Shown: piece after piece, positions 1-64,000 of the stretch
Numbering within the stretch: position 1 is the stretch's first letter
Layout of the letters: the number at the start of each line of letters is the position of its first letter
Source: a virus
Lineage: Duplodnaviria > Caudoviricetes
Length of the DNA stretch: 64,000 nt
IMG/VR virus record: IMGVR_UViG_3300044852_000015
Span: 1 to 64,000 of that record
Direction: 5' to 3' (one strand)
Position numbers and translations under genes: made by a program
The notes under the pieces: model-generated
Told to the model about the DNA's origin: nothing
Database searches by the model: none
The model's input: only the letters and a program-made list of their open reading frames with translations

Positions 1-1957
1 AGAGGATGTCAGCAATCAGCTTGTTGGCCTTTTGCTTAAGCTCAACCTCTGAACGAAAACGCTCCATGTCTTCCAACAACGACTGGATGGTTTTCTTCTC
101 GTTCAACTTACCGTTCAGGAAAGCCAGACGGGATTGGTGTGCACGCGTTACTTCAGCGATTGAGTCATCACGCATCTCTACCACGTAGTCATCAAACGCA
201 GCTACAGACTTGTCGTAACCTTGACGCAGTTGGGAGTCCATGTGCATAAGCTGTTCGGCTTTCTGCTTCATGACCACCAGTTCACTACGACTTTGCTCCA
301 GTTCAATCATCTGTTCTGTCAGGGACGAGATCTTCTGAGTGTTCTGTTCAATACGCAGCGACAGTTGTTCTGAACCATTGGACTTGCGTAGGGCGTCTAC
401 CGTCAGCTCTAGCTTGTCAATGCGTTGCATCGCACCGTGAACTTCCAACCAGACACGAGCGTCCTTAGAGAAGCCACTGAACTCCGCCAACCATGCTTTT
501 GGTTCGTTGTTGACTGCATCGACATCCAACATCGCATTCCAGAACAGCGACAACGAAGGGTTGTTTGACACTAACGCACGAAACCGCATGAAGTAACCAG
601 AGAACTCATTCGCTTCTTCTAGGTACTTCTCAACCGCTTGCAAGTCCTCGGTAGCGTCTTTCAACTTCTGCCGGAATGTAACGACATCATTCTCAGCATT
701 GATGCGACGAGACTCAGAGATACCCGGTAGCCAACTGTACGAGCACTGTGGGCACTCGGTCTTACAAGCGCCAGCAATGTGTTCCAGTGTCGCTTCTTCT
801 TTAGCCACCCGGTTCGCAAACCCTTCGACGAGCTTCTTGAACTCCAAGCGTTGCTCACGCGCCTGCTGTACGGTTTGCTTGTTGAAGTGTTTATCGGAGT
901 TGTTGGGAATATTGCGTAGTACGTCTCCCAGCTCCTCCTGTACGCTCTCAATGGAATTGAGTATAGCGCGTGGGTCAGCCTCCCCGAAGTCTTTCCACTT
1001 CACCAGATGCGTCTGTAGCTCGTCTACGGTATCCTGTAAACGCTTCAGCTCAGCCTCAGCTTCTTCTAGGGACTCAACGCCCCCACCTTCCACTGTTTTC
1101 TGTAACTGGTGCAGGTCTTCGAGTGCTTCGGTGGTCCACTCACGCAAACCTTTGACGAGGTTCGCTTCCTTATCAATGGTGTTGATTCGGTCCGTGAGTT
1201 CTTCCATGGAACTGAACTTGCCTTTAATGGGATTACCCATCGCGAGCATACGGTCAGCCATCTGACATTCCCAATCAATCATCTTGGCAATGCGTTGTTC
1301 CCCACCGGAGAGGTTACGGTTCGAACGACTGAGGAACAGGATCTCCAGTTCTTTCTGGAGGTGGGCTGCTTCTTCTGCCCATTCGTCAGTGTCACCCAAA
1401 GCCTTGAGTTTCTTCTGCTCGTTCACCAAACGCTCAGACAGCTCTTTAAACGTACCCTGTGCATCACGGGCAGAGCTGCTGTACTTCTTGAACATGTTCA
1501 ACGCGAAGGTGAAGTCAGTGTCGCTGAGCATAGTCAGCCACTTGCGACGATCAGCAGTCGACATATCGGTGAACAGGACTTGACCCGTGACGAGTTCGTG
1601 GATCATGTCGGTGATACGGAATTCTTGCCAGACCAGTTCTTTCTGGACTGAGATGGTACCTCCGGGGTTTAGTTCTACCCCGTTCTTCAGGAAGGAATGC
1701 TTGGCGCTACCCTTAAAGGTAGAAGTGAGCACGTACTCTTGTCCTTCGTGCTCCCACACAGTCATCTTCAGACCACCCTTGATGTAATCCTTGGGGTCTG
1801 CTGGTAACGGGGTTGCATCGTTGACTACAGAACTCTTGCCACTACCGTTAGTGCCTAAGATGATTTGGTACAGGTTGGTTGGCTTGTAGTGAAGACGATT
1901 GATGTTATTCAGCATCAGTCTACGACTGCCTTCCATTAACAGCTCTAGCATTCGCAT
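1..1957 (-). CDS. sbcC: SbcC/Rad50-like SMC-family ATPase (3' end runs off the left edge; absent from the ORF track)
   Basis: Hand translation from ATG at 1957 gives MRMLELLMEGSRRLMLNNINRLHYKPTNLYQIILGTNGSGKSS (Walker A). A long coiled coil follows, with an in-frame zinc-hook CPQC at 754-743 (residues 402-405). Confidence 0.85.
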   Translation of the reverse strand, partial: MRMLELLMEGSRRLMLNNINRLHYKPTNLYQIILGTNGSGKSSVVNDATPLPADPKDYIKGGLKMTVWEHEGQEYVLTSTFKGSAKHSFLKNGVELNPGGTISVQKELVWQEFRITDMIHELVTGQVLFTDMSTADRRKWLTMLSDTDFTFALNMFKKYSSSARDAQGTFKELSERLVNEQKKLKALGDTDEWAEEAAHLQKELEILFLSRSNRNLSGGEQRIAKMIDWECQMADRMLAMGNPIKGKFSSMEELTDRINTIDKEANLVKGLREWTTEALEDLHQLQKTVEGGGVESLEEAEAELKRLQDTVDELQTHLVKWKDFGEADPRAILNSIESVQEELGDVLRNIPNNSDKHFNKQTVQQAREQRLEFKKLVEGFANRVAKEEATLEHIAGACKTECPQCSYSWLPGISESRRINAENDVVTFRQKLKDATEDLQAVEKYLEEANEFSGYFMRFRALVSNNPSLSLFWNAMLDVDAVNNEPKAWLAEFSGFSKDARVWLEVHGAMQRIDKLELTVDALRKSNGSEQLSLRIEQNTQKISSLTEQMIELEQSRSELVVMKQKAEQLMHMDSQLRQGYDKSVAAFDDYVVEMRDDSIAEVTRAHQSRLAFLNGKLNEKKTIQSLLEDMERFRSEVELKQKANKLIADIL

Positions 1958-2051
1958 TATAAATAGCTTCCCCAATGTTACTAACATAAAGTACAGAGCA
2001 CGGATAATAATTAACGTATGATTTGAAAGCCCATCACTAAGGAGCCTCGTA

Positions 2052-2816
2052 ATGGAAGCTACTTGTTTTAAAATCGTCTCCTTAGGTATCGTTGCTGAAA
2101 ACAAGCCGATGCAGAACCCAGACGGTAGTTGGTGCCACACCATTCAAGCCACACCGATTGAAAGTCAGAACATGCTCGACGGTGAACTGAAGTCTAACCC
2201 GACTGCGGTAGAAGTGGACGGCGTGGATGGTTCAGGACAAAGCTTCTCCTCTAAGGCTGTTGTAGACTCGACGGTAGAGGCCACGTGGCTTCCACTGGGT
2301 CAGAACCGGATAACCGCTCCAGACGTTCGTAGGGGCGTTAGAGTGTACCTTTGGCAAGCAGCCGACAGTGATAAGTATTACTGGACGAATGCTGGCCTCG
2401 ATGCTGGGATGTTCAAGCTTGAAACGGTGATCTTTGCGTTCAGTGCGACCAAAGATGAAGGCAGTTCAGGGATCGACATCGACAAGTGTTACTTTATCGA
2501 AGTCTCCACCCACACCAAAGCTGTTACTTTACAGACCAGTTCCGCTAACGGTGAGCCATTCGAATACACCTTCCAGTTCAACACCGCTGAAGGTGCAGTA
2601 ACCCTTGCAGACGATGTAGGTAATTTCTTCGAGCTGGACAGTCAGGCTAAGAAGCTGACCCTGAAGAACCAAGATCAGTCACACGTAATCCTTGACAAGA
2701 CTAAGATCAATATCAAGGCCACGGACGAAGTGATGATCGACGTAGGGGCCACTAAGGTTACAATGACACCTAGCGGCACCATCTGGAAAACACCGAAGTT
2801 CGATGGAGGTAGTTAA
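2052..2816 (+). CDS. Baseplate central spike protein (gp5/gpV-like; phiKZ gp164-like by context)
   Basis: RBS AAGGAG. The N-terminus has an OB-fold-like segment (APDVRRGVRVYLW) and the C-terminus has beta-strand repeats. The stop overlaps the start of a PAAR gene (TAATG). Confidence 0.65.
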   Translation: MEATCFKIVSLGIVAENKPMQNPDGSWCHTIQATPIESQNMLDGELKSNPTAVEVDGVDGSGQSFSSKAVVDSTVEATWLPLGQNRITAPDVRRGVRVYLWQAADSDKYYWTNAGLDAGMFKLETVIFAFSATKDEGSSGIDIDKCYFIEVSTHTKAVTLQTSSANGEPFEYTFQFNTAEGAVTLADDVGNFFELDSQAKKLTLKNQDQSHVILDKTKINIKATDEVMIDVGATKVTMTPSGTIWKTPKFDGGS

Positions 2817-3079
2817 TGCCTGGTATTTCATTAGTCGGGGTGAGTCAAGCGGGTGGGGTCATCACAGGACCTGGAGCGTCTAACTTCACAATAGACGGGT
2901 CACCGGTCTCCTTGTTGGGAGATGACGTCGCAGGACACGGTACAGGAGCCCACGCAGGACCTAAGATGGTTGAGGCTTCTGCATGGATGACTTGGAATGG
3001 GAAACCTGTGGTCCGTGCCGGTAATCACGCCAGTTGTAGTGACGCCGCTAACGGTCACGCTACGTGGTCGATTGAATGA
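2816..3079 (+). CDS. PAAR-like spike tip protein
   Basis: 87 aa, Gly-rich, with the PAAR-type repeats IDGSPVSLLGD and NGKPVVRAG and His/Cys metal ligands (HGTGAH, HASC). Confidence 0.8.
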   Translation: MPGISLVGVSQAGGVITGPGASNFTIDGSPVSLLGDDVAGHGTGAHAGPKMVEASAWMTWNGKPVVRAGNHASCSDAANGHATWSIE

Positions 3080-3081
3080 GC

Positions 3082-3118
3082 GCATAGAGGAGGGCTTCGT
3101 GCCCTCCTCGTTATGCCG
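3082..3118. terminator. Bidirectional hairpin terminator with GCATA/TATGC flanks
   Basis: GAGGAGGGC-ttcgt-GCCCTCCTC between convergent genes, followed by GTTATGCCG. Confidence 0.75.
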
Positions 3119-4363
3119 TCACAAATCAGAACCGATCTTCAGGAAGTACGCTTTGGAGAAACGGAACGGGTTGATGGTTGATTGAGTGTTGTCAATCGAA
3201 TTACCCAAACCCCAGTCCGTGGTTTCAAAGTTGTACTCTGGACGTTGGTTGTCAGCGCCAGCCAGAACGTACGTGTCCCCTTCAGTGATACTCCAGTAGT
3301 CGAAGATTCGACCCTTACCGAAGATCACTGGCCAGATAGGTTTGGTCCGTGTGAAGTAGCGGTCAGGAGTGAGAGTCACAGCCAACTGTTCACGGTCTAC
3401 GTAGACATCGCCGTTGTTGATCACAATCAAGAAAGACTGTGGCAGTGTCAACATAGCTTTGACCACAGCGTCACTGTTGAACTCGGACAACCCAATCTGG
3501 TCGTAACCACCGTTCTTGTAAGTCAGGTGTTGTTCCACACTGGTCAGGTCAATGAACCGCTTAGCATCAAAGAACCAGTCAGCCACGATTTGGTTACGCA
3601 GGTCCAGACTGAATGAGGAATCCCCCATCCGACGGAATGCACGTTCCATAGGTAGCAAATAACCCATGAAGCTGAACATCACCGTCTTACCCACGAATGA
3701 TTCTTCTGTGGAAATGATGGCGTTGATGTTGAGATCGGTACCTGTACCACCGGGGGTGATCATACCCTCAGTGATCGGAATGCACCGTACACCACCGAGG
3801 TCTTTAAAGCTCAGGAGACCAACGTGGTTGTCATTGGAAATCCGACGAGTGGAACTGCCACCGTAGACATGGACGCCGTTGGAGTCGTAGTCTGAGTAGT
3901 GGAGCAATCCATTAACGTCCACCAAACAGTTCTCGTAGAACTCTTGGTAGTTCAGACCCACCTTAGTCAACAGCAAGTCAGTTAGGTCCGCTGGGGAGAC
4001 ATCGTTACCGGGGGCAATGGTGCGGTGTACTGGTGTCAGGGAGTAACCCGCTTGGACGGCGTCACGGTACTGAACGTACTTGGATTTGATCTGTGGGATC
4101 GTGGTCGAAGTAGGTAGGGACTGATTCCCCAATCCGGCTAGCCACTGCGTCAGCGTAGTGCCCGGTTTCACCAGAGTGATCCGACTGCGGACTTCATTCA
4201 AGTCCAAAGACACCTGTCCAACAACCACAGGGTTGGTCAAGATCAAGTAGATCCGAGAGTAATCTGTCCAGAGCTTGAAGACATCCATCCCTGAAAGATC
4301 AACTTCTGACCAACTACCAGTACGACCACGCGTTCTGGCTAACGATTTTACGAGTGAGTACAT
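3119..4363 (-). CDS. Putative virion structural protein (jumbo-phage hypothetical)
   Basis: Long ORF among tail genes. Start moved to MYSLVK (ATG 4363). Confidence 0.6.
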   Translation of the reverse strand: MYSLVKSLARTRGRTGSWSEVDLSGMDVFKLWTDYSRIYLILTNPVVVGQVSLDLNEVRSRITLVKPGTTLTQWLAGLGNQSLPTSTTIPQIKSKYVQYRDAVQAGYSLTPVHRTIAPGNDVSPADLTDLLLTKVGLNYQEFYENCLVDVNGLLHYSDYDSNGVHVYGGSSTRRISNDNHVGLLSFKDLGGVRCIPITEGMITPGGTGTDLNINAIISTEESFVGKTVMFSFMGYLLPMERAFRRMGDSSFSLDLRNQIVADWFFDAKRFIDLTSVEQHLTYKNGGYDQIGLSEFNSDAVVKAMLTLPQSFLIVINNGDVYVDREQLAVTLTPDRYFTRTKPIWPVIFGKGRIFDYWSITEGDTYVLAGADNQRPEYNFETTDWGLGNSIDNTQSTINPFRFSKAYFLKIGSDL

Positions 4364-4466
4364 GGCTAAATTCTCTTGAAGGGCGGAACACGAGCCGGGT
4401 AATAGTATGGTGCGTATTCTTTTACAGGCAACTATAACATTCGCTGTTTTAACAGGAGTCAACGGT

Positions 4467-6746
4467 ATGGCGCAAACCTATACTTACCCTTTTGACCCTA
4501 CCGGTTCGGCGACATCGAACGCTGTTGCTAACGAGCGACACGTCCTGTCTCCACCGGCATGGAAGGACTTTTACTTCATTGTCCCTAAGCAAGCCCCTTA
4601 CTTCCGGGACTCGTTGCGCGTTATCCATCGTCCATCGGGTAAGCTCCTCGTCGAAGGTGTCGATTACCACTGCACGCACTATTTCCACGCAGCTTCACAT
4701 GGCGTGGCACGGCGAGTGTATGGTTCGATCACGATGCTCGACAAGACGCTCACTGGTGTCCTCGAGATCAGCTACCAGACCATTGGTGGCGATTGGATTC
4801 TGGATGCGTCGGCTGACCTCACCCGTCTGACCAATACGCAAACGAACCCTCGAATCACTACGTGGGAAGAAGTGGTTGATGTCCCATACCAGTTCCCCCC
4901 GATTGACCACGAATGGAACCTTGAAGACCTGAAAGGCGTTGAAGCCATCCTTCCGATTCTGGATGAGATGACTGCGGCCATTCGTGAGTCGGCAGGTTCC
5001 TCGTTTGCAACTCACATTGCGGACAAGAACAACCCTCACTCAGTCACCAAAGACCAAGTGGGACTCGACCAAGTTCAGAACTTCCCGTTGGCGAACATTG
5101 CAGAAGCCCAAGCTGGCTCCCTCAACACTCGCTACATGACGCCTGTTCGCACCAAGAACTTCGTTGACTCCTACATGGTTCCGTTGCTGGACAACCACAA
5201 AGCTGACCTGAATAACCCTCACGGGGTTACGAAGACACAAGTGGGTCTGAGTGCGGTTCAGAACTACGGGGTTGCTACCCAAGCAGAAGCAGAAGCTGGT
5301 ACGGCAACCAACAAGTACATGACGCCGTTGCAGACCAAACAAGCCATTGCTGCATTGGCGACTACTGGTCTGACTGCTCACTTGGCAGACGTGAACAATC
5401 CGCACGCTACAACCAAAGCTCAAGTGGGCTTGGGTAGTGTGGAGAACTTACCTGTCGCGAGCATTGCTGAAGCACAAGCGGCTTCTCGTAATGACCGTTA
5501 CATGACGCCACTGATGACAGCTACGCAGATCCAGGTCTTGGTAAAAGACTCGATGGATTTGCACATCAACGCTACCAACAACCCACACTTGACTACTAAA
5601 ACTCAGGTTGGTTTGTCGAACGTGTTGAACTACGCTCTGGCTACTCAAGCCGAAGCTGAAGCTGGTCTGATCACCACGGCGTACATGACTCCGTTGATGA
5701 CCCGTAAAGCGATCGAAGCGATTGCGACGGGTTCGATTGGTGCTCACTTGGCTGACAACAACAACCCTCACGCCGTTACTAAGGCGCAGGTTGGTTTGGG
5801 TTCGGTACAGAACTACTCGATCGCCAGTACCGTCGAAGCTCAGTTGGGTACGTCTACGATTCGCTATATGACCCCAGCCACCACGGCTGCGGCTATTGCG
5901 GCGTTGGCCGGTGATGAACTGGAGGCCCACGTAGCCAACACCCTGAACCCACACAACGTCACCGCTGCTCAGGTGAACGCCTACGACAAAACGCAAACCG
6001 ATACTCTGCTCGACTTCAAGTTGGGTAAGACTGATAATGCGGCCAACGCGTTGAAGCTGGAAGGTCGCAGTTACCAAGACGTACTGGATGCTGCGAAAGC
6101 TCAGACGTCTGCCAACTCGCTGAAGCTTGAGGGTAAGTCCTTAGCAGAAGTGATTGCTTCGGTGACTACGGGTGACGTGGCTAACTCCCTCCATTTGGAA
6201 GGTAAGTCGTATCAGGAAGTTCACGACCAGATCATCGCGGACATTCCGTACGCTGTTCAGTTTGAAGTTCCCCAGTACGAAGACGTATTGGTGGGTACTA
6301 CTAACTGGACTCCGGTGTTGATCGCCACTCCCGACTTCAGTACAACTGACTTCGATAACGTATCGGTGTTGATCAACGCCAGTACCGAAGTGGCTGACCT
6401 GAGTACGGTGACGTTGGTTCGGGTTAACATGACGACCCTGTCGGCCTCGGCTGTAGTGTTGTCGGGTGACCCTGCGAACATCCAACTGCGCTTTGCAATT
6501 GTGGCCGGTACTCTGCGGATCTGGAAACACATCGACGCTGACATGACAGTGGTTACAGTGACTGTTCTGGGTGGCACGAAGTTCGTCAAGTTCGAAGATG
6601 GTGCTCCGATCTCTACTGTGGTGCCTGCGGGTACCTCGGTGATTCCAACGATCGGCTACAGCAACTCGGCTGACGTGGAAACGTTGATCGCCAACATGAA
6701 GACGTCGTTCGACACCCTCACGACTGCACTTACCGCCCTGGGCTAA
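4467..6746 (+). CDS. Tail fibre protein with six HxxxxxNPH...QVGL...YMTP repeats
   Basis: Start moved to MAQTY (RBS AGGAG). N-terminal YPFDPTG..N...NE.H module, six ~60-aa NPH repeats, three AN.L.LEG.S repeats and a beta-rich C-terminal domain. Confidence 0.8.
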   Translation: MAQTYTYPFDPTGSATSNAVANERHVLSPPAWKDFYFIVPKQAPYFRDSLRVIHRPSGKLLVEGVDYHCTHYFHAASHGVARRVYGSITMLDKTLTGVLEISYQTIGGDWILDASADLTRLTNTQTNPRITTWEEVVDVPYQFPPIDHEWNLEDLKGVEAILPILDEMTAAIRESAGSSFATHIADKNNPHSVTKDQVGLDQVQNFPLANIAEAQAGSLNTRYMTPVRTKNFVDSYMVPLLDNHKADLNNPHGVTKTQVGLSAVQNYGVATQAEAEAGTATNKYMTPLQTKQAIAALATTGLTAHLADVNNPHATTKAQVGLGSVENLPVASIAEAQAASRNDRYMTPLMTATQIQVLVKDSMDLHINATNNPHLTTKTQVGLSNVLNYALATQAEAEAGLITTAYMTPLMTRKAIEAIATGSIGAHLADNNNPHAVTKAQVGLGSVQNYSIASTVEAQLGTSTIRYMTPATTAAAIAALAGDELEAHVANTLNPHNVTAAQVNAYDKTQTDTLLDFKLGKTDNAANALKLEGRSYQDVLDAAKAQTSANSLKLEGKSLAEVIASVTTGDVANSLHLEGKSYQEVHDQIIADIPYAVQFEVPQYEDVLVGTTNWTPVLIATPDFSTTDFDNVSVLINASTEVADLSTVTLVRVNMTTLSASAVVLSGDPANIQLRFAIVAGTLRIWKHIDADMTVVTVTVLGGTKFVKFEDGAPISTVVPAGTSVIPTIGYSNSADVETLIANMKTSFDTLTTALTALG

Positions 6747-6792
6747 CTCTGCGGGGCTTTCGAGCCCCAAAGATTATTTAAAGGTATCAACA

Positions 6793-7167
6793 ATGACCAT
6801 TACGGCTGCTATACTCACTGGCCTGAAAACCAGTGTTGACAACGCCTTAACGCTCGTCTCGGGGTTAATGAAACACGTACATAAACGTACAGTGTCTGAG
6901 TTCGTGACCGTGGCGGCTGGGGCAAACAAAGAGTACGACTTGCAAACCCTTCTGGGGGCTTCACACGCAGCGTTTGATAAAGACGCAGCGCGTGTCAGCG
7001 TGCGGGTTAAGGATGCGGTGTCTGGCTCCAGTACACTCAACATGTACATCAACTCTGAAGCGATGGTGGTGAACGCGGTGCGGGCTAACCGTTACATTCG
7101 CGTGCTGAACATCAGTGATGCTTCGTTGGATCTGCATGTTCGCATTGACGTACCTCGACTTCCTTAA
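6793..7167 (+). CDS. Small tail-fibre-associated protein
   Basis: 124-aa ORF with RBS AAGGT, lying between fibre genes. Confidence 0.6.
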   Translation: MTITAAILTGLKTSVDNALTLVSGLMKHVHKRTVSEFVTVAAGANKEYDLQTLLGASHAAFDKDAARVSVRVKDAVSGSSTLNMYINSEAMVVNAVRANRYIRVLNISDASLDLHVRIDVPRLP

Positions 7168-7177
7168 GGTGTAAACC

Positions 7178-10144
7178 ATGGCTAACTTAGCATTAAGCGT
7201 TGATCCAGGGTATTACCTCGCGGCTCAAAACGCTAGTTGGATTCTGGACCCGAACGTGGACTTCGTTAGCTTTACTAAAGACGGCCCTTCACCGGCTATC
7301 TCCAAGTACATCGCTTACGATACTCTGGTGCCTCCGAATCCGTTCATTGCGGTAACACAGGACGGTAACGGGAACGTCGTTTACGATGGTGGCTTCCCTA
7401 AGTTCTACAACAGTGTAGCCCCCGAGGCTGGTTTGGACCCGCTCTTCAGTATGGAGTATCGGGGCACTCGAACCGCAGGGGCCACTGGTAACACGTACTA
7501 CTACGATGCCTTCACGGATCTACAGGTGACGATTGCTGCTGGTGACCGGTTGGTTTACGACATCTGGCAGAACAGTGTTGATGCTCGTGTGGGTATTGAT
7601 GCCATTACGACGGTGGATGTTGGGGTAGACCCCACTCACTATTCCTTACGTGATTGGGCTACCCCCCTTGCGGACCAAAACGGTCTCGGCATTCACCCGG
7701 CTACTCCCTTGGGTGGTCTTTCAGTCAATCAGTGGTATCACCGTGAGTTTGACCTCACTCCCTGCGCTGGATACCGATTTGTAAAGTGGAGTCTGGCTTA
7801 CGAAGGTGAGATCGCGGGGACGTTCTACACCCGCTTTAAAGAAGTGTACATCGTGGACTCGACCGGTAAGGTGAAAGCCGTACTGTTCAAAGACACGATC
7901 AGGCTTCCTAACTCCACCTCCACTGAGGCTGGGGCTTCGGGTTACACCGGAACCAGTAAAGAGATCTACGACCCACGGTCGCACTTGTCCGCTTCGTTCA
8001 AGTACTTGTTCAACGCCATTCGATGGACAGCCAACCCGGCTAAGGTGGCGGCTGGTAACAAGAAGATCTTGATTTTGGGTGACGTGGTCTCAACGGGTAG
8101 CTACGCCATCAAGAACACCGGCGCGACAGGCTTCTTCACCAGCCTCACTAACCTGTGTACCGCCGTGGGGTTCACCCCGACCTTCAAAGACACCTCCGAC
8201 TACGTGGGCGGTTACCTCAATGTCACCTTGGCTGAGATGTCGGATTACGCTTGCATTTTGGTCATGGGTTCTCTGGGTGGATGGGATGCAAAGATCACCG
8301 ACGCTTGTGTAACGGACATGCAAACCTTCCGTATTAACGGTGGGGGCATCATCCTGATCACAGACGACGGTCCTGACCTCAACAACGTTACTGAGGCTTA
8401 CCCTGCACCCCAAGTGGCTCGTCAGTTCTTTGTGACAGTGAACAAGATCGCCGTTAACTTCGGTGCGTACTTCACTGGTAACTACGACAGGACTCCGGTC
8501 AACGTGGGCTACCTGCGTGCGAACTACGGTGACCATCCGCTCTACTCGGGGATGTTGGATTCCGAGAGCATCAATGCTGGCGGGTCTGAATCGAAAGTGG
8601 TACTGGCGACGTTCCAGAAGTACACCGCTGCTAACATCCCGAACGTGTCGATCGCCAACAACGGGATCAACTCGATCAAAGCCATTGCGATGATGAAGGA
8701 CGGTACGGTTGAGCTTTACAGCTTTGTGTACATCATTGCCACGGGTCAGTTGTTGAAGATTCTGGATGCTGACGGGGTGGAGATCAACTCGCTACCTACC
8801 TCATTCAGAAACACCCGGACCTTCTCAGTGCAAGTGTTGGGGGCTGGTCTGGGGACTATCGTGGGGGAAGTTCTACTCAACGCCGACAAAGTGGCTGAGT
8901 TGAGCTACTCCGATGCGTTGGGTTCTGTCGAGTCGTGGTACGGTGGTGGTAGTCAGCTTATCCCCGTAGCGAAAGGTGACGTGTTCACCATTCGCATCAC
9001 CAGTCCGTTCCAGTATTCTCGAACGTTACCAGTGAACCGTAACCAACCTGGACTTGGTCCAGCGTACAAGCTACCCGTGTTGCTCAAGTCTATTCAAGCC
9101 GACGGACTCTCAGGGGTTCATGTGAACACGGTGTTGAAGAATGCCATAGCGCAGATGAATTTGGATTATTCGCACCTACAGAATTACCTTCACGGTGATC
9201 CTGCGACTAATCTGAAAGTGTTGCGGCAGTATTTCGCGAGTACTCTGGAACTACCGCCGACAAAAGGTTACATCTATCCTTCATCGGCGGCAGCTATCGA
9301 GGCCATGAGTCGACTGGTACCGCCCTCGCAAGAAACAGTCTTTAATACGTGGTCACGCTTCTCCAACAACGCATACTTCCCCGGTGGAGTAGGTGCTACC
9401 GGTGAGGCGGCAGCATGGACGTGGGATGCAGCCAAACAAGCGGCTGTGATGCCACTGAACTCGAACACGTGGTTGGGCTTTGTGTCTCCGGACGTTACCG
9501 ACACTTATGAGATCGACGCAGTCATTCAATCTGACGACCTCGACGATGACACCAACGGAATCATCTTGTCGTTCGCACTGTCTCCTGACGGTCTGACGAA
9601 CAGTCGTTTGTGTCTACAAGTGAACCGTGGGGGTAACAGTCCACAGGCTTCTCACTCAGTGGCTGTGAACGGTAGCTCCGTTGCCATCGTATCGACTGAC
9701 TTCGCTGGCCGACAACCCACGCCAAACGGTGGGGATGGATGGGCTGGTCGCTTTACTCGGGTGAAGATCAACCGCAACGGCGACAACTTCAAGATCCAAG
9801 CCAGTCAATGGAACTCGATGTTGTTAGATCCTGCGTCGCTGATGCAGTTCACGTTGAACGATAAACCGGAGCTTGCTCAGTTCAAAGGGGCTAAACCTTG
9901 GGGGTTCATCAACATCTCTCAAGCGAAGTCTTACTTTAAACTGAACTCGTTCAAGGGTGGTCAGCTTTACGACATCGTAATTGACGTCGCCACGGGTCGG
10001 GTTTACCGATACTCCAACGGGGGCTGGGCGGTTCTACAGAACCTCGCGGCTAAAAACATCTTCGGTGCCCCACGAACCATTGTGAACTCGGAAACCGGTG
10101 CGCAGTTCCATCTGAATGCCGACGGCTCGATCACTGCACTTTGA
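7178..10144 (+). CDS. Large modular tail fibre/receptor-binding protein
   Basis: 988 aa, beta-rich and G/N/T/W-rich. The C-terminal segment (SDDLDDDTNGIILSF) looks lectin-like. Flanked by fibre genes. Confidence 0.65.
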   Translation: MANLALSVDPGYYLAAQNASWILDPNVDFVSFTKDGPSPAISKYIAYDTLVPPNPFIAVTQDGNGNVVYDGGFPKFYNSVAPEAGLDPLFSMEYRGTRTAGATGNTYYYDAFTDLQVTIAAGDRLVYDIWQNSVDARVGIDAITTVDVGVDPTHYSLRDWATPLADQNGLGIHPATPLGGLSVNQWYHREFDLTPCAGYRFVKWSLAYEGEIAGTFYTRFKEVYIVDSTGKVKAVLFKDTIRLPNSTSTEAGASGYTGTSKEIYDPRSHLSASFKYLFNAIRWTANPAKVAAGNKKILILGDVVSTGSYAIKNTGATGFFTSLTNLCTAVGFTPTFKDTSDYVGGYLNVTLAEMSDYACILVMGSLGGWDAKITDACVTDMQTFRINGGGIILITDDGPDLNNVTEAYPAPQVARQFFVTVNKIAVNFGAYFTGNYDRTPVNVGYLRANYGDHPLYSGMLDSESINAGGSESKVVLATFQKYTAANIPNVSIANNGINSIKAIAMMKDGTVELYSFVYIIATGQLLKILDADGVEINSLPTSFRNTRTFSVQVLGAGLGTIVGEVLLNADKVAELSYSDALGSVESWYGGGSQLIPVAKGDVFTIRITSPFQYSRTLPVNRNQPGLGPAYKLPVLLKSIQADGLSGVHVNTVLKNAIAQMNLDYSHLQNYLHGDPATNLKVLRQYFASTLELPPTKGYIYPSSAAAIEAMSRLVPPSQETVFNTWSRFSNNAYFPGGVGATGEAAAWTWDAAKQAAVMPLNSNTWLGFVSPDVTDTYEIDAVIQSDDLDDDTNGIILSFALSPDGLTNSRLCLQVNRGGNSPQASHSVAVNGSSVAIVSTDFAGRQPTPNGGDGWAGRFTRVKINRNGDNFKIQASQWNSMLLDPASLMQFTLNDKPELAQFKGAKPWGFINISQAKSYFKLNSFKGGQLYDIVIDVATGRVYRYSNGGWAVLQNLAAKNIFGAPRTIVNSETGAQFHLNADGSITAL

Positions 10145-10161
10145 ATAAATAGGGAATAACC

Positions 10162-11787
10162 ATGGGCAACATTATCCTCAAGTACCCAGAAGACCCTACT
10201 GGTGTAAACCCGAACAACCTGGTCATCAACGAACCTCATGACTTGGGACCTGCTCGTAACCGAGCATTCGTTCCTAACTACGGCTCTTACTTCACAGAGT
10301 CGATGATTGTTACTGAGGCGGCGACCGGTCGGGTGCTCACCAAGGGTGTTCACTACATCGCGGCACAATTGCAACAAGATGCCACACTGGCGATGGACAA
10401 AGAGATTTGTGCTGTTGTCGTGGTGATTGATCCTGACGTACAGGACTCACTACTGTTCACATACCAAGTTGTTGGTGGTGTGTTCAGTACCTCGGTCGCA
10501 GCCTTGTCGAAGATGATCGAAGACCTCGACATCGACGAACGTGCGGTCGAATGGGGTGCTGTTATTGGTATCCCTTCAGCGTTCCCACCTGCTCCTCACT
10601 TACACGACATCGGTGACCTTTACGGTTTCGAATACCTCGTGGAAGCGTTGGATGCACTGCGTAACGCAATCCTGATCGGTGACGAGGCAGCTCACGATGA
10701 ACTGCGCCAGTACATCAATTACCAGGACGGCCTGATCCAAGCGGACTTGACTGATCTTCGTGGCGACTTCGAAGCACACGAGAACAACAAGACCAACCCA
10801 CACGCGGTAACTCAAACGCAAGTAGGTTTGGGTCTGGTACAAAACTACGCGATTGCTACGACTGCTGAAGCGCAGGCCGGTACTGTTAACAACAAGTACA
10901 TGACCCCGCTCCTGACGTCTCAAGCGATCACGCAGTTGGCGTTGATCCCGCTGAACACGCACATCGCGGACAAGACGAACCCCCACCAAACGACTAAAGC
11001 ACAGGTCGGTCTGTCACTGGTAGAAAACTACCAACCAGCCACCCAAGCCGAAGCCGAGGCAGGGACTCGTACCGATCGCTATCTGACCCCGTTGACGACT
11101 AAGCAAGCCATTACCTTACAGGCCGTGGTTCCGCTGAACACACACATCAACGATCAGACGAACCCGCACAACACTACCAAAGCTCAAGTCGGCTTGGCTA
11201 GCGTACAGGATTACGGCATTGCAATCCAGACTGAAGCTGAAGCCGGTACCTCGAACCTGAAGTACATGACTCCGCTGCGGACTGCGAACGCGATTGCGAT
11301 CCAAGCGTTGGTGCCACTCAACGCCCACATCAACAACATCAACAACCCTCATGCAACTACCAAGGCGCAAGTGGGTTTAGGTTTGGTTGATAACTTCGCC
11401 ACTGCCACTACGGCAGAAGCGCAAGCGGGTGCAGTGTCGACCAAGTTCATGACGCCTCTGTTGACAGCGCAAGCAATTGCAGCTCAAGCGGGCGCTGCGT
11501 TGAATGCTCACATCGCCAACCAGAGTAACCCTCACGGGGTTACGAAGACACAAGTTGGGCTGGGTAACTTACCGAACGCGATCACGAACTCTCGTGGTAC
11601 GAACTCGGATGCTTACTTGCTGACGGCGAAGGGGATGTACGACCACGTTAACTCTGGTGACTTCGACTGGCGTTACGCTCCAAAGAACGCGGCAGGTTAC
11701 GATTGCTCTGTTCACTGGAACGGTGAGGGTGTTTACATCTGGGGTGGCGGTACGTGGCGTAAGGTCTGGCCTGCACAGTGGACTTGA
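10162..11787 (+). CDS. Tail fibre protein with five NPH repeats (paralogue of 4467-6746)
   Basis: Same N-terminal YPEDPTG..N...NE.H module, five NPH repeats and a short C-terminus ending WRKVWPAQWT. Confidence 0.8.
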   Translation: MGNIILKYPEDPTGVNPNNLVINEPHDLGPARNRAFVPNYGSYFTESMIVTEAATGRVLTKGVHYIAAQLQQDATLAMDKEICAVVVVIDPDVQDSLLFTYQVVGGVFSTSVAALSKMIEDLDIDERAVEWGAVIGIPSAFPPAPHLHDIGDLYGFEYLVEALDALRNAILIGDEAAHDELRQYINYQDGLIQADLTDLRGDFEAHENNKTNPHAVTQTQVGLGLVQNYAIATTAEAQAGTVNNKYMTPLLTSQAITQLALIPLNTHIADKTNPHQTTKAQVGLSLVENYQPATQAEAEAGTRTDRYLTPLTTKQAITLQAVVPLNTHINDQTNPHNTTKAQVGLASVQDYGIAIQTEAEAGTSNLKYMTPLRTANAIAIQALVPLNAHINNINNPHATTKAQVGLGLVDNFATATTAEAQAGAVSTKFMTPLLTAQAIAAQAGAALNAHIANQSNPHGVTKTQVGLGNLPNAITNSRGTNSDAYLLTAKGMYDHVNSGDFDWRYAPKNAAGYDCSVHWNGEGVYIWGGGTWRKVWPAQWT

Positions 11788-11797
11788 TGTAAAACGT

Positions 11798-11831
11798 CAT
11801 AGAGCCTCCCTTCGGGGAGGCTTTTATGCCC
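11798..11831 (+). terminator. Intrinsic terminator after the fibre operon
   Basis: AGCCTCCC-TTCG-GGGAGGCT followed by TTTATGCC (cUUCGg tetraloop). Confidence 0.85.
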
Positions 11832-11883
11832 GGATAATAAATTACAGTACCTCTTAATCCTATAACTACCAAGAGGACTTGTC

Positions 11884-12411
11884 ATGAGTTCAGTTACACA
11901 CAACGTGTTGCCTATTAATACTTTCCCGCAGTTGTCTCGGGAGTCGTTACAGGTAGACCGCATCCTCGCAAGCACTTACGCTTACGAACAAAACCTTGTA
12001 GTGGCGATTGGTACTCCAGACGGGTCTCAGATTCTCCACAGTCCTCAGCAGTACGCTCAAGACTTCAGTTTCTGTAGCACCAAGATCGAACGCATGGAGC
12101 ACCTGTCACTGACCATCGCTAACATCTGTTACTCCATCCGCGCCAGTCAACACCACGTTGGGCCAATCACCGCCCACTTATTCATAGCCCCAGAGACGGG
12201 CCTTAGTTTTAAAGAACACACCGATCCTGATGACGTGTTGTTATATATGGTCGAAGGTCGTAAGTTGTTCGTAGTCGCCGGTCGAGAGATCTGGTTGGAA
12301 ACTGGGGAGTCTCTATTTATTCCTGCCAACACATTGCACCAAGCATTCGTTGACGGTTACTCACTGATGCTCAGCATTGGTTTGGAATCGTGGATCGAGG
12401 AGAAGCTATGA
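11884..12411 (+). CDS. JmjC/cupin 2OG-Fe(II) oxygenase (ROX/YcfD-like core)
   Basis: SFKEHTD (HxD), VEGRK, LETGESLFIPANTLHQA (distal His) and LSIG give the typical JmjC facial-triad layout. Confidence 0.75.
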   Translation: MSSVTHNVLPINTFPQLSRESLQVDRILASTYAYEQNLVVAIGTPDGSQILHSPQQYAQDFSFCSTKIERMEHLSLTIANICYSIRASQHHVGPITAHLFIAPETGLSFKEHTDPDDVLLYMVEGRKLFVVAGREIWLETGESLFIPANTLHQAFVDGYSLMLSIGLESWIEEKL

Positions 12412-13445
12412 CGCCACCCAAAATTATCTACGTCAAGACTACGGGGACTTGTAACCTTGATTGCCAACATTGTTTTACCGGTGGGAAAAATGGTGACCGT
12501 ACGCAATTCGACCCTGATGTCGCTGCGGCGTGGATCAAAGAGTTTATCGCCAAGTATCCACCCGACACCCACACTCATCTCGAGTTGCACGGTGGGGAAC
12601 CTTTTATGGTCCCACTACCGAAGCTCCAACAGTTCACGCACCACTTCCAAGGTTTTGAGAACGTCAGCATCTGTGCGAATTCGAACCTGACCTTCCGCAT
12701 CACTCCTGCGATCTTGGACTTCATTAAAGTCGACCTAGACTCGCAGATTGGTACCAGTTGGGATCACTGGATTCGCTGGCCTACTCCCGAGAAGTACGAG
12801 CTGTGGCGTAGCAACTTGGAACTGCTCAGAGCCGAAGGTGTTCACATCGGTCTCAAGGTTTCCGTGAGTCGTCAGTTGATCGACAGTTCACCGCGTTGGT
12901 TCTTGGATCAGATGGATGCTCTAGCGGTGGACACCATCGCTTTGGAACGCATTACGGCTGGGGGGAGTTCGGTAATTAATATGAATGTCTTCCCAGACAA
13001 CGAAGCTCAAGACAACTGGTATTTGGAGTTGTTGAAGCTATACCAACAAGGGAACCACCGCTGCAAGATCAGTACGTTAGACACCCTCCTAGACAAGATC
13101 CGTTTAGGGATGGTGAAAGTCGATACCAACTGTCGCAACTGCGAACAGCATTTGGTGACGATGAACTCAGACGGCACACTCGGTGGCTGTCCTAACGTAG
13201 CCTCTGAACGCAACTACGCCAATGTTCACCAACCTGTAGACGAGTTTCTGTACTCGGAAGATCGCCTCACGGAGATTACTAAAGAGTTGGACTTTGGGGA
13301 TTGTGTTCACTGTGACGTATTTGATCTTTGTGGGGGTGACTGTCATCAATTAGCTTGGCAAGGGAAACGTTGTGGGGGACTGAAGAACACCCTGCGGTAT
13401 ATCTCTGGCCGAGACACTCAATCCAATTTAATACTGAAGGTGTAG
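12408..13445 (+). CDS. Radical SAM/SPASM-domain protein 1
   Basis: CNLDCQHC (CX3CX2C), HGGEP, and a SPASM-type C...GxLGGC...CVHCDVFDLCGGDC...C segment. Start moved to ATG 12408 (ATGA overlap). Confidence 0.9.
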   Translation: MTPPKIIYVKTTGTCNLDCQHCFTGGKNGDRTQFDPDVAAAWIKEFIAKYPPDTHTHLELHGGEPFMVPLPKLQQFTHHFQGFENVSICANSNLTFRITPAILDFIKVDLDSQIGTSWDHWIRWPTPEKYELWRSNLELLRAEGVHIGLKVSVSRQLIDSSPRWFLDQMDALAVDTIALERITAGGSSVINMNVFPDNEAQDNWYLELLKLYQQGNHRCKISTLDTLLDKIRLGMVKVDTNCRNCEQHLVTMNSDGTLGGCPNVASERNYANVHQPVDEFLYSEDRLTEITKELDFGDCVHCDVFDLCGGDCHQLAWQGKRCGGLKNTLRYISGRDTQSNLILKV

Positions 13446-13448
13446 GGT

Positions 13449-13961
13449 ATGGGTAACGCAAGTACGGCTGATGTGATTAACTCATTCAACGCCATTATCA
13501 AAGCCAACGGTAACTCTGGTATTTCGTGGGGGAACAATAACTACCCCTACTCAGCAGACACCGCCGGGTTCTTTTGGGGACCTAACTGGGGTATCGCCGC
13601 GCAACCTGATCCAGCGTCTCTGGGGTCTGGCTATCAAGCCAGTGCTTCGGTGATTCGTAACACCCTGATGTCTTATGCTCGCAACTATGCGTACATTCGG
13701 ATGGTTCAGGTATTGGTCTATCGTTCTGGCGATAACGCACTGTTGTATAACGGTACGGCCTTGGGTTACTCCAGAGACCCTGTGTACATTCCCGATGCAG
13801 TAGCGGGTGCTACCGACCGTGGTTATCCGATCTCCTTGGGTGAAGTCAACAACTACCTGTGGCGGATCTGGCAGAACTACGCTGCTGCTCGTGCGGCAAC
13901 AATCCAATACGTTGCTTGGGTTTGCCACTCCAACTGCCACATTAACCGCTCCCGTCGCTAA
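13449..13961 (+). CDS. Gly/Asn/Tyr/Trp-rich protein with C-terminal CHSNCHINRSRR; candidate substrate of the cluster
   Basis: 170-aa ORF 3 nt after rSAM 1. Its only two Cys and two His lie in the terminal motif. The function is inferred. Confidence 0.7.
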   Translation: MGNASTADVINSFNAIIKANGNSGISWGNNNYPYSADTAGFFWGPNWGIAAQPDPASLGSGYQASASVIRNTLMSYARNYAYIRMVQVLVYRSGDNALLYNGTALGYSRDPVYIPDAVAGATDRGYPISLGEVNNYLWRIWQNYAAARAATIQYVAWVCHSNCHINRSRR

Positions 13962-13971
13962 GGCTCCCGTG

Positions 13972-14685
13972 ATGTCACAAACCCTCGTTGAAACCATTGC
14001 TCCGTTCTCTCCTGACCTGATTCGTCGTAACTTTACCGAACAGGGTTTAGTCTACGTCGTGGACTACGGTAACAGTCGGATCAAAGGTAAAGTGTTCCTG
14101 ACTTACCTCAGTAACCTCGACCTGCGTTACCACGTTCGCATTCGAAACGTTGAAGAAGCTTGTGAACTCCTGCAAGCGTACTTGACCTTGCCGATGCTGG
14201 TGAAAGTCCCTGAGTTGGAAGACACGGTGGTTGAAGTGTTGGCTGCGGCCAAAGGTTTGCCTCACAACCTGACTTTCGACCCAAGTGAGTTCATCGCTGC
14301 GAACCGTGAGATCATCGACCATTGGAATTCGGTAGTCGATTCGTTGGCGCTGTACGCTCTGTTCTGTCATGGTGAGGAACAGCACAAAGAGTTCATTGAA
14401 AGTCATGAAGTCGATGACACCAGTGATCCAGTGGGTAGTAACTTCGTCCACCTGTGCACTCACCCAAAGCTACCGTTGTTGATCAACCCGTGTCCTGAAC
14501 AACCAGTGAAGTTCTACTCCAAGTACTTCACGACCAACATGTTCCGTGGTCAGAACCTTTTCCACTTCTGGGGTAAAGCTGAAAACATGCTCTACGTCAG
14601 CTATGTGGCGATGGTAGAAGACCCGGCAGGTTTCCAACAATCCCACGATGCCCTTCAAGCGGCAGTACTGGAAAAGCATTCATAG
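13972..14685 (+). CDS. Hypothetical protein in the rSAM cluster
   Basis: Start moved to MSQTLVET, 10 nt after the previous stop. No recognisable motif. Confidence 0.7.
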   Translation: MSQTLVETIAPFSPDLIRRNFTEQGLVYVVDYGNSRIKGKVFLTYLSNLDLRYHVRIRNVEEACELLQAYLTLPMLVKVPELEDTVVEVLAAAKGLPHNLTFDPSEFIAANREIIDHWNSVVDSLALYALFCHGEEQHKEFIESHEVDDTSDPVGSNFVHLCTHPKLPLLINPCPEQPVKFYSKYFTTNMFRGQNLFHFWGKAENMLYVSYVAMVEDPAGFQQSHDALQAAVLEKHS

Positions 14686-14694
14686 GGGTACCGT

Positions 14695-15750
14695 ATGTTT
14701 CACTTAGTTGGTAAAGTTTTTCTTAAGCTGGAGACCGAACCTTACACCACACAACCACGTGCGGTGATCTCCAGTGAAGGTGTCTTCCCTATGGAAGTCA
14801 ACCTCGAAACCGTGTACCCGGACAAGCTCCGTATGAAGGCAGATCACGTCAGTGACATCTACCCTCATCGCATCATCGAGCTGATGGACGAAGCGGTGAA
14901 GCCGGAATGGCCTAAAGGGTTCACGATCTATTGCTGCCCTGAGTCGTACCGTACCTTGGCTGCGGCGTGGTACAAGGCACTGTTCCCGAACATCAGCCTG
15001 GAACTGTTCCTGATGCTGTTCAAAACTCAGTCGATCAAAGACGAGTTTTGTCCGATCGACTTCGACAGTCGTGGGGGTATCCAGAACGCTGCTGAGATCA
15101 TCACTGAAACGCAAGCCATCGAACTCTACGATACTGTGGAAGTTTCTTTGGAACTGCGTGACTGGATCAAAGCTCGTTACGCGGACCTGTCTGAAGAGTA
15201 CCTGTTGCTCAGCTACTTGAAGTACGGTAACTACCGTCCGTTCTTGCGCACGGCTAAACAGGTGGCCAACAAAACCATCCGTACGTTGATCAATGATGCC
15301 AAATACATCATGGCCGTTCATGCCCACACCCACCCTGCGTGTGAACGTGAAGCAATGGCGATCTTGCCGTCGGGTTGGGACCACGACCTACCTCGTGTTG
15401 GACCACAGTGTGCGACCAGTCGCTTCAAGTCCAAGACGACTCAACCGGTCGACATGACTGACCGCTGCCCGATCAAGTTCACTCGTGACCTGCGCATGTG
15501 GTTGGGTGAAGTGTTGGGCTACCGTGATGACGTCGTGGAACGTTATATGTCCCTGTTGCCTCTGACCGAATGGTTCGGCGTCCGTGCACAAGAAGTGGAT
15601 CTCACGGTGTTCTTGGAATACCTGCGCTCACCGTACTCCAACACCCAGCACTTCGTTAGCAGCAGCAAGCTCACTGCTAACATCCCGATGATCCACCGCT
15701 TCCTCGACATGTCCGATGCCCAATTGGCCACGATCGAATTCATCCATTAA
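14695..15750 (+). CDS. Hypothetical protein in the rSAM cluster
   Basis: 351-aa ORF with RBS AGGGG and tight operon spacing. Confidence 0.7.
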   Translation: MFHLVGKVFLKLETEPYTTQPRAVISSEGVFPMEVNLETVYPDKLRMKADHVSDIYPHRIIELMDEAVKPEWPKGFTIYCCPESYRTLAAAWYKALFPNISLELFLMLFKTQSIKDEFCPIDFDSRGGIQNAAEIITETQAIELYDTVEVSLELRDWIKARYADLSEEYLLLSYLKYGNYRPFLRTAKQVANKTIRTLINDAKYIMAVHAHTHPACEREAMAILPSGWDHDLPRVGPQCATSRFKSKTTQPVDMTDRCPIKFTRDLRMWLGEVLGYRDDVVERYMSLLPLTEWFGVRAQEVDLTVFLEYLRSPYSNTQHFVSSSKLTANIPMIHRFLDMSDAQLATIEFIH

Positions 15751-15764
15751 GTAAGGCCCTCCTG

Positions 15765-16772
15765 ATGACACAACTGATTCCGTTAAAGAACATCCTGACT
15801 CAGAAACGCGGTCCGGGTAAAGAAGTTCTGTTGATTCTGTTTGAGCGTTGTAATCTAACGTGTTCGTTTTGTCATCAGGACCACCAGTCTACCCTCGGGA
15901 TGGAAGACATCTATCGCAAAGCTGACGACTTGATTGCCAGCTACGACGGTAGCTCTGACTGGGTGGTGAACCTGACCGGTGGTGAGTTGTTCATGGACGA
16001 ACACCCTGACCACGTGTTTGGTCAGTACCTGATGTTGGTGCGTCGAATCAAAGCCGCTGTACCGACTGCGAAGTTCTGCTTCATCACCAACTTTGTGTTC
16101 ACCCGTGTGGCTTGGGTAGAGCGACTGTTGCGGATGTTGCGCTATGACAAAATTGAAGTAACCCTCGGGACTTCTTACGATCCTTGTGGTCGTTTTAACG
16201 CCGAGAACAAAGAGACGTTCTTCCGTAACTTGCAATACTTTAAGGAAGACGTCCAAACCATTTCCATGGTGCTGACCCGACAGAACATCAACTGGTTCTT
16301 GAAAGGTTCCACTGACGAGGTGTTTGACTACATCTACGACACTCACGGGATCTACTTTGACCAGTACACTCCGGGAGACGGCTACCGTCAGCATCAACCG
16401 ACTGATCGTGAACTTGCTGACCTGTACATCGAGATCAATCGACGCTATCCCAAGGTCGAACCTCTGCGCAGTTGGCGTGAGCAGTCCGTTAACGTGTCTA
16501 CCTGCCGTTCTACGGTTGTAGTGACACCAACGTCGCAAGTAACGACTTGTAGGTCGCTGGTGGGCTCTAACGCAGTCCTAGACGAAGCGCAGGGGGAGTT
16601 GATCAAACTCAAAGCTGAGGAGACTTTCCTCGAGCGTTACAACTGTTTGGAATGTGAGCACTACCAACGTTGTGGCTTGCGCTGTTTCCTCCACAGTGAA
16701 TTCCTCGAACCTTCACAGGACGAGTGTCACTTCAAAAGAATGTTCGACCAAATCCTGACCAAAGGTGCGTAA
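15765..16772 (+). CDS. Radical SAM protein 2 with C-terminal Cys cluster
   Basis: CNLTCSFC, TGGEL, and C-terminal CLECEHYQRCGLRC...C. Confidence 0.88.
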   Translation: MTQLIPLKNILTQKRGPGKEVLLILFERCNLTCSFCHQDHQSTLGMEDIYRKADDLIASYDGSSDWVVNLTGGELFMDEHPDHVFGQYLMLVRRIKAAVPTAKFCFITNFVFTRVAWVERLLRMLRYDKIEVTLGTSYDPCGRFNAENKETFFRNLQYFKEDVQTISMVLTRQNINWFLKGSTDEVFDYIYDTHGIYFDQYTPGDGYRQHQPTDRELADLYIEINRRYPKVEPLRSWREQSVNVSTCRSTVVVTPTSQVTTCRSLVGSNAVLDEAQGELIKLKAEETFLERYNCLECEHYQRCGLRCFLHSEFLEPSQDECHFKRMFDQILTKGA

Positions 16773-17860
16773 TGGATCTCATCGTTAAACCCACGCTGGC
16801 TTGCAACTACAAGTGTACGTTCTGCTCCAGCACCACCAATCCTGAGGGTGCTAAAGTCGTACTCGATCTGGACATGGTGAGACGGTTTATCGTTCGCTAC
16901 CCAGAGACTCAGGTGATCATCATTAATGGTGGCGATCCCCTGATGGTGGAACCACAGTACTACTGGGACCTGATTGCGATACTGGATGACCTCAAGTCTC
17001 CGGCTAAGCTGTCGTTCACCAGTAACCTGTGGGCCTATTACAAGAAGCCTTCGATGTGGGTGGAGTTGTTTAACCATCCACGAGTTGGTGTAGGGACTTC
17101 GTTTCAATACGGCGATGCTCGGTTGAAGGGCGACTTGAAGCCTTTCACTGAGGACGAGTTCTGGGCGATCTCTGACATGTTCCTCCGGGACGTTGGGGAA
17201 CGCTTGGACTTCATTGCGGTGATTGACCAGTCAAACGCAGACACCGTTATTCGGACCGTAGAGTTAGCTCGTGACATGAACGTCGTGGCGAAGATCAACC
17301 CTGCGTTCAGTTCAGGTGAGCAAGTGGTGTCTCGGGGTATCACCATGGGGAATGCGGGTTCCGCTTTTCTGCTGGCTGACATCTACGCCAAGTACGTAGA
17401 GATCCATGAAGCAGGACTAACTGAATGGGAATACAACACCACTCAGTTGACTCACCGTTTAAGAGACGGTCGGACTTCGTGTCCACAGAACCGAGAGTGT
17501 GACTCAGGTATCCGTAACTTGGAACCGAATGGTCAGTACAACTCCTGTGGTAGTTTCGGGGATGACAAACTCTATTTGATTGACTTTGAGTCAGAGATGG
17601 CTGGTGGTTTCAGTCGTCCACTTCAAGTCCCTGAGTTACTGTCCATGAAAGACAGTTGCTTCAGTTGTCCGATGTTTGCTATCTGCAACGGTTGCCGTAA
17701 AACCATCCACGATCACAAGTCGTTAGGGATGGTGGAGTCACACTGTCGCAAGATGAAAACCCTCGCCCCCAAGATCATTGCAATGAATGGCTTGACTGGT
17801 GTGTTGGAACCTACTCCGTACGTCGATGAGTCTGTCTCGGACCTAATCTTTAAAGGATGA
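16772..17860 (+). CDS. Radical SAM/SPASM-domain protein 3
   Basis: CNYKCTFC, NGGDP, and CPQNREC...SC...CFSCPMFAICNGC...C. Start at the TAATG overlap (16772). Confidence 0.9.
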   Translation: MDLIVKPTLACNYKCTFCSSTTNPEGAKVVLDLDMVRRFIVRYPETQVIIINGGDPLMVEPQYYWDLIAILDDLKSPAKLSFTSNLWAYYKKPSMWVELFNHPRVGVGTSFQYGDARLKGDLKPFTEDEFWAISDMFLRDVGERLDFIAVIDQSNADTVIRTVELARDMNVVAKINPAFSSGEQVVSRGITMGNAGSAFLLADIYAKYVEIHEAGLTEWEYNTTQLTHRLRDGRTSCPQNRECDSGIRNLEPNGQYNSCGSFGDDKLYLIDFESEMAGGFSRPLQVPELLSMKDSCFSCPMFAICNGCRKTIHDHKSLGMVESHCRKMKTLAPKIIAMNGLTGVLEPTPYVDESVSDLIFKG

Positions 17861-17863
17861 GCT

Positions 17864-18961
17864 ATGAACAGTTACACGAACTTCAATCCAAACACAGCGT
17901 TCGATTTGATCTTGGAAATCACGCAAGGGTGTAAGCACAGTTGCACCGGGTGTTTGGTAGACACCAATGGAAGTTTGTGGCCTTCTGAAGACGACTTCGG
18001 AAAGCTCCGTGGTTTGGTGACTGACATGGTGGCCAACGGAATGCGTCCTAGTGTGTTGACGCTAGGGCCTACCGACATCCTGTCTGCGGGTAATCTGGTA
18101 GAGTGTTTCACCGACCCGCACATCAAAGCCATGGCTGACTCTTTTGAAGAGTTGGAGATAGGTTGTACGTTCCTCTCCACTGGGGAGCAGGGTTATCGTC
18201 ACTTGGCACAATTGGTGGATCACCTGATGCCGGGTAAGACGGTGAACTTCAACGTTCCGTTCGAGATCAACCACCTCGGGAATGAGAAATACATTCAAGG
18301 GATCAAGAAACGCATTGCACAGTTTGCGGGTTACTTGCAATCTGCTCGGTTGGGTGAAGTCCAGTGTCAAGCCCAGTTCGATGTCGGTGCCTCTGACGTC
18401 CCACAAGACCTCATAGAGCTGTTTGCCGCCGCTAAGCTGACACACATCCACGATGAACAAGCCGCTGTGTTTACGTTACCTCACGGGCGTCGTGACCTTA
18501 ATGAGTTAATGAACCGCAGCAACTTCATTCGCTCAGCGCAGATCCTCGCCGACTACCAGATCGGTACGGTGGGTGTCCCCGAGGATGAAGACCGCCAGAT
18601 CATGGAGTTGATGTACCGTAATGGGAAACTCTATTACCGTCCTTTCCTCGTGACTGAGATCGTGGTACTGGACCGTGCCTTTGAAGTCCGTGGTCCGTGG
18701 TTGTTCAATCAGATGGTGGCGTTCAAACAAGCTCGGATGATCGGTGGCTTTGAAGACGCCATGAAACACCCTCTCTGTAACAGTTGCCCTCAGATGGGTC
18801 AGTGTGGTGAACGCGGTATTCATCAGTTACAGAAACTTATTAACTTCGACGGTTGCTTAACCGCTCTGCGCAAGGTATCGGAAAATGTCCCTAGTACAGG
18901 ATCACGCTCGGCACTTCGACCTACAGCTCGACTTAACCATCGGGTGTCGGAATCGCTGTAA
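17864..18961 (+). CDS. Atypical radical SAM-like protein 4
   Basis: CKHSCTGC, with GPTD in place of the GGE motif, and C-terminal CNSCPQMGQC...C. Confidence 0.75.
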   Translation: MNSYTNFNPNTAFDLILEITQGCKHSCTGCLVDTNGSLWPSEDDFGKLRGLVTDMVANGMRPSVLTLGPTDILSAGNLVECFTDPHIKAMADSFEELEIGCTFLSTGEQGYRHLAQLVDHLMPGKTVNFNVPFEINHLGNEKYIQGIKKRIAQFAGYLQSARLGEVQCQAQFDVGASDVPQDLIELFAAAKLTHIHDEQAAVFTLPHGRRDLNELMNRSNFIRSAQILADYQIGTVGVPEDEDRQIMELMYRNGKLYYRPFLVTEIVVLDRAFEVRGPWLFNQMVAFKQARMIGGFEDAMKHPLCNSCPQMGQCGERGIHQLQKLINFDGCLTALRKVSENVPSTGSRSALRPTARLNHRVSESL

Positions 18962-19961
18962 CGGTTGTAAGGTTGATCTGGACGGTACTCAGTATCCTCC
19001 GATGGATGACTGGGTTAAATTCAAGAAACTGGTGGTGTCAGTAGAGGCCGCAGGAATGCACCCGTATGACCTGATCTTAGGTCCCACAGACATCCTCACT
19101 TCGGCTAACCGTGAAGAAGTGATGAATGACTTCCGCATGGTGGATCTGCTCCAACACTTTAAGTTCCTGTCGATCACTTGTGGGTTCTTGAGTACGGACT
19201 TACAGGAGTACGAGTGGTTGGCACGGCAACTGAATGTCATTATGCCGGGCAAAGGGTTGACGCTCACCATTCCTATTAAAGTGGGGTACCTGAACAACCC
19301 GAAGTACACCCAAGGTATCCGTGACCGTCTGAAGTATTTCACTGACCAGTTGATTGACATTACCTTAAACGAGGTGGTGACTACGGTGGTGTACGACGAG
19401 CAAGAGGTCTACAAGATCTCCACTCAGGAACACGTTAACCTCGACATGATCACTCAGTCCCTCGGGGTTCACTTCGGTCGTAAGAAAGACATCGACTTTG
19501 TGATCCACCACGGTCGTGAAGGTTTTGCTAACTTGCTCAATCGTGATCGGTTCTTACGCTCTGCTCGCAGTCTGGCGCTGGTCACTCGTGACGCCAAAGA
19601 GAGCCTGCCGGAATACGGCATAAAAGAAACCAACGACATGGTTCCTCATGAAGGTCGTGACACTACGGTGATCTACAACAATGGGCGCCTGTACCACCGT
19701 CCGTTCTTGATGGAACACTTACCTTACTTCGATCCAATCTTTGAAGTTAAAGGTGAGTGGGTAGCGAACACCCTGATCGAAGAGCGTAGTGAGCAATTGG
19801 TAGAAGGCCTCACGTTCGCTGTAGAGCACCCTCTGTGTAAAGGTTGCCCTGCCATGACTCTGTGTGCTGATCGTGGCGTACACGCGATTATGAAGCACCT
19901 CGGAGCCCAAGAGTGCATCACTGACCTAAACCAAAGCTTGGAGGGTATCTCGTGGACGTAA
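18885..19961 (+). CDS. Atypical radical SAM-like protein 5 (paralogue of protein 4)
   Basis: CRNRCNGC, LGPTDIL, and C-terminal CKGCPAMTLC...C. Confidence 0.75.
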   Translation: MSLVQDHARHFDLQLDLTIGCRNRCNGCKVDLDGTQYPPMDDWVKFKKLVVSVEAAGMHPYDLILGPTDILTSANREEVMNDFRMVDLLQHFKFLSITCGFLSTDLQEYEWLARQLNVIMPGKGLTLTIPIKVGYLNNPKYTQGIRDRLKYFTDQLIDITLNEVVTTVVYDEQEVYKISTQEHVNLDMITQSLGVHFGRKKDIDFVIHHGREGFANLLNRDRFLRSARSLALVTRDAKESLPEYGIKETNDMVPHEGRDTTVIYNNGRLYHRPFLMEHLPYFDPIFEVKGEWVANTLIEERSEQLVEGLTFAVEHPLCKGCPAMTLCADRGVHAIMKHLGAQECITDLNQSLEGISWT

Positions 19962-20446
19962 TTCAGCCGTGGACTATCGCCATCGGTCGCTTTGATCTCG
20001 GGACTTCGTGTACTGAGACTTCCTTTTATGGTGAGTTGGAACATTCCCGCATTAGACCCAGGGTGTGGGAGTACGTGGAAAAGGTGTTCGACAAACACGA
20101 CTCCAGTTGGTTGGTGAATCGCAATACCGTCCTGCGCAAGTTGTCACCTAACCAAATGAAAGACCCGGAGGTCAGTCGGGGTGGGTTCTTGACTTCGTTG
20201 TTGTGTCTTGTGGAGTCCGATGCTGAGATTGTACTGATGGACCCTCGGTCGTTTATCCAACGGGGAATTCCACCAGAGATCCAAGCGCTCACCACGGGTA
20301 ACCATGTGATCCGTCCCAAGCTGGGTGAGTTGTATGTGTTTCCGTCCTACGTCACGGTTTACGTGAGACCCGGTAAGTTGGGTCGGACTGACCTGATCTG
20401 TGATTACGATTACGACAAACCCCGCACCGAACGGGATAACCTCTAA
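19952..20446 (+). CDS. Degenerate 2OG-Fe(II) oxygenase-like protein, apparently lacking the metal ligands
   Basis: Aligns with the next ORF (IQPW, MDPR, P..G.LY.FPSY) but has no HxH and no distal His. Confidence 0.6.
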   Translation: MDVIQPWTIAIGRFDLGTSCTETSFYGELEHSRIRPRVWEYVEKVFDKHDSSWLVNRNTVLRKLSPNQMKDPEVSRGGFLTSLLCLVESDAEIVLMDPRSFIQRGIPPEIQALTTGNHVIRPKLGELYVFPSYVTVYVRPGKLGRTDLICDYDYDKPRTERDNL

Positions 20447-20455
20447 GGGGTACGT

Positions 20456-21013
20456 ATGGAACTGATACAACCGTGGCAAACCACCATCCTGAAACATAAC
20501 GTGTCGGATGAAGTAGACTTGGAACAACTGGTGACTGAACTGATCACCACCAGTAATTTAACCGAGACTGCACACAAAGCTCGCACTACCGCAGAACGTA
20601 ACCCGTATGCAACGGCGGTGCGAGACACGGTGGTAACTCCGAAAGCACAAGCGTACATCGAGCAGGTGTACGGGCTGGTGACAGAACACAAACTGTACTC
20701 CACCGGTTCTTTCGGTAAGCTGGTAACAGACGGCTCAGGAATGGACCCACACGCTCACCCTACGACGTTCCTGTCCGCAGTGTTGTACTTGGACGACTCC
20801 GATGCCACGATGGCTATAATGGACCCTAGACGTTGTCAACAACGAGCCCTGCCTCGTGAGATCCATGCGTTCGATAACGACTTCTACAACATCCTCCCAC
20901 GTGCTGGCGACTTGTACCTGTTCCCCAGTTACCTGCTCCACCTAGTACGTGCTTCCAAACCCGGCTTCCGGTTGTCCTTCGTGACGGACTACCGCTTCGA
21001 ATCAGAGTACTGA
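20456..21013 (+). CDS. 2OG-Fe(II) oxygenase (TIGR02466-like)
   Basis: HAHP..LSAVLYL...PRAGDLYLFPSYLLHLV...RLSF provides the HxH...H triad plus the Arg. Confidence 0.75.
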   Translation: MELIQPWQTTILKHNVSDEVDLEQLVTELITTSNLTETAHKARTTAERNPYATAVRDTVVTPKAQAYIEQVYGLVTEHKLYSTGSFGKLVTDGSGMDPHAHPTTFLSAVLYLDDSDATMAIMDPRRCQQRALPREIHAFDNDFYNILPRAGDLYLFPSYLLHLVRASKPGFRLSFVTDYRFESEY

Positions 21014-21014
21014 C

Positions 21015-22385
21015 ATGCAAACCAAACCACCGATCATCCTCAGTCTGAATCCAACATATTACTGTAACTTCAGTTGTTCCTTCTGTTACTTGACCCCAGC
21101 ACAACTGAATGACCGCAAACTGTTGGACCTGAACAAACTGGAAACCCGACTGGATGAGATCTTGGAACACTACTCGATTGAGTGGGTGGACATCTACGGT
21201 GGTGAGGTTCTGCTGTTACCTGACGTTTACCTCTCAGCACTCGTGGCGTTACTGAAGACTAAACAAGTGGGCGGGATAGGTTTGAACACCAACCTCTCAC
21301 TGATCAAGGACATCGTCTTCGATCCAGCGGTACACGTGTCGGTGAGTTACGATTTCGAGGCGAGGGAGAAACACGAGTTAGTGTTCGCTAATATGGCGAA
21401 GCTGACCAACCCATTCTCGGTGCTGTTGTTGGGGAGTCCTGCGTTACTCAAGAAGCCTGCTGGTGAAATCATCACGGCGCTTAACACGTTCCCCAACTTG
21501 GTAACTGTAGAAGTCAAACCCTACAGTCCGAACAGTGCCAACGACTTACCCGTCACCTATAACCAGTTCGAGAACTTCGTTAAGGACTTGATTATCTGTG
21601 ACGTTCCAAAGCGGTTTAGTCTGACCAATGAAACGCTGATCCAAGAAGCCTTGACGGGTCTGCGCAATGCCTACTCGGATAACCATTTGTACATCACCCC
21701 TCGTGGTCGATACGCCGTGTTGGAGTTTGACTCTCAGGATCGTGAGTACTTCTTGGAGTACACTGACCTGACGAAATACTTCGAGTGGTGTGCTCAAGAG
21801 AAAGCCAAAGTAGCGGTCAACTCGTACTGTGGGTCATGTGAGTTTAAAGGACGGTGCCTGTCCGAACACTTGCGTGACGTCACGACTTTAGAGACAGGTT
21901 GCAACGGTGGCTATCACTTGCTCAAATGGGCAGAAGACCGTCAGCGTCCTAAAGAATGGAAGATCTACCAACAGGTTTACAATCGGTTGGTGTCTGAACA
22001 CTCCGATGACTTCGCCAAGGTGGAGTACATCGAAGCTGAAGAACTGGTGGAGAACGCGCTACACTATTTCCGTGAGGCTACGTTCCCACTGATCTACCCG
22101 GCCAAGTCTTACGCAGCGGCCATCGTCTACGCCACCTTAATAGAGCAAACCTACGGGTATCCTTTGAGAGAGTCGTTAAACGATGACGACTTGTTCCTAG
22201 GTCAAGACGCTTACTTCGTGCCTTACCGTAAGAACCCAGACGCCTACGAGGCCATCCTCAAACGTTTGGAAACCTTCCCAGATTGGCTGACCTCAGGGTG
22301 GGCTCCTCGCACGGCAGAGTACTTCCGTCTGGAGTGTACCGAGGACGGGATCAACGAAGTCAACGCTAACCTGATTAGTCAATAA
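21015..22385 (+). CDS. Radical SAM protein 6 with a fused ~150-aa C-terminal domain
   Basis: CNFSCSFC, YGGEV and CGSCEFKGRC...C, followed by an extra helical region (YPAKSYAAAIVYA...). Confidence 0.85.
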   Translation: MQTKPPIILSLNPTYYCNFSCSFCYLTPAQLNDRKLLDLNKLETRLDEILEHYSIEWVDIYGGEVLLLPDVYLSALVALLKTKQVGGIGLNTNLSLIKDIVFDPAVHVSVSYDFEAREKHELVFANMAKLTNPFSVLLLGSPALLKKPAGEIITALNTFPNLVTVEVKPYSPNSANDLPVTYNQFENFVKDLIICDVPKRFSLTNETLIQEALTGLRNAYSDNHLYITPRGRYAVLEFDSQDREYFLEYTDLTKYFEWCAQEKAKVAVNSYCGSCEFKGRCLSEHLRDVTTLETGCNGGYHLLKWAEDRQRPKEWKIYQQVYNRLVSEHSDDFAKVEYIEAEELVENALHYFREATFPLIYPAKSYAAAIVYATLIEQTYGYPLRESLNDDDLFLGQDAYFVPYRKNPDAYEAILKRLETFPDWLTSGWAPRTAEYFRLECTEDGINEVNANLISQ

Positions 22386-22395
22386 GGACGCCGTT

Positions 22396-23073
22396 ATGTT
22401 TGCAGTAACCAACAAGGGCGAGATCAAGAAGCTTCAACAGACGCTGAAAGACAAAGGTCTCTACACCGGGATCGTTGATGGCATCTGGGGTCCGCTCAGT
22501 CAAGCCGCGCTGGATAAATCCAAAGGGGAGAAAGTCGTGACAGCACCGTTCGATACCACTCGCATCATCTGGGCCACTAAGGTCTCCAAAGAGTTCATCC
22601 TCGGAGTCCGTGATATTGCCAAACGTCTTGAGATGCCCACTGAGGGGGCTAACTGGTTGATGGCGTGTATGGCCTTCGAGACCGGTGAAACCTTCTCACC
22701 GACGATCAAGAACGGCGCTGGGGCTCCGTACTACGGCTTGATCCAATTCGGTGATGCCGCAGCCAAAGATGCTGGCACTACACTCGAGGCTCTACTCAAG
22801 ATGACTGCTGTCGAGCAGCTTGAGTACGTGTACCGTTTCTTCAAGCCGTACACCGGCAAACTGAAGTCCCTCAGCGATTGCTACTCCAGAATCATCTGGC
22901 CCGTAGCTGTGGGTAAGCCAGAAGACTACGTGATCTTCGACCAGAAAGTACGTCCTACTGCGTACCTTCAGAACAAGGGTCTGGACATCAACAAGGACAC
23001 CATCGTCACTAAAGCGGAATGTGCGGCGAAGGTTCAAGAAAAATACGTGCGTGGACAGCAGTTCATCGCCTAA
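22396..23073 (+). CDS. Modular endolysin: peptidoglycan-binding domain plus lysozyme-fold (transglycosylase-like) domain
   Basis: LQQTLKDKGLYTGIVDGIWGPLS (PG_binding_1 signature DGxxG) and catalytic-type MAFETG...GLIQF. Confidence 0.85.
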   Translation: MFAVTNKGEIKKLQQTLKDKGLYTGIVDGIWGPLSQAALDKSKGEKVVTAPFDTTRIIWATKVSKEFILGVRDIAKRLEMPTEGANWLMACMAFETGETFSPTIKNGAGAPYYGLIQFGDAAAKDAGTTLEALLKMTAVEQLEYVYRFFKPYTGKLKSLSDCYSRIIWPVAVGKPEDYVIFDQKVRPTAYLQNKGLDINKDTIVTKAECAAKVQEKYVRGQQFIA

Positions 23074-23085
23074 TGGAATCTAGAC

Positions 23086-24651
23086 ATGAGCAAGCTAGCT
23101 GCGTACCTCCCGTCGATGGAGGAAGAACCCTACACCCCAGACATCCATGATGATGCCACGGAGTTCACCCAGTACGCTGTGACTACGGCGGGTGTTGAAG
23201 TCGATCAAGCTATCGCCGACCACACCACCACTGCTGAAATCGTTGCCACGTTGGAAAGTATCCTCGACGACATCGAAGCTACCAACCAACTGACCACGAT
23301 GGATCGGGTGTTTATCGGACATTCGATTCAGTCTGTTCAACGCCGTACCGGACTGGTTATCCACACCGCTTCCATGGAGTCGAATGACGAAGACGGACGG
23401 ACTGTCTCCATGGAAGGGCTTGCTCAGGGGTTGGCTAAACTCTGGGAAGGGATGGTGGAGCTGATCCGCAAAATCCTTCGTGGTATCCGTGACTTCTTTG
23501 CCATGCTCTTTGGCTTCGGTAAACGCAAAGAGAAGCGCATCAAATTCCAACTGGAAAAAGCCAAGGAAGGCGGTAACGATGCGGCGATCTCCAAGCTGGT
23601 TGAGAAGAACCTCGCCAAGCACGTTAAAGACATCGAAGTGGTCAAGAAGATCCTCGACAACCTAGTTGCCACGCCACTGGAAAAGGAACGTCCAGAGCAA
23701 CTGGTTCTACTGTCCCCAGCGTCAGCCCAGATCGTGGTGCGTGAAAGCGATCACCCCGTGGATTCTTCTCGCCCGATGACTGTCGGTGGGCAAGACATCG
23801 TGGCCATGCGTAAGAAAGACGTGCAAGCTGTGAGCCAAATGACTTTGGGTCCCATTAAACACGCACTGGTTACAGCCATGGCGGTTAACGGTGGTCGTGT
23901 GTTCTTGATGAAACAGGCCGATGGTGTGTTGATGTCTCACGAGGACGTCAACGAGATGGTCTGGGACACAGCGTTCCGGGGTAAGGAAGGTCGGCAACGA
24001 GGTAAGGACTTGGCCGCTCTGTTGATGAAGATTGCTACCAAAGCTGAGAAAGCTTTTACTAGCGTTCACGCCCTCAACCGACACACAGTCAACATCCGCA
24101 AGGAGATCGTTGAAGCCACTCGCTCTGAACGGGAGATGGTCTACAAGATCTTCCGTGAGTTCGTGGGTAAGGGTGACATGATCCCTGTGGGTTCTGCGAT
24201 GGTACGGGTGTCTGAGCACAAGCCTGAACTGTTACAGATTGCTGACTTCGAGCACGTCCCAGTGGTTAGCGAGACCATCGGTCGTCCCTTGAAGATCAAG
24301 TTCCCGCAGTACGGCGAAGTGAAGAAAGCGTCTGACGGTATTGTCACGGTTACACTGTTGAGCAACTTCAACGGTTCGATCGACGCAGCCCTTAAAGGGT
24401 TTGATGACGTGCTGAAAGTCTACGAGCGCTTACAAGCATGGGCAATCAGTCATGCGAAGGGCGATCAGATTACTCAGCGTCAGGTCGCCAATACCATCCG
24501 ACTTCTGTATGACGAGCCGGTGAAGTACTTCAGCTCGTACATCCGTGCGGTTGGGGTGATGGAAACAGTCGTGATTGGTTGGGGTGATTCGATCACTAAC
24601 CCGCTCAGTAAACTGACTGACTCCAAAAAGATGATGGAAGAACTCGCCTAA
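23086..24651 (+). CDS. Internal head protein with an acidic propeptide
   Basis: Three S-M-E sites in the first 110 aa (PSME, ASME, VSME), then an amphipathic helix. This fits phiKZ head proteins processed by the prohead protease. Confidence 0.7.
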   Translation: MSKLAAYLPSMEEEPYTPDIHDDATEFTQYAVTTAGVEVDQAIADHTTTAEIVATLESILDDIEATNQLTTMDRVFIGHSIQSVQRRTGLVIHTASMESNDEDGRTVSMEGLAQGLAKLWEGMVELIRKILRGIRDFFAMLFGFGKRKEKRIKFQLEKAKEGGNDAAISKLVEKNLAKHVKDIEVVKKILDNLVATPLEKERPEQLVLLSPASAQIVVRESDHPVDSSRPMTVGGQDIVAMRKKDVQAVSQMTLGPIKHALVTAMAVNGGRVFLMKQADGVLMSHEDVNEMVWDTAFRGKEGRQRGKDLAALLMKIATKAEKAFTSVHALNRHTVNIRKEIVEATRSEREMVYKIFREFVGKGDMIPVGSAMVRVSEHKPELLQIADFEHVPVVSETIGRPLKIKFPQYGEVKKASDGIVTVTLLSNFNGSIDAALKGFDDVLKVYERLQAWAISHAKGDQITQRQVANTIRLLYDEPVKYFSSYIRAVGVMETVVIGWGDSITNPLSKLTDSKKMMEELA

Positions 24652-24656
24652 CAGGC

Positions 24657-24694
24657 GGCATAGAGAGAGGGCTCACGCCCTCTCTCGTTATGCC
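24657..24694. terminator. Bidirectional terminator with GGCATA/TATGCC flanks
   Basis: GAGAGAGGGC-tcac-GCCCTCTCTC between convergent genes. Confidence 0.8.
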
Positions 24695-25104
24695 CCTTGT
24701 ACTCCGAGCAACAACTTCACCAGCTCCATGCCGGTACTGAAGATGGTGTTCAAGACTTGTACGTCCATCCCACCTTCTTCATTGGAATACATAAAGGTCG
24801 ACATCGCTCCAATCACCACCATAGCCAACGCAATGATCACCGCACCGGCTTTCATCACGTTCACCCCACGGGATGAGCTTGGATCGAAGCCGTCCAGGTT
24901 ACCGATGTCCATGGTCAGAATAGTGACTTGAACCTTATCGTCCATAGACACCACTTTACCCATGACTTCGTCACCAGTGTCGGTCAGAGTTATCTGCTTG
25001 TCGTCTGGCAGATGGAAATTGCAGATCTTGACGATCATTCCTCCCCACGACTTACTGCCGATAGCCTGCGAACCGAGAACCCCTAGCGCGCCTCCGATGT
25101 TCAT
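24688..25104 (-). CDS. Membrane protein
   Basis: Hydrophobic helix AGAVIIALAMVVIGAMSTFMY. Start moved to MNIGG. Confidence 0.6.
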   Translation of the reverse strand: MNIGGALGVLGSQAIGSKSWGGMIVKICNFHLPDDKQITLTDTGDEVMGKVVSMDDKVQVTILTMDIGNLDGFDPSSSRGVNVMKAGAVIIALAMVVIGAMSTFMYSNEEGGMDVQVLNTIFSTGMELVKLLLGVQGA

Positions 25105-25138
25105 ATAACTCCCCTTTGCTCGCAATGCGTGCTATGTA

Positions 25139-25381
25139 TCAACCGTCCATCTGGTGTCTCTGGATAATCTGAACTCTGGTTTGAGTCTTCAATCCTCTTG
25201 CCTCTATTTCCAACTGCTGATTGGTTCCTTCCAAGCTCTCTGCCTTTTGAGCAGCTTCGGCTAAAGCTTTCGCAGTGTCATCGTAGTACCAGTACAGCCC
25301 ATAGAACAGACTGGTGACTAGAAGAAGTCGGAGACTATGTTTACCAGTCCCCTTAAATACTAACGCCATCCGTGAATTCAT
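25139..25381 (-). CDS. Small membrane-anchored coiled-coil protein
   Basis: Transmembrane-like LLLVTSLFYGLYWYY followed by a heptad-rich segment. Confidence 0.55.
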   Translation of the reverse strand: MNSRMALVFKGTGKHSLRLLLVTSLFYGLYWYYDDTAKALAEAAQKAESLEGTNQQLEIEARGLKTQTRVQIIQRHQMDG

Positions 25382-25968
25382 ATCCCCGCACCCTTAACGA
25401 AATTGATTAACGCTAAGCATTTGAAGTAACCCACCGCGATGCTGTCAGTGGAGTGCTCATCGAGGTCTTCGATGCGCTTCCCAGATTCATTTCGGAAGTT
25501 AGGTAACTTCAGAATGGCCCACTTGACATCGTCCTTGTTCTTGCTTTTACCAGACACACCCACCGCCATCTTCGCAGACGGTGGATCGACTGTTTCCAAT
25601 GGCATACATAAGTCGTATTCGTAGAGTGCCCGGCGAATAGCAGTTTTACATTCAACCAGTGCTTCGAATGCCTGTGGAAACCGCCCTAGGAAGGGCGATT
25701 CGCAGATCAAGGAATGGATACCGAAGTATCGCATCCAGTTCAACAGCTCCACGCCGTGAGAATGGAGTTTAGCCCATCGACCACCGTGTACTTCTTCTAC
25801 GCCGGGATACCGACGCATGTTACGGCTCCCGTGTAGGGTGTTGACGTCCCGAAGGATAATCTCGCCCGTGAACAGGTCCACATCGAGGATACAAGTCCCC
25901 AAGGTGTCTGTACCAGGGTCGATAGCGCCTACACGAAAGTAACGACTGTGTTCAGGGATAAACAACAT
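25378..25968 (-). CDS. ruvC: RuvC-like Holliday junction resolvase
   Basis: GAIDPGT...ICESPF...P.SAK.AV...K.DV...DEHSTDSIAVG matches the RuvC acidic tetrad. Confidence 0.85.
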   Translation of the reverse strand: MLFIPEHSRYFRVGAIDPGTDTLGTCILDVDLFTGEIILRDVNTLHGSRNMRRYPGVEEVHGGRWAKLHSHGVELLNWMRYFGIHSLICESPFLGRFPQAFEALVECKTAIRRALYEYDLCMPLETVDPPSAKMAVGVSGKSKNKDDVKWAILKLPNFRNESGKRIEDLDEHSTDSIAVGYFKCLALINFVKGAGI

Positions 25969-25974
25969 AAGCGA

Positions 25975-26841
25975 TTAACCGTTGTTAGCACTCACGTAGT
26001 CGGCGTCAGACAGCAACGGCTCGGTAGCACCCAGTTCGATGTCCTGAGTGAAGCCTTTGTTGGTGAAGGCTACGGAGTGGTGAGTGGTAATGAAGGAGTT
26101 GATCTGACAGGCGATCACTTCTTTCATGTTGAACTGCGTGTTACCAGGACCTTGAACAGTCAGGGTACGGTCAACACCGGAGCACAGACCGATCTCGGAG
26201 ATCACGGCGTAGGCTTCGTTGTCGAACAGAATGCGGCAAGCGTCGATCAGTTCCTTTACGTCCTCGGCACTGAAGATCAGTGTCAGGATGCTGGAGGTCG
26301 ACAGATAATCACCAGACGAACTGATCACACCGGTGTTCGACATCACAGGTGGTGTCGGGTTCAGGTTGGCCAGGTTCGGTACGTACGGTTCGGTGTTCTT
26401 CAACTCACCGTCGACGATCGTGTGGTTGATAGCCGGAGCAGTGCTCGCCAAGCTGATGCGCTTGAGGTAGTACGCCCAGTAGTTAGTGCCACCGATGTTG
26501 AGCAACACCCGCAGAGCGTAACGACCACGAGCGACGACGTCTAGGTCATTGTCGACACGGCGCAGCACAAAAGGCAGATGACGATAAAGAGCAGCGTCGG
26601 AAGCTCGGTGTGGCAAAGGAGATGTGTAAGGAACGCCATCAGCACCTACCATGTTCTTATGGCCACCGTTACCGATACAGTAGTACTGCATCGCGGGGCG
26701 TTCTGTGGTAGCCAGCTCTTCGTCAACAAAGACGTTGAACTTTTCGTTGAGCGTGGTGTGGTCCAGAATCGTTGGGCGTTGACCCAGAAGCAATGAGGTC
26801 TGAAGGCTGGAGCCCCAGACACTACGGGTAATTGTTTTCAT
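25975..26841 (-). CDS. Virion structural protein (conserved phiKZ-like, next to RuvC)
   Basis: Start moved to MKTITRS. Contains IGNGGH and ISEIGLCSG motifs like myophage baseplate/tail proteins. Confidence 0.6.
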   Translation of the reverse strand: MKTITRSVWGSSLQTSLLLGQRPTILDHTTLNEKFNVFVDEELATTERPAMQYYCIGNGGHKNMVGADGVPYTSPLPHRASDAALYRHLPFVLRRVDNDLDVVARGRYALRVLLNIGGTNYWAYYLKRISLASTAPAINHTIVDGELKNTEPYVPNLANLNPTPPVMSNTGVISSSGDYLSTSSILTLIFSAEDVKELIDACRILFDNEAYAVISEIGLCSGVDRTLTVQGPGNTQFNMKEVIACQINSFITTHHSVAFTNKGFTQDIELGATEPLLSDADYVSANNG

Positions 26842-26925
26842 TTGAAAAACCTTTATCAACAAGGAGTGACAGAGTCGACACAGGGCCAACTAAATTAATC
26901 TGGTTCACAGTATAACTGTACAGAA

Positions 26926-26953
26926 CGGCATAGAGAGGGACCGAAGTCCCTCC
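26926..26953 (-). terminator. Intrinsic terminator
   Basis: Minus strand reads GAGGGAC-TTCG-GTCCCTC-TCTATGCCG. Confidence 0.75.
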
Positions 26954-26959
26954 CGATGT

Positions 26960-27532
26960 TTAAGCATCCATCGTAGTGACGGAACCCAGCGTAGTAGTGC
27001 CCGCCAAGTAATCCAATTGACCCCCATTAGGATCAACCACCTTAATGTAGAAACTCCCGCCCCCAGCACTCTTCGGAATGAACCGAGGAGACTTGTCGGC
27101 CACCTTCAACTCGAACACCCCAGCCACTGCCATCACAGCAGTGATCTGAGTAGCGTCAGTCATCAACGTGTTCGTGTTGGGAATCAAGACGTCTTGTGCC
27201 TCGATTACCAAACCGTACTGAACTTTGAGACTGGCTTTCAGTGTAGCGAAACTGAAAGGGAACGTGGCTGGAAACGGTAGCTGCACCACACCGTTCATCA
27301 AGGTAGTGACGTTACCGCGTTTGTACTTCAGAGTCATCGACCCTTTGTACTTGCCTGGAGTGCCGTCAGTCGCTGTGATCCGAGCGTTAGCCACCACCGT
27401 GATCAGGTCAGCGGAGTTGGTGTAAATCAGATCCAGATGAGGAATCTCCAGAAACACATCGTTCGAGTCTTGGAACAATGCGACCAGCGTTTCGTCACCC
27501 GTGTTCTTTAAAACGGTTGCTAATTCCAACAC
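26960..27532 (-). CDS. Putative virion/baseplate protein
   Basis: GTG start with RBS AAGGAG. The YKGSMTLKYKR segment parallels FVGEANFKYNR in the neighbouring gene. Confidence 0.6.
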   Translation of the reverse strand: MLELATVLKNTGDETLVALFQDSNDVFLEIPHLDLIYTNSADLITVVANARITATDGTPGKYKGSMTLKYKRGNVTTLMNGVVQLPFPATFPFSFATLKASLKVQYGLVIEAQDVLIPNTNTLMTDATQITAVMAVAGVFELKVADKSPRFIPKSAGGGSFYIKVVDPNGGQLDYLAGTTTLGSVTTMDA

Positions 27533-27544
27533 GGCGTTTACTCC

Positions 27545-28795
27545 TTACAATTTACTCAGGTTATAGTGGATCAACAGTTTGCCCCGTAGGTTAGTACAGA
27601 ACTCCTCATTCAACTTCACAACCAAGATGTAACCGAAGTACACGTTGTATGCTTCCGGGTATCTGCGGTTGTAACCGTTGAACTCCACTGTCGCCCCGTA
27701 AAGGTTATTCAGTGACGGACGCTTCACGCACTTAAAGCGGTTCTCACCCACCGCATTTTCTTGGCGGTAAATCGTGTTCAAGAAGTCGACGTTGAGGCCG
27801 TCAGTCAAGAACTGGTAATCCGTTGGGAACTGAACAATCTGTGCCGGGAAGTTGTGACCATGAACCTGACCCAGACCTAACAGCTCAGCCGGTTGCTTGA
27901 ACACAATCGGGAACTCCGGAATGATCACCGGGATTCGTGAGTTGTAGTAGACGACGAGGGTCCCAGAAACATCCGTACAGTGGATCGGTGACAACTGGAT
28001 CACCAACACCTTAGTCGCTGCGCGGTTATACGGTACCGCACCGATGTCTTCCACATGACCATTAAACGTCACACGAGCACCGAACAGGTTCTTAGGTCCC
28101 GGTGTAGCGTTGTAGGTCCAAGTCTGTCCTACACCAACTGTAAGGTTAGCGTAGAGGGTATCCATGATGCTGGCGAGGTACGCACCGTCTTGTACCGCCC
28201 CTTTCTTGATCCCCTTCAGATAACTACCGTAGTAGATACCGTCGGTGAAAGGTTTACTGTAGGTCACGAAAGGACGCCCTTGGTTCAGCACTGGATTCAA
28301 CGAACCCAAATCAGTCACCTTGGCCAGTTCCTCCAAGTCTTCCCGAGGCATCAGGTTGACTACAAGTTCCCCAATCCACCGTAGAGAACGAGGAGTAGCA
28401 CGCAGCCGATAGCCGTGAGCATTGGCCACAGTAATGATTTCTTCATAGAAGTCGTCCGTATCAAACTGGTAGCCGTAAACATCCGTCAAGATGTCTAGGA
28501 ACGCTGAGGTGGTGGTTGGTAACGGTAAGGTCAAGTTGATCTTAACGCCGTCAAAGAACGTGGCTGCATCTAGCCGGTTGTATTTGAAGTTTGCCTCACC
28601 CACAAAAGGAACGGGGGAGAACGGGTCAAAGCTCTTACGTACCTTGAGTAAGACTTGGGTTTCACGACCAGAAACAACTGTAGGGTTCAAGATGGCAATG
28701 GTGTCATCTTGTAACTGTATAGTGTTCCGTGAGTTGATCAGTTCCAGCAAAGCCGCTCTAGGAGATAAGTTGAGCAAACCAATCGTGTCTAGCAC
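27545..28795 (-). CDS. Putative virion/baseplate protein with an internal domain duplication
   Basis: GTG at 28795 with RBS GGAG/GAGG. Two copies of NL.GA.V.FNG...C....G.L...YN. Confidence 0.65.
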   Translation of the reverse strand: MLDTIGLLNLSPRAALLELINSRNTIQLQDDTIAILNPTVVSGRETQVLLKVRKSFDPFSPVPFVGEANFKYNRLDAATFFDGVKINLTLPLPTTTSAFLDILTDVYGYQFDTDDFYEEIITVANAHGYRLRATPRSLRWIGELVVNLMPREDLEELAKVTDLGSLNPVLNQGRPFVTYSKPFTDGIYYGSYLKGIKKGAVQDGAYLASIMDTLYANLTVGVGQTWTYNATPGPKNLFGARVTFNGHVEDIGAVPYNRAATKVLVIQLSPIHCTDVSGTLVVYYNSRIPVIIPEFPIVFKQPAELLGLGQVHGHNFPAQIVQFPTDYQFLTDGLNVDFLNTIYRQENAVGENRFKCVKRPSLNNLYGATVEFNGYNRRYPEAYNVYFGYILVVKLNEEFCTNLRGKLLIHYNLSKL

Positions 28796-28875
28796 TATCC
28801 TCACTCCTTTTACACAAAAAAAGAAAAGCCCCCACACACCCCATGCTAAAGGATGTGTGGAGACCCTCCGGAGGT

Positions 28876-31662
28876 TTATTCAGGTTGTTTTAGCACCAAC
28901 CCATATTGACGTTTGATAACGACCATAGCTTCCAAGTTGTCGGCGTAAGTAAGCCCATCCAACTGCGGCAACAGTGCGATTACATCCGGCACCTCAGGGT
29001 AGTCCAGACCGTCCATCTCAGGGATCAAATTCAATCGACGTCTAGTGTCCATGTAATCGAACCCAAGGCCAACATCTTCGATCTCCAATTCAGGTAGGAG
29101 TGGTGGGTAATCCAACCCCGTCGCGATAGCAGCAATCACCAACGGCTGCTGTACCGGTTCGTACTCAAACCCAGACAGTGTAGCACTTACGTTCAACTCA
29201 CCCTCTGGTGGCGTGTAGTCGAACCCGTCCTGCTCCTCTACCAACTCAAGGTGAGGCGGAACAATCACATATGTAAACCCATCTAGTGTTTCAGACAGTA
29301 CCATTGCTGGAACAGGAGTCGGACTGTAGTCGAACCCATTAGGTTGAACCAAAGTCAAAGCTGTTTCATCAAAGACTGGGTAATCCAACCCGTTGACGGT
29401 GATCTCTTCCCACGGAATGTCCGGAGTTGGAGCGTAGTCAAAACCATCTAAGTGAGGAATTACCAGAGTCGTACGGATGTGTTTGTATTCACCAATGTTA
29501 CCCGGCGCCATCGACAGGTACAGATACTCAGGGATCGCTTGTTGATTGATGATGTCATCCAATTCCAAAGGCACAGCCTCAGGCATTGAGAAGTACACCG
29601 TCGGGATCGTCAGACGCATGGAGAACTTGGAATAGCCGTCAGCAGCGAAGTTAACCGTATGGTCCCACTTACCACTGTCACCGCGTTCACCAGCACTATT
29701 GGTCATCTCGAATGTAGCGTTATCGAGAGTCTCTTCGATCCGGTCAGAACCTTGACCATCAGCATTCTGCACGTAGATGTTAGCCTGATGCAGATGCATG
29801 TCCCCACTACCGTCACCGTCCTGATCGCCCAAACGAATGGCTGACCAATTCAACGACAGCATGTTAGTACCGCGCAGCTCACTCAAGAACTGCACCGAGT
29901 AACTGCTCAACTGGGTCATCAAGCGAATCATTGCAGCCTGAAGCTCTGCAAGGCTCACTGTGACGTGCAAGCTGGTTCCGGTGGTCAGTGACAAGAGACT
30001 GGTGTAGAGCAGCTCAAACTCCGCCTTAGAGAAGTTTGACACATCCAATTGATGTTCCCGCAACCATTGGTCGTAGGTAATCTGGGTGCCGTTATCGAGC
30101 TGACAGTTCTTGTTCTGATACAGGTGCAACGCAGCCGCTTCAGCTTGGCCGCGAGACTCGTAATGTTCCTGACTGGTGTAGATCCAGTTGTGCTCTTTCC
30201 AAGCCACGTGGATCTCTTTACACTTGTCGTAGAACGCTTCCACAGAAACCAAGTCATTCAAGACGGGTTGGTCTTTTAGTAGAGCATCCAGTACGGCATC
30301 AGGAACCCGTTCGACCTCAGTGATCTTACGTAGGTCTGCACGCGTGGGTAGGAACTGTTTACGAACCATGACTGCATCGGGATTCGGAACGTACACCAAG
30401 TCCTGCCCCAGTGCCCGGTTCAACGCATAGATAAACAGAATGAATGCGTCTTTAGCGTTGTACCACAACTGGTCGCCGGTCAGTGGGTTGTCAAACGAGA
30501 TAATCGTCTTGTACCAACCTTCCTGTGCAAAGTACAGCCAGTGGTTCAACAGCACGTCAGAGAACGTCAGTGCGTAATCGTTACTGCGATCGACTACCGA
30601 AGACTCAAGCATTTTCGTCTTGAGGCGGTTACTCGAACTGTTCGTCATCTTCTCAGTGACTTCAGCAATCGTCGCATCAATCTGATCGTAGTTACCCGGT
30701 GCAATCGGAGCCGCACGGTTCACGATCTCAGTAACGGAGAACGTGTCAATCGGGTTGCCACTCGCAAAGCGCGTGAGGTCGACTCGCTTAACTTCTACAG
30801 TCGGATACAAGTTGTCCGGTTGAGCACTTACGTTATGATGTAAATTGAACTCAGCCACCGGCAACATGCGGTGCGTCATGATTTTGTCGACCAACCACTT
30901 GAAGGTATCCTGTTTACCAGCATTGCGCTGGATGTACAGAATGTTCCTATAAAGGAAGAGCATCTGCTCTTTATCCAAGTGGGAGATATACGCATCCAGT
31001 CTCCCGTGACTGGCTAGGTATTGTCGGATGTGAAAGCTGTGCACTTGTTCCGTGTGGCAGTTAGTGAGCCGCGCGTCCTCAATGAACAGGGGCAGGTTCA
31101 AATACAGGATTGCTAAGTGAGCCGCTGGGTAGAGGTCGTCCACCATAACGAACTCAGCCACGTTGTACCGAAGCATGAATGCGTCGATACGATCTTGGAT
31201 CTGGCTAACCAGGGAGGTTTCATTCTCTTCGATCAAGAACTGGTCGATGTAGAGGATCTTACCATCTGGGGCTGCAATCGCTGTAGCAAGGTCCACAGGA
31301 TTTAAGATACCGTGAATCAGATCTCTCTGAGTCGGGTATCGTGCAACCAATTGATCATAGAAACGTGTACCGAAAGCGTAGTCCCGCAAAGTTCTGCGAT
31401 GTACTGAAAGCGTTTGGACATCGAAGGAGATCTCTTCACGAGTATCCAACGACGTCACTGTCATCGGTGTGTCAGTCGAGTGATAGCGACCCGATAGGTT
31501 GAGGTAGTACTTCCAGGTGGTTGGATCGTCCTCATCGACGTCCAGTCCCCGGTCGTTCAACCCAACGTTCATCGCGCTAGCAGTCGCTTCACTCTTGATG
31601 ACAATCGTTTTCGCCATGGTTAACATGGAGTCAACGTAGAGTCTGTAGTAAGCGTTGGACAC
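28876..31662 (-). CDS. Large virion (baseplate-region) protein with C-terminal G[FL]xY repeats
   Basis: GTG at 31662 with RBS GGAGG. Contains the WKYYLNLSG.YH motif and about 11 C-terminal repeats. Divergent from the putative portal, as recalled for phiKZ gp128/gp129. Confidence 0.7.
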   Translation of the reverse strand: MSNAYYRLYVDSMLTMAKTIVIKSEATASAMNVGLNDRGLDVDEDDPTTWKYYLNLSGRYHSTDTPMTVTSLDTREEISFDVQTLSVHRRTLRDYAFGTRFYDQLVARYPTQRDLIHGILNPVDLATAIAAPDGKILYIDQFLIEENETSLVSQIQDRIDAFMLRYNVAEFVMVDDLYPAAHLAILYLNLPLFIEDARLTNCHTEQVHSFHIRQYLASHGRLDAYISHLDKEQMLFLYRNILYIQRNAGKQDTFKWLVDKIMTHRMLPVAEFNLHHNVSAQPDNLYPTVEVKRVDLTRFASGNPIDTFSVTEIVNRAAPIAPGNYDQIDATIAEVTEKMTNSSSNRLKTKMLESSVVDRSNDYALTFSDVLLNHWLYFAQEGWYKTIISFDNPLTGDQLWYNAKDAFILFIYALNRALGQDLVYVPNPDAVMVRKQFLPTRADLRKITEVERVPDAVLDALLKDQPVLNDLVSVEAFYDKCKEIHVAWKEHNWIYTSQEHYESRGQAEAAALHLYQNKNCQLDNGTQITYDQWLREHQLDVSNFSKAEFELLYTSLLSLTTGTSLHVTVSLAELQAAMIRLMTQLSSYSVQFLSELRGTNMLSLNWSAIRLGDQDGDGSGDMHLHQANIYVQNADGQGSDRIEETLDNATFEMTNSAGERGDSGKWDHTVNFAADGYSKFSMRLTIPTVYFSMPEAVPLELDDIINQQAIPEYLYLSMAPGNIGEYKHIRTTLVIPHLDGFDYAPTPDIPWEEITVNGLDYPVFDETALTLVQPNGFDYSPTPVPAMVLSETLDGFTYVIVPPHLELVEEQDGFDYTPPEGELNVSATLSGFEYEPVQQPLVIAAIATGLDYPPLLPELEIEDVGLGFDYMDTRRRLNLIPEMDGLDYPEVPDVIALLPQLDGLTYADNLEAMVVIKRQYGLVLKQPE

Positions 31663-31708
31663 GTCTAGGTCCTCCAATCAACTTTTAAAGCGTCACTGGG
31701 AGTAATAA

Positions 31709-34642
31709 ATGTCTGGTGCAGATTACGACAATAACCAGCTTCAGATGCTGGGGCTGGATACTCAAAAGCGGCGTTTTGAGAAACTTGGGTTGCTCAAGAA
31801 GAAACCCTTGGCCACCGCTGTTGTTAGCAAACTAGTAAGGAACAACGAGTCACTGGGGAACAGCAACTCCGTCAGCCCCTCACGAGGCGTCGACATCCCC
31901 ACAACAGGTTATCTGAACAAAGTCTCGGACATTACCGCTGGTAACGTAACCGATGCAGAAAACCTTTACCAGATGCTCCCAGATACCGAACTGGCAGAAC
32001 AGATTCTGGTCAGTAGTATCCTCTCGCCAAAAGACATGGTTACGACGGAGTTGAACTACGTCTGTAATGAGTCTTCCTTGAAGGGGGAGATCACAGGTGT
32101 ACTCCTCAGTGTCATCGAAGAATTTTTCACCAAAGTCTATAAAATAGATCCCCAACTGCCGGGTATTTTGTCAGACGTCCTTTTCAAGAAGGGCTCCTAC
32201 CCGGTTATGATCATTCCAGAGTCATCTGTGGATGAAATCATCAACGGGGAACGTAACAACGTAGGTATGGAAGGACGCGTAGATACCCAGAGCTTGTTCA
32301 CCCATTCCATCGGTGTTTTGGGCGACTCTACCTTCGAAGACGGCAAGCCCGTACCGAAGAACCGCGTCAAAGTGTCCATGGAAGACATGAACCAGTACTA
32401 CACCCAGAACTTCCGTATGTTGCGCCCACGGCTGTCGAAGAAAGGGTTTGACACCAAGATCTCGGTCTCGGACAACCCGGATCTGTTGAAGGCCCCGTTT
32501 GTTCACGAACTACAACGTCGTAAGCATCTGGCAGCAACCTTCAAGCGTCAAGGCTTTGGTATGGAGTCCAACAATGAGGTGTCACGCGATGACATCGAAA
32601 TGTCGTTCTACCGCCCACGCCTACAAGCTGCTCGTCCGGTTGTCGGTGTGAAAACCGCTGCTCAGGTTAAGCGTGCTACTGTGGGTCACCCACTAGTCAT
32701 GCGTCTGCCGTCTGAGTCGATCATCCCAGTACACGTACCGGGTAGTCCAGACGAGCACATCGGTTACTTCGTGATCCTCGATCCCCAAGGCAACCCAGTG
32801 GTGAAAGCCAACCGGTCTGAGTACTACAACGACCTGAACATGAACATGTCTATTAACAAGGACATGGCCAGTCAGTTGATCTCCCAAGGTCAGCGTACGG
32901 TTGAAGGCTACCAACAACGTTCGGACATCGACACCGAAGAAGCCACACGGATCTACGCCCAGCTCGTAGAGGAAGACCTGATCGCTCGTCTGCGAAACGG
33001 TATCTACGCCGACAACATCGAGATCTCTCGTCCGTTGGAAGTGTACCGCATCATGCTGGCGCGCACCTTTGCAAACATGACCACTCAGTTGCTGTTCGTT
33101 CCGGCTGAGCTGGTGACGTACTTCGCTTTCGACTACAACCGCTACGGCGTGGGTAAGTCTCTGCTCGAAGACAACAAGATCTTGGCTTCGCTGCGTGTAA
33201 TGATGATGCTGTCGAACACCATGTCGGCCATCAAGAACTCTACCCCTCACACGGGCTTGAACATTACACTCGACCCTACTGATCCAGATCCATCGGGGAC
33301 TGTAGAGAAGCTCGTTCACAACTACACTCAGACACGTCAGGCGTCGTACCCACTGGGTGCGTCTTCACCGGTAGACATTGTTAACTTCCTGCAAAACGCA
33401 GGCGTTGACTTGAACGTCCAAGGTTCTCCTGCGTACCCTGAGACTCGGATGGAAGTTGAAGACCGTCAACGTTCAGTAGCTGCACCGAACACTGACCTCG
33501 AAGACAACCTGAAGAAGCAGTTCCTGATGTCCTTGGGCTTGTCCCCAGAGACAGTGGATAACGGTTACAACGTTGAGTTCGCCACGTCGATCGTAACCAG
33601 TAACTTGTTGTTGACCAAACGAGTGATGCTCTACCAAGATCTGTTCACCTCCCTGTTGGGTGAATTCATCCGTAAGTACGTGTTGAACTCCGGTAACTTG
33701 ATGGACAAGCTCCGCAAGACCGTGGAAGCCAACAAGAACATGCTGCAAGAAGTTGACCCTACTAAGCAGAAAGCGCAATTGGCGGAAGGTGGGCAGAAGC
33801 CTACTGAAGATACAGAAGCCGAAAGTGAGAAAGATGCGGCTGTAGACGTTGACGCTATTGTGGCAGAGTTCATCAACTCCTTGACCGTAACCCTCCCACG
33901 TCCAGACAGCATTACTCTGGAGCGTCAGATGGAAGCCTACGACAAGTACATCGAAGGTCTGGAGAAGTGCCTTGAGGCTTACTTCAACAGTGACTTCCTT
34001 GACGGTACTTCGTTGGGCGATCAGTCTGATTCTGTGGACGTTGTGAAAGCGGCTATCTTGGCGCACTTCAAACGTAAGTGGCTGCGTGATAACAACGTCA
34101 TGCCTGAGCTGGCTGATCTGGTGACCTTCACTGAAGACAAACACCCGATGATCGACTTGCTCACCACCCACACCGAACACGTTGATGCTATCGGCGCCAG
34201 CATCCAAGGCTACATGATCAAAGTTGCGGAGACACAAAAGAAACGCAACGAATTGACTGAAGCTGTGGAGAAGGACAAAGACATCGAAGTCGGCGGTGGT
34301 GATAGCGGTGGCATGGACGACAGCGGTGGGGATGACATGGGAGGTGACGACGACGGAATGGGTGGAGACGATGATGATCTCGGTGGCGATGACGATCTAG
34401 GGGATATGGGTGACGACGAAGGGGGAGGTGATGATACCGACGCTGGAGACGACACTGATAGCACCGAAGAGGAAGAAGGGGGAGCCGACGACGAGGCAGA
34501 CGCCGAAGAGGAAGAACCTGAACCGGATGCTGAAGAGGAGGAAGTGAGTGAGGAAGCCGACTTGGGTCAATCCAATGGCGGTGGCGGTGCACTGGCTGAC
34601 TTCTTGGAACGCAGTAAGCGTGTCCGGAAAGATAACCACTAA
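31709..34642 (+). CDS. Probable portal protein (phiKZ gp129-like) with an acidic tail
   Basis: 977 aa with [GS]-M-E sites and a D/E/G-rich C-terminus. Lies near the nvRNAP beta and capsid genes. The assignment is by recalled synteny. Confidence 0.6.
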   Translation: MSGADYDNNQLQMLGLDTQKRRFEKLGLLKKKPLATAVVSKLVRNNESLGNSNSVSPSRGVDIPTTGYLNKVSDITAGNVTDAENLYQMLPDTELAEQILVSSILSPKDMVTTELNYVCNESSLKGEITGVLLSVIEEFFTKVYKIDPQLPGILSDVLFKKGSYPVMIIPESSVDEIINGERNNVGMEGRVDTQSLFTHSIGVLGDSTFEDGKPVPKNRVKVSMEDMNQYYTQNFRMLRPRLSKKGFDTKISVSDNPDLLKAPFVHELQRRKHLAATFKRQGFGMESNNEVSRDDIEMSFYRPRLQAARPVVGVKTAAQVKRATVGHPLVMRLPSESIIPVHVPGSPDEHIGYFVILDPQGNPVVKANRSEYYNDLNMNMSINKDMASQLISQGQRTVEGYQQRSDIDTEEATRIYAQLVEEDLIARLRNGIYADNIEISRPLEVYRIMLARTFANMTTQLLFVPAELVTYFAFDYNRYGVGKSLLEDNKILASLRVMMMLSNTMSAIKNSTPHTGLNITLDPTDPDPSGTVEKLVHNYTQTRQASYPLGASSPVDIVNFLQNAGVDLNVQGSPAYPETRMEVEDRQRSVAAPNTDLEDNLKKQFLMSLGLSPETVDNGYNVEFATSIVTSNLLLTKRVMLYQDLFTSLLGEFIRKYVLNSGNLMDKLRKTVEANKNMLQEVDPTKQKAQLAEGGQKPTEDTEAESEKDAAVDVDAIVAEFINSLTVTLPRPDSITLERQMEAYDKYIEGLEKCLEAYFNSDFLDGTSLGDQSDSVDVVKAAILAHFKRKWLRDNNVMPELADLVTFTEDKHPMIDLLTTHTEHVDAIGASIQGYMIKVAETQKKRNELTEAVEKDKDIEVGGGDSGGMDDSGGDDMGGDDDGMGGDDDDLGGDDDLGDMGDDEGGGDDTDAGDDTDSTEEEEGGADDEADAEEEEPEPDAEEEEVSEEADLGQSNGGGGALADFLERSKRVRKDNH

Positions 34643-34644
34643 GA

Positions 34645-34699
34645 CGGCATAAAAGCCAAAAAAAAAAGAGAGGTGTAAAAGCCTCTCTTTTTTATGCCG
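34645..34699. terminator. Bidirectional terminator with CGGCATAA/TTATGCCG flanks
   Basis: A-tract, AGAGAGG...CCTCTCT hairpin and T-tract between convergent genes. Confidence 0.8.
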
Positions 34700-35128
34700 T
34701 CAAACAGCTTGGAGGTATCCTCGACGACCTACTGCACTGGCAGCACGATAGTACGGGGCACCACCATTGAATTGTAAGACGATGTTGTCATTCATCATGT
34801 AACCATCAGCCAAAGAACATTCAGTAGTGTAGATAATGTCCCCCGTTACTTGTGTAGCCATCTTGCGCTCAGGGTCTTTGACATCCAAACAGATCACCCA
34901 GAGGTCATCGGTGTGGTGTACTTCGTCATTGATCTGGATCAAATAACCATGAGGGTAGTTGGCCACTTCGGTGCCGTCAGGGTTTTTGTGGCACATGGCA
35001 CTACAGATGGCAGCACCACTAAACTCCTTGTCCTTACAAAACTTTACCATTAAGAGGTGTTCGAGCAACTCTTCTTTGGTGGTGTGATCAAACGGGGTGT
35101 CTTTATACAGCAGTACGGTTAGTGACAT
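34700..35128 (-). CDS. Hypothetical protein
   Basis: 142-aa ORF with RBS AAGG. Confidence 0.6.
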   Translation of the reverse strand: MSLTVLLYKDTPFDHTTKEELLEHLLMVKFCKDKEFSGAAICSAMCHKNPDGTEVANYPHGYLIQINDEVHHTDDLWVICLDVKDPERKMATQVTGDIIYTTECSLADGYMMNDNIVLQFNGGAPYYRAASAVGRRGYLQAV

Positions 35129-35165
35129 GGTGACCTTCTAAGGCTTCAGGGTTATTGGATCGGGT

Positions 35166-35197
35166 CATAGCAGGGAGCCGAAGCCCCCTGCTAGTTT
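35166..35197 (-). terminator. Hairpin terminator
   Basis: TAGCAGGG...CCCTGCTA with a TTCG loop on the minus strand, followed by TATGAC. Confidence 0.6.
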
Positions 35198-35200
35198 TAC

Positions 35201-37441
35201 TTACACCGAGGCAGCACGCACCAGCACGGAATTCGAACCTAGGTAACCGGGCAGGATTTCCATTACACGACCTTGCACGTCAACAACGTAGTGGTGAGAG
35301 AACTTGGTAGGTTTCTTCCCAGTACGAGTCAACAAAGCGATCATGGCTTTGTGTACCGCAGCGTTTTCAGTGGCTTTCAGAACTTGCGCTTCTTTACCAG
35401 CGTAGAGTTCCAGCGACCAAGGCAGGTGAGTGACCGAGTTCAGCTCATAACGAGCCAGCACTTGCATCACGTCTGCTTTGTGTTCCTTGTTGAGGTTCTT
35501 GCCCAGCTTGTCCAGGTACTCCCAGTATTCCTCACCTTTGAGGATGTTGGTTACAGAGTTGAGGATGTCTGCCGCACGCTCTGTGTTCAACAGAGACCAC
35601 AACAGGCCCATTGCATCGTTGTGTAGCTCGTTACCCAGATCGTCGATGTCCAACACGAAGTCGGTAATCACGCACTGGTTACCATAACCCAGGTTCACGC
35701 TCAGGGCTTGGTTGGTACGTTCGGTCAGCGCTTGGTTGAGGATGTTGTACAGACGAGGGGTGATCTCGTCGTTCTCTTGGTGTTCACGCAGGAACTTGGC
35801 AGCAGCGCTCAGCGTTTGTTTCTTGCTCAGCTCTACCATCACACCGATCATGTTGCCATCAACGTTGACTGGCTTCATGTCACGGTAGTAGTACTCACGC
35901 ACCTTGCCGTCGAAGTGCTCAGACCCAACCGCAATAACTTCATTGAGGTATTTGATCTCAGCTTCATCGAACGAGTGCGCCCCCAACTCGACCGGAATGA
36001 TCTTCACTTCTGGGTTCTCCACAGGGATACTTTCCCCATCGTCCGCCAAAACTACTTGAGGAGCATCCAGAGTAGCCACTTCTTCCCAGTCTACTGGCAT
36101 GACTTTCTTGGATGGGTCCAGGACGTACGGGGTACGCGATTTGATTTCGTGTTGCAGGTATTCCATTTTCTCAGCTTCCTGAGGCGCGATTGCCTTGACA
36201 ACTTCTTTAACCACACCGTCCGGGGTACGAACGTGGAACTTCATGTGGGTGTTCGGATCGAAGGCCATATCCCATGGCTGCTCGATAGTCCAGGTACGTT
36301 TCCACGGGCTGTTGTGCGCAGGACGGATTTCAACACCGCTGTCCAGTTGCACCAGATCGTAAGGACGGTCTTCATCAATCGTGTCGTGGTTGGTTACCCC
36401 GTTAGGGCTTTGCGTAGCCACAGGAGCTTGTACGGGCTCCACGTAAGGTTCAGGAACAGGCTTCTGCTGTTGGCGTTGTACGCTTTCGGCGAAGGCCTTC
36501 TGTTGAGCATTCTCAATGGGTTGCATAGCTGGAGTCCCCATGTCCTGGAACATTTCTTCAACAACACCGGCTGGGTTGCTAGGCGCAGCAGCACGCTTAG
36601 GCCAGTCGGAACTGCTACGACCACCCCACTGATTACTGAAAGTATCAGCAGTCGGTGTTGGGGCTGCTTGTGGAGCTGGTGTAGGGGCTGGGAGGGCCGG
36701 AGCAGCGCTCAGACCACCACGACCTTGGTAACCACCCGCATTTGGGTTGAACGTGCTTGCAGCAGGCGCTGCGTTGACTGCACCACCAGCGAAGCGACCC
36801 CAGTTGATGTTGGGGTTTGCTGCTGGAGCTGGAGCACGGTTCTGACCCCACTGACCTTGTTGCTGCTGAGGCCAGGTGCTTTGCTGTTGCTGTGGTTGCG
36901 AGAACTGGTTCTGTTGGAAACTAGGGAAGCCTTGTTGTGGCTGTGGAGCGAAGTTCTGCTGAGACTGCTGCTGACACTGCGCAATCAACTGACCGATCTG
37001 CTGGTGACGCTGCATCAGACGGTTGATCTCAACGTCAATACCCTGACCCATCATCTGTTTCAGAGCGGGATATTGATTTGCCATCATTGCGGTGGCACAA
37101 GAAACGACTTCGTTTGCCGCGTTGAGTACGAGTTGCTCCTGAGAGTTCCCCTGAGTCGTTACTGCGAAAGCTTCTGCCAGTGCAGTAGCCGAAGCCACTA
37201 GCATCTGGTACAGCTCGTTCTGATAGCTATTAGCAGAGGCCATGTTGAACAGAAAGATCCGCAGCGGGTTCTTGAAAGCATTGTCCTGCAACATCTTGAT
37301 CACGTAACCGTTGACGATGTCAGGGAACGCGTTCTTGAAAGGAACCTGATACGGAGCACCGGAGCAGTAGAACTGTTGGTTAACATCGGTTGCCGAAACT
37401 GGCAGTTGATTCACGTTGGGCTGGTTAAAGGTGGAAAACAT
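35201..37441 (-). CDS. Hypothetical protein with a Q/P/A/G-rich low-complexity region
   Basis: Start moved to MFSTFNQ (RBS GGAG). Lies downstream of the nvRNAP beta gene. Confidence 0.75.
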   Translation of the reverse strand: MFSTFNQPNVNQLPVSATDVNQQFYCSGAPYQVPFKNAFPDIVNGYVIKMLQDNAFKNPLRIFLFNMASANSYQNELYQMLVASATALAEAFAVTTQGNSQEQLVLNAANEVVSCATAMMANQYPALKQMMGQGIDVEINRLMQRHQQIGQLIAQCQQQSQQNFAPQPQQGFPSFQQNQFSQPQQQQSTWPQQQQGQWGQNRAPAPAANPNINWGRFAGGAVNAAPAASTFNPNAGGYQGRGGLSAAPALPAPTPAPQAAPTPTADTFSNQWGGRSSSDWPKRAAAPSNPAGVVEEMFQDMGTPAMQPIENAQQKAFAESVQRQQQKPVPEPYVEPVQAPVATQSPNGVTNHDTIDEDRPYDLVQLDSGVEIRPAHNSPWKRTWTIEQPWDMAFDPNTHMKFHVRTPDGVVKEVVKAIAPQEAEKMEYLQHEIKSRTPYVLDPSKKVMPVDWEEVATLDAPQVVLADDGESIPVENPEVKIIPVELGAHSFDEAEIKYLNEVIAVGSEHFDGKVREYYYRDMKPVNVDGNMIGVMVELSKKQTLSAAAKFLREHQENDEITPRLYNILNQALTERTNQALSVNLGYGNQCVITDFVLDIDDLGNELHNDAMGLLWSLLNTERAADILNSVTNILKGEEYWEYLDKLGKNLNKEHKADVMQVLARYELNSVTHLPWSLELYAGKEAQVLKATENAAVHKAMIALLTRTGKKPTKFSHHYVVDVQGRVMEILPGYLGSNSVLVRAASV

Positions 37442-37564
37442 CTTGTTGCTCCGTTTACTTAGACTGACCGAGGGGATTGATGTGACCATACTCTGCTACT
37501 GTTGATTTGGGCTTTACAGTGCAGCTCTCTACTTCCTCAAGTGCGAGACTCATGGTCACACTCC

Positions 37565-39235
37565 TTACTTGGTATATTGGATTTTACGTTGAACTTCGTC
37601 GATCAACGGTCTGAACTTCTCACTACGCACAACCCGATAGTTCGAGTCATACTGCACGCACGTACCGATACGTGTCCGACCATCTGGACTGGCTTTCGGT
37701 AAGTTGTTATACGAACCGATCTCCACGATAGACGAATGGAGCAATTTGGAAGCGTCAGTTGCAGCCGACTTACCACTGTTACGTCCGGTGCCAGTGGCAC
37801 TGGTCTGTGGGACCAAGTTGGACGTGATCTTGAAGTACATGTTATCCCCAGGACTGGAGATACCTGCCACCTCACCGTGTTGACGGTTGATCTTGGTGAT
37901 AGCATCCAAAGTGAGGTTCCGGCGCAGTGCCAGATTGATTTCCTCTTTGATCTTTGGTTTGCGTGCTGCTTTCTGAAGTGCAAACTTGAAGTGGGAGATA
38001 GCCTTGTTGATGTCGAACAGCGCATAGCGCAAGACCATCAACTCTTTATCGTACATCGTGGATTCCACGTTGTCCGACTGGATCACCATCTCAGACAGTG
38101 CTCCAATGATAAACGCAAACAGCTCGTACACGTCGTTTACCAGGATATTCTCACTTCGTAGGTCCAACCGTGATCGTTCATCCAAGGACTCATCCAAGGA
38201 TTCGATGTGGTTCTCGACCTCTTCCGCCAACTTACCTTCACTTTGATTGGACCCAAAGATCAGGTGACCCAGCAGAATACGCCAAAGACGCGTGCTGTTG
38301 ATGAACTCTGGTTCTACGCGTTGCGGGAAATGATCCACCACGTAGAAGAAGCCAGCAACTAGACCAACGTTCTTGGTATTCCACGAAGCACGAGGAATCG
38401 CCATCCGCAAGTTACTTGCGATGTAGCCAATCCGACGCATTCCCCGCAGGGTTCGTGGACACATCTGTTTCGAGCCGCAGATAACCCATTCAGACTTCGG
38501 ATAGAGGTCATAGTTGACTTCATCCGGGTAACCCACATGGACGTCTGTGTTAGACACCATTTTGAAGGTCTGGGTGACACCATACTTACTGAACAAGTAG
38601 TGCGCCATTGTGTGTTTTGCTGTGATACGGTTTTTCGAGTTTGCTCCCTTCTCAGGGCTACGATTGTAAACAGTGGCCCACGCCACGTTTGCAGTTTCAT
38701 TCCATGCCGTCTCTCCGCCGTTGTCAGCCACGTCGAACATCCGGAACGTATGGTCAAGCCGTTCAAAGGTAAGCTTCGTTACCTGCAACGGAATGAATAT
38801 CGTGTTAACCCCATAGCTAATAGCCCGATCAGCCAAAACTGGACTGATGCTAAATGTACTGCCACGAATTGTAATCAACCCCGCCTGACGGACAAAGGGT
38901 AAATACATGTAGCGCTTCAGCAGTGGTTCCTTAACCCCTGTCTTGGGATCAGTGTAGCTGAAGTTGTACTCCACCAGAAACAAATCGGATCGCGCAATGT
39001 CGAACACTGGCTTACCGGTACGCTTCGGTGTAATCTCGTTGAACTCTTCCTGAGGAGTGCAACGGCGACAGTTCTCGTATTTCAAGCCCTCTGGGAAGCT
39101 TTTCGAAATACTCCTGAACAAACCATCCACGTAGCGTTCAACGCCACGCATCTGCTCTACCGCAAGACCAGACATGATCTTATCGTTAAAGCGCGGGATA
39201 GCCCGTTCGACCAAGTTGAAGAAGTGGTTGTCCAT
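37565..39235 (-). CDS. Non-virion RNA polymerase beta-like subunit (phiKZ gp123-like)
   Basis: YMYLPFV...G.ITIRGSTFSISPVLAD resembles the RpoB N-terminal motif, and LHSS.VE.GS...P..R lies near the end. Two genes from the capsid gene, as in phiKZ. Confidence 0.7.
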   Translation of the reverse strand: MDNHFFNLVERAIPRFNDKIMSGLAVEQMRGVERYVDGLFRSISKSFPEGLKYENCRRCTPQEEFNEITPKRTGKPVFDIARSDLFLVEYNFSYTDPKTGVKEPLLKRYMYLPFVRQAGLITIRGSTFSISPVLADRAISYGVNTIFIPLQVTKLTFERLDHTFRMFDVADNGGETAWNETANVAWATVYNRSPEKGANSKNRITAKHTMAHYLFSKYGVTQTFKMVSNTDVHVGYPDEVNYDLYPKSEWVICGSKQMCPRTLRGMRRIGYIASNLRMAIPRASWNTKNVGLVAGFFYVVDHFPQRVEPEFINSTRLWRILLGHLIFGSNQSEGKLAEEVENHIESLDESLDERSRLDLRSENILVNDVYELFAFIIGALSEMVIQSDNVESTMYDKELMVLRYALFDINKAISHFKFALQKAARKPKIKEEINLALRRNLTLDAITKINRQHGEVAGISSPGDNMYFKITSNLVPQTSATGTGRNSGKSAATDASKLLHSSIVEIGSYNNLPKASPDGRTRIGTCVQYDSNYRVVRSEKFRPLIDEVQRKIQYTK

Positions 39236-39260
39236 CTCTGATCCGACCCTTACCTAACGA

Positions 39261-40433
39261 CTACTTGAAAGCTAGAAAGAGAGCCGCAATGCCTGTGGCA
39301 ATGGCTGGAACCCATTTAAGAAACTCCGAAGCATCCTTCCGTACGTGACTTCGTTCTTCATAGTGGTCTTTACGCTCTAGTGCTGCAATGCTCCGCAGGT
39401 GCTCCACTCGCGTTTGTTCCTCCTTGAGTCTTGCTCCGGCTTCGTTAATACGAGCCTCCTCAAGTTTCCACCGATGCTCCTGTGCTTTGCGATCGCTTTC
39501 CTCCGCTAAACGTCTCTGTTCGAGATCTCTTCTCCATGTCTCAAACTCCTCCTCGCGATCCAACCTTTCGCTTTTCATGCGAATCTCTTGAGCTTTTAGG
39601 TCATGAGCTAAGATTTCGAGTTCTCGTTTCTTCTCTGCTGCGGTGTCTCCCAACACTAAAGCTTCTTCGTAGGTCTTGAACATACCAAGACACGCTTCTG
39701 CTTCAGGGAATGCGAAGTACTCCGCCCGAGGCTTCCCAACACCACCACTCTCACTCACAGGACAGGTCGAAGCGCGATACACGCCACTGAGCCTACCCTG
39801 ATCTTTGACGGGTTGGACTAGGTAGATCTCCTTATTAATGTTAATGTAACGTGGCCCAAAGATGTCTTCGTTGTCAACGATTTGTAGACTGTAGCCCACC
39901 ACTCCTGCTGTATTGATAGTTTCGTTATCGGCCACTAGGCGGTTACGGACGCCGTCCTGACTAAATGGATGATGCGGGACATAGCCCCCGACCATCGTGG
40001 AAACCACGACGTCTAGGTTGACTAAGTAAAGGGAGCCTCCATTACGTTGTACTTCGTCCTCATCTACTCCATAATCCACTTGGGCGAAACACTGGCCCAT
40101 GCGCTGCCTGACACTACCGCTGAGTACTGCATCGCGTAATGCTCTCATGCCTTCAGACGTTGCATTGGATAGTCGTTCTACGTCAATATTTACACCGGCT
40201 CGATACTTGATCGTGTAGCGTACTATGAACTTGCTCAGGCCTCGTACGTTCATCGGCTGAATAACGAGGGGCATACCAGAGCGATCAACCATTGTAACGG
40301 CCTTGCGAAAGCCGTTAAAGAACTCCTTCTCTATGGAAAGCTGGGAACCGGGTCCAAGATCCAGAATACCTGGAACTTCAACTAGCGGCGCTTCATGGTT
40401 AATGAGTTGGTTATTGGGAATGTACTGGCTCAT
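39261..40433 (-). CDS. Hypothetical protein with a C-terminal coiled coil and membrane anchor
   Basis: E/R/K-rich helix followed by WVPAIATGIAALFLAFK. First gene after an early-type promoter. Confidence 0.7.
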   Translation of the reverse strand: MSQYIPNNQLINHEAPLVEVPGILDLGPGSQLSIEKEFFNGFRKAVTMVDRSGMPLVIQPMNVRGLSKFIVRYTIKYRAGVNIDVERLSNATSEGMRALRDAVLSGSVRQRMGQCFAQVDYGVDEDEVQRNGGSLYLVNLDVVVSTMVGGYVPHHPFSQDGVRNRLVADNETINTAGVVGYSLQIVDNEDIFGPRYININKEIYLVQPVKDQGRLSGVYRASTCPVSESGGVGKPRAEYFAFPEAEACLGMFKTYEEALVLGDTAAEKKRELEILAHDLKAQEIRMKSERLDREEEFETWRRDLEQRRLAEESDRKAQEHRWKLEEARINEAGARLKEEQTRVEHLRSIAALERKDHYEERSHVRKDASEFLKWVPAIATGIAALFLAFK

Positions 40434-40486
40434 CGGTATTTCCACTCAATCAGGTATTATCCCTTGATAATCCTCTTCTTAGTACA

Positions 40487-40510
40487 CCTTGATAATATAC
40501 ACTTGAAATA
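40487..40510 (-). promoter_or_regulatory. phiKZ-type early promoter (TATATTAT variant)
   Basis: Minus strand ATTTCAAGTGTATATTATCAAGG is nearly identical to the 56478-56500 element. Confidence 0.6.
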
Positions 40511-40524
40511 GCTTTGAATGTAAA

Positions 40525-40569
40525 CGGCATAAAAGGAATCCCCCTGAGCCCGAAGGCCCAGGGAGTTCC
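40525..40569 (-). terminator. Terminator of the major capsid gene
   Basis: Minus strand GGAACTCCCTGGGCC-TTCG-GGCTCAGGGGGATTCC-TTTTATGCCG. Confidence 0.8.
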
Positions 40570-40677
40570 AGTGTCCCCACTTAAAGGACTCCCCTCAGTA
40601 ACCTAAGTCACTAAGGTGATGCAACGATCACTAGACCGGAAAGTCGAGTGGTTACCACCAAATCAGCAAGCCTCTGC

Positions 40678-42873
40678 TTAGGGGGCCACCGCGATCTTGT
40701 GAGTAAGCACTGCTTCCAGGCCTTTCACTTTGATGATCGCCATTACCGGCAGGTGGTTGATCTGGAGGTTACGTGGTTGAACCATGGCCTCTGGATAGGT
40801 ACCACCGTCGCGCTGAACCATCATGCTCGAAGCCAGCTCAGGAATCCAGGCGTGAACGCCGAAGGTGAGTGGGTCGATGCCTTCGACTTGACCGGTACGG
40901 GTCAGGGCGATGACGATGGTGTCCTTCATACGGCTGTCGAACGAAGATTCGATTTGGTATTCAGGGAACGCGATACCGAAGGTGCGGCTGTCGCCGACGA
41001 CCATCAGGTGACGTTGCAGAACTACGTCGGTACCGATCAGCAGTTTCGGCTGCTGAGAACCACCAACGGCGGCGTTCAGAGCTGGCTGGTAGCCCGAGTC
41101 ACGGTACATGCGGTACGACACGTCACGAATGGCGTTAACCAGGATCGCGTTGATGTCTTCTGCACGGTCCATGTCACGGATCGACGATACCTGCGATTCC
41201 AGGTCGATTTCTTTCTCTTCGAAGAAAGGCTTGACCAGGAAACGACCGACGCCTTCCACTTCTGGAATGGTGTCGTTACGCTTGACGCTGACCGCGTAAG
41301 CACGCAGGGTTTCTGCGTAGTTCAGCAGGCGGGTCACAGCGTTGTTGGTGTTACGAACGCGAGCAGCGCTGATCAGTGCTTCCAGGTCACGTGCATCACG
41401 GTTGCTACCGGCTGGCGAAGGAGCCGAGATCGGAGCGCCCAGTGGGATGTGGAAACGGAAGGTGCGATCGTTGGTATCGAGCAGCAGGCCGCGAGTACGA
41501 CGGTTGCTGTTGGTACGCGAAGCTTTCAGCTCGTAAGCAACTACCTTGGAACCAGCCAGGGCAGTAACGATAGCAGCACCAGCACCAGCGGTCAGGCTGA
41601 TGTCAACGCCGTCTTTGTTCACGATGCTGTCAACGACTACAGGCGAGCTGTAAACGCGACCGTTACCCAGTTGGGTATCGAACTCACCGTTCAGGTTCAC
41701 GGCCAGACGAACAGTCAGTTCACCCGACACGACGCCAGCCAGTACGTCCGGCACTACGCCAGCAACGTTCTTGGTGTTGGCATCCAGAACCAAATCCGAA
41801 GTACGGAAGTTCAGGTTCATCTCGCGGTTTGCACCTTCAACCGACTTGACGAAGTGGCTGCGAGCCAGACGACGAGTGGTGAAAGCAATTACGTCAGCGC
41901 CGTCAGCGTCAGGACCAGCAGCGTCGATCTGGATGTAGATCTTGTCCAGGCCAATGCTGTTGTCGATTGCGTCGGTGTGGTCGATCACGCCAGCGCCGAT
42001 CAGACCTGGGTGCTGGGACAGACCGAGCAGGTTCAGTTCCTGGTTGATGGCCAGAGGCGCGGTGGTCACGTCAACGTTGGAGATGCGACGGATTTCACGA
42101 GCCAGCAGAGCTTCGTCGATGAACATGTCGGCGTTGGAGCCGTTGGCCAGAACCACTGGAACCAGAGCAGTGCTCTCGTCAGCCAGGATGGTGTAGTCCA
42201 TTGCCGCGTCAACCAGGTTCTTACGATTCCAGTTGGTGGCCTTACCGGTGTTGCTGTGCTGGATGGCGTTGTGCACCAGGGTGCGACGAACGGTGATGTC
42301 CAGGCCGCCTTGTTCTGGCGGAACAACGGTAGTTGGGTAGAACATTTCCGAGAAGCTGTCCTGAACCGACGCCTTCACGTTGAACGCGATGGAGTAAGGC
42401 AGGAACTTGGCCAGTTCACGTTCGTCGAAGGATTCCAGCGACGGAGTGTCACGGGTATCAACCGAACCAGCGGCGCCAGTGGAGCCGATGTCAACAACGC
42501 CGTCAATGCCAGCGCCTTGTTCAGCCTGGGAGCGCATAGCTACGTCGGCGTAAGCGGCAGGGTCGCCTGCGGCCATGGCTGCGATCGCACCGGCTTCCAG
42601 TTGGGTTTCGGTCAGCTCTTCGCCGCTGTCTTCGCCGTCTTCCATCGAAGGGCGCAGGGCTTTGAACGCGTCACGGATTTCGGAAGACAGGTCTTTACAG
42701 ACGCGGGACAGTTCACTGTGGCCGCCTTCGTCCAGGGATTCCATGGAGATCAGGTTGGCAGTAGTGCCTTTGGAGGCGAACTCGCTACCTTGGGTAGCAA
42801 CGGTTTGCTTCAGCGCAGAAACCACGTTAGCCAGCGCCGAGCCAGCGGAACCTTTGTATTTCAGAAGTGACAT
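40678..42873 (-). CDS. Major capsid protein (phiKZ gp120-like)
   Basis: 731 aa from MSLLKYK (RBS AAGGA), with strongly biased codon use. Acidic propeptide with SME/SLE sites; FYPTTVV and RTRGLLLD motifs. Sits between DnaB and nvRNAP beta. Confidence 0.85.
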   Translation of the reverse strand: MSLLKYKGSAGSALANVVSALKQTVATQGSEFASKGTTANLISMESLDEGGHSELSRVCKDLSSEIRDAFKALRPSMEDGEDSGEELTETQLEAGAIAAMAAGDPAAYADVAMRSQAEQGAGIDGVVDIGSTGAAGSVDTRDTPSLESFDERELAKFLPYSIAFNVKASVQDSFSEMFYPTTVVPPEQGGLDITVRRTLVHNAIQHSNTGKATNWNRKNLVDAAMDYTILADESTALVPVVLANGSNADMFIDEALLAREIRRISNVDVTTAPLAINQELNLLGLSQHPGLIGAGVIDHTDAIDNSIGLDKIYIQIDAAGPDADGADVIAFTTRRLARSHFVKSVEGANREMNLNFRTSDLVLDANTKNVAGVVPDVLAGVVSGELTVRLAVNLNGEFDTQLGNGRVYSSPVVVDSIVNKDGVDISLTAGAGAAIVTALAGSKVVAYELKASRTNSNRRTRGLLLDTNDRTFRFHIPLGAPISAPSPAGSNRDARDLEALISAARVRNTNNAVTRLLNYAETLRAYAVSVKRNDTIPEVEGVGRFLVKPFFEEKEIDLESQVSSIRDMDRAEDINAILVNAIRDVSYRMYRDSGYQPALNAAVGGSQQPKLLIGTDVVLQRHLMVVGDSRTFGIAFPEYQIESSFDSRMKDTIVIALTRTGQVEGIDPLTFGVHAWIPELASSMMVQRDGGTYPEAMVQPRNLQINHLPVMAIIKVKGLEAVLTHKIAVAP

Positions 42874-43026
42874 GTTTGAGTCCTTACTTATCGGATAAGT
42901 ATAAGTGGGGTGGAATCGGCATTCTGCCTTTACCAATTGCGACCACAACGTATTTTGTTATAGCTGCTATATAATTAAACAGATTTCACAAAACTATTGA
43001 AAAGGTCATTGAAACATAGAATATAT

Positions 43027-43557
43027 TTAAACACTCTTAACGAGGCTCAAATACTCTTTGAAAATCGGAGTGGTAGCAACCAGCTCAAGTGACGAGACGG
43101 AGACCCACAGACCAATCAACTGATCCATGAACCGTGCGGCATCGGCTTTTGCGTCTGCGGCAGCTTGTCCTAAGATAGGTGTAATAATTAACGTATCGCT
43201 ACCAACCAGTTGTGCTGTAAGGCTGTAGCCAGACGCTTCGGCAACATCACGACCAATCCAAGCCTCCTCCAAAGTAGGCTTGTCCTTGATTCTCAGGTAC
43301 TGAAGTTGATTGGAGATTTTGTCGTACTTATCTGATGCAACGCTCGCATCGAGATCGAACAAACCAGTACCATCGAACGACTGGGCCACGCCCTTAGTCA
43401 GGTACGTTGCGCGTTCCTCATTGAGCATGAGGTATTTCGCTACGTCCTCCGTCGATAGTATAGTCGTCAAGGTTTTGAGATCCGTGACCGTTGACAAATT
43501 CAGATTAGCTTGCTCCAGTGAACGCTTCAGCCACTGGGGTACCAAGATTACTTTCAT
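43027..43557 (-). CDS. Hypothetical protein upstream of the capsid gene (phiKZ gp119-like position)
   Basis: 176-aa ORF divergent from DnaB. Confidence 0.65.
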   Translation of the reverse strand: MKVILVPQWLKRSLEQANLNLSTVTDLKTLTTILSTEDVAKYLMLNEERATYLTKGVAQSFDGTGLFDLDASVASDKYDKISNQLQYLRIKDKPTLEEAWIGRDVAEASGYSLTAQLVGSDTLIITPILGQAAADAKADAARFMDQLIGLWVSVSSLELVATTPIFKEYLSLVKSV

Positions 43558-43586
43558 TTAAAAACTCCGGGCTGGGTATCAGAGAA

Positions 43587-45140
43587 ATGGATTATAAACT
43601 ACTATTGGTGCAGGTGATCACTCTCCTGTACCGGGAAAGTCAACTGGACAACCGGACAGCAAACTCTGCCGAACTGGTCGGTCAGATTGTGGCCAGTATT
43701 CGTATCCCAGAAACCTCAATGGAGACAGACCGTGGTCGTGAGACTTTGGTGGGTCTTAGAGCTACCGCGATGTGGATGGCTGGTAACCCGGTCAACCAGG
43801 ATTACGATAGGACTATCCTACTTCAAAGAATACGTGTAAACGTAGCGGATGAGGATGGGCTGTACCAAGCGTTTGAAGGGGCTACTGAACCTTGTGAGGA
43901 CATGAACCTCATTAAACGTATGGTACTCGAGTACCGTTCTGAGCTGCAAGCGTACCTGAACCAGAACCAGATTACTGAGATCCTCAAGCAAACGTCTCAG
44001 AAGGCTCTGTTCAATCCACACACCATCGACTGGAAGAACTTCGTTAAAGACGTCATGGGTGAACTCGAACCTCTGGCTACTGTCCAGACGATTGAGAACA
44101 ACCCGGCCATCGTGGGCTCGGTGGACATCAATGACGACGACGCGGTACAAGCGTTGATGGAACAAGCCCAAGACGAACTGTCCGCTGATGGTGTACTGCG
44201 TTCGGGTTGGCAAGCTATTAACAGAATGTGCGGTGATCAGGGTGGCTTCCGTCGTGGGGAGTTTGTTCTGCTCGGTGCACTGCAACACAACTTTAAAACA
44301 GGCTTTACCCTGAACCTGTTTAAACACATGTGCATCTATAACAAGCCGTACATGCGTGATCCACTGAAGAAACCTCTAGGTCTCCACATCTCCGCAGAGA
44401 ACAACCTGCTTGATAACGTCATGCAGCTCTACGTGTCGCTTAAGGAGAACGAAACGGGTGAAGCCGTATCAATCCGTGGGGTAGACACCGCCGAGGCTTC
44501 TGCGTACGTTAAACGCCGTCTGCGTGAAACCGGTTATGAAGTTCGTATGCTGCGGGTTGACCCATCCCTGTTCGGCTACCGTGACCTGTTCGACCTGATC
44601 CAGAAATACGAATCCGAGGGATACGAAGTCCACTTCTGTGTACTCGACTACCTCAACATGTTGTCTAAGCGTGGTTGCCAGCAAGGTCCACACGGTTTCG
44701 AGACTCGTGACCTGTTCCGTCGTGTGCGTAACTTCACTGCACCGCGTGGCATCACCTTTATTACCCCGCATCAATTGTCGACTCAGGCTAAGGAGCTTGT
44801 AAGGTCCCAGATTGAAAACTTCGTACAAGAGATTGTCAACAAAGGCTACTACGACTCCTGCCGTACCGTAGACCAAGAAGTTGACATGGAGCTGACCATC
44901 CACATTGAGAAGCTCAACGGTGAGTCCTTCTTGACAGTGGGTCGGGGTAAACATCGTAAAATCACGATAACCCCTGAGCGTGACTTGTTCACTGTGCTCA
45001 AGTTCGAGAAGATCGGTAACATCCCTGACGACATTAACGGTGCCGACCGTTCGATGCGTAAAGTGGGTGGTCGCCCTGAGACTGAGGGCGGTAGTGGTAA
45101 CGTCTGGTGGGAAACACAAGAGTTCAAACAAGCCGCTTAA
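43587..45140 (+). CDS. dnaB: DnaB-like replicative helicase (phiKZ gp118-like)
   Basis: GGFRRGEFVLLGALQHNFKT (variant Walker A), HISAEN, VLDYLNML (Walker B), TPHQLS and RGKHR. Start moved to MDYKLL. Confidence 0.85.
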   Translation: MDYKLLLVQVITLLYRESQLDNRTANSAELVGQIVASIRIPETSMETDRGRETLVGLRATAMWMAGNPVNQDYDRTILLQRIRVNVADEDGLYQAFEGATEPCEDMNLIKRMVLEYRSELQAYLNQNQITEILKQTSQKALFNPHTIDWKNFVKDVMGELEPLATVQTIENNPAIVGSVDINDDDAVQALMEQAQDELSADGVLRSGWQAINRMCGDQGGFRRGEFVLLGALQHNFKTGFTLNLFKHMCIYNKPYMRDPLKKPLGLHISAENNLLDNVMQLYVSLKENETGEAVSIRGVDTAEASAYVKRRLRETGYEVRMLRVDPSLFGYRDLFDLIQKYESEGYEVHFCVLDYLNMLSKRGCQQGPHGFETRDLFRRVRNFTAPRGITFITPHQLSTQAKELVRSQIENFVQEIVNKGYYDSCRTVDQEVDMELTIHIEKLNGESFLTVGRGKHRKITITPERDLFTVLKFEKIGNIPDDINGADRSMRKVGGRPETEGGSGNVWWETQEFKQAA

Positions 45141-45175
45141 CAGCCAAAAAAAAAAGAGTCCACGCCCGGACTTGT

Positions 45176-45213
45176 GAGGAGAGAGCCAAGACGGCTCTCT
45201 CCTCTTTATGCCC
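45176..45213. terminator. Hairpin terminator
   Basis: GAGGAGAGAGCC-aagac-GGCTCTCTCCTC-TTTATGCCC. Confidence 0.8.
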
Positions 45214-45525
45214 TTACTCTTCTGCCTTCAGATAGAAGTACATGGAACCCACCGCGTCTTCGAGTGTTGGCCCGATGATGTCGATAGTCTCTTCCTCGGT
45301 CTCGCCATTGGCTGTCAGTTGGACGATCGTACCTGAGGCCACGTACTGGTCTGCATGGTCATCGTCAATCAACCCAGTGGCTACCAGACGGTCTACGGCT
45401 TCCTCAATGGTTTGGTTCTCATCGAGGTGTTCGTTGATCGTGATGGTAAGACTGCGCTGAGCCATGCGCTGGATTTCAGCCAACATCACCGGTGTAGTCA
45501 GCTCGTCATCAGGTACGTCGGTCAT
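45214..45525 (-). CDS. Acidic hypothetical protein
   Basis: 103-aa ORF with RBS GAGG. Confidence 0.65.
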   Translation of the reverse strand: MTDVPDDELTTPVMLAEIQRMAQRSLTITINEHLDENQTIEEAVDRLVATGLIDDDHADQYVASGTIVQLTANGETEEETIDIIGPTLEDAVGSMYFYLKAEE

Positions 45526-45528
45526 GGT

Positions 45529-45873
45529 TTATTCCTCGTCGTCGTAACCGAGCAGTGAGTTGATGTAGTTGGTGCCGTCTACCAACTCAGCCAAGGTATC
45601 GGCTTGCGAGAGGTAGGTTTCGACATCGAACGACACCTTGAAGTTTTCACCACCAGGTTTGCCTTTGACCACGTAACCCATATCACGCAGGTCGTTGATC
45701 ATCTTGCTGATGCTGACGTCCTTGATGCGATCACCTTGGGTCAGGCCGCGCAGTTCAGTTCGGGTGAACTCTACCACGATGTCCTTGGTGAATTCGAGTT
45801 TGAGGTTGATGGCCAGACGTTTCATCATTGCAGCGTTGATGTGTTTAGCCAGATTCGAGGTGCTGAGTGCCAT
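45529..45873 (-). CDS. Hypothetical protein
   Basis: Likely start MALSTS (RBS AAGGA). Confidence 0.65.
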   Translation of the reverse strand: MALSTSNLAKHINAAMMKRLAINLKLEFTKDIVVEFTRTELRGLTQGDRIKDVSISKMINDLRDMGYVVKGKPGGENFKVSFDVETYLSQADTLAELVDGTNYINSLLGYDDEE

Positions 45874-45946
45874 TGTTACATTCCTTACCATTAAGGGTAT
45901 TTGATTTGGTTGAGTGAGGGTCGACCCTCAGCTCTTCAGGTTTTAC

Positions 45947-46210
45947 TTAGGTGTAAGCTTTGATTACCCAGATCATGCGGAAAGAGTCCGAAGTCTCTTC
46001 TTCCACTTGCTCCAGTGTTGCGTTCGGCACATAGACCATGCTCTCGCCAACTTGAACGGTGATGTTCATGCCGTCGATCTTGCGTTGTTCGAAGCTTTGG
46101 CTTTTAACCAAGACTCCGTCGCCACAACGCATGGCTGTGGTGGTATTGAAGTCGTCTTCACTGATGGTTACCCAACGTTCTGCGATGGGTGCTTGTTTTG
46201 TTTGTGTCAT
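45947..46210 (-). CDS. Early hypothetical protein
   Basis: 87-aa ORF with RBS AGGAG, downstream of a TATATTAC box. Confidence 0.65.
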   Translation of the reverse strand: MTQTKQAPIAERWVTISEDDFNTTTAMRCGDGVLVKSQSFEQRKIDGMNITVQVGESMVYVPNATLEQVEEETSDSFRMIWVIKAYT

Positions 46211-46267
46211 GGATGCTCCTGCATTAATAGATTGGTTTGAATGCTCTAGACTAGTCTATCCTATTCA

Positions 46268-46290
46268 CCTAGGTAATATAGGTCTGTAAT
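46268..46290 (-). promoter_or_regulatory. phiKZ-type early promoter (TATATTAC)
   Basis: Minus strand ATTACAGACCTATATTACCTAGG contains the phiKZ early consensus TATATTAC. Confidence 0.65.
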
Positions 46291-46828
46291 ATGTTTAATT
46301 CTACATCCACCGGTATGTTCCCGTCAGAAGTAAAGTCTTACAGAACTCACTTAATTAATGAACGAGCAATGATGCACGTTCTTAAAAAGCAACAATAATC
46401 TTAAAAGGGAAGTACCAATGGAAAGTAGTCGCACGAGAACCAACGTGCCAAAACCCACGGAAGGGGGTATTGGTGTGGTGTCTCGTAATGGTACTAGGCG
46501 TTACACTCCTTCAACCCACCTACTCACCCAACCGGGTGTATCTGTTTGTCCCTCTCCCGAAGTCTCTACGGTTACAAACGCGATAGCCTTGCATCGGTTT
46601 CGTCATCTGTGGAACGTTCAGTTAGTGCAACAGTGGTGTTGTGAGCTAACCCCTAAGTTGTTAAGCTTTGTAGATAGAGTCGCAGACCTTCACAGAGTAG
46701 CACTTAAGGTAATTCTTTTCGGGTTCGAGTCGTCTGTTGCCAAGCCTGCAAATTCACTCCCATACCTGAACATTGATAGTATGAGATAATAACACATGTC
46801 TCCACAACCGCTGTTCCTGTGGCCAAGG

Positions 46829-46880
46829 GGCATAAAAGCCCTAATGCTCTAGTAGCCTTCTTCGGAGGGCTACTAGAGCA
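46829..46880 (-). terminator. Long hairpin terminator
   Basis: TGCTCTAGTAGCC...GGCTACTAGAGCA, with TTTTATGCC downstream on the minus strand. Confidence 0.7.
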
Positions 46881-46890
46881 GTCACAGTAT

Positions 46891-47277
46891 CTATGCCGCT
46901 TGCTTTTTAATGCCAGCGTGTGGGAACAACCGTAGGGTGGTGAAGTACCCGTAAGTGTTACCACTGTAACCGTGGGACTTAGGCAGATTAACTTCGAAGA
47001 CTTGGACACCACATTCCTTAAACTTACGCTCAAGGTACGCGCCGAACGAGGCGATGAAATCAATTTCCTTGTGTTGACACGGAGATTGTGAGACTCCGTC
47101 GACTTCCATGTAGAAACGTTGCTTCTGGGTTGTGAACCCAGCTTTCGTACCATAGGTAAAATACCCAATGTGCGACTGAGGCAAGTTATCCGTCACGTCC
47201 GTGATCAGGTAGATTTTGGTGTCTGGTAAGAAGTTCAATGCTTCCCTACACTCCACCGCAGCTTTAATTGTAGCCAT
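46891..47277 (-). CDS. Hypothetical protein
   Basis: Start MATIK with RBS AAGGAG. Confidence 0.6.
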   Translation of the reverse strand: MATIKAAVECREALNFLPDTKIYLITDVTDNLPQSHIGYFTYGTKAGFTTQKQRFYMEVDGVSQSPCQHKEIDFIASFGAYLERKFKECGVQVFEVNLPKSHGYSGNTYGYFTTLRLFPHAGIKKQAA

Positions 47278-47417
47278 CGTAGATACTCCTTTAGGTGATG
47301 ACACAAAAACTTGTGGAGATACATTTGGTGCCGTGTTAAGTGTTGGTGTGGGCTAGATTATAGTTAAAGCGCCACCGGGCAATGTGCCTTTTGGCCACCC
47401 GTCATCTAATAGGTAGG

Positions 47418-47915
47418 TTAAGCCGTCAATTCCCCTTGTGCCCACTCAGCTTCGAGTTGGCGCTTCAGAGGTTTACTGCTCGGTTCTGAGGTCTGCGTTA
47501 CAACGCGGTAGAAGTCCACAGCAGCCTCGATCGTCTTCGCGGTGAACTCAGGTACCTCTAGTACACGCATCGCCTCCAAGAGGATGTCATCGGCCTCTGA
47601 GCGGGTGATGCTCTGTGGTACTCCGTCGACCGTGATCGACAGGTATTCACACAAGTAGTCGTGAACCACCGCCGCTTGACCGTACGCACCCCATTGTGGG
47701 ATCACTGACCAGAAGATCTGTGGTACTGAAGCACCATCAGTCAAGAAGCCAGCCGGTACGTAGACCCAACGGTTGGAACCTTTTGTCCCTAGGTAATAGC
47801 GGAAGCCCTTCTGGACACGCCAGTAGTCTTTACCTAGGAGCTTACTCGCTTTAGTGTCATACGCTACCATGAGTTCAGCATCGAACTTTCTGAAACTAAC
47901 AATGTCAGCCATCAC
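47418..47915 (-). CDS. DUF1353-family protein
   Basis: VPAGFLTDGASVP...AAVVHDYLC...R.EAD signature. Confidence 0.8.
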   Translation of the reverse strand: MMADIVSFRKFDAELMVAYDTKASKLLGKDYWRVQKGFRYYLGTKGSNRWVYVPAGFLTDGASVPQIFWSVIPQWGAYGQAAVVHDYLCEYLSITVDGVPQSITRSEADDILLEAMRVLEVPEFTAKTIEAAVDFYRVVTQTSEPSSKPLKRQLEAEWAQGELTA

Positions 47916-47953
47916 GATACACCTTTAAGAGAGGGACATCCCTCATATCGTGG

Positions 47954-47980
47954 CGGCATAAAAGGGAACCGAAGTTCCCT
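47954..47980 (-). terminator. Intrinsic terminator
   Basis: Minus strand AGGGAAC-TTCG-GTTCCCT-TTTATGCCG. Confidence 0.8.
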
Positions 47981-47987
47981 CTCACGT

Positions 47988-48215
47988 TTACGAACGGTGT
48001 TTCGCGACCCAGTACGGCCAGATTGCGAGCCCGATGACGTACCAGTACAGCAGAACCAACACTGTCTTCAGGTAGTTCTGCCCGTAGGCCTGCATGAGTT
48101 CGAGCCTGTAGTCTTTTAGGAACCTTGGATAGTCAGTACACAGGGTCAACAGAAAGCCACCCAGAACGACGTACAGGAGCAATCCATACATCAACGCGAT
48201 CACAATCAAGTTCAT
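47988..48215 (-). CDS. Small protein with two transmembrane helices
   Basis: 75 aa with two hydrophobic helices. Confidence 0.6.
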   Translation of the reverse strand: MNLIVIALMYGLLLYVVLGGFLLTLCTDYPRFLKDYRLELMQAYGQNYLKTVLVLLYWYVIGLAIWPYWVAKHRS

Positions 48216-48264
48216 TCCCTTTCCCCACCCTAAGCAAAAAGATCATAATGTCATAGAGTAGGAC

Positions 48265-48298
48265 AAAAAAAAGAAGGGGACCGAAGCCCCCATTCTTT
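48265..48298 (-). terminator. Intrinsic terminator
   Basis: Minus strand GGGG-C-TTCG-G-TCCCC followed by TTCTTTTTTTT. Confidence 0.65.
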
Positions 48299-48306
48299 CC
48301 CTTCCT

Positions 48307-48705
48307 TTAATGTACCGTGGCGGGTGTGGTAGGTGCGTAGAACACCTGATCACCGATGTGGTACTCTTGCAGGTAGAGACGTTTCCACGGGATCACGTTG
48401 CCGGCCTTGGTGTTCTCCAGCAGGCCTTCGCGTTTCTTGTGAATCGCCATGGGATTGCCGTAAGGTTGCAGCGCTTGGATCAGTGTTGGATCGTTCAGTA
48501 CGTCCAACGAGACTTTCTTCCGGTCTTTGATTTCACGCGAGGTGAAAACCTGATCCAACAGCCCCAAGGTCTTGAACAGGATGTTGAAGTAGACGAACCC
48601 GCCAGAAGCCTTCTTAACGGCTACGTGGGGTTTCTCGGGATTAAATGCCTCGGTGTCAATGCCCACCGGGACAGCAACTTCACGACGAGTAGAGAGCAGG
48701 CTCAT
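48307..48705 (-). CDS. Hypothetical protein
   Basis: 132-aa ORF overlapping the DHFR 3' end. Confidence 0.6.
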   Translation of the reverse strand: MSLLSTRREVAVPVGIDTEAFNPEKPHVAVKKASGGFVYFNILFKTLGLLDQVFTSREIKDRKKVSLDVLNDPTLIQALQPYGNPMAIHKKREGLLENTKAGNVIPWKRLYLQEYHIGDQVFYAPTTPATVH

Positions 48706-49267
48706 TTAGGTCTTTCCTTTGTGTATATAGTTCAACAACAAATGTGGGGGCAACCAGTAGTTCTTCGTTGCTCCAGTCAGATGGATCGAAGCTTGGGAAG
48801 AAGGTATCACACGGAACCTTGTGGGCTACGTGTGAAATCAACATCGTGTCGATCAGGTCCTTCTCCAACGCTTCTTTATATAGCTGCCCACCGCCAGCGA
48901 GGTAGATCTGTGCCTCCTCGTCTTTATTAAGCTCCCAGGCTTTGGCGATGGCTGCTTCCAAACTACGCTCGACATACAATCCCAGTCTCACGTAATTACG
49001 GACATACTCCTTACGGGACACTACAATGATCGTGCGGCCCGGTAAGACCATTTGTTCCTGCGGGGTGTAGACTTTTTTCACCCTCTCGCTGAGTTTGATC
49101 AGGGAATCGACGGTACGACTCCCCATAATCAACACTCGCCCCAATGTAGCCAAGCGAAAGTGTTTCAGTTCTGCTGGGTCTTTCCAGGGCATCTCACCAT
49201 TCAGCCCAATCCCACGCATTGATGACATTGCAGTGATCAAACCGATCTTCTTATCTTCAGCACTCAT
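48680..49267 (-). CDS. folA: Dihydrofolate reductase
   Basis: GIGLNGEMPW...ELKHF, IMGSRT, LPGR.IIVVSR, AGGGQLY and CDTFFP. Confidence 0.92.
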   Translation of the reverse strand: MSAEDKKIGLITAMSSMRGIGLNGEMPWKDPAELKHFRLATLGRVLIMGSRTVDSLIKLSERVKKVYTPQEQMVLPGRTIIVVSRKEYVRNYVRLGLYVERSLEAAIAKAWELNKDEEAQIYLAGGGQLYKEALEKDLIDTMLISHVAHKVPCDTFFPSFDPSDWSNEELLVAPTFVVELYTQRKDLNEPALYSS

Positions 49268-49914
49268 TGCTGACCCCCATTAATTGTTTTAGGACCGATG
49301 CGATGTACGGTAGCGTCACGATCTTCAGCCACCAACCCATTCAGGTAGAAAGGTAGATCGTCGTTCATCTCAACGCCCCAATGTTTAATCAAGCCATTGT
49401 AGCCACGGTTCTGGAACAGCAACACGTCAGCAGTGGCGCGGCGTGGTGTACCTTCAGCGCGTGGTGCGTCACGGAATGTGTAGAGTAGGTCACGACAGAC
49501 ACCCGTCCAGAGTTCAGATTGGTTCATGCGAGCCCAATGGTAGTCACTTTCGGTTTCGTACCAGATCTCTACGGGGTACACCACCTTCTCGTGGATGGCG
49601 TATCCATCGAAGCCCTGAGCACCCAACTGGGTAGCAGGTACCGAGTAGTATAGGTAGTCCGAGATGAACCAGTTCAGCGTACGGTCCAGTTCATCGGTCT
49701 TCATGTAGAGCATCCCTTTCAGGACGCCTTGCTGCACAACCGGTTGAGTCCGATCCCACAGTTCTTTAACCATTTCCTTGACGGCACGCTTGTTAGCTTT
49801 GCCATGGAACTTGCGCACTAGCGCTAAACGCAACAGTACATCCAGATCGTGGAACAGGGTTTCTTTCTCTTCAGCGATCTCTACTTGAATCTCGTCCACG
49901 GTAAAACTCTCCAA
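49264..49914 (-). CDS. Hypothetical protein
   Basis: ~210-aa ORF coupled to DHFR by an ATGA overlap. Start uncertain. Confidence 0.6.
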   Translation of the reverse strand: MESFTVDEIQVEIAEEKETLFHDLDVLLRLALVRKFHGKANKRAVKEMVKELWDRTQPVVQQGVLKGMLYMKTDELDRTLNWFISDYLYYSVPATQLGAQGFDGYAIHEKVVYPVEIWYETESDYHWARMNQSELWTGVCRDLLYTFRDAPRAEGTPRRATADVLLFQNRGYNGLIKHWGVEMNDDLPFYLNGLVAEDRDATVHRIGPKTINGGQQ

Positions 49915-49966
49915 CTCTACTCAGAGTACATTGATTAATGAAGGGGCTCTAGTGAACCCCGGTGTG

Positions 49967-50461
49967 TCAGCTTACTTTCTTGCTTGGTTCCCGGCAGACA
50001 CGTTCCAACTCGAAGTCTGTCGGCTTGTTACTCAACCCACTGATCTCGTGGTCTGCGTTCAGGTACAGGATGCACAGCTTGGTGTCGCTTGGGTGTTCAT
50101 GGCCAAACAACAACCATGGACTGCGCTCAGACATCATCTCCAACGTAGTCATCCGCTGAATACGAGCAAAGCGTTGAACTTCAACCATCACCACCCGTTC
50201 ACAAGGAGCGGTACGATCAAAGCCTTTACCCAATACCCCATCCACCAACATTTGGTCTTTAGAAAGTCCTTGAGTGTAATCACCACAGTCGGCGAAAAGC
50301 ACAGCACGGTGTAGACTATCCACAAAACCAAAATGCACGTTCTCGATTGCAAGAGCGCCAGCCAGTGTGTCCAGAGCATCTTCACGAGTTTCATGGGGCT
50401 CACCAGTTTGGCGCACGTATGTCAGCATCGGGTGTCTCCACACGGAGTTTATCGAAGTCAT
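49967..50461 (-). CDS. Hypothetical protein
   Basis: ORF in the minus-strand run. The start may be the internal MLTYV. Confidence 0.5.
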   Translation of the reverse strand: MTSINSVWRHPMLTYVRQTGEPHETREDALDTLAGALAIENVHFGFVDSLHRAVLFADCGDYTQGLSKDQMLVDGVLGKGFDRTAPCERVVMVEVQRFARIQRMTTLEMMSERSPWLLFGHEHPSDTKLCILYLNADHEISGLSNKPTDFELERVCREPSKKVS

Positions 50462-50828
50462 GGTAAGGTACGTAATGTGGGTGAGTATAAGCGTCTTCTA
50501 GACAGATTATTAGCTTACCCTGTAAACCATTATTGAGCATCGCTTGTAGACGATGGGCTGTCATCATCTCAGGGCGAGGGTTAGGCATCGCCATGGGGAA
50601 GAACGTCCCCAAGGGAAACCCACCATTCAACATGCTTGCTGAGATACCCATCGTGGGTAGACTTGACAACATGTCCACCTCCAAGCTCTGGAGATGCTCG
50701 TAGATGCCGTGACCTTCGCTACCTACCCCGGAGTAGGCCTCAATGTCCCACGTGACTTGGAGCTTCTGTTGGCGAGGGCTATCAGGCCAACGACGACGAG
50801 CACCGAAGTATTGTTTACGCTTCCTCAC
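50400..50828 (-). CDS. Hypothetical protein
   Basis: Fills the gap after the ligase and overlaps both neighbours. Confidence 0.4.
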   Translation of the reverse strand: MRKRKQYFGARRRWPDSPRQQKLQVTWDIEAYSGVGSEGHGIYEHLQSLEVDMLSSLPTMGISASMLNGGFPLGTFFPMAMPNPRPEMMTAHRLQAMLNNGLQGKLIICLEDAYTHPHYVPYHDFDKLRVETPDADIRAPNW

Positions 50829-52851
50829 TAAGGTAATCCTCCAGCTTTGGGTTCAGTCCAGCTTTTATATCATCCACGAAGCGATCAAAGTCCACAGGCA
50901 CCATGACACGGACTTTAAACTTACGGGCTTTGTCAATTTTACCACCACCACCTTCACCTGCTAACAACACATCGGTTTTCTTTGTTACGTCACTCGAGAC
51001 ATTCGCCCCGAACCCAGCCAACAGGTCTTTCAACTGATCACGGGAGTAGTGATCGAAGGAACCTGTGATCGCCCAGTTCTGTCCCGCCAAGTCTTGGTTA
51101 GACGAGTTGAACAGAGGGTTAGTCAGTTCGAGGATCTCCAACAGCGCCGTGTAGGTTTCACGGTTGCGTGGATCTTTGAACCAGTTGACCAGACTCGCAG
51201 CAGTTTCATCGCCAATGTCTTTTATGCCCTTGAAGTCCTCATAAGACGCATGACCAATTTCACTGGCTGTAGCAAACCGACGAGCCAACCGCTTGGAGGT
51301 ACCTTCCCCAACTTCAGGGATACCCAGACCAAACAAGAAGTTGTGTAGGTTCTGCTTACGGGACGTATGGATCGCTACATGGCTGTCACGCGCCGAAGTC
51401 GCTGCAAACCCTGGGAGTTCTAAGAAGTCCGTGGCAACCAGCTTGAACAGGTCTTGAGGACGCTGGATCTTCCCGGCTTCAATCAGGCAGTCCAAGGTCG
51501 CTGGGCCAATCCCGTCAATGTTCAAAGCACCGCGAGAAACGAAGTGTTCGAAACGGCGCTGGGTTTGTGCGGAACATTCCCAACCGTTCTGACACATCAG
51601 GTCTGCACCCACCTTGACCAGCACGGAGTTACACACCGGACAGTGGGTAGGGGGTTCTACCTGAGCATGGGGAGTGTTCTTCATCACCACCCGCAGGATC
51701 TTGGGAATCACGTCACCAGCACGGCAGACGCGAATCTCATCCAGCAAGCCCAGACCCAGTCGAGTGACTTCGTCGTAGTTGTGGAGTGTGACTGAGGAAA
51801 CCGTAACCCCAGCCAGATGCACTGGGAGGATCTTGGCTACTGGAGTCACCTGACCGGTACGTCCCACTTGGTTCACCACGTTCTGGAGTACAGACGTAGC
51901 TTCTTCCGCTTGGAACTTCAGTGCAATCGCCCACCGTGGCTCACGACTACGGTAGCCCAACTTACGCTGGAGTGCCAGTTCGTTAACCTTGAACACCAAC
52001 CCGTCGATCTCGTAAGCGAGGTTCGGACGAGCAGTCTCCATCAACTCGATGAAGCACTCAGCGTCTTTGGCGTTGTCGATTGGGAATGTCGGGTTGACAT
52101 TGAATCCCCACTCAGCAGCCTTCTGTAGTTGCTTCTCATGGAAAGGCTTGATCTCTTGGATCATCCCGTACATGTAGAAAGTCAGACCACGATCTTTCAC
52201 CACACCCGAGTCAGACTGCCGCAGGGTACCCGCCGCCGCATTACGTGGGTTGGCCTTAGGTTCTTGTCCTTGAGCGATCAGTCGGTCGTTCAGCGCAAGG
52301 AACTGGGCTTTATGCATGGTCACTTCACCACGCACCTCTACCACCTCAGGCCAGTCGTCCCCTTTGAGTTCCATGGGGATGCCTTCAACCATGCGCAGGT
52401 TGTCTGTGACATCTTCCCCTACTTCCCCATCACCCCGCGTTACACCTTGAGCGAACACACCGTCAATGTAACGCAAGCCCACAGCTAGGCCGTCGAGCTT
52501 GACTTCACCCGTCGCCTTGGGATCGACGTGGCGACTACCTTCAGTCTCAGTCAGCCCTGTAAGGCCATACCACTTCATCAGGTCGTCAAAGTTAAACACG
52601 TTACCCAAGCTAAGCATCGGGATTACGTGGCGGACCTTTTGGAAGCCCCGTTCTTTGGGAGTGTAACCAACCCTCTGTGTCGGAGAGTCTGGTGTGACCA
52701 GATCAGGACGTTGTAGTTCGAGGGAGACCAGCTCGCGGTAATGGCGATCATAGTCAGTATCAGCAATGGTCGGAGCATCGTTGTCATGATACTCCTCGTT
52801 CCATTTATTGATCAGCCCTCGGAGTTCGAGGATTCTTTCCGGAATATCCAC
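50815..52851 (-). CDS. ligA: NAD-dependent DNA ligase
   Basis: EVKLDG (adenylation Lys), TRGDG..GED, EVRGE, NPRNAAAG, DGLVFK, zinc finger CPVC...C....C, HhH motifs and a C-terminal BRCT domain. Likely GTG start at 52851. Confidence 0.95.
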   Translation of the reverse strand: MDIPERILELRGLINKWNEEYHDNDAPTIADTDYDRHYRELVSLELQRPDLVTPDSPTQRVGYTPKERGFQKVRHVIPMLSLGNVFNFDDLMKWYGLTGLTETEGSRHVDPKATGEVKLDGLAVGLRYIDGVFAQGVTRGDGEVGEDVTDNLRMVEGIPMELKGDDWPEVVEVRGEVTMHKAQFLALNDRLIAQGQEPKANPRNAAAGTLRQSDSGVVKDRGLTFYMYGMIQEIKPFHEKQLQKAAEWGFNVNPTFPIDNAKDAECFIELMETARPNLAYEIDGLVFKVNELALQRKLGYRSREPRWAIALKFQAEEATSVLQNVVNQVGRTGQVTPVAKILPVHLAGVTVSSVTLHNYDEVTRLGLGLLDEIRVCRAGDVIPKILRVVMKNTPHAQVEPPTHCPVCNSVLVKVGADLMCQNGWECSAQTQRRFEHFVSRGALNIDGIGPATLDCLIEAGKIQRPQDLFKLVATDFLELPGFAATSARDSHVAIHTSRKQNLHNFLFGLGIPEVGEGTSKRLARRFATASEIGHASYEDFKGIKDIGDETAASLVNWFKDPRNRETYTALLEILELTNPLFNSSNQDLAGQNWAITGSFDHYSRDQLKDLLAGFGANVSSDVTKKTDVLLAGEGGGGKIDKARKFKVRVMVPVDFDRFVDDIKAGLNPKLEDYLSEEA

Positions 52852-52879
52852 GGCTTCTAAGCTCCGTATTAGATTAAAC

Positions 52880-52914
52880 AAAAAAAGAGTGAGGGGTTGG
52901 CCCTCCTCACTCTT
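52880..52914 (-). terminator. Intrinsic terminator
   Basis: AAGAGTGAGG...CCTCACTCTT with a T-tract on the minus strand. Confidence 0.7.
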
Positions 52915-52923
52915 ACCGCAGGC

Positions 52924-53844
52924 TTACTCGGCCAGTAGGAACATACCCGAGTAAACTTTCTTCGGTCCTTGTGCAACCCCAACCACCGAGGCTTCGTTGT
53001 TGTGGTCGTAGTTTGCCATGAGTTCCATAACTACCATGTCCAACTCAACCGCAGCTTCGTCACGACCGAACGGTTGTGGGCGATGGCGGTACTGATCAAC
53101 CGGCTGAGGAGCTTCGAGCACCAGGTAACGTGGACCTTTGTCGATCATGTGGGCCACAACGTCGCCACGCTTGAACACAGGGCGTTCTTGCTGCAACAGG
53201 ATGACCACTTCGTCTTCAGCGAGAGCCAACGCCGTTTTGTCGCTGTTCTTGATGATCTTCTCGACTTCGGTACGATCCACTGGCGAGAGCAGCACGCCGG
53301 TGTAGTTGGAGATGTCGTAGTAGAGATTGCTTTCAACCCCGAAGGTGAAAGTGTGGAACTTGTCGCCGATCAGGAACTCTGCGCAGTACTCGGTAGACAA
53401 GCGGTAGTCTTGGGTGGACGCCAGCGCTTCACCATTGAGGTACAGGGTAGCAGTTTGACGCAGCCCTTTCTTCTGACCGACCACAGACATGTAGCAGTCA
53501 CGACGATTAGGCATGTCGTGGAACGGACGACCCATCCCTTGGTTAGGCTTAAAGGTCGCTTCGATTTTGGCGATAGCTTCAGCAACAGCAGGAGAGACTG
53601 GTGTCATTACGGCATTTCCTTTAACAGGGGAGGATTGGGTTGTGGTGGCTTCTACACGCGGGAGAATAGAAGGTTGTTGTAGGGGTAGTGGCTGAGTAGC
53701 TTGTACCCCTACCGGTTTGGTGGAGGTGGTGATTTGATTAGCGAGTTTGTCAGCCAACGCTTTAGAGCTAGTCTTTGGACCAGGTTTCTTGCCTGCTGCG
53801 GGTTTGGTGTCGGCAGGCTTGTTCTTCGGGATTCCACGTGGCAT
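52924..53844 (-). CDS. Hypothetical protein with a basic, Pro/Lys-rich N-terminus
   Basis: MPRGIPKNKPADTKPAAGKKPGPK; RBS AAGGA. Confidence 0.7.
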   Translation of the reverse strand: MPRGIPKNKPADTKPAAGKKPGPKTSSKALADKLANQITTSTKPVGVQATQPLPLQQPSILPRVEATTTQSSPVKGNAVMTPVSPAVAEAIAKIEATFKPNQGMGRPFHDMPNRRDCYMSVVGQKKGLRQTATLYLNGEALASTQDYRLSTEYCAEFLIGDKFHTFTFGVESNLYYDISNYTGVLLSPVDRTEVEKIIKNSDKTALALAEDEVVILLQQERPVFKRGDVVAHMIDKGPRYLVLEAPQPVDQYRHRPQPFGRDEAAVELDMVVMELMANYDHNNEASVVGVAQGPKKVYSGMFLLAE

Positions 53845-53859
53845 TGTCTTTTCCTTTCT

Positions 53860-54111
53860 TTAGGATTGATGATTGTATTTGTTGCGGATGGTTTCTACAC
53901 GGAGTTTCAAGTCCATGGGGAGGTACTCTTGGTGCACCATCTGATCAGCACGACCAATCAGATTCAGTGCTTCGGAGCCGTCCTTGGACATGCCCGGTGG
54001 GAACTCGATATAATGACGCCCGCTCTTGCTTGTGAACCTTACACCATCGAGTACGAACTCGAGGAACTCGCAGGCTGCACGTACTTCGGACTCTTCGATC
54101 TTTACAATCAT
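53860..54111 (-). CDS. Hypothetical protein
   Basis: 83 aa with RBS AGGAG. Confidence 0.6.
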   Translation of the reverse strand: MIVKIEESEVRAACEFLEFVLDGVRFTSKSGRHYIEFPPGMSKDGSEALNLIGRADQMVHQEYLPMDLKLRVETIRNKYNHQS

Positions 54112-54217
54112 GGATAGCTCTCCTCAGAGCAGTTGGATAGAGATAGGGAATAAAGAACCCCTATCTCTATTCTTTTTTAAGAACAGGTTTGTTTGGTCAT
54201 TATATCAGCCGGAGCTG

Positions 54218-54655
54218 TTAAGATTTACGGGTGAACGTAGTTTCCTTGTAACGGGTCAGGTCCAAGTCCGAGCGATTCTCCTCGTGACATTGAACCAAGG
54301 TGAAGGCCAACGAGGCACACATCGAGTTCCACATACAGAGTTCTCGGTGTTCCTGTGGCGTTTCCAGGGTCAGGAACTTCACCAGCTTATCTAGCGCTTC
54401 CTGAGGTGTATTACCAAACCGCAAAGGAAACCACGGGATGTTGGTGAGGTGACCTTGCCAGAAGTCATCATCCTCAACCATACTCGGGAAAGTGTTGGCG
54501 TAGTTCTGGGTGTTGTCTTGGCTATAGATGAAGGCAGCGTAGCCACCCCAGCCTTGGTGTCGCAAACTACAGATGCTCAACGTGTTACCCAGAGCCGTTG
54601 GAGTATCGGCGTCGTTGTACATCTTGATGAACTTGTCGAGACCTTCGAGATTCAT
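54218..54655 (-). CDS. Hypothetical protein
   Basis: Start MNLEG, in an ATGA overlap with the upstream gene. Confidence 0.6.
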   Translation of the reverse strand: MNLEGLDKFIKMYNDADTPTALGNTLSICSLRHQGWGGYAAFIYSQDNTQNYANTFPSMVEDDDFWQGHLTNIPWFPLRFGNTPQEALDKLVKFLTLETPQEHRELCMWNSMCASLAFTLVQCHEENRSDLDLTRYKETTFTRKS

Positions 54656-55887
54656 TTGCGATTCCTTGGGTCCCATTGGGTACCTTCCAGCAGATAGTCG
54701 AGTCCCCCTTCCTGTGCTTCCTTGATCGCTGCTTCACGATCGGACAGCTCTTCAGGAGTCAGTGGTGCTTCCATCATGATTGGATCAAACACGTGGTCTG
54801 ACCGATCAACAACCATGTACGCCATGGTCTCGTTACGACCCACACTTTGGGAGGTTGCGTAGGTCAGGTCTACGAACTCAGCGATGCGTGAGCCGCGCCC
54901 CGGTGGAGCGACTTCGTACTGGTGGGTTTTTCCCTGAACCAGATACTCCAGCTCGGCGTTCTCCCCAGGAACATACAACTCAACCACCCCAGTGATCCCA
55001 ATGTTGTGGAAGTTAGAGTGAGTGTGCTTCCAGACGTGGCCAGCGTGTTGGAACAGGTACGATTCGACCACTTCAACCTCCGGGCACAGATTAGACTCGA
55101 ATATGCGATGGTCCCAATGAAATGTTCCACTGAGGTCCACGTTACCGTTTGGTAGTAGATGTCCGCCAACCTTCAAACGGTTGTACAGGTCTTGGGCGAT
55201 CGGTACTGGGCCATCCTCGTAAGTCTCAGGAATCACCCCAGTGAGCAACCCGATCTCAGAAATCACTGGATCGCTGTCTTTACGAGCCCGGATCGCGTCA
55301 AGTTGAAAGTTTTCCCGTACAGTCAGGATAGGGTTGTGCTTACGATCCATTGGTTCTATATCCCAAATACCAGAAGGTCCATGTTTATCACGTTTTACAA
55401 TACCGTTCTCCACCACACGATCCGAACGGAACATGTAGTCGAAGCAGGCCTCGTCGTCTAACCCAAAGTCCACACTGTGTTCCTCGCTGGAAACACTCAA
55501 CTCAGGGAAAGGTTTGTAGTTGGTGTCATCGCCGTACAGATTCAACAAACTGCCGATGCGGATCTCACCTTCAGGAGCCTCGTTGACCCAGTCCTGTACG
55601 AACTGCATCTCTAAGCCTGACCAGTAGTCATGGACCACTTGGCGTTCGATGTGCTCCGGCAAGCCTGAGTGGTTGAACGGGTCAAACCCGACCATCACCA
55701 CACGAGAGACCGTATTGCGCAGTGGTTTGTGTTGGTTCTTGGTGCGCTTGAATTGAACACCCTTGATCTCAGGGAACTCGTAGCCAGCTTCACGGAACTC
55801 CCGAGCTTTGCGAGCGATGTACAGAGTATCGACATGATTGAAGCCTGGGTTGTACACGCCATCTTTCCAGCCACGTTCGTTACTCAT
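54652..55887 (-). CDS. Early hypothetical protein
   Basis: 411-aa ORF in an ATGA overlap with the upstream gene. Confidence 0.7.
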   Translation of the reverse strand: MSNERGWKDGVYNPGFNHVDTLYIARKAREFREAGYEFPEIKGVQFKRTKNQHKPLRNTVSRVVMVGFDPFNHSGLPEHIERQVVHDYWSGLEMQFVQDWVNEAPEGEIRIGSLLNLYGDDTNYKPFPELSVSSEEHSVDFGLDDEACFDYMFRSDRVVENGIVKRDKHGPSGIWDIEPMDRKHNPILTVRENFQLDAIRARKDSDPVISEIGLLTGVIPETYEDGPVPIAQDLYNRLKVGGHLLPNGNVDLSGTFHWDHRIFESNLCPEVEVVESYLFQHAGHVWKHTHSNFHNIGITGVVELYVPGENAELEYLVQGKTHQYEVAPPGRGSRIAEFVDLTYATSQSVGRNETMAYMVVDRSDHVFDPIMMEAPLTPEELSDREAAIKEAQEGGLDYLLEGTQWDPRNRK

Positions 55888-56444
55888 TCTTTATCCTCCT
55901 CAGGGTCAAACTTCAGAAGCTCTGTTAAGTGCTGACGCAGCTCGGGGTTAGCACCCTTATCCAACAGCTCGTCAACATTCCCAGGAACAGGACGTAGGTC
56001 AGATTGATCGCCGAAACGCTCCCAGTGTTGGCGGATAGGGTTAGGGCGGGTCACAACCGGATGGGTAGTTCGGTCGATCGCTACGCCGTCTTTGAAGATC
56101 AGCGTCAGATCCTCACCCATCTCAGCCACTTGCTCAGGGGTGGCTTTGATAGCCAACTTGGTGTGATCACGATCCTTAGCCCGACTAGGATCACTCAAAC
56201 CAAGAGGTAGAGCAGCCCTATCCATACCCGAAGCAAGCTCTGCGTCTATACCGCCCCACAGGACATCGTAAGCTTCTTGACTGGTTAGCGGTGTCGTACT
56301 AGTTAGGTTAGGTAGTCGCATACTCAGCCGACCACTCGCAGTCTTAAAGTGGTCCATGGGGAGAAGCTGCACAGTTGCGGCAGTCAGCTTCGTCAATTCT
56401 TTAAGAGCTTTCTTGATGTGGCGTTTCTTTGGGTTCTTCATCAT
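55884..56444 (-). CDS. Early hypothetical protein
   Basis: 186 aa with RBS GAGGAG; first gene after a TATATTAC promoter. Confidence 0.65.
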   Translation of the reverse strand: MMKNPKKRHIKKALKELTKLTAATVQLLPMDHFKTASGRLSMRLPNLTSTTPLTSQEAYDVLWGGIDAELASGMDRAALPLGLSDPSRAKDRDHTKLAIKATPEQVAEMGEDLTLIFKDGVAIDRTTHPVVTRPNPIRQHWERFGDQSDLRPVPGNVDELLDKGANPELRQHLTELLKFDPEEDKE

Positions 56445-56477
56445 AGATCTCCTCAGATCGTTTAGGTTAGTATTGCC

Positions 56478-56500
56478 CTTAGGTAATATATACTTGAAAT
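56478..56500 (-). promoter_or_regulatory. phiKZ-type early promoter (TATATTAC)
   Basis: Minus strand ATTTCAAGTATATATTACCTAAG, about 35 nt upstream of the 56444 start. Confidence 0.7.
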
Positions 56501-56650
56501 CTGGTTGGTTAGAGGGAGTGTTTAGTTACATACGCAGTGTACCCTATGTTGGTTTTGGGGATTGTTTTTGACAGACGATTTTGAAACCTAATGTTATAGT
56601 CACGGACTAATTACTGTCCCCTGTTAGTAGCCAAATTTAAGGTTTGAGTC

Positions 56651-59158
56651 ATGATTAAAGAGATGATCAAGTTTGACGGTTCCAGCGAGCCCTTCATTGC
56701 CGAGAAGGCCAAGAAGTGGGGACAATGGGCAGGCCGCAAGCTCGGTAGCCGAGTGGACTGGGCGAGCATCCTGCTGGATGCAGTTAATGAATGTCCTCCG
56801 GTGCTGAGTACTCAAGACTTCCAGGAAAAGCTGATTGACGTCACCCTACGTGGTGAGAGCTGGGCACACTACCTGATGGCAGGTAAACTCTATGCCCCGC
56901 TGATCATGAAAAAGACCTTCGGACAGAAAGTACCGACGGTGCGTGAGCTACACTTGTCGTTGGCTGAGAAAGGCTATATGTACAAGCTGGACTACTCCGA
57001 GGCTGAATACGCCGAAGTAGAAAAGCTGATCCAGCACAAGAAAGACCAGACTTACCCGCATTTCCGTAGCGAGTACATCTACAAGAAGTACGCCCTGCAA
57101 AATCGTATCGGTGCCGAACGCAATGTCTTCGAGACTCCACAGTTCGTGTACATGCGTATGGCCATGGCTCTCTCTGAAGAGCAGCCGCGTGAACGTCGCA
57201 TGACTGACGTTGCCAAGTTCTACGAGCACCTCTCGGACGCTCGCATCAACGCCCCCACCCCGAACTACGTGAACCTGGGTACTCCGTTGCGTGGTTTCGC
57301 TTCTTGCTGCATCTACAGCAACGAAGACACCGCTGCTTCGATCGGCATCGGCCTGCACATTGCTTACACCATGACCTACATGTCGGCAGGTTGTGGTACT
57401 CACCTGAACACTCGCTCGCTGGGTGACGCTGTTCGTGGTGGCATGATCAAACACCAAGGCAAACTCCCATACGTCCGTGCTACCAAGGCGATGGTCGAGG
57501 CCAACCTGCAAAACGGTCGTGGCGGTGCTGACACCCTGACCTACAGCATGTTCGATCCTGAAAACGAAACCATGTTGCAACTTCAGAACCCGATGTCGGT
57601 GGAAGACAAGCAGATCCGTGGTATCGACTACAGTGTGACGGTGAGTAAGTTCATCGCTCGCTTCGCTGGTGCCAAAGGTAAGCTGTTCAAGTTCAACTGC
57701 TTCACAGCACCTGATCTGTACGAAGCCTTCTACTCGGCAGACTTCCCACGCTTTGAAGAGCTGTACGCCAAGTACGAAGCTGACCCGCTCTTCGTCAAGG
57801 ACTACTTCAACGCCCGTGAGCTGGTGCTGGTGGCTCTGACGGAAGCTTTGGAAACTGGTCGTTACTACCTGACCTGGGCTGACGAGATGAATCGTCACAC
57901 CCCGTTCTACGATTCGATCTTCGCTTCCAACCTGTGCCAAGAGATCATGCTGCCTCAGCGTGGTTACGCCCACATGATGGACCTGTACTCCAGCTCGGCT
58001 GTGGGTTACATCAAACTCACCACCACTGACGGCAACCGCATCATGTTGGATGCGCCGCAGAAGGTCTGGGTAGATCGTGCTCCGCCTGAAGGTGCTGCTC
58101 CGGGACGCATCGGTCGTAAGGCCATTGCTGCTATCGAGTTGGGACCTGATGAATCGTTCCGCACCGTTAAGGACGGCCTGACTTACAAAGTCGCCAGCAT
58201 TGACGAGATCAAACACGAGCCAGAAGTGGCTATGTGTAACATCGGTGGTGTGGTTCCAGCCAACATCGACAGCGACGCACAGTGGGCAGAAGTTACTTAC
58301 TACGCCTTGCTGATGATCGACATCTGCATTCACAAAGCCGAATACGAACTACCACACATCGGGTTTACCTCGAAGGCTCGTATGAACGCTGGCGTGGGTC
58401 TGATGGGTGTTGCTACCTGGATGGCGAAGAACAACTACAAGTACAGTAGTCAAGAAGGCAAGAACGCTCTGTTCCACCTCGACGAAACGCACATGTACCA
58501 CCTGATCACTCAGTCGATCAAGTTGGGCAAAGAGCGTGGCAATGCTGAGTGGATGCACCGCACCCGCTGGCCAGAAGGCTACCTCCCACAAGACAGTGCA
58601 AACCAGAACGTCCTCGAACTGGTGACTGTGGGTCCTGCTCGCGATTGGGCTCCTGTGCGTCAAGACCTGATCGACAACGAAGGTATGCGTTTCTCCTGCG
58701 TCAACTCCCACATGCCAGGTGAGTCCAGCTCGAAAGCTGCTGGTCAACCAAACGGTCGTTACCCAGTGCGTGACGTGGTGATGACCAAGACCGACAACGG
58801 CATTGTGTCGCGTTGGGCTGCTCCTGAGGGTGACCTGTGGGGTGATCGTTACGAGATCGCATGGGACGTTCCACCTGATGACCAGATCGACAGCTACGCC
58901 GTCGGTCAGTACTGGTGCGACCAAGGGATGTCGGCTGACCAATGGCGTCGTTTGCCACAAGGTGAGACGGTAGGTTCGGCTGAGTTGCTGAAAGGCTTCT
59001 TCCGCATGACCAAGTACGGGTTCAAGTCTCGTTACTACTACAACACTCTGACCACCGAAGCCAAGACACTGAGCAACGGTGAGATCGTGATGGTTGAAGT
59101 ACGTAACACCGACAAGCTCCCGGAAGCTGACTGCGGTGCTGGTGGCTGCAAAATGTAA
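56651..59158 (+). CDS. nrdA: Class I ribonucleotide reductase large subunit
   Basis: ATP-cone-like N-terminus, PTP...ASCC, SNLCQEI, AMCN, MPGESSS, KSRYY and C-terminal CGAGGC. Confidence 0.95.
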   Translation: MIKEMIKFDGSSEPFIAEKAKKWGQWAGRKLGSRVDWASILLDAVNECPPVLSTQDFQEKLIDVTLRGESWAHYLMAGKLYAPLIMKKTFGQKVPTVRELHLSLAEKGYMYKLDYSEAEYAEVEKLIQHKKDQTYPHFRSEYIYKKYALQNRIGAERNVFETPQFVYMRMAMALSEEQPRERRMTDVAKFYEHLSDARINAPTPNYVNLGTPLRGFASCCIYSNEDTAASIGIGLHIAYTMTYMSAGCGTHLNTRSLGDAVRGGMIKHQGKLPYVRATKAMVEANLQNGRGGADTLTYSMFDPENETMLQLQNPMSVEDKQIRGIDYSVTVSKFIARFAGAKGKLFKFNCFTAPDLYEAFYSADFPRFEELYAKYEADPLFVKDYFNARELVLVALTEALETGRYYLTWADEMNRHTPFYDSIFASNLCQEIMLPQRGYAHMMDLYSSSAVGYIKLTTTDGNRIMLDAPQKVWVDRAPPEGAAPGRIGRKAIAAIELGPDESFRTVKDGLTYKVASIDEIKHEPEVAMCNIGGVVPANIDSDAQWAEVTYYALLMIDICIHKAEYELPHIGFTSKARMNAGVGLMGVATWMAKNNYKYSSQEGKNALFHLDETHMYHLITQSIKLGKERGNAEWMHRTRWPEGYLPQDSANQNVLELVTVGPARDWAPVRQDLIDNEGMRFSCVNSHMPGESSSKAAGQPNGRYPVRDVVMTKTDNGIVSRWAAPEGDLWGDRYEIAWDVPPDDQIDSYAVGQYWCDQGMSADQWRRLPQGETVGSAELLKGFFRMTKYGFKSRYYYNTLTTEAKTLSNGEIVMVEVRNTDKLPEADCGAGGCKM

Positions 59159-59217
59159 CACTGGTGGGGCGTTCTGGGGAGCGCCCTTTCCTTTAATAGT
59201 CTTTAGAGAGTGTTCTC

Positions 59218-60384
59218 GTGACAGTACCAGTAATGATTCAAACGGGGTTTTCCAAAGCTCCACCGCAGATTGATCCAGCCATCTTCAACACTAACAAAAC
59301 GGATTACCAGAACACCAGCCTGTTGCTAGGGCAACCTGGGGGTTTGTTCGACACGGTGAATAAGCAGTTTCCTCAAGTATGGAAGCTGTACAAGACCGTG
59401 AAGTCTTTGGACTGGGATGAACTAGAGATCCCAATGTCTTCCTGTAAGGCTGAGTTCAAGTCTCTACCTCGCACCAAATCCCAAAAGATGATCAAGTCTC
59501 TGGCTTGGCAATGGGAAGCTGACTCTGTTGCATCTCGCAGCATCAGTCACATCGTCAGCCTGTTTAACCCGGCATCGGAACTGTGGGCAGCTTGGCAGCG
59601 TATCTCTGACCAAGAAGTGATCCACGCAGCGACCTACTCCGAGATCGTTCGGGCTAGCTTCGACAATCCTCGTGAAGTCCTCGACAAGATCCTGGAAGTT
59701 ACCGAGGCTATGCAACGCTTGGAAACGGTTGCAACCGAGATGCGCTGGATTCGTGAGCGTGGCTTGCGTTTCCAACTGGGTGAGTTCCCAGCAGACCAAG
59801 AAACCTACAACGCAGCCTTCATGTTTGCGTTCGTGATGTTTGTACTGGAACGTTTGCAGTTCATGGCATCGTTCGGTGTAACCTTCGCACTGGCTGCTGA
59901 AGACTTGTTCATCCCGATCTGCAAGATGGTGCAGAAGATCGCACAAGACGAGTACGAGACTCACTGTGCGCTGGACTTCGCTGTCCTGCAACACGAGATG
60001 ACAACTGAACGTGGGCAGATTGCTTACCAACAGTTGCGTCCTCGTATGAACCGCCTGTTGAACGAAGTCATCGCCTGCGAACTGAACTGGTCGGACTTCG
60101 TGTACTGGGACGAGGAAACTCAGACCTACGTCGAAGACCTGAAGTACTGCTCCCGTGCTCAGCTCAAAGACTCCGTCCTGTTCCATGCAACCTACGTGTC
60201 TCGTTCGATGCGTTTGGACATGGAGTACCCGCAAGTCGAGAACTTACCACTCCACTACATGAAGACCTGGATGAACATGGGTGACACCCAGCCTTCACCT
60301 CAGGAACAAGCCAACGCCCAGTACAAGGTAAACGTCGTTGTTCGTGACGACGATGACGTGGACTTTGATGTCTCCGGTTTCTAA
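59218..60384 (+). CDS. nrdB: Class I ribonucleotide reductase small subunit
   Basis: W...E, EADS, EVIHAATYS (radical Tyr), LERLQFMASF, QDEYETH and SPQE....Y. Confidence 0.92.
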   Translation: MTVPVMIQTGFSKAPPQIDPAIFNTNKTDYQNTSLLLGQPGGLFDTVNKQFPQVWKLYKTVKSLDWDELEIPMSSCKAEFKSLPRTKSQKMIKSLAWQWEADSVASRSISHIVSLFNPASELWAAWQRISDQEVIHAATYSEIVRASFDNPREVLDKILEVTEAMQRLETVATEMRWIRERGLRFQLGEFPADQETYNAAFMFAFVMFVLERLQFMASFGVTFALAAEDLFIPICKMVQKIAQDEYETHCALDFAVLQHEMTTERGQIAYQQLRPRMNRLLNEVIACELNWSDFVYWDEETQTYVEDLKYCSRAQLKDSVLFHATYVSRSMRLDMEYPQVENLPLHYMKTWMNMGDTQPSPQEQANAQYKVNVVVRDDDDVDFDVSGF

Positions 60385-60396
60385 AAGGATCTAGTC

Positions 60397-60546
60397 ATGC
60401 CTGAATCAGTTAAAGTCGCTTTGTGGATTGCCTGCCTGTGTAGCTTGGTCTTCACGGTTGGTGCTTGTTTGTTCTTTAAAGGAGCTAAGCAGAATGACTG
60501 CGACCGCTTCGGGACACTGGATTCTCCGACTACTAAAGATGTCTAA
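60397..60546 (+). CDS. 49-aa single-transmembrane protein (below the ORF-track cutoff)
   Basis: RBS AAGGA; MPESVKVALWIACLCSLVFTVGACLFFKGAK... Confidence 0.5.
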   Translation: MPESVKVALWIACLCSLVFTVGACLFFKGAKQNDCDRFGTLDSPTTKDV

Positions 60547-60563
60547 TGGAAAGGGGTAGCGTC

Positions 60564-60653
60564 ATGTCGTTCTTACTTGGTGTGGGCGTAACAATTTTAG
60601 CGGTTGTAGGTGCAGCACTTTACTGCGGTTACAAGTTGTGGTCACGGACATAG
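60564..60653 (+). CDS. 29-aa single-transmembrane protein (alternative start 60546)
   Basis: RBS AAGGGG; MSFLLGVGVTILAVVGAALYCGYKLWSRT. Confidence 0.45.
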   Translation: MSFLLGVGVTILAVVGAALYCGYKLWSRT

Positions 60654-60664
60654 TTGGATAAACC

Positions 60665-60934
60665 ATGGAACCATTGTCTTTCGACATTATGGATCGCCTT
60701 CGGGTGTGCTTTGAATCCCGTGAGTACCAGATCCGCCATGAACACTGTGCGGGCTACGTGATTATGGATGACGGTACTGAACGGTACTTCAAGATCGTCA
60801 ACGGCCTGTGTAAGCCCGAAGAAGTAGAACAACTGTTCAACTGTACGGGTATTGCTCAAGTCATCGTACGTAACGTCCCAGGGGCTTTAACCTGCGAGTA
60901 CGTGAACACTGCTGATTACGGTTTCACGCATTAA
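60665..60934 (+). CDS. Hypothetical protein
   Basis: 89-aa ORF ending just before a terminator. Confidence 0.55.
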   Translation: MEPLSFDIMDRLRVCFESREYQIRHEHCAGYVIMDDGTERYFKIVNGLCKPEEVEQLFNCTGIAQVIVRNVPGALTCEYVNTADYGFTH

Positions 60935-60937
60935 CAG

Positions 60938-60975
60938 AAAAAAAAGAAGGGGCTCGCACCCCTTCTTTTATGCCG
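60938..60975. terminator. Bidirectional terminator
   Basis: A-tract, AGAAGGGG-ctcgca-CCCCTTCT, then TTTATGCCG. Confidence 0.8.
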
Positions 60976-60978
60976 CCA

Positions 60979-61599
60979 TTAACCAGGTATCGGTTTGCAA
61001 CGGTGAGTCATGAAGAGCAGTTCGGTTTCACGTTGGTTCTGAAGATTCTCATGAACCTCTACATCGAAGACGGAACCGATCACTTCTTCGGAGTTGTACA
61101 TATTGCAACGAGCTACTTGCAACGCTAGGATCAGGTTGAAGCAATCGGCCCGATCGGTAGTGAGCCGAGAGAACCCACCGTGGACGTCCAAGTACTTGGC
61201 TAGGTTGTCCCCCGCCCAGTGACGGATAGTCGAATCGAATTCCTGCTCACCCACATCCAGTCTTTGTGGGGCGGTGTTTCGCAGGTAGTCGTATCCGTGA
61301 TTCACCGCCTCCCAAGTAACGCGCTGCGGAAGGATCACAATGTGACGGTTGTAACCGTCCATGCGGTGGGACATCGCAGCGTTGACGAAGATGGGGCGGC
61401 TACCGAACCACGTTGGGTTACGACGGATGTGGTCCGCCAGAACCCTCTGTACTTGGTCTTTCAAACGGTCAAACCCGTAAGCTTGACTGGGAGGTAGCGA
61501 TGGACTGTAGATCTCCCACAGCTCTTTCAACCGACGCAGGTCGATTTCATTGAGTGTGTCACCACCGTCTACCGACATTGTAATATCAACGAGTGCCAT
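60979..61599 (-). CDS. Hypothetical protein
   Basis: 206 aa with RBS AAGGAG. Confidence 0.65.
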   Translation of the reverse strand: MALVDITMSVDGGDTLNEIDLRRLKELWEIYSPSLPPSQAYGFDRLKDQVQRVLADHIRRNPTWFGSRPIFVNAAMSHRMDGYNRHIVILPQRVTWEAVNHGYDYLRNTAPQRLDVGEQEFDSTIRHWAGDNLAKYLDVHGGFSRLTTDRADCFNLILALQVARCNMYNSEEVIGSVFDVEVHENLQNQRETELLFMTHRCKPIPG

Positions 61600-61608
61600 G
61601 TGAACTCC

Positions 61609-62097
61609 TTAGTTCGAGTGGATTGATTTGGTTTTAACAGGACGAGGGATTGGGTACTTCGATTTAGCGATGCGATACTGTTTGTGGTGCAGGACAATCA
61701 GCACCCGTTCACCGACCATCACTTCCAGCTTCTCAAAGACAGCGGTAGGCATTACGTACGCGTGGCCGGTATCAACCAGCACAATGCGTACCAACCCGTT
61801 GCTTTCAGTGACCGCTTGAATGAAGCCAGAGTCGTGGATCTTGGCGAGGTCGAAGTTAATCATCGACTCCGTTTCACGCTTCAGTACCATGTCGTGGTAC
61901 TTAGCCAAGATCTGAGCGTTGGGTTGAAGCACCACGTCCAGATCCGTAGGCTCACGGAACGCCGCCAGACGTTTCATAGCCAACACCCCTTGGAGCATTT
62001 TGATCTGGTCCTCCAAGTCTTTCTCAGACCAGTGGGTGTAGTCGTGACCACAACGACACGGGGTATCCCAACATTTGATGCAGTCAGACATTCCCAT
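61609..62097 (-). CDS. Hypothetical protein with an N-terminal CxxC..C.C.H cluster
   Basis: SDCIKCWDTPCRCGH; RBS GAGGG. Confidence 0.6.
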   Translation of the reverse strand: MGMSDCIKCWDTPCRCGHDYTHWSEKDLEDQIKMLQGVLAMKRLAAFREPTDLDVVLQPNAQILAKYHDMVLKRETESMINFDLAKIHDSGFIQAVTESNGLVRIVLVDTGHAYVMPTAVFEKLEVMVGERVLIVLHHKQYRIAKSKYPIPRPVKTKSIHSN

Positions 62098-62827
62098 GAG
62101 TAACACCCTCTTCAGTTACAGTGGATTCTTTACGGAAACGGATCAGGAACAACGCTTGACCTTTTTGGTTAGGGTCTTTGACGTCTAGGTAGATGTGTCG
62201 GGCCCTACTGTGGTATAGGTACTCGAGTTCCAGATCGCCATAAACGATTGGTTCCGGGTAACCCTTGGCACACGAAGGCATCTTGAGCTTACCGCTGTCC
62301 CAGATCCCCTCAGACGCCTTACGTTCGATCCCCACCAAATGGATAGCCTCAACAGCCCAGCCTTCCATCTGACGCGGTAGACGAGAGTCACGCCCCAGTT
62401 CCACACGGACGATACGCGACTTAACAACTGGTTTACGCTCACGGTTAATGAACTGCCGTTTGCGAGGAGTCTGTTGTGGGATAGTCCCCAACATCTGACC
62501 AATCTGAATCGGGTGTAGCGTTACTGTCCGCAGGATCTTCGGGAATGGTTTCTTGGAGAATGGTCCCAACGTCTGAATGGCTTCTTCCACCGGACGGACT
62601 TTCCCACCCCAAGCTTCGAGGACAATCGGATTAGAACGCTGACGGCGGAACGAGCAGAGCTGGTGATAGCAGTAATCCACCGGCTCGTCTTTCGCTTCTT
62701 CGCGAACACGCACACTACGAATGTAGGCAATCACACCTTCTTCCGTGACCCACGCATTCAGCCCTACGACCTTGGTGATCCAGGTGGAAGGAACCCAAGG
62801 TGCTGTTTTTCTGAGGTAGTTAGACAT
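62084..62827 (-). CDS. Basic hypothetical protein
   Basis: Start moved to MSNYLRK to avoid a long overlap. Confidence 0.55.
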   Translation of the reverse strand: MSNYLRKTAPWVPSTWITKVVGLNAWVTEEGVIAYIRSVRVREEAKDEPVDYCYHQLCSFRRQRSNPIVLEAWGGKVRPVEEAIQTLGPFSKKPFPKILRTVTLHPIQIGQMLGTIPQQTPRKRQFINRERKPVVKSRIVRVELGRDSRLPRQMEGWAVEAIHLVGIERKASEGIWDSGKLKMPSCAKGYPEPIVYGDLELEYLYHSRARHIYLDVKDPNQKGQALFLIRFRKESTVTEEGVTHGNV

Positions 62828-63122
62828 CTTTCTTACCGTCCTTATTCTTCGTCGCAGTGAAGTAGTACTTACCCTGATACTCGTAGACCTTACACCGGTC
62901 GCCCACACTGTACCCAAAGGCTTTCGCCATCTGCTTCTCGACATAGTAGAGCTGTCGGTGGTTGACCATGAAGATCATCCGGCTTTCAACTTTACTTTCT
63001 CGAACACCAGTAATTTCACCGGTGGCAACCACCATCGCCCCAACAGTCTTGGCGAGGTTCATTGGGATGTTCAGTGTTGCACTACGTGGGTTAGGTCGCG
63101 AGCTGCGTTCTTCAAAACACAT
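62820..63122 (-). CDS. Hypothetical protein
   Basis: 100 aa with RBS AAGGA. Confidence 0.55.
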   Translation of the reverse strand: MCFEERSSRPNPRSATLNIPMNLAKTVGAMVVATGEITGVRESKVESRMIFMVNHRQLYYVEKQMAKAFGYSVGDRCKVYEYQGKYYFTATKNKDGKKDV

Positions 63123-63138
63123 GGTTGAAACATCCTTG

Positions 63139-63270
63139 TTAATTGGGCCAAACTATTGCGAGCAGGAAAAGGAAAGGAGCTGGGTCATACGCAATCAACC
63201 CAGCCAAACCAGCATACGTCAACCCCAGTGCCCACCAAGTGGCTGGAGCTATCTTTTCGTTTTGTGACAT
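63139..63270 (-). CDS. 43-aa hydrophobic protein (below the ORF-track cutoff)
   Basis: MSQNEKIAPATWWALGLTYAGLAGLIAYDPAPFLFLLAIVWPN; exactly fills an operon gap. Confidence 0.5.
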   Translation of the reverse strand: MSQNEKIAPATWWALGLTYAGLAGLIAYDPAPFLFLLAIVWPN

Positions 63271-63271
63271 C

Positions 63272-63724
63272 TTAGCTCTCTTCGGCTACATGGATGTGTT
63301 TACGTCTGGCGTGAGCGAACATCTTGTTGACTGTTCCACCCGCACCCTTTAGTACAAACAGGAAGTTCCCATTACTCGTACCGTAGTGTCGCATCTGAGT
63401 TCCGTTGATCAACATCATCCAGTCAGCAATCTCACTGGTGACGGTGTCTTCACGGGCCGGAGGTAGGTAAACCTGCTGTTCCCCAAAGACCACAGGCTCA
63501 CTGTCTGGATTCAGCACGAACAACACGTACAGGTTGTTGTCCTCCAGCAGTTCATCCTCAATCCTCAGGACGTTGTAGTACGGGTAGTGATCGAGAGACG
63601 GGCTCTCAAATACGTCCCCCACAATTGGTGCGTCAGCAAACGCCGGGATGTGACCCAAGTAAAACAGCGTGTCATCCACCTTGGGTGTTTCATCGAAGCG
63701 ATAGACCACTAATGTGACCGCCAT
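63272..63724 (-). CDS. Hypothetical protein
   Basis: 150 aa with RBS AAGGT. Confidence 0.6.
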   Translation of the reverse strand: MAVTLVVYRFDETPKVDDTLFYLGHIPAFADAPIVGDVFESPSLDHYPYYNVLRIEDELLEDNNLYVLFVLNPDSEPVVFGEQQVYLPPAREDTVTSEIADWMMLINGTQMRHYGTSNGNFLFVLKGAGGTVNKMFAHARRKHIHVAEES

Positions 63725-63739
63725 GACTATTACCTTTCT

Positions 63740-64000
63740 TTACGCTCTGCAACGAGCATGTGGATTCTTAACACGGTTTATTTGGGCTGAAGTCAAAGCG
63801 ACCTCTTCCGGCTCCCCAGGCGCTAAGTATTTGGGATCGACATGAAGGGTACCGTCCCATGCCCCACCGGAAATGTATAACACCTCCAGGTTTGAGCAGT
63901 CGCGTTTGAAAGTACCGGTTAGCAACTTTGCTACGGTAATCTTCCCCGTGCGATCACGGTTCCAACGTTTGGTGATTTCAAGGGCTGCAAACACAACAGT
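63740..64000 (-). CDS. Hypothetical protein (5' end probably outside the window)
   Basis: The frame is open to the window edge. Confidence 0.5.
   Translation of the reverse strand, partial: TVVFAALEITKRWNRDRTGKITVAKLLTGTFKRDCSNLEVLYISGGAWDGTLHVDPKYLAPGEPEEVALTSAQINRVKNPHARCRA

Follow-up and report, generated by a model that had tools for sequence, protein, structure and literature searches.

A radical SAM and oxygenase gene cassette of a giant phage as a candidate maturation system for a Cys/His-tailed virion protein

A 10.5-kb cassette of enzyme genes lies directly 3' of the tail-fibre genes in a giant phage, which raises the question of what its enzymes modify. ORF calling on the 64,000-nt stretch of phage DNA analysed here (the window) places 12 plus-strand ORFs, o1 to o12, at 11884-22385, overlapping or nearly abutting, with gaps of -77 to +14 nt and ATGA-type overlaps at 12408 and 16772. 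Six of these ORFs contain a CX3CX2C motif, one encodes a cupin/JmjC-type and two encode 2OG-type oxygenases, two (o4 and o5) are unknowns, and o3 encodes a 170-aa protein with a Cys/His tail. These calls agree with a first-pass annotation that described 12 co-oriented, tightly coupled ORFs, among them two unknowns and one non-enzyme with a Cys/His tail. Its statement that no protease, exporter or nucleotide-modification enzyme is recognisable is likewise borne out, as Pfam and NCBIfam scans of the 12 ORFs match no protease, exporter, nucleotide enzyme or small-molecule scaffold enzyme. No published description of the cassette was found in the literature.

The cassette had been placed between a fibre operon and an endolysin gene, and the fibre side of this placement holds. 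The ORF at 7178-10144 (+) encodes a 988-aa virion structural/tail-fibre-like protein (phrog_11065, virion structural protein, 3.8e-149; phrog_33406, tail fiber protein, 3.4e-16), and the ORF at 10162-11787 (+) encodes a 541-aa repeat-bearing virion structural/tail protein (phrog_2163, 6.6e-162, and many tail/tail-fibre PHROGs), homologues of which lie before the cassette in phage DT01 and loci L006-L010. On the downstream side, the ORF at 22396-23073 (+) encodes a peptidoglycan-binding/lytic-type protein (phrog_4928 and phrog_196). Because the PG_binding_1 match is weak (18 bits, below the cut-off) and the DT01 homologue is annotated as a transglycosylase, an endolysin identity appears plausible rather than proven.

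The CX3CX2C motifs and C-terminal auxiliary Cys clusters previously reported for six ORFs are read in the translations at starts 12408, 15765, 16772, 17864, 18885 and 21015 (CNLDCQHC, CNLTCSFC, CNYKCTFC, CKHSCTGC, CRNRCNGC and CNFSCSFC, respectively). Four of the six, o2 (12408-13445, +), o6 (15765-16772, +), o7 (16772-17860, +) and o12 (21015-22385, +), belong to the radical SAM superfamily, with the cluster motif, a GGE-type SAM motif and a match over the Pfam cut-off to Fer4_12 (o2, 24.5 bits; o6, 26.1 bits) or Radical_SAM (PF04055; o7, 32.7 bits; o12, 31.5 bits). Additionally, phrog_1802 is matched by o2 (2.7e-52), o6 (8.4e-36) and o12. The radical SAM part of o12 covers residues 1-310 and is followed from 21951 by a phrog_20737 domain (1.5e-40); the two halves are separate genes in DT01, FLC6, Atu_ph07 and L006-L010. 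The best-conserved cassette gene is o7, with 45-63% identity across phages and Bdellovibrionota.

The remaining two, o8 (17864-18961, +) and o9 (18885-19961, +), are paralogues with 34% identity that share phrog_31457, and the start of o9 overlaps the end of o8 by 77 nt. The CX3CX2C and Cys columns are invariant across 13 homologues (alignment A4), GPTD stands in place of GGE, and neither protein has a Pfam or NCBIfam match. An hhalign comparison with the o7 family aligns 45 residues, the cluster motif alone, at a probability of 40%. Judged on sequence, o8 and o9 are thus radical-SAM-like and not demonstrably radical SAM enzymes.

The C-terminal clusters read CX2CX5CX3C in o2 and o6, CX2CX5CX2C in o7, and a twitch-like CX2CX5C in o8 (followed by a further Cys), o9 and o12. 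For the SPASM model TIGR04085 (cut-off 27 bits), o2 scores above the cut-off (30.2 bits), whereas o6 (19.0 bits) and o7 (17.9 bits) fall below it yet retain a full or near-full Cys pattern. The SPASM match of o2 and the lack of protease and exporter matches support the earlier suggestion of a protein-modifying, RiPP-like set. The best NCBIfam matches of the cassette enzymes are weak and comprise PapB, DynA, YhhB, AmcB and anSME; those of o2 to PapB, DynA, YhhB and anSME are near full-length, and o7 has a weak full-length anSME-like match. Equivalog status for PapB, anSME or DynA is not reached (best 35-40 bits versus cut-offs of 340-450), and no sequence relative was found in the PDB at E up to 0.01.

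A JmjC-type oxygenase and two 2OG-Fe(II) oxygenase paralogues had also been proposed, and two of these three enzymes stand. A JmjC_2/cupin-type Fe(II) oxygenase is encoded by o1 (11884-12411, +; phrog_8014; Cupin_2, PF07883, 32.6 bits), in which the metal triad is read as HTD...H; the PF08007 match (33 bits, cut-off 22) aligns to the last 36 residues only. Homologues of o1 occur in FLC6, DT01, Atu_ph07 and Bdellovibrionota. The second, o11 (20456-21013, +), is a 2OG-FeII_Oxy_5 enzyme with an H-A-H motif and a distal His (PF13759, 45.5 bits, cut-off 27; phrog_81, 5.7e-21). In o10 (19952-20446, +), however, the metal ligands that o11 has (H-x-H and a distal His) are replaced and PF13759 reaches only 14.3 bits, so that o10 is probably a pseudo-enzyme. 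A point against a common pathway is that radical SAM and O2-dependent enzymes sharing it would have to be kept apart in time or space.

The two unknowns differ in conservation. The o4 protein (13972-14685, +; phrog_20767, 6.6e-46) adjoins o3 or sits one to two genes off in every locus, with an o3-o4 gap of 0-30 nt in most loci, and its AF2 model (pLDDT 86) has no clear structural match. The fast-evolving o5 (14695-15750, +) has a conserved M-x-H-L-F-type N-terminus, with positional homologues in FLC6, DT01, L016 (two copies), L022 and L024 and phmmer matches in L008, L028 and L031.

The non-enzyme, o3 (13449-13961, +), ends in CHSNCHINRSRR, with the tail CHSN-CHIN-RSRR at 13923-13958. An AF2 model (pLDDT 76) predicts a folded alpha/beta body with a disordered C-terminal tail; no known fibre fold was found in the body, no signal peptide is read in the sequence, and no NCBIfam family matches at E up to 0.1. 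The o3 family comprises 799 clusters at 50% identity, and in the 150 best of these, at least three C-H-x-S/N units are present in 137 and an R-x-R-R end in 134, while 397 of 416 CHxx units have S or N in the fourth position. Since the tail in the window has only two repeats, the repeat number is not critical. In the family alignment (A1), the Cys and His columns of the tail are invariant, whereas family identity is approximately 20-30%; the tail is thus far better conserved than the body. In two family members, a Peptidase_S74 tail-fibre autochaperone directly follows (CHxS)4.

The cassette recurs in hundreds of phages, including Ralstonia/Burkholderia, Pseudomonas and Agrobacterium jumbo phages and environmental T4-like phages, and chromosomal copies are present in approximately 28 species of the predatory Bdellovibrionota. 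The question of whether it always travels with a CHxxCH protein is answered in the affirmative: o3 is found in every lineage and is the sole non-enzyme that accompanies the enzymes throughout. An o3-family ORF, usually directly 3' of o2, is present in 43 of 57 loci, which were retrieved via o7 and not via o3; the remainder are cut contigs or variant tails. A constant association with NPH-repeat fibres, also raised by the first-pass annotation, is not observed, as these fibres are shared by near relatives only. Although tail-fibre genes surround the cassette in three phage lineages, others have different fibre genes beside it or none nearby, and the Bdellovibrionota copies are surrounded by housekeeping genes and adjoin Peptidase_S74 genes, which are otherwise rare (1-4 per genome). 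Only o2, o3, o4, o5 and o7 are common to all lineages, and larger versions add o6, o12, o8 and o9. Peculiar to the window are the two-repeat o3 tail, the fused o12 and the oxygenase paralogue lacking metal ligands.

Evidence from virions is available for Agrobacterium phage Atu_ph07, in which gp170 is a distant o3 homologue (approximately 20% identity in the body). This protein was detected in purified virions with 8 unique peptides and 35% coverage, the C-terminal peptide not being among those reported (PMC6102473, Table S5), and had its highest abundance in the top gel slice, whereas gp164-169, gp171 and gp172, the enzymes and the o4 homologue gp169, are missing from the particle proteome (PMC6102473). 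The recomputed mass of gp170 is 31.89 kDa, and gp155, gp176 and gp177 confirm the numbering. By its detection in purified particles, this one distant homologue of the o3 family qualifies as a virion structural protein.

Because o3 is the only non-enzyme found with the enzymes in every lineage, and because its homologue gp170 is in the virion and the flanking enzymes are not, o3 is the likely substrate rather than the upstream fibres. The first-pass proposal of a modified structural protein as the product is retained as most likely, but its target shifts from the upstream fibre to o3. We consider it reasonably probable that the radical SAM enzymes and oxygenases mature the tail of o3, a candidate virion protein of the fibre module, and on balance we favour the 12 genes as one late module with this task. 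It is unlikely that the enzymes act on other proteins, such as neighbouring tail fibres or, in Bdellovibrionota, pilin-like fibre proteins, with o3 as an accessory scaffold, Fe-S/metal donor or assembly chaperone. Fibre genes do flank the cassette in several lineages and Cys/His tails are able to bind Fe-S clusters or metals; however, the fibres beside the cassette lack homology from one lineage to the next, some loci have none, and an accessory has no need of an invariant, exposed C-terminal repeat before a fibre autochaperone.

In the favoured maturation of o3, the radical SAM/SPASM enzymes would abstract hydrogen atoms in the tail, o2 and o7 doing so in every lineage and, where the cassette is larger, also o6, o12, o8 and o9. 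One possible outcome is a thioether from the Cys sulfur to a carbon of the Ser/Asn three residues on. The ranthipeptide and sactipeptide maturases (PapB of freyrasin, CteB) and QhpD are SPASM radical SAM enzymes that form thioethers between Cys sulfur and carbon on short Cys-x(n)-acceptor motifs that recur in the substrate, and QhpC, a protein subunit of quinohemoprotein amine dehydrogenase, still carries its crosslinks once the complex has matured. Among NCBIfam models, PapB matches o2 best, but the score lies far below the cut-off (39.8 versus 340 bits), the acceptor in o3 would be Ser/Asn at +3, and in place of a leader o3 has a folded 150-aa body. Alternatively, carbon links from His to Ser/Asn may form, as in three-residue cyclophanes. 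The radical SAM/SPASM triceptide synthases HaaB and HtkB join an aromatic residue, which can be His, to the beta carbon of the second residue after it (PMC11499958). The H-x-S/N of o3 fits this aromatic-x-x motif, and weak YhhB, FxsB and GrrM matches are present, whereas triceptides are small secreted bacterial peptides; in the o3 tail, every His follows an invariant Cys, and several further enzymes are present. Next, o1 and o11 would hydroxylate His, Arg or Asn of the tail, with o4, o5, o10 and the C-terminal domain of o12 as putative non-catalytic helpers. Finished o3 would then become part of the virion, within its fibre or baseplate module, at what may be the host-contact end of the particle, and the enzymes would remain in the cell.

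The cassette is a RiPP-like set; a RiPP pathway in the strict sense is rejected on the lack of a protease or transporter in the cluster and on the folded 150-aa body of o3, kept in virions in the Atu_ph07 homologue. In proteusin (polytheonamide) pathways, a 2OG hydroxylase and several radical SAM enzymes, some of them B12-dependent, act on one ribosomal substrate. B12-rSAM genes are likewise present in related cassettes, but the leader peptide, protease and secreted toxin product of proteusins have no counterpart here.

The o3 tail also resembles known fibre tips, in that a fibre-module protein has a short His-containing repeat at its distal end. T4 gp37 and gp12 contain axial His-x-His metal sites, those of gp37 binding iron, and endosialidase and T5 pb1 have Peptidase_S74 autochaperones. 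The Cys/His repeats of o3 could just bind metal with no covalent change. However, known fibre tips require chaperones rather than radical SAM enzymes. It is quite improbable that the repeats serve solely as a clasp that binds metal in a trimeric fibre tip while the enzymes make an unrelated small molecule, cofactor or DNA modification. The position of the repeat directly ahead of Peptidase_S74, at the point where the stalks of trimeric fibres end, and two internal genes of the Chiangmaivirus cassette annotated as dihydrofolate reductase fit such a division, but the cluster in the window has no nucleotide-handling or small-molecule scaffold enzyme, the core common to all lineages is limited to o2, o3, o4, o5 and o7, and SPASM enzymes of this type act mostly on peptides.

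The closest analogue is the bacterial HXS defence, to which the cassette is alike in working only. In HXS (genes HxsA, HxsB, HxsC and HxsD), radical SAM enzymes mature the His-x-Ser repeat protein HxsA (Li et al., Nat Commun 2026, PMC13128918). Both systems combine several radical SAM enzymes, small helper proteins and a full-size protein with tandem His-x-Ser units rich in basic residues, with no classical leader/core peptide product. HXS, however, is a bacterial system with two enzymes that works in the periplasm (signal peptide, peptidoglycan-binding domain), whereas in the cassette the repeats are Cys-His-x-Ser/Asn and stand at the very C-terminus, the enzymes number up to six or more in addition to oxygenases, and the repeat protein is a phage virion component. 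Membership in HXS, which takes a TIGR03979-type HxsA plus HxsB, HxsC and HxsD equivalogs, is rejected on the lack of an NCBIfam match (E up to 0.1) and signal peptide in o3 and on the weak HxsC match of o6 (24.4 versus 267.9 bits). An HXS-like effector, whose matured basic, His-rich tail would bind DNA and keep the genomes of competing phages from entering (superinfection exclusion) or counter host defence, is very improbable: the HxS repeats, basic residues, rSAM maturation and DNA binding of HxsA and the terminal R-x-R-R of o3 favour the analogy, but o3 is encoded in late structural modules and packaged in virions (Atu_ph07 homologue), no family-level match to the HxsA/B/C/D models is found, and the chromosomal copies in predatory bacteria adjoin fibre-type genes.

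Beyond the maturation of o3, a broader reading is offered tentatively, as one that is rather doubtful. Phages and predatory Bdellovibrionota may share an enzymatically forged "contact tip", in which the Cys-His-x-Ser repeats of a small fibre-module protein, covalently stapled by the radical SAM enzymes and oxygenases and possibly metal-binding, would form the far end of a trimeric fibre (one that in the bacteria may be anchored as a pilin is) and would be needed to recognise or breach Gram-negative envelopes. If this were true, it would be the first case of a virion protein modified post-translationally in a radical-SAM-dependent manner.

The window is part of a phage record of 238 kb in IMG/VR, with genes for phiKZ-type internal head proteins just downstream of the cluster. 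The 12 plus-strand ORFs claimed by the first-pass annotation between 11884 and 22385 are found, with intergenic gaps of -77 to +14 nt. The six proposed radical SAM ORFs, o2 (12408-13445), o6 (15765-16772), o7 (16772-17860), o8 (17864-18961), o9 (18885-19961) and o12 (21015-22385), all carry an N-terminal CX3CX2C motif and a C-terminal Cys cluster. The assignment is confirmed for o2, o6, o7 and o12 by Pfam, NCBIfam and PHROGs, and o2 scores over the cut-off of the SPASM model; for the tandem paralogues o8 and o9, whose cluster motifs are kept in 13 of 13 aligned homologues, similarity to radical SAM profiles is confined to the surroundings of the motif. A C-terminal extension of approximately 25 aa in o8 overlaps the start of o9 by 77 nt in another frame (18885-18961). 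The proposed JmjC-type oxygenase, o1 (11884-12411), is a JmjC_2/cupin protein with H-x-D...H. As for the two supposed 2OG-Fe(II) oxygenase paralogues, o11 (20456-21013) belongs to 2OG-FeII_Oxy_5, and o10 (19952-20446) is a copy of it whose metal-ligand residues are substituted, a trait special to the window. No known family is matched by o4 (13972-14685) or o5 (14695-15750), and o3 (13449-13961, plus strand) encodes a protein of 170 aa with the C-terminal end CHSNCHINRSRR.

Both upstream genes (7178-10144 and 10162-11787) match virion-structural, tail and tail-fibre PHROGs, as expected from the fibre neighborhood described earlier, and the gene downstream of the cassette (22396-23073) encodes a peptidoglycan-binding or lytic-type protein. 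The ORF layout, motifs, family matches and flanking genes therefore confirm the observation of the cluster. The 541-aa product of 10162-11787 is internally repetitive. Phage DT01 and the contigs L008-L010 encode a paralogue immediately before it (compare L004:1-3701), which suggests a duplicated fibre gene pair. A scan for sigma-70 promoters and terminators is uninformative because the phage has its own RNA polymerases and fewer sites are present than in shuffled sequence.

A megablast search of the cluster against GenBank phages returns no match, so its relatives exist at the protein level only. With o7 as the tblastn query, isolated phages from four groups are seen to carry the cassette, namely the Ralstonia/Burkholderia Chiangmaivirus phages (RSL2, RSF1, FLC6 and others), Pseudomonas phage pPa_SNUABM_DT01, Agrobacterium phage Atu_ph07 and Sinorhizobium phage Phosso. 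Another 16 loci come from a scan of IMG/VR, among them those of an environmental T4-like lineage whose cassette is flanked on both sides by tail-fibre genes, with members of PHROG tail fibre families, Peptidase_S74 and RCC1/CBM5_12 proteins. The core common to all lineages consists of o2 and o7 (both radical SAM/SPASM), o3, o4 and one or two o5-like genes, and an oxygenase is usually part of the cassette as well; larger versions also contain o6, o12 with its partner domain, o8/o9-type genes and B12-binding radical SAM enzymes. Published genome papers on the carrier phages list annotations and nothing further, and literature searches for the tail motif of o3, and for radical SAM enzymes with tail fibres, found no description. 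The cassette is an undescribed, widespread radical-SAM/oxygenase system.

Individual lineages differ in their additional genes. In FLC6, two annotated dihydrofolate reductase genes (L003:7816-9029; gp77 and gp78) separate two radical SAM genes of the cassette, and just upstream of this Chiangmaivirus cassette is a gene for a GIY-YIG nuclease (L003:52-960; gp69); neither type is present in the window. In the T4-like lineage, two tandem paralogous proteins of 221-237 aa with a GWH-x-H motif (L016:12871-14242) follow a B12-binding radical SAM gene; these have no Pfam match and may be divergent cupin oxygenases. In the window, o12 is a radical SAM enzyme fused to a phrog_20737 domain; elsewhere each part has its own gene, often next to the other, and this speaks for joint action of the two. 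In the o7 tree, the window o7 branches apart from the o7 of DT01-like contigs that share the fibre genes of the window. A PDB sequence search with o2 and o7 finds nothing at E up to 0.01. Fold searches with the o4 model give no convincing match (Foldseek best E 0.25; VIA best Z 5.6 over 62 residues), and its Atlas comparison yields a TM of at most 0.41 with faint partial-barrel and radical-SAM-like rows. Additionally, hhalign of o4 against the o7 family returns nothing, and an ESM Atlas feature search with o4 and the C-domain of o12 gives no usable match.

The constant companion of the enzymes is o3. Across all lineages, the first radical SAM/SPASM enzyme is followed by a gene whose product ends with three C-H-x-S/N units and then R-x-R-R; the bodies of these proteins are 18-32% identical to window o3, and the Cys and His columns are invariant in the family alignment. 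A profile search for o3 (1.84 billion representatives, E up to 1e-3, clusters at 50% identity) yields a family of 799 clusters. Among the best 150 of the 799 clusters, at least three consecutive CHxx units are present in 137 and at least two in 146, the R-x-R-R end is present in 134, and position 4 of the unit is Ser or Asn in 397 of 416 units; no member of this set is named beyond "hypothetical protein". A word-index homologue search recovered only o3 itself, and the exhaustive profile search was needed to obtain the family. The first-pass annotation had asked whether the cluster travels with a CHxxCH protein, and an o3-family ORF is indeed present in 43 of the 57 loci fetched via o7; in the others, the contigs are truncated or the tails are variant, for example CHGCHSSRGRR.

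The number of CH units varies, with two in the window as against the usual three, four before Peptidase_S74 and up to eight. Because P0092, a 43% identical relative, shares the two-unit tail, this form represents a sub-lineage and not an error. Tails expanded to seven or eight units with SNVV spacers are present in L026:3-362, on a contig labelled Dysosmobacter, and in P0012, and two tandem o3 paralogues occur in L027:3477-4237 (short, 125-127 aa), L035:8624-9848 and L044:3617-4805. In the AF2 model of o3, the body forms three helices and three strands (mean pLDDT 76) and the tail is disordered. Comparison of the model with solved structures gives no convincing match (Foldseek PDB best E 0.45; VIA-align wide best Z 4.0), and in BFVD it matches uncharacterized family members only. 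Judged from the sequences, the protein has the traits expected of an enzyme substrate: its body evolves quickly, its exposed C-terminal repeat is frozen, and SPASM enzymes are always encoded next to it; (C-H-x-S/N)n-R-x-R-R would then be a new, sharply defined substrate class for these enzymes.

Peptidase_S74 is the self-cleaving trimerization chaperone of tail fibres and tailspikes. Two metagenomic o3-family proteins, P0088 and P0143, consist of the o3 body, then (CHxS)4-GD-PG and a Peptidase_S74 domain, and the related P0030, P0059 and P0114 break off at the linker ...CHGDGPGGGGGV and so resemble a pre-cleaved form. Another family member has an N-terminal glycine-rich domain. Purified particles of Atu_ph07 contain 131 proteins by ESI-MS/MS (PMC6102473). 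The o3 homologue AUZ94952 corresponds to gp170 by gene count from gp155 (285 bp) and gp180 (13,350 bp), and the recomputed masses of gp170 (31.89 kDa), gp176 (66.07 kDa) and gp177 (21.66 kDa) agree with Table S5 (PMC6102473). In the virions, gp170 is represented by 8 unique peptides (35% coverage) in slices 1-9 with a maximum in slice 1; the sheath (117 kDa) peaks in slice 2 and the capsid protein (43.5 kDa) in slice 6 (PMC6102473). This profile fits a heat- and SDS-stable oligomer or a covalent species, although smearing is common in Table S5. The enzymes and the o4 homologue (gp164-169, 171 and 172) are absent from the particle (PMC6102473).

Scanning species-representative genomes with the o7 profile yields 37 loci, 28 of which are in Bdellovibrionota MAGs, on contigs of up to 2.8 Mb; a contig scan seeded with the o3 alignment gave 600 pattern matches, none of them confirmed against the divergent o3 of the window, the sole sequence used for confirmation. 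These loci contain the whole cassette, with o3 proteins ending (CHxS)3RGRR. The flanks of the two loci sampled, L054 and L058, contain the housekeeping genes for LolA, signal peptidase II, a DinG-like helicase and DctP, and no phage structural genes. One to three Peptidase_S74 ORFs of 330-410 aa lie within 10 kb in 15 of the 28 loci; there are only 1-4 such genes per genome, and one is inside the 21-kb locus in three of the five genomes tested. These ORFs (L058:1186-2223 (-), L042:1029-2216, L036:4342-5388 (-), L032:18211-19254 (-), L062:13825-15066 and others) have a prepilin-like start, G-[FMLI]-S-L-x-E and then a hydrophobic helix, and N_methyl is over the cut-off in 2 of 8. Such a pilin/fibre chimera, with a prepilin-like N-terminus and C-terminal Peptidase_S74, appears to be undescribed. 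In the o7 tree, 27 of the 28 Bdellovibrionota rows form one supported clade, which groups with the T4-like phage lineage in a supported 33-row set; the tree is unrooted, so no direction of transfer is claimed. The remaining MAG loci (Rhodobacteraceae, Marinovum, a "Methanobacteriota" bin and others) look like phage contigs that were included in a bin. The o7 of L028 (Methanobacteriota-archaeon bin) and L031 (Marinovum bin) are nearly identical (branch lengths 0.008 and 0.06), and a single marine phage, wrongly binned into MAGs, is the probable source of both.

From gene content, co-occurrence, tail conservation and one homologue in virions, the most likely role of the cassette is to mature a virion protein that has a Cys-His tail and belongs to the fibre module. 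It is rather probable that the enzymes act on the o3 tail and yield a virion protein; any single chemistry on the tail is much less so. The SPASM enzymes would act on the tail, and they might form a thioether from each tail Cys to the Ser/Asn at +3, for which the C-x3-D units of ranthipeptides and the QhpC subunit serve as models; the best weak match of o2 is PapB. Alternatively, His-to-Ser/Asn carbon links might form, like those of triceptides that contain His (PMC11499958). The last Cys in C-H-x-x-R might also be oxidized in the manner of anSME, though not generally, because one lineage ends CHGSI. The JmjC_2-type o1, which resembles the ribosomal His/Arg hydroxylases of that Pfam family, might also act on the tail, where both His and Arg are present. 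Radical SAM and 2OG enzymes work jointly in proteusin pathways, so O2-sensitive and O2-dependent steps can coexist.

The nearest described system is HXS, a bacterial defence system whose enzymes HxsB and HxsC carry out the maturation of HxsA, a His-x-Ser repeat protein (PMC13128918). The cassette may work in a similar way, but its location, biology, repeat unit and number of enzymes set it apart from HXS, and membership tests place it outside that system. The earlier interpretation of a RiPP-like set lacking a protease and exporter, with a virion protein as the likely product, is partly supported; since leader, protease and exporter are all absent, the cassette does not qualify as a RiPP pathway, strictly defined. 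The o3 family is large and has cultured carriers in Atu_ph07, RSL2/RSF1/FLC6 and pPa_SNUABM_DT01, so that mass spectrometry and genetics can test the idea directly. That predatory bacteria also carry the motif, next to rare genes of fibre type, hints at a common means of attack on Gram-negative cells. Maturation of virion proteins is generally held to consist of folding, chaperones and proteolysis; if a dedicated set of oxygen-sensitive radical SAM enzymes modifies a particle protein, this would be a new layer of phage assembly and perhaps of host recognition.

Follow-up and report, generated by a model that had tools for sequence, protein, structure and literature searches.

A candidate radical SAM substrate with a C-terminal Cys-His repeat tail in a jumbo phage

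The gene at 13449-13961 and its neighbors

The window, by which we mean the whole 64,000-nt stretch that we analyzed, covers the opening 64 kb of a virus genome of 238,014 bp in which the gene at 13449-13961 is present as a single copy. This gene, our candidate substrate, sits inside a cassette of radical SAM (rSAM), cupin and oxygenase-like genes (Table 1). Its ATG lies 3 nt past the stop codon of rSAM1, with a purine-rich run upstream, and its own stop codon is 10 nt upstream of the next gene. The initial annotation described a G/N/A/Y/W-rich protein placed right after the first rSAM/SPASM gene, and the open reading frame, the 3-nt gap and the composition all agree with that description: these five residues make up 8.8, 10.6, 14.1, 8.2 and 3.5% of the 170 residues, or 45% combined.

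The protein ends in CHSN-CHIN-RSRR, directly followed by the stop codon. Its only Cys and His residues are at 159, 160, 163 and 164, with the first of these codons at base 13923, and the initial annotation was therefore right to place all of them in the last 12 residues, ahead of RSRR. By chance alone, all four would lie within the final 12 of the 170 residues with a probability of 1.5e-5, a post hoc figure; a chance origin of the tail is excluded because it is conserved in about 175 homologues. In the AlphaFold2 model the alpha/beta body is confidently predicted, and the tail has a pLDDT of 61 with a short helix at 161-164. Pfam, NCBIfam and PHROG profile searches gave no match for the 170-aa protein. 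Among contigs from other runs, none bridges the tail in the window, and the sole spanning contig may come from the source sample.

Table 1. Features of the cassette in the window.
Feature	Position	Strand	Remarks
Fiber-like virion protein, 541 aa	10162..11787	+	phrog_2163; WxxVWP end; possible docking partner
Cupin/JmjC-like protein	11884..12411	+	in 88/89 RxRR phage loci with adequate flanks
rSAM1, radical SAM/SPASM	12408..13445	+	CxxxCxxC spans residues 15-22; SPASM Cys motifs complete
Candidate substrate, 170 aa	13449..13961	+	alpha/beta globular body (~1-158) and C-terminal tail; open reading frame, AlphaFold2 mean pLDDT 91.7
Two Cys-His-x-Asn repeats	13923..13946	+	family norm: three Cys-His-x-Ser
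Terminal R-x-R-R	13947..13958	+	found in most family members
p237, conserved partner, 237 aa	13972..14685	+	directly downstream of substrate in almost all loci
p351, conserved accessory protein, 351 aa	14695..15750	+	no family match
rSAM2, SPASM-type	15765..16772	+	tracks RxRR end
rSAM3	16769..17860	+	core enzyme, also in RxRR-less loci; distant cultured phages share ~60% identity
Two divergent CxxxCxxC proteins	17864-18961, 18885-19961	+	variable in family
Two 2OG-Fe(II) oxygenase-like genes	19952-20446, 20456-21013	+	no Pfam match (first); PF13759 (second)
rSAM6 fused to C-terminal part	21015..22385	+	tracks RxRR end

The rSAM1 protein belongs to the rSAM/SPASM superfamily (TIGR04085, 29.9 against a cut-off of 27), and its CxxxCxxC motif starts at residue 15, too early to leave space for an N-terminal RRE. 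The cassette has no evident protease or transporter gene, and searches with p237 (PDB sequence, Foldseek, VIA, Atlas) found no clear match. The rSAM6 gene of the window has moved to the end of the cassette and is fused to a domain of ~150 aa, which most relatives encode separately. Judged by rSAM1, the closest cultured relative is Pseudomonas phage pPa_SNUABM_DT01 (59%), which shares this gene order, and the affinity to DT01 suggests that our phage is phiKZ-like. The WxxVWP end of the upstream fiber-like protein is kept in all phiKZ-like loci and is duplicated in DT01. We also noted that this protein has a paralogous fiber-like protein at 4407-6746, and that both have His-containing repeats (H..xxNPH).

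The tail family and its linkage to the cassette

Homologues were collected by a full HMMER search; a word-indexed protein search returned the query alone. The HMMER search gave 52 proteins, nearly all of them ending in three Cys-His-x-x units and R-x-R-R, and this near-invariant tail stands against a body that has diverged to 24-44% identity with the 170-aa protein. The usual family end, (CHxS)3-RxRR, is found in 157 of 177 distinct tails, in agreement with the expectation that a C-terminal Cys-His motif followed by RxRR would be conserved. Only Cys, His and Arg are invariant in the tail. In 552 repeat units, which are phylogenetically non-independent, the residue at i+2 after His is Ser 426 times, Asn 88, Ala 25, Asp 9, Gln 3, Val 1 and Gly 0, and the residue at i+1 is Gly 105 times. 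The tandem C-H-x-N repeat described initially is thus correct for the window, and the family form has Ser in place of Asn. Since the position is mostly Ser, hydroxylation of Asn, which had also been proposed, is unlikely as a conserved reaction. Most homologues have His and/or Cys in the body, so that a body free of both is not a family trait.

A clean two-repeat tail occurs in only two of the 177 distinct tails, those of the window protein and of protein P0003. The latter comes from another sample, is 44% identical to the window protein, and has the same gene order, different codons and the two-repeat end. Because this independent protein shares it, the two-repeat form is a real lineage variant and an assembly slip is unlikely. 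Across the homologues the number of repeats runs from 2 to 8 or more. The longest tails that we noted (L058:7986-8684, L155 and P0029) have at least eight Cys-His repeats, separated by short Val/Pro spacers, and keep the RxRR end. The sole stop-terminated homologue lacking a tail is a 107-aa protein (P0053, L137:344-667) whose contig is 735 bp long and which may reflect truncation or an assembly error.

Some homologues have inserts of 100-370 aa. In the 533-aa protein P0054, which is in the canonical position between cupin and rSAM genes, a beta-rich, Gly/Thr-rich insert of ~370 aa separates body and tail. By eye the insert looks adhesin-like, and family searches did not confirm a gp38/PA14-like reading of it. 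P0054, P0017, P0028 and P0041 match phrog_35144 (186 positions, unannotated function) via their C-terminal part. The phrog_35144 proteins, Atu_ph07 gp170, DT01 PA10_00065 and the syntenic RSL2 gp068 share gene position and tail with the window protein, which differs from phrog_35144 in having two repeats and is too divergent to match it directly.

The linkage between tail gene and cassette was observed from both directions, in locus sets that overlap in part. Viral loci fetched with the substrate alignment have rSAM genes in 80 of 80 cases, and those fetched with rSAM1 have the tail gene one to two genes downstream in 46 of 50; in the remaining four, the contigs end within ~550 bp of the rSAM gene, and a cut-off body is visible in two. 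Homologues are therefore essentially never found apart from the cassette, as had been anticipated. A motif that was not conserved, or homologues that had no rSAM neighbors, would have spoken against the initial annotation; because the motif is conserved and the linkage to rSAM genes is kept, neither of these sequence-level objections stands. In phages the gene order hardly varies (cupin-rSAM1-substrate-p237-p351-rSAM2-rSAM3); it recurs in DT01, RSL2, Atu_ph07 and Phosso, with rSAM1 immediately upstream of the substrate in nearly all phage loci and the order from cupin to p237 common to phiKZ-like and T4-like phages. Just upstream there is usually a fiber-like gene, with the WxxVWP end in phiKZ-like phages and an unrelated domain in T4-like phages.

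When the tail was searched for as a DNA pattern in 185,579 species genomes, it was found on 32 stretches, many of them from Bdellovibrionota and one on a 1.29-Mb contig; an alignment search of species-genome contigs gave nothing that tblastn confirmed. Many of the bacterial stretches found by the pattern encode a homologous body and the same enzymes in a rearranged order, and the loci of predatory bacteria mostly have no fiber gene directly upstream. Our literature search, with subscription journals outside its coverage, found no paper describing the substrate family. The tail family with its fixed rSAM cassette thus appears to be undescribed in the literature found, where published genome papers merely note rSAM genes.

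Enzyme content, the RxRR end and known systems

Among phage loci with an RxRR end and adequate flanks, the cupin is nearly universal (Table 1), rSAM2 is present in 72/72 and rSAM6 in 68/72. All 11 loci that lack RxRR retain rSAM1. The six of these with enough downstream sequence have p237, p351 and rSAM3, and none of them has rSAM2 (0/6) or rSAM6 (0/6). Whole-contig searches of five RxRR-less records, which are fragments of 12-41% completeness, found no rSAM2 (the positive control worked) and only motif-level cross-matches to rSAM6. L170 is uninformative on rSAM2 because its contig is 4.8 kb. On the rSAM1 tree, the RxRR-less lineages GSI/L and GDxPG stand apart from each other, and each has rSAM1 and rSAM3 without rSAM2 or rSAM6. 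This tree implies three or more changes of the RxRR state, in lineages of which two out of three are informative. The cupin is absent or replaced in most RxRR-less loci, with one exception. A strict link between cupin and RxRR was rejected, as L172 has the cupin without RxRR and L048 has RxRR without the cupin.

The pattern is suggestive of two modules, in which the core enzymes would act on the Cys-His repeats and an add-on module on RxRR. The window retains both enzyme modules even though its repeats number only two. Because the full enzyme set is kept, its protein would be the simplest native substrate for the chemistry. The presence of several clustered rSAM genes in jumbo phages has struck earlier authors as highly unusual and lacks an explanation (PMC12390700). 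For these clusters, our analysis names a specific candidate substrate, a putative target of 12-16 residues and a possible division of labor between two modules.

We noted two kinds of RxRR-less loci with further differences in gene content. L170:289-2955 is a minimal locus of an Fe-S biogenesis gene (PF01521), rSAM1, substrate and p237, followed by genes on the opposite strand, and its substrate has a hydrophobic end that is not RxRR. Others have, after rSAM3, a gene for a B12-binding radical SAM protein of 630 aa and one resembling Asp/Asn beta-hydroxylases (L083:12065-14645), and a similar-looking gene of 575-613 aa is found in the Bdellovibrionota loci L139 and L161.

The window rSAMs score at about a tenth of the cut-off of the NCBIfam maturase models for every characterized family, and none exceeds 40 bits. 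By analogy, the system appears to work most like the HXS antiphage system (HxsA/B/C/D; TIGR03976-03979), in which rSAM enzymes modify HxS repeats in a folded protein and a +8 Da shift was reported on SHRSS (PMC13128918). In both, rSAMs are encoded together with a folded protein that bears basic residues and His-x-Ser repeats in tandem; the family consensus has these repeats, and the window has His-x-Asn. In HXS, at least two co-encoded rSAM enzymes and a small helper mature the repeats, and the window cassette has 4-6 rSAMs and oxygenases. Unlike in HXS, an invariant Cys opens each repeat, and the repeats of the window family are C-terminal with RxRR. The HXS product is a periplasmic defense effector, whereas the window family, going by its homologue, is a phage virion protein. 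HxsC scores were 19-24 bits against a cut-off of 267.9, no HxsB/HxsC pair above the cut-off was found, and the HxsA model matched none of 46 family members.

SPASM enzymes are known to form links from an aromatic residue to the C-beta of Ser, Asn, Ala or Asp, including links from His (PMC11002830). As in the triceptides (HaaB, YhhB, XncB, OscB, MscB; PMC11002830), the tail has an aromatic-x-X motif in which X is Ser, Asn, Ala or Asp and never Gly, next to SPASM enzymes. Unlike the triceptides, it belongs to a folded protein of 170 aa instead of a short leader-core precursor and has an invariant Cys before each His. The 3-CyFE maturase models were not reached (YhhB 38/445, AmcB 34/425, FxsB 29/370, GrrM/OscB 22/310).

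Cys at every fourth residue, a C-terminal Cys-rich core and an adjacent SPASM enzyme recall the ranthipeptides and sactipeptides (PapB, SCIFF/CteB), and the tail presumably resembles the SCIFF core. Unlike in ranthipeptides, rSAM1 has no N-terminal RRE, there is an invariant His and a large folded body, and at i+4 there is the next Cys and no acidic acceptor. PapB is the top match of rSAM1, a weak one (39.7 against a cut-off of 340), and no ranthipeptide maturase above its cut-off was found; as a candidate stand-alone RRE, the p237 model gave no clear match. Like anSME (TIGR03942), which acts on Cys in a full-size protein, the window enzymes have a minimal rSAM and SPASM architecture without an RRE. 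Unlike anSME, they are several paralogues instead of one and have no sulfatase nearby; they score 35-38 against a cut-off of 349, and the tail has no C/S-x-P-x-R motif. Judged from sequence, the window system is outside the HXS, triceptide, ranthipeptide and anSME families. A heme-c reading of the tail as CxxxCH was rejected, as the N-terminus is by eye not signal-peptide-like and no maturation genes were seen.

If the tail is modified, the most probable chemistry would be a link with -2 Da per repeat, in one of two equally tentative forms. A link from the His ring to the C-beta of the i+2 residue fits the exclusion of Gly at i+2 and the known SPASM chemistry, and a Cys thioether fits the invariant Cys. 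Other chemistry is somewhat less likely than these two forms taken together.

Virion location and interpretation

An HMM of the body alone, with the tail removed, finds Atu_ph07 gp170 (E 4e-8), which was detected in the purified-virion proteome with 8 peptides and 35% coverage; the neighboring cassette enzymes (gp164-169, gp171 and gp172) are all absent from the virion list (PMC6102473 Table S5). The initial suggestion that the body is a virion protein is borne out to this extent, the virion evidence coming from one distant homologue of 296 aa. In the published data (PMC6102473), gp170 (31.9 kDa) has its peak in gel slice 1; the rest of the well-supported proteins there measure 76-139 kDa. Among the 34 virion proteins of 25-40 kDa with at least 3 peptides, it is the sole one with its peak in this slice. 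Because no reductant is listed for the gel loading buffer, this peak indicates a stable oligomer or adduct and does not reveal its chemistry; disulfides or an SDS-resistant oligomer account for it equally well.

In PDB sequence, Foldseek, VIA and Atlas searches the substrate had no clear match, a solved receptor-binding domain included (best Z 4.8), which is no proof of a new fold. Among predicted viral structures (BFVD), family members including Atu_ph07 gp170 match the body model. Three larger proteins of Myoviridae sp. ctijX18 (A0A8S5USJ7, A0A8S5USJ8 and A0A8S5USV2, 500-660 aa) match it in part, with a TM score by query of 0.41-0.57.

In two homologues at the canonical position, the repeats are followed directly by a fused S74 chaperone (P0017: PF13884, E 1e-9). 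S74 has been described as a self-cleaving trimerization chaperone of surface spikes and fibers (PMC10769870). At both fusions (L136:10001-10873, which is P0017, and L101:8001-8948) the upstream cupin is replaced by a prolyl-hydroxylase-like 2OG gene (PF13640). Taking gp170 in virions, the S74 fusions and the inserts together, we infer that the window protein is a surface-exposed, fiber-associated virion component. The initial proposal that it forms a tip attached to the 541-aa fiber is possible but unsupported, the upstream fiber being unrelated in T4-like relatives and no fiber being directly upstream in most predatory-bacterium loci.

Our best explanation, in which we have moderate confidence, is that the gene encodes a small folded fiber-associated virion protein and that the co-encoded cassette modifies the protein's exposed tail. 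In the infected cytoplasm, rSAM1 and rSAM3, with the 237- and 351-aa proteins, would act on the Cys-His-x-Ser/Asn repeats, and rSAM2, rSAM6 and probably the cupin and oxygenases would read the RxRR end or act on it. Once matured, the protein would enter the particle near the fibers and the enzymes would stay behind, giving a rigid, stable, possibly inter-chain-linked appendage element. In the window phage, the modification would be on two repeats instead of three. If this explanation is true, radical SAM protein maturation would extend from peptides and enzymes to virus particles, and phage appendages would be tied to an unexplained cassette in predatory Bdellovibrionota. Against it, the cassette is also found in chromosomes of predatory bacteria, where no virion exists. 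In addition, co-occurrence with rSAM genes cannot tell a substrate from a cofactor or a tag.

The tail might instead be an unmodified metal or Fe-S site that oligomerizes the protein or carries a cofactor, with the enzymes building or loading that cofactor or acting elsewhere. The spacing of Cys (i, i+4, i+8) and His (i+1, i+5, i+9), the restriction of invariance to Cys, His and Arg, and the short helix in the model would all suit such a site. One minimal locus has the PF01521 Fe-S biogenesis gene replacing the cupin, and an unreduced gel would show oligomers held by disulfides or metal. We nevertheless consider it unlikely, since it leaves unexplained the 4-6 rSAMs and oxygenases, the strict Ser/Asn at i+2 and the joint loss of rSAM2/rSAM6 and RxRR, and since 2 to 8 or more repeats suit iterative modification better than one defined site.

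Something of a long shot is a phage and predator rSAM assembly line that would cross-link the Cys-His tails of neighboring subunits to each other or to the fiber. Cross-linking of this kind would account for the position of the 32-kDa gp170 at the top of an SDS gel after boiling. Our literature search, again with subscription journals outside its coverage, found no report of virion structural proteins being matured or cross-linked by radical SAM enzymes.

The tail could also be a recognition or docking tag, bound by enzymes that modify the body or the neighboring fiber. As rSAM1 lacks an N-terminal RRE, another docking device is needed, the terminal RxRR resembles a binding tag, and a fiber gene is directly upstream in phiKZ-like and T4-like loci. 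We regard this as quite improbable given that invariant reactive residues are nearly absent from the body (the invariant positions are G48, W27, G28 and P33) and that the upstream fibers are unrelated between lineages and non-adjacent in most bacterial loci.

Release of the modified 12-16-mer as a free peptide from a large leader, as in a conventional RiPP, would fit the C-terminal repeat core, the SPASM enzymes, the oxygenases and the best weak family matches (PapB, DynA, YhhB), but it is very improbable: there is no evident protease or transporter, the S74 fusions would be cut behind the repeats and not before them, and the body, which the initial annotation's RiPP core would make a leader, is predicted to be a stable folded domain whose homologue is retained in the virion.

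Phage DNA hypermodification pathways are known, and a paper on them is said to mention radical SAM enzymes, but a role of the cassette in DNA base modification or small-molecule synthesis, with the tail gene merely traveling along, is hardly credible when the cupin-rSAM1-substrate-p237 order is fixed in phiKZ-like and T4-like phages, the linkage persists in bacteria in rearranged form, the cassette adjoins fiber genes, and the enzyme content co-varies with the tail sequence.

Several bacterial loci have features of their own. In five loci from Bdellovibrionota and Rhodobacteraceae bins (L139, L145, L147, L154 and L168) there are two tandem tail-bearing genes per cassette. A protein with a poly-Ser C-terminal stretch lies beside five to six rSAM genes in a Bacilli MAG (L158:342-1049). 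In two loci of predatory bacteria the cassette adjoins genes with a pilin-like N-terminus (L153:5670-7325 and L142:6610-7614), and one of these has an S74-like SDxRxK motif, which is fiber-like.

Follow-up and report, generated by a model that had tools for sequence, protein, structure and literature searches.

Does the major capsid gene of a phiKZ-like phage end at its stop codon, or do some ribosomes read on past it in another frame? The question arises in the window, a 64,000-nt stretch from the 238-kb genome of an uncultured giant phage, where the capsid gene closes with GCC CCC TAA and the +1 frame runs on to a TAG (40613–40611). A first-pass annotation had proposed a programmed +1 shift at this stop; we re-read its coordinates for the gene end and the +1 frame, and they were correct. 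The features of the locus, and of a second locus that bears on it, are collected in Table 1.

The capsid protein is a full-length member of the PhiKZ_MCP family: it matches profile positions 1–634 of 635 with 709 bits (cut-off 27), and its relatives in the PDB include phiKZ gp120 (8y6v). The ORF is open further upstream, from a TTG at 42948, but the most likely start of translation is ATG 42873, not this TTG, because a length of 731 aa fits the lengths of its homologues (721–730 aa). Within the proposed shift site, CCC occupies positions 40683–40681 and TAA positions 40680–40678, while G 40677 completes the first +1 codon, AAG (40679–40677). The fused capsid-tail product was translated with CCCT taken as one step.

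Table 1. Features at the 3' end of the capsid gene and in the wedge gene (window coordinates).
Feature	Position	Strand	Basis or detail
PhiKZ-type major capsid gene (PhiKZ_MCP family)	40678..42873	-	731 aa from ATG 42873; Pfam PF25620, E 5.9e-213
Proposed shift site CCC TAA G	40677..40683	-	CCC, TAA and G in immediate succession
+1-frame extension (tail), 22 sense codons, own start codon absent	40614..40679	-	Codon alignment, shuffle tests
TAG closing the +1 extension	40611..40613	-	In relatives, stop 3–5 codons past the conserved core
Hairpin over the +1 stop codon	40591..40618	-	RNAalifold, n = 11 sequences, alignment columns 84–111
17-nt element GTCCTTTAAGTGGGGAC	40573..40589	-	Single copy in genome
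Intrinsic terminator: GC-rich hairpin and T-run	40531..40563	-	Position conserved in relatives
Baseplate wedge protein, phiKZ gp128 homologue, 933 aa	28876..31677	-	PDB 9xqs_C PHIKZ128, E 1.6e-124, residues 7–627
About 10 tandem 18-residue repeats in the wedge protein, core D/N-G-[FL]-x-Y	28942..29475	-	Invariant G, F/L, Y and L columns
C-terminal wedge motif resembled by the capsid +1 tail	28879..28938	-	Alignment, profile of 8 motifs

A 22-codon frame would be open by chance alone with a probability of ~0.35; the significance of the +1 ORF therefore comes from its conservation with a synonymous signature and from a profile match described below, not from its length alone. We compared 14 distinct sequences, namely the window and 13 relatives with capsid identities of 80–97%, all of them metagenomic and from separate metagenomes. 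A +1 ORF of 19–25 codons is present in every one of the 14, with the conserved core L-x-[ED]-[LM]-V-x-x-T-R-L-x-G-L. Six or seven tail residues do not change at all, although each is written with three to five synonymous codons. In an 11-sequence alignment seven residues are invariant (V and T use four codons each, R five, and one L five), and none of 20,000 column shuffles equalled these seven invariant multi-codon columns. The +1 frame of this alignment had a synonymous excess of 42, the two other frames 17 and 15, and one of 20,000 column shuffles matched the +1 value; with all 14 sequences it was 35 versus 13 and 8 (1/20,000 shuffles equal). Likewise, the pooled pN/pS was 0.49 in the +1 frame versus 0.80 and 1.56 in the other two, both of which are interrupted by stops in most sequences. 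Indels around the stop and the tail have lengths that are multiples of three, with one exception, and a variant carrying 24-nt and 15-nt deletions still reads CCG TAA G with its tail still in the +1 frame. Upstream of the stop, the +1 frame is open for 15–20 codons where a tail is present versus merely 1–8 codons in tail-less relatives. The conservation in close relatives on which the first-pass proposal had been made to depend is thus borne out by codon-substitution tests in 14 sequences. As judged by these comparisons, the extension is shown to be conserved, in phase with the capsid gene, under purifying selection and hence coding.

Constraint of this kind might instead be attributed to a 3' untranslated RNA element, that is, a conserved but untranslated hairpin formed by the T-R-L-x-G-L codons. 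Most sequences could indeed fold these codons into a hairpin of 7–8 bp, with a few compensatory changes, but RNAalifold gives just 4-bp helices there with little covariation, and relatives L004 and L019 break the hairpin while retaining the peptide. Third-position variation, whole-codon indels and a match to a protein-motif profile would all be unexpected for such an element, and we regard this reading as close to refuted. It is also extremely unlikely that the tail is what is left of an ancestral in-frame one on the capsid protein, recently disabled and now decaying. In-frame tails do exist in distant relatives, and the tail has been lost in relative L003 and in the clades at 65–75% identity; against this, the out-of-frame layout is common to lineages whose capsid proteins diverge by as much as 20%, and the 14 sequences have accumulated many synonymous changes and zero disabling ones. 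Even in the subclade that reads CAA TAA G, the conserved core (E to V) varies at synonymous sites alone.

A clearly coding ORF could still specify a separate 20-residue peptide, made for example by re-initiation after the TAA and never fused to the capsid protein. Codons 5–9 include an ATG, GTG or TTG in some sequences, and in one variant an ATG is immediately preceded by AAGGAG. When we looked for a conserved start codon in the tail ORF and in the +1 frame upstream, however, none was found, and the invariant Leu and Val columns often hold non-start codons. Moreover, indels ahead of any possible start come in whole-codon steps, a related tail is fused in frame to the capsid protein in other relatives, and a strict stop-plus-one phase would be needless for a separate gene; we therefore consider a free peptide very unlikely. 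Purifying selection, the lack of an own start and a fixed phase to the capsid gene together form the pattern expected of recoding. From this pattern we infer fusion of the tail to the capsid protein, by a ribosomal shift at the stop, in a minority of subunits; on these sequence comparisons, it is very probable that ribosomes shifting +1 add a short tail to some capsid subunits, in the window phage and in no fewer than 13 relatives.

Next, we considered how such a shift might occur. TAA, a slow A-site codon, lies immediately 3' of the last sense codon in 14/14 sequences with the +1 ORF. The site itself varies: CCC TAA R in six (including the window), CCG TAA G in another six, and CAA TAA G in the remaining two. 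A P-site codon able to re-pair (CCC, then U) is therefore found in the window and five relatives, whereas CCG and CAA are unable to re-pair in the +1 frame. The expectation that a CCC-stop would be conserved holds in the nearest subclade; elsewhere CCG TAA G or CAA TAA G takes its place. Given relatives with CCG or CAA before TAA, CCC-to-CCU re-pairing cannot, on this comparison, be the whole mechanism. The +1 shift of antizyme is not known to need re-pairing in the new frame.

If the frame were changed in the RNA, with the phage polymerase or an editing activity dropping one base near the stop, the tail would come into frame and codon re-pairing would have no reason to be conserved. The window has five C at the site (GGCCCCCTAA), phiKZ-type phages rely on an unusual polymerase of their own for late transcription, and a homologue of an nvRNAP subunit, encoded at 37565–39235, matches phrog_2943. 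Known slippage sites, however, are homopolymers of six or more, and the relatives, with CCC, CCG or CAA before TAA, have no homopolymer of ≥6. We consider a change at the RNA level very unlikely, and favor a shift by the ribosome. In the latter case, the ribosome would pause with the last sense codon in the P site and UAA in the A site; a fraction of ribosomes would then advance by a single base and decode AAG as lysine, and 21 further codons would give a 753-aa minor capsid form alongside the 731-aa major form.

The surroundings of the site offer few hints of a stimulator. TAAG is the most frequent stop context in this genome (59/271 ORFs) and is therefore not an obviously weak stop. RNAalifold revealed no conserved stimulatory structure at a fixed distance past the stop (within 25 nt). 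A Shine-Dalgarno-like GAGGTG lies 3 nt before the CCC in relative L001 only, the others having a weak AAGAG or GGTGG, and a scan of the other CCN-stop genes of the genome found none with a notable +1 ORF. Suppression by a tRNA or quadruplet decoding was considered and rejected: ARAGORN finds eight tRNAs, all ordinary, and noise only under relaxed settings; Rfam gives seven tRNA matches within an RNA island; and no 8-nt anticodon loop for UAAG or UAAA was found in a tRNA context. Further 3', the hairpin over the +1 stop codon has compensatory changes among relatives, with both sides altered at 10 pairs in the RNAalifold result. The 17-nt element is kept 3' of the capsid gene in every clade, tail-less ones too, and a TATG late-promoter-like motif comes after the intrinsic terminator.

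The tail has a counterpart elsewhere in the genome. The baseplate wedge protein is of gp128 type by homology and by synteny, since the neighbors of its gene match PHIKZ127, gp129, gp139 and gp140, and it has an extra C-terminal region of ~200 aa. A baseplate role has been described for phiKZ gp128 (PMC13250141). The gap-free match reported earlier between the +1 extension and the C-terminus of the window protein, with 7/15 residues identical, was reproduced. The gp128 homologues of the relatives carry this C-terminal motif in frame, and the likeness between capsid tail and wedge motif is far greater in them than within the window. A profile of eight wedge motifs was searched against 9,976 six-frame segments covering the whole 238-kb genome; the capsid +1 ORF was the sole significant non-self match (E 2.9e-5), the next match having an E of 0.43. 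By this profile search, a motif common to the capsid +1 ORF and the wedge protein is shown. AlphaFold2 gave the wedge repeat region no confident fold (6-row alignment, mean pLDDT 35), which is compatible with disorder, and look-alikes of this region in the ESM Atlas scored ~0.8, which is the chance level.

The added peptide would be a short linear motif that is also present at the C-terminus of the gp128-type wedge protein, and its most likely role would be docking. Through this tag, one partner (a fibre, a decoration protein or an assembly factor) would attach both at the periphery of the baseplate and at a restricted set of capsomer centers. In phiKZ, the capsid protein's C-terminal arms meet at the hexamer center, and they bind an exterior protein in pentons (PMC11297242). 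A tail at the hexamer center would be exposed and crowded, and would therefore fit substoichiometric display. By presence and absence, 71 ORFs of a genome from the 80% clade are absent from two tail-less genomes of the 65% clade, and because these are too many, no single partner is singled out. Two sets of candidates were rejected. A 988-aa fibre-like protein (7178–10144) has no relative in the Xanthomonas phages RTH11 or LucasX; the rSAM/oxygenase cluster and the homologues of gp139, gp130, gp157 and gp161 are present in all clades and are hence uncorrelated with the tail. A complex prediction for a dimer of the gp139 homologue with the C-terminal 66 residues of the wedge protein scored 0.02, which speaks neither for nor against such a complex. 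Collectively, we consider it likely that a +1 shift at the stop produces a C-terminally tailed minor form of the capsid protein that bears a docking tag shared with the wedge protein.

We also examined capsid tails beyond the close relatives. The first-pass annotation had suggested looking for the same tail as an in-frame fusion, and a related tail is indeed fused in distant relatives. The capsid proteins of RTH11 and LucasX end in frame in an L-[DN]-G-L-K-Y-P tail, and the wedge protein of RTH11 has L-x-Y-P repeats that resemble it. Among capsid homologues at 50–57% identity, 18/120 have an in-frame end of the form [YWF]-L-x-G-[LI] with a Pro near the stop. The relationship of these tails to that of the window clade is visual only: a profile of the distant in-frame capsid tails had no significant match in the genome, neither to the +1 ORF nor to the wedge repeats, and a wedge-repeat profile run against the 120 capsid homologues placed extreme C-termini in its top three positions, yet with E values of 0.07–0.2. 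When an in-frame-tail capsid protein was used as the query against IMG/VR, no match was obtained. Xoo-sp14, with a Gly-rich capsid tail and an unrelated C-terminal domain on its wedge protein, was rejected as a further case.

Other layouts occur as well. In phage EL, P-A-N-Y-G-R-L follows the capsid stop in the -1/+2 frame and recurs in the last of three terminal N/D-Y-G-R-L repeats of the wedge protein. The phiKZ capsid gene is followed by 26 in-frame codons after its TGA. The tail of variant L078 lies in the -1/+2 frame. The clade at 65% identity has neither tail nor wedge repeats; the close relative L003, with a capsid identity of 91%, has no tail, though its wedge protein retains the motif. 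Tail and wedge repeats thus appear to vary together across clades (three checked). It is possible, though we lean slightly against it, that phiKZ-like jumbo phages of the nucleus-forming type routinely place a wedge-repeat tag on a minority of capsid subunits, be it by a +1 shift, a -1/+2 shift (EL), UGA read-through (phiKZ) or in frame (RTH11, LucasX), and that tag and wedge repeats co-evolve because one partner on head and baseplate binds both.

Several known systems invite comparison. In Bacillus phage SPP1, the major tail tube gene ends in a +1 shift that yields gp17.1*, a substoichiometric extended form. This adds an FN3-like folded domain to the tail tube, whereas here a short tag would be added to the capsid. 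As in gene 10A/10B of T7 and T3, a minority of capsid subunits would carry a frameshift-encoded C-terminal extension on the surface of the shell, although the shift in those phages is -1, on a slippery heptamer close to the 3' end of the major capsid gene. The T7 10B extension is 53 aa long and, to our knowledge, has no counterpart elsewhere in the virion. The capsid genes of EL and phiKZ also have a short post-stop coding stretch that would need recoding; here, recoding would be +1 and the motif is clade-specific. Listeria phages PSA, A118 and A500 shift +1 at CCC_UGA in the major tail gene tsh (Zimmer 2003; Dorscht 2009; reviewed in PMC5009743). PSA had been put forward as a precedent for a shift at a CCC-stop, and such a site does exist, but as summarized in that review it lies in the tail gene, and the PSA capsid gene cps shifts at CCC_UCC with a pseudoknot. 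The same review gives +1 shifting of 15% at the CCC_stop of E. coli pheL, and UCC_UGA as the antizyme site (PMC5009743). As in PSA, A118 and A500, a +1 shift at a proline codon by the end of a structural gene is predicted to give a minor, C-terminally extended virion protein. Unlike in those phages, UAA serves as the stop; half of the relatives have CCG as the proline codon, and one subclade has CAA in its place. The extension, at 19–25 residues, is a linear motif rather than a folded domain, and it belongs to a jumbo phage that is phiKZ-like and of Gram-negative type. The A-site stop as the slow step is shared with antizyme and with prfB (CUU_UGA) and pheL (CCC_UGA) of E. coli; those shifts are regulatory or incidental and come with a Shine-Dalgarno-like element, a pseudoknot or polyamines, whereas no conserved stimulator is seen here.

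A literature search turned up no published account of frameshifting in capsid genes of the phiKZ type. The site would be a natural bacterial case in which to learn how a +1 shift at a stop works without re-pairing, with CCC, CCG or CAA in the P site. The same tag on capsid and wedge proteins, covarying in three clades, points to an unrecognized shared attachment system, and the 15-residue peptide offers a handle for retrieving the partner. If the proposal is true, a large group of jumbo phages makes an unannotated second product of its most abundant virion protein, and both the annotation and the cryo-EM models of phiKZ-type capsids would miss a component.

The capsid ORF of the window encodes a PhiKZ-type major capsid protein, whose PDB relatives include phiKZ gp120. 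Homologue lengths of 721–730 aa suggest that translation most likely starts at the ATG at 42873 rather than at the upstream edge of the ORF. The gene ends GCC CCC TAA, and the +1 frame runs from an AAG that overlaps the stop codon through 22 codons to a TAG, exactly as described in the first-pass annotation, which had proposed a programmed +1 frameshift here. Behind this TAG come, in order, a hairpin, a 17-nt element, the terminator and a promoter-like motif of TATG type. The 17-nt element occurs once in the 238-kb genome and is kept just 3' of the capsid gene in all clades examined, including those that lack the tail. The promoter-like motif is shared by all relatives and is similar to the TATG motif of phiKZ late promoters.

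Features of the capsid and wedge loci, and of other regions mentioned in the text
Feature	Position	Strand	Remarks
Major capsid protein ORF	40678-42948	minus	Pfam PF25620, E 6e-213
Stop of +1 extension (TAG)	40613-40611	minus	
Hairpin with covariation	40618-40591		overlaps +1 stop
17-nt element GTCCTTTAAGTGGGGAC	40573-40589	minus	possible 4-bp hairpin, 9-nt loop
Promoter-like motif TTTTATGCC	40529-40536	minus	adjoins terminator T-run, upstream of next gene (39261-40445)
Wedge protein	28876-31677	minus	phiKZ gp128 homologue (PDB 9xqs_C, E 1.6e-124)
gp139 homologue	25975-26841	minus	DUF7208, PF23838; ORF as listed begins 16 codons too early, at TTG
rSAM/oxygenase cluster	11884-22385		
ORF of rSAM/oxygenase cluster	14695-15750		
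Only other ORF ending CCC TAA	95663-97135 (genome C1, outside the window)	minus	+1 frame open for 14 codons

An open frame of 22 codons is not significant by itself. We therefore turned to the capsid-gene ends of relatives (L-numbered loci), drawn from IMG/VR (L001–L013), from JGI and NCBI metagenomes (L015–L024) and from Logan contigs with capsid homologues. A +1 ORF of 19–25 codons directly behind the TAA was present in 14 different sequences: that of the window and those of 13 relatives whose capsid identity is 80–97%. In a codon alignment of 11 sequences, seven residues are invariant, yet each is encoded by three to five different codons: all four for Val, all four for Thr, five for Arg (from both codon families) and five for one Leu. 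The synonymous excess was 42 in the +1 frame versus 17 and 15 in the other frames. When columns were shuffled such that their content and the relatedness of the sequences were retained but codon phase was destroyed, only 1 of 20,000 shuffles reached 42, and none of 20,000 reproduced the seven invariant multi-codon columns. A repeat with 14 sequences over a 16-codon core gave 35 versus 13 and 8 (1/20,000 shuffles), and pooled pN/pS was 0.49 in the +1 frame versus 0.80 and 1.56 in the others. Indels on both sides of the capsid stop are all multiples of three; the variant L083–L086, for example, carries deletions of 24 nt ahead of the stop and 15 nt behind it but retains CCG TAA G and the +1 tail. 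Upstream of the stop, the +1 frame is open for 15–20 codons in tail-bearing sequences versus only 1–8 codons in tail-less relatives. Collectively, conservation, shuffle tests, pN/pS, indel phase and upstream openness argue that the stretch is translated in the +1 frame.

The conservation of the tail region might instead have come from RNA structure, since a hairpin, with a few compensatory changes, can be drawn across the T-R-L-x-G-L codons. However, RNAalifold found only 4-bp helices there, and L004 and L019 retain the peptide although their sequences disrupt this hairpin. The hairpin overlapping the +1 stop is better supported, with covariation, but leaves the coding signature unexplained.

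Translation in the +1 frame very likely extends the capsid protein by a fused tail. No conserved start codon was found within the +1 ORF or in the upstream +1 frame, the variable residues directly after the stop change in whole-codon steps only, and the phase of the tail relative to the capsid stop is retained through several rearrangements. Homologues at a greater distance bear their C-terminal tail in frame: the capsid proteins of RTH11 and LucasX finish with L-[DN]-G-L-K-Y-P plus two residues, and in 18 of 120 capsid homologues (50–57% identity) the terminus is [YWF]-L-x-G-[LI], a Pro lying close to the stop. The window's tail resembles these distant tails only by eye; a profile of 10 residues made from the latter, too weak for the purpose, gave no significant match to the +1 ORF. 

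The upstream openness of the +1 frame means that the shift would have to fall within the last 15–20 capsid codons. The most likely site is the stop itself, at which ribosomes would shift +1: in all rearrangements the tail stays in register with the stop, and it invariably opens with an AAR codon overlapping the TAA. The P-site codon before the TAA is CCG in 6/14 sequences and CAA in 2/14; within the conserved tail core, members of the CAA subclade differ only at synonymous sites. Given these variants, the conserved features are an A-site stop followed by a purine, mostly with a C-terminal proline. A C-terminal proline slows termination, and in antizyme +1 shifting occurs at a stop without re-pairing. 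The CCC TAA of the window is itself a known shift-prone pattern, comparable to CCC_UGA, the site at which Listeria phage tail genes shift and which yields 15% shifting in E. coli pheL (PMC5009743). Neither a conserved stimulator around the capsid stop nor, in the genome, a phage tRNA reading four-base UAAG was found. Since TAAG is the commonest stop context in this genome, shift efficiency is probably low, as would suit a shell in which the C-terminal arms of about 1,500 subunits crowd together at capsomer centres (PMC11297242). In a close variant (L078, Logan SRR20000441 contig), the capsid gene ends ATC CCG TGA CC, and the identical tail behind it lies in the -1/+2 frame. Phage EL has the same arrangement, CCG TGA with the tail in +2; in L078 it reflects either a loss that happened very recently or a changed mode of recoding.

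The tail resembles the end of the wedge protein, whose gene neighbours match gp127, gp129, gp139 and gp140. In the 2026 phiKZ atlas, gp128 is the wedge protein of the baseplate, where it connects two copies of gp87 and touches the outer baseplate's gp139 band (PMC13250141); this band links the wedge and the outer baseplate. Compared with gp128, the window protein has about 200 additional C-terminal residues, which form about ten repeats of 18 residues built on a D/N-G-[FL]-x-Y core, followed by a terminal motif. In the relatives' gp128 homologues, the in-frame C-terminal motif is nearly identical to the capsid +1 tail. When a profile made solely from the relatives' eight wedge-protein motifs was searched against all 9,976 stop-to-stop six-frame segments of the 238-kb genome, the capsid +1 ORF was the sole significant non-self match (E 2.9e-5; next, E 0.43). 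In the window's genome, the motif occurs in two places only, the capsid tail and the wedge end, each 11 residues from a stop.

The two termini also co-vary by clade. In the window's clade, the +1 capsid tail is of the T-R-L-x-G-L type, and the wedge protein ends in the same motif. RTH11, with a G-L-K-Y-P type capsid tail, has about eight L-x-Y-P repeats in its wedge protein (LucasX: capsid only). In phage EL, the wedge protein ends in three N/D-Y-G-R-L repeats, the last of which carries the same heptapeptide, P-A-N-Y-G-R-L, as the capsid tail. A tail-less clade of 65% capsid identity has wedge proteins of 728–762 aa that lack repeats. There are three exceptions. L003 has a tail-less capsid, yet two motif copies in its wedge protein, and in Xanthomonas phage Xoo-sp14 a Gly-rich capsid tail goes with an unrelated wedge C-terminus. 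The third is phiKZ itself (L090, AF399011.1), where 26 in-frame codons that encode two Y-L-E-[ND]-G motifs lie between the TGA of gp120 and the terminator. The tail-less 65% clade shares the rSAM/oxygenase cluster pointed out in the first-pass annotation (27–62% identity), except for one ORF (Table) without a match in any of three genomes compared.

Structure prediction gave no confident fold for the wedge repeat region, in keeping with a series of linear motifs. A search for a partner by gene presence or absence across clades, a comparison without power, singled out none, and complex prediction of the wedge region with the gp139 homologue gave no verdict. Frameshift-extended capsid proteins are already known from T7 (10B) and PSA; we found no paper on a frameshift-extended phiKZ-type capsid gene. 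Two elements are new: a +1 route in which the P-site codon is not conserved, and the identity of the tail with the wedge-protein terminus. Elsewhere in the family, the capsids of Xoo-sp14 (L038), P0120 and P0122 bear a 40-residue Gly/Asn/Thr-rich in-frame tail in place of the motif, and acidic, Thr/Pro-rich tails with a final Pro occur in many other homologues. The capsid C-terminus looks like a general display site. The most economical reading of the motif shared by capsid tail and wedge protein is a common docking or recognition tag.
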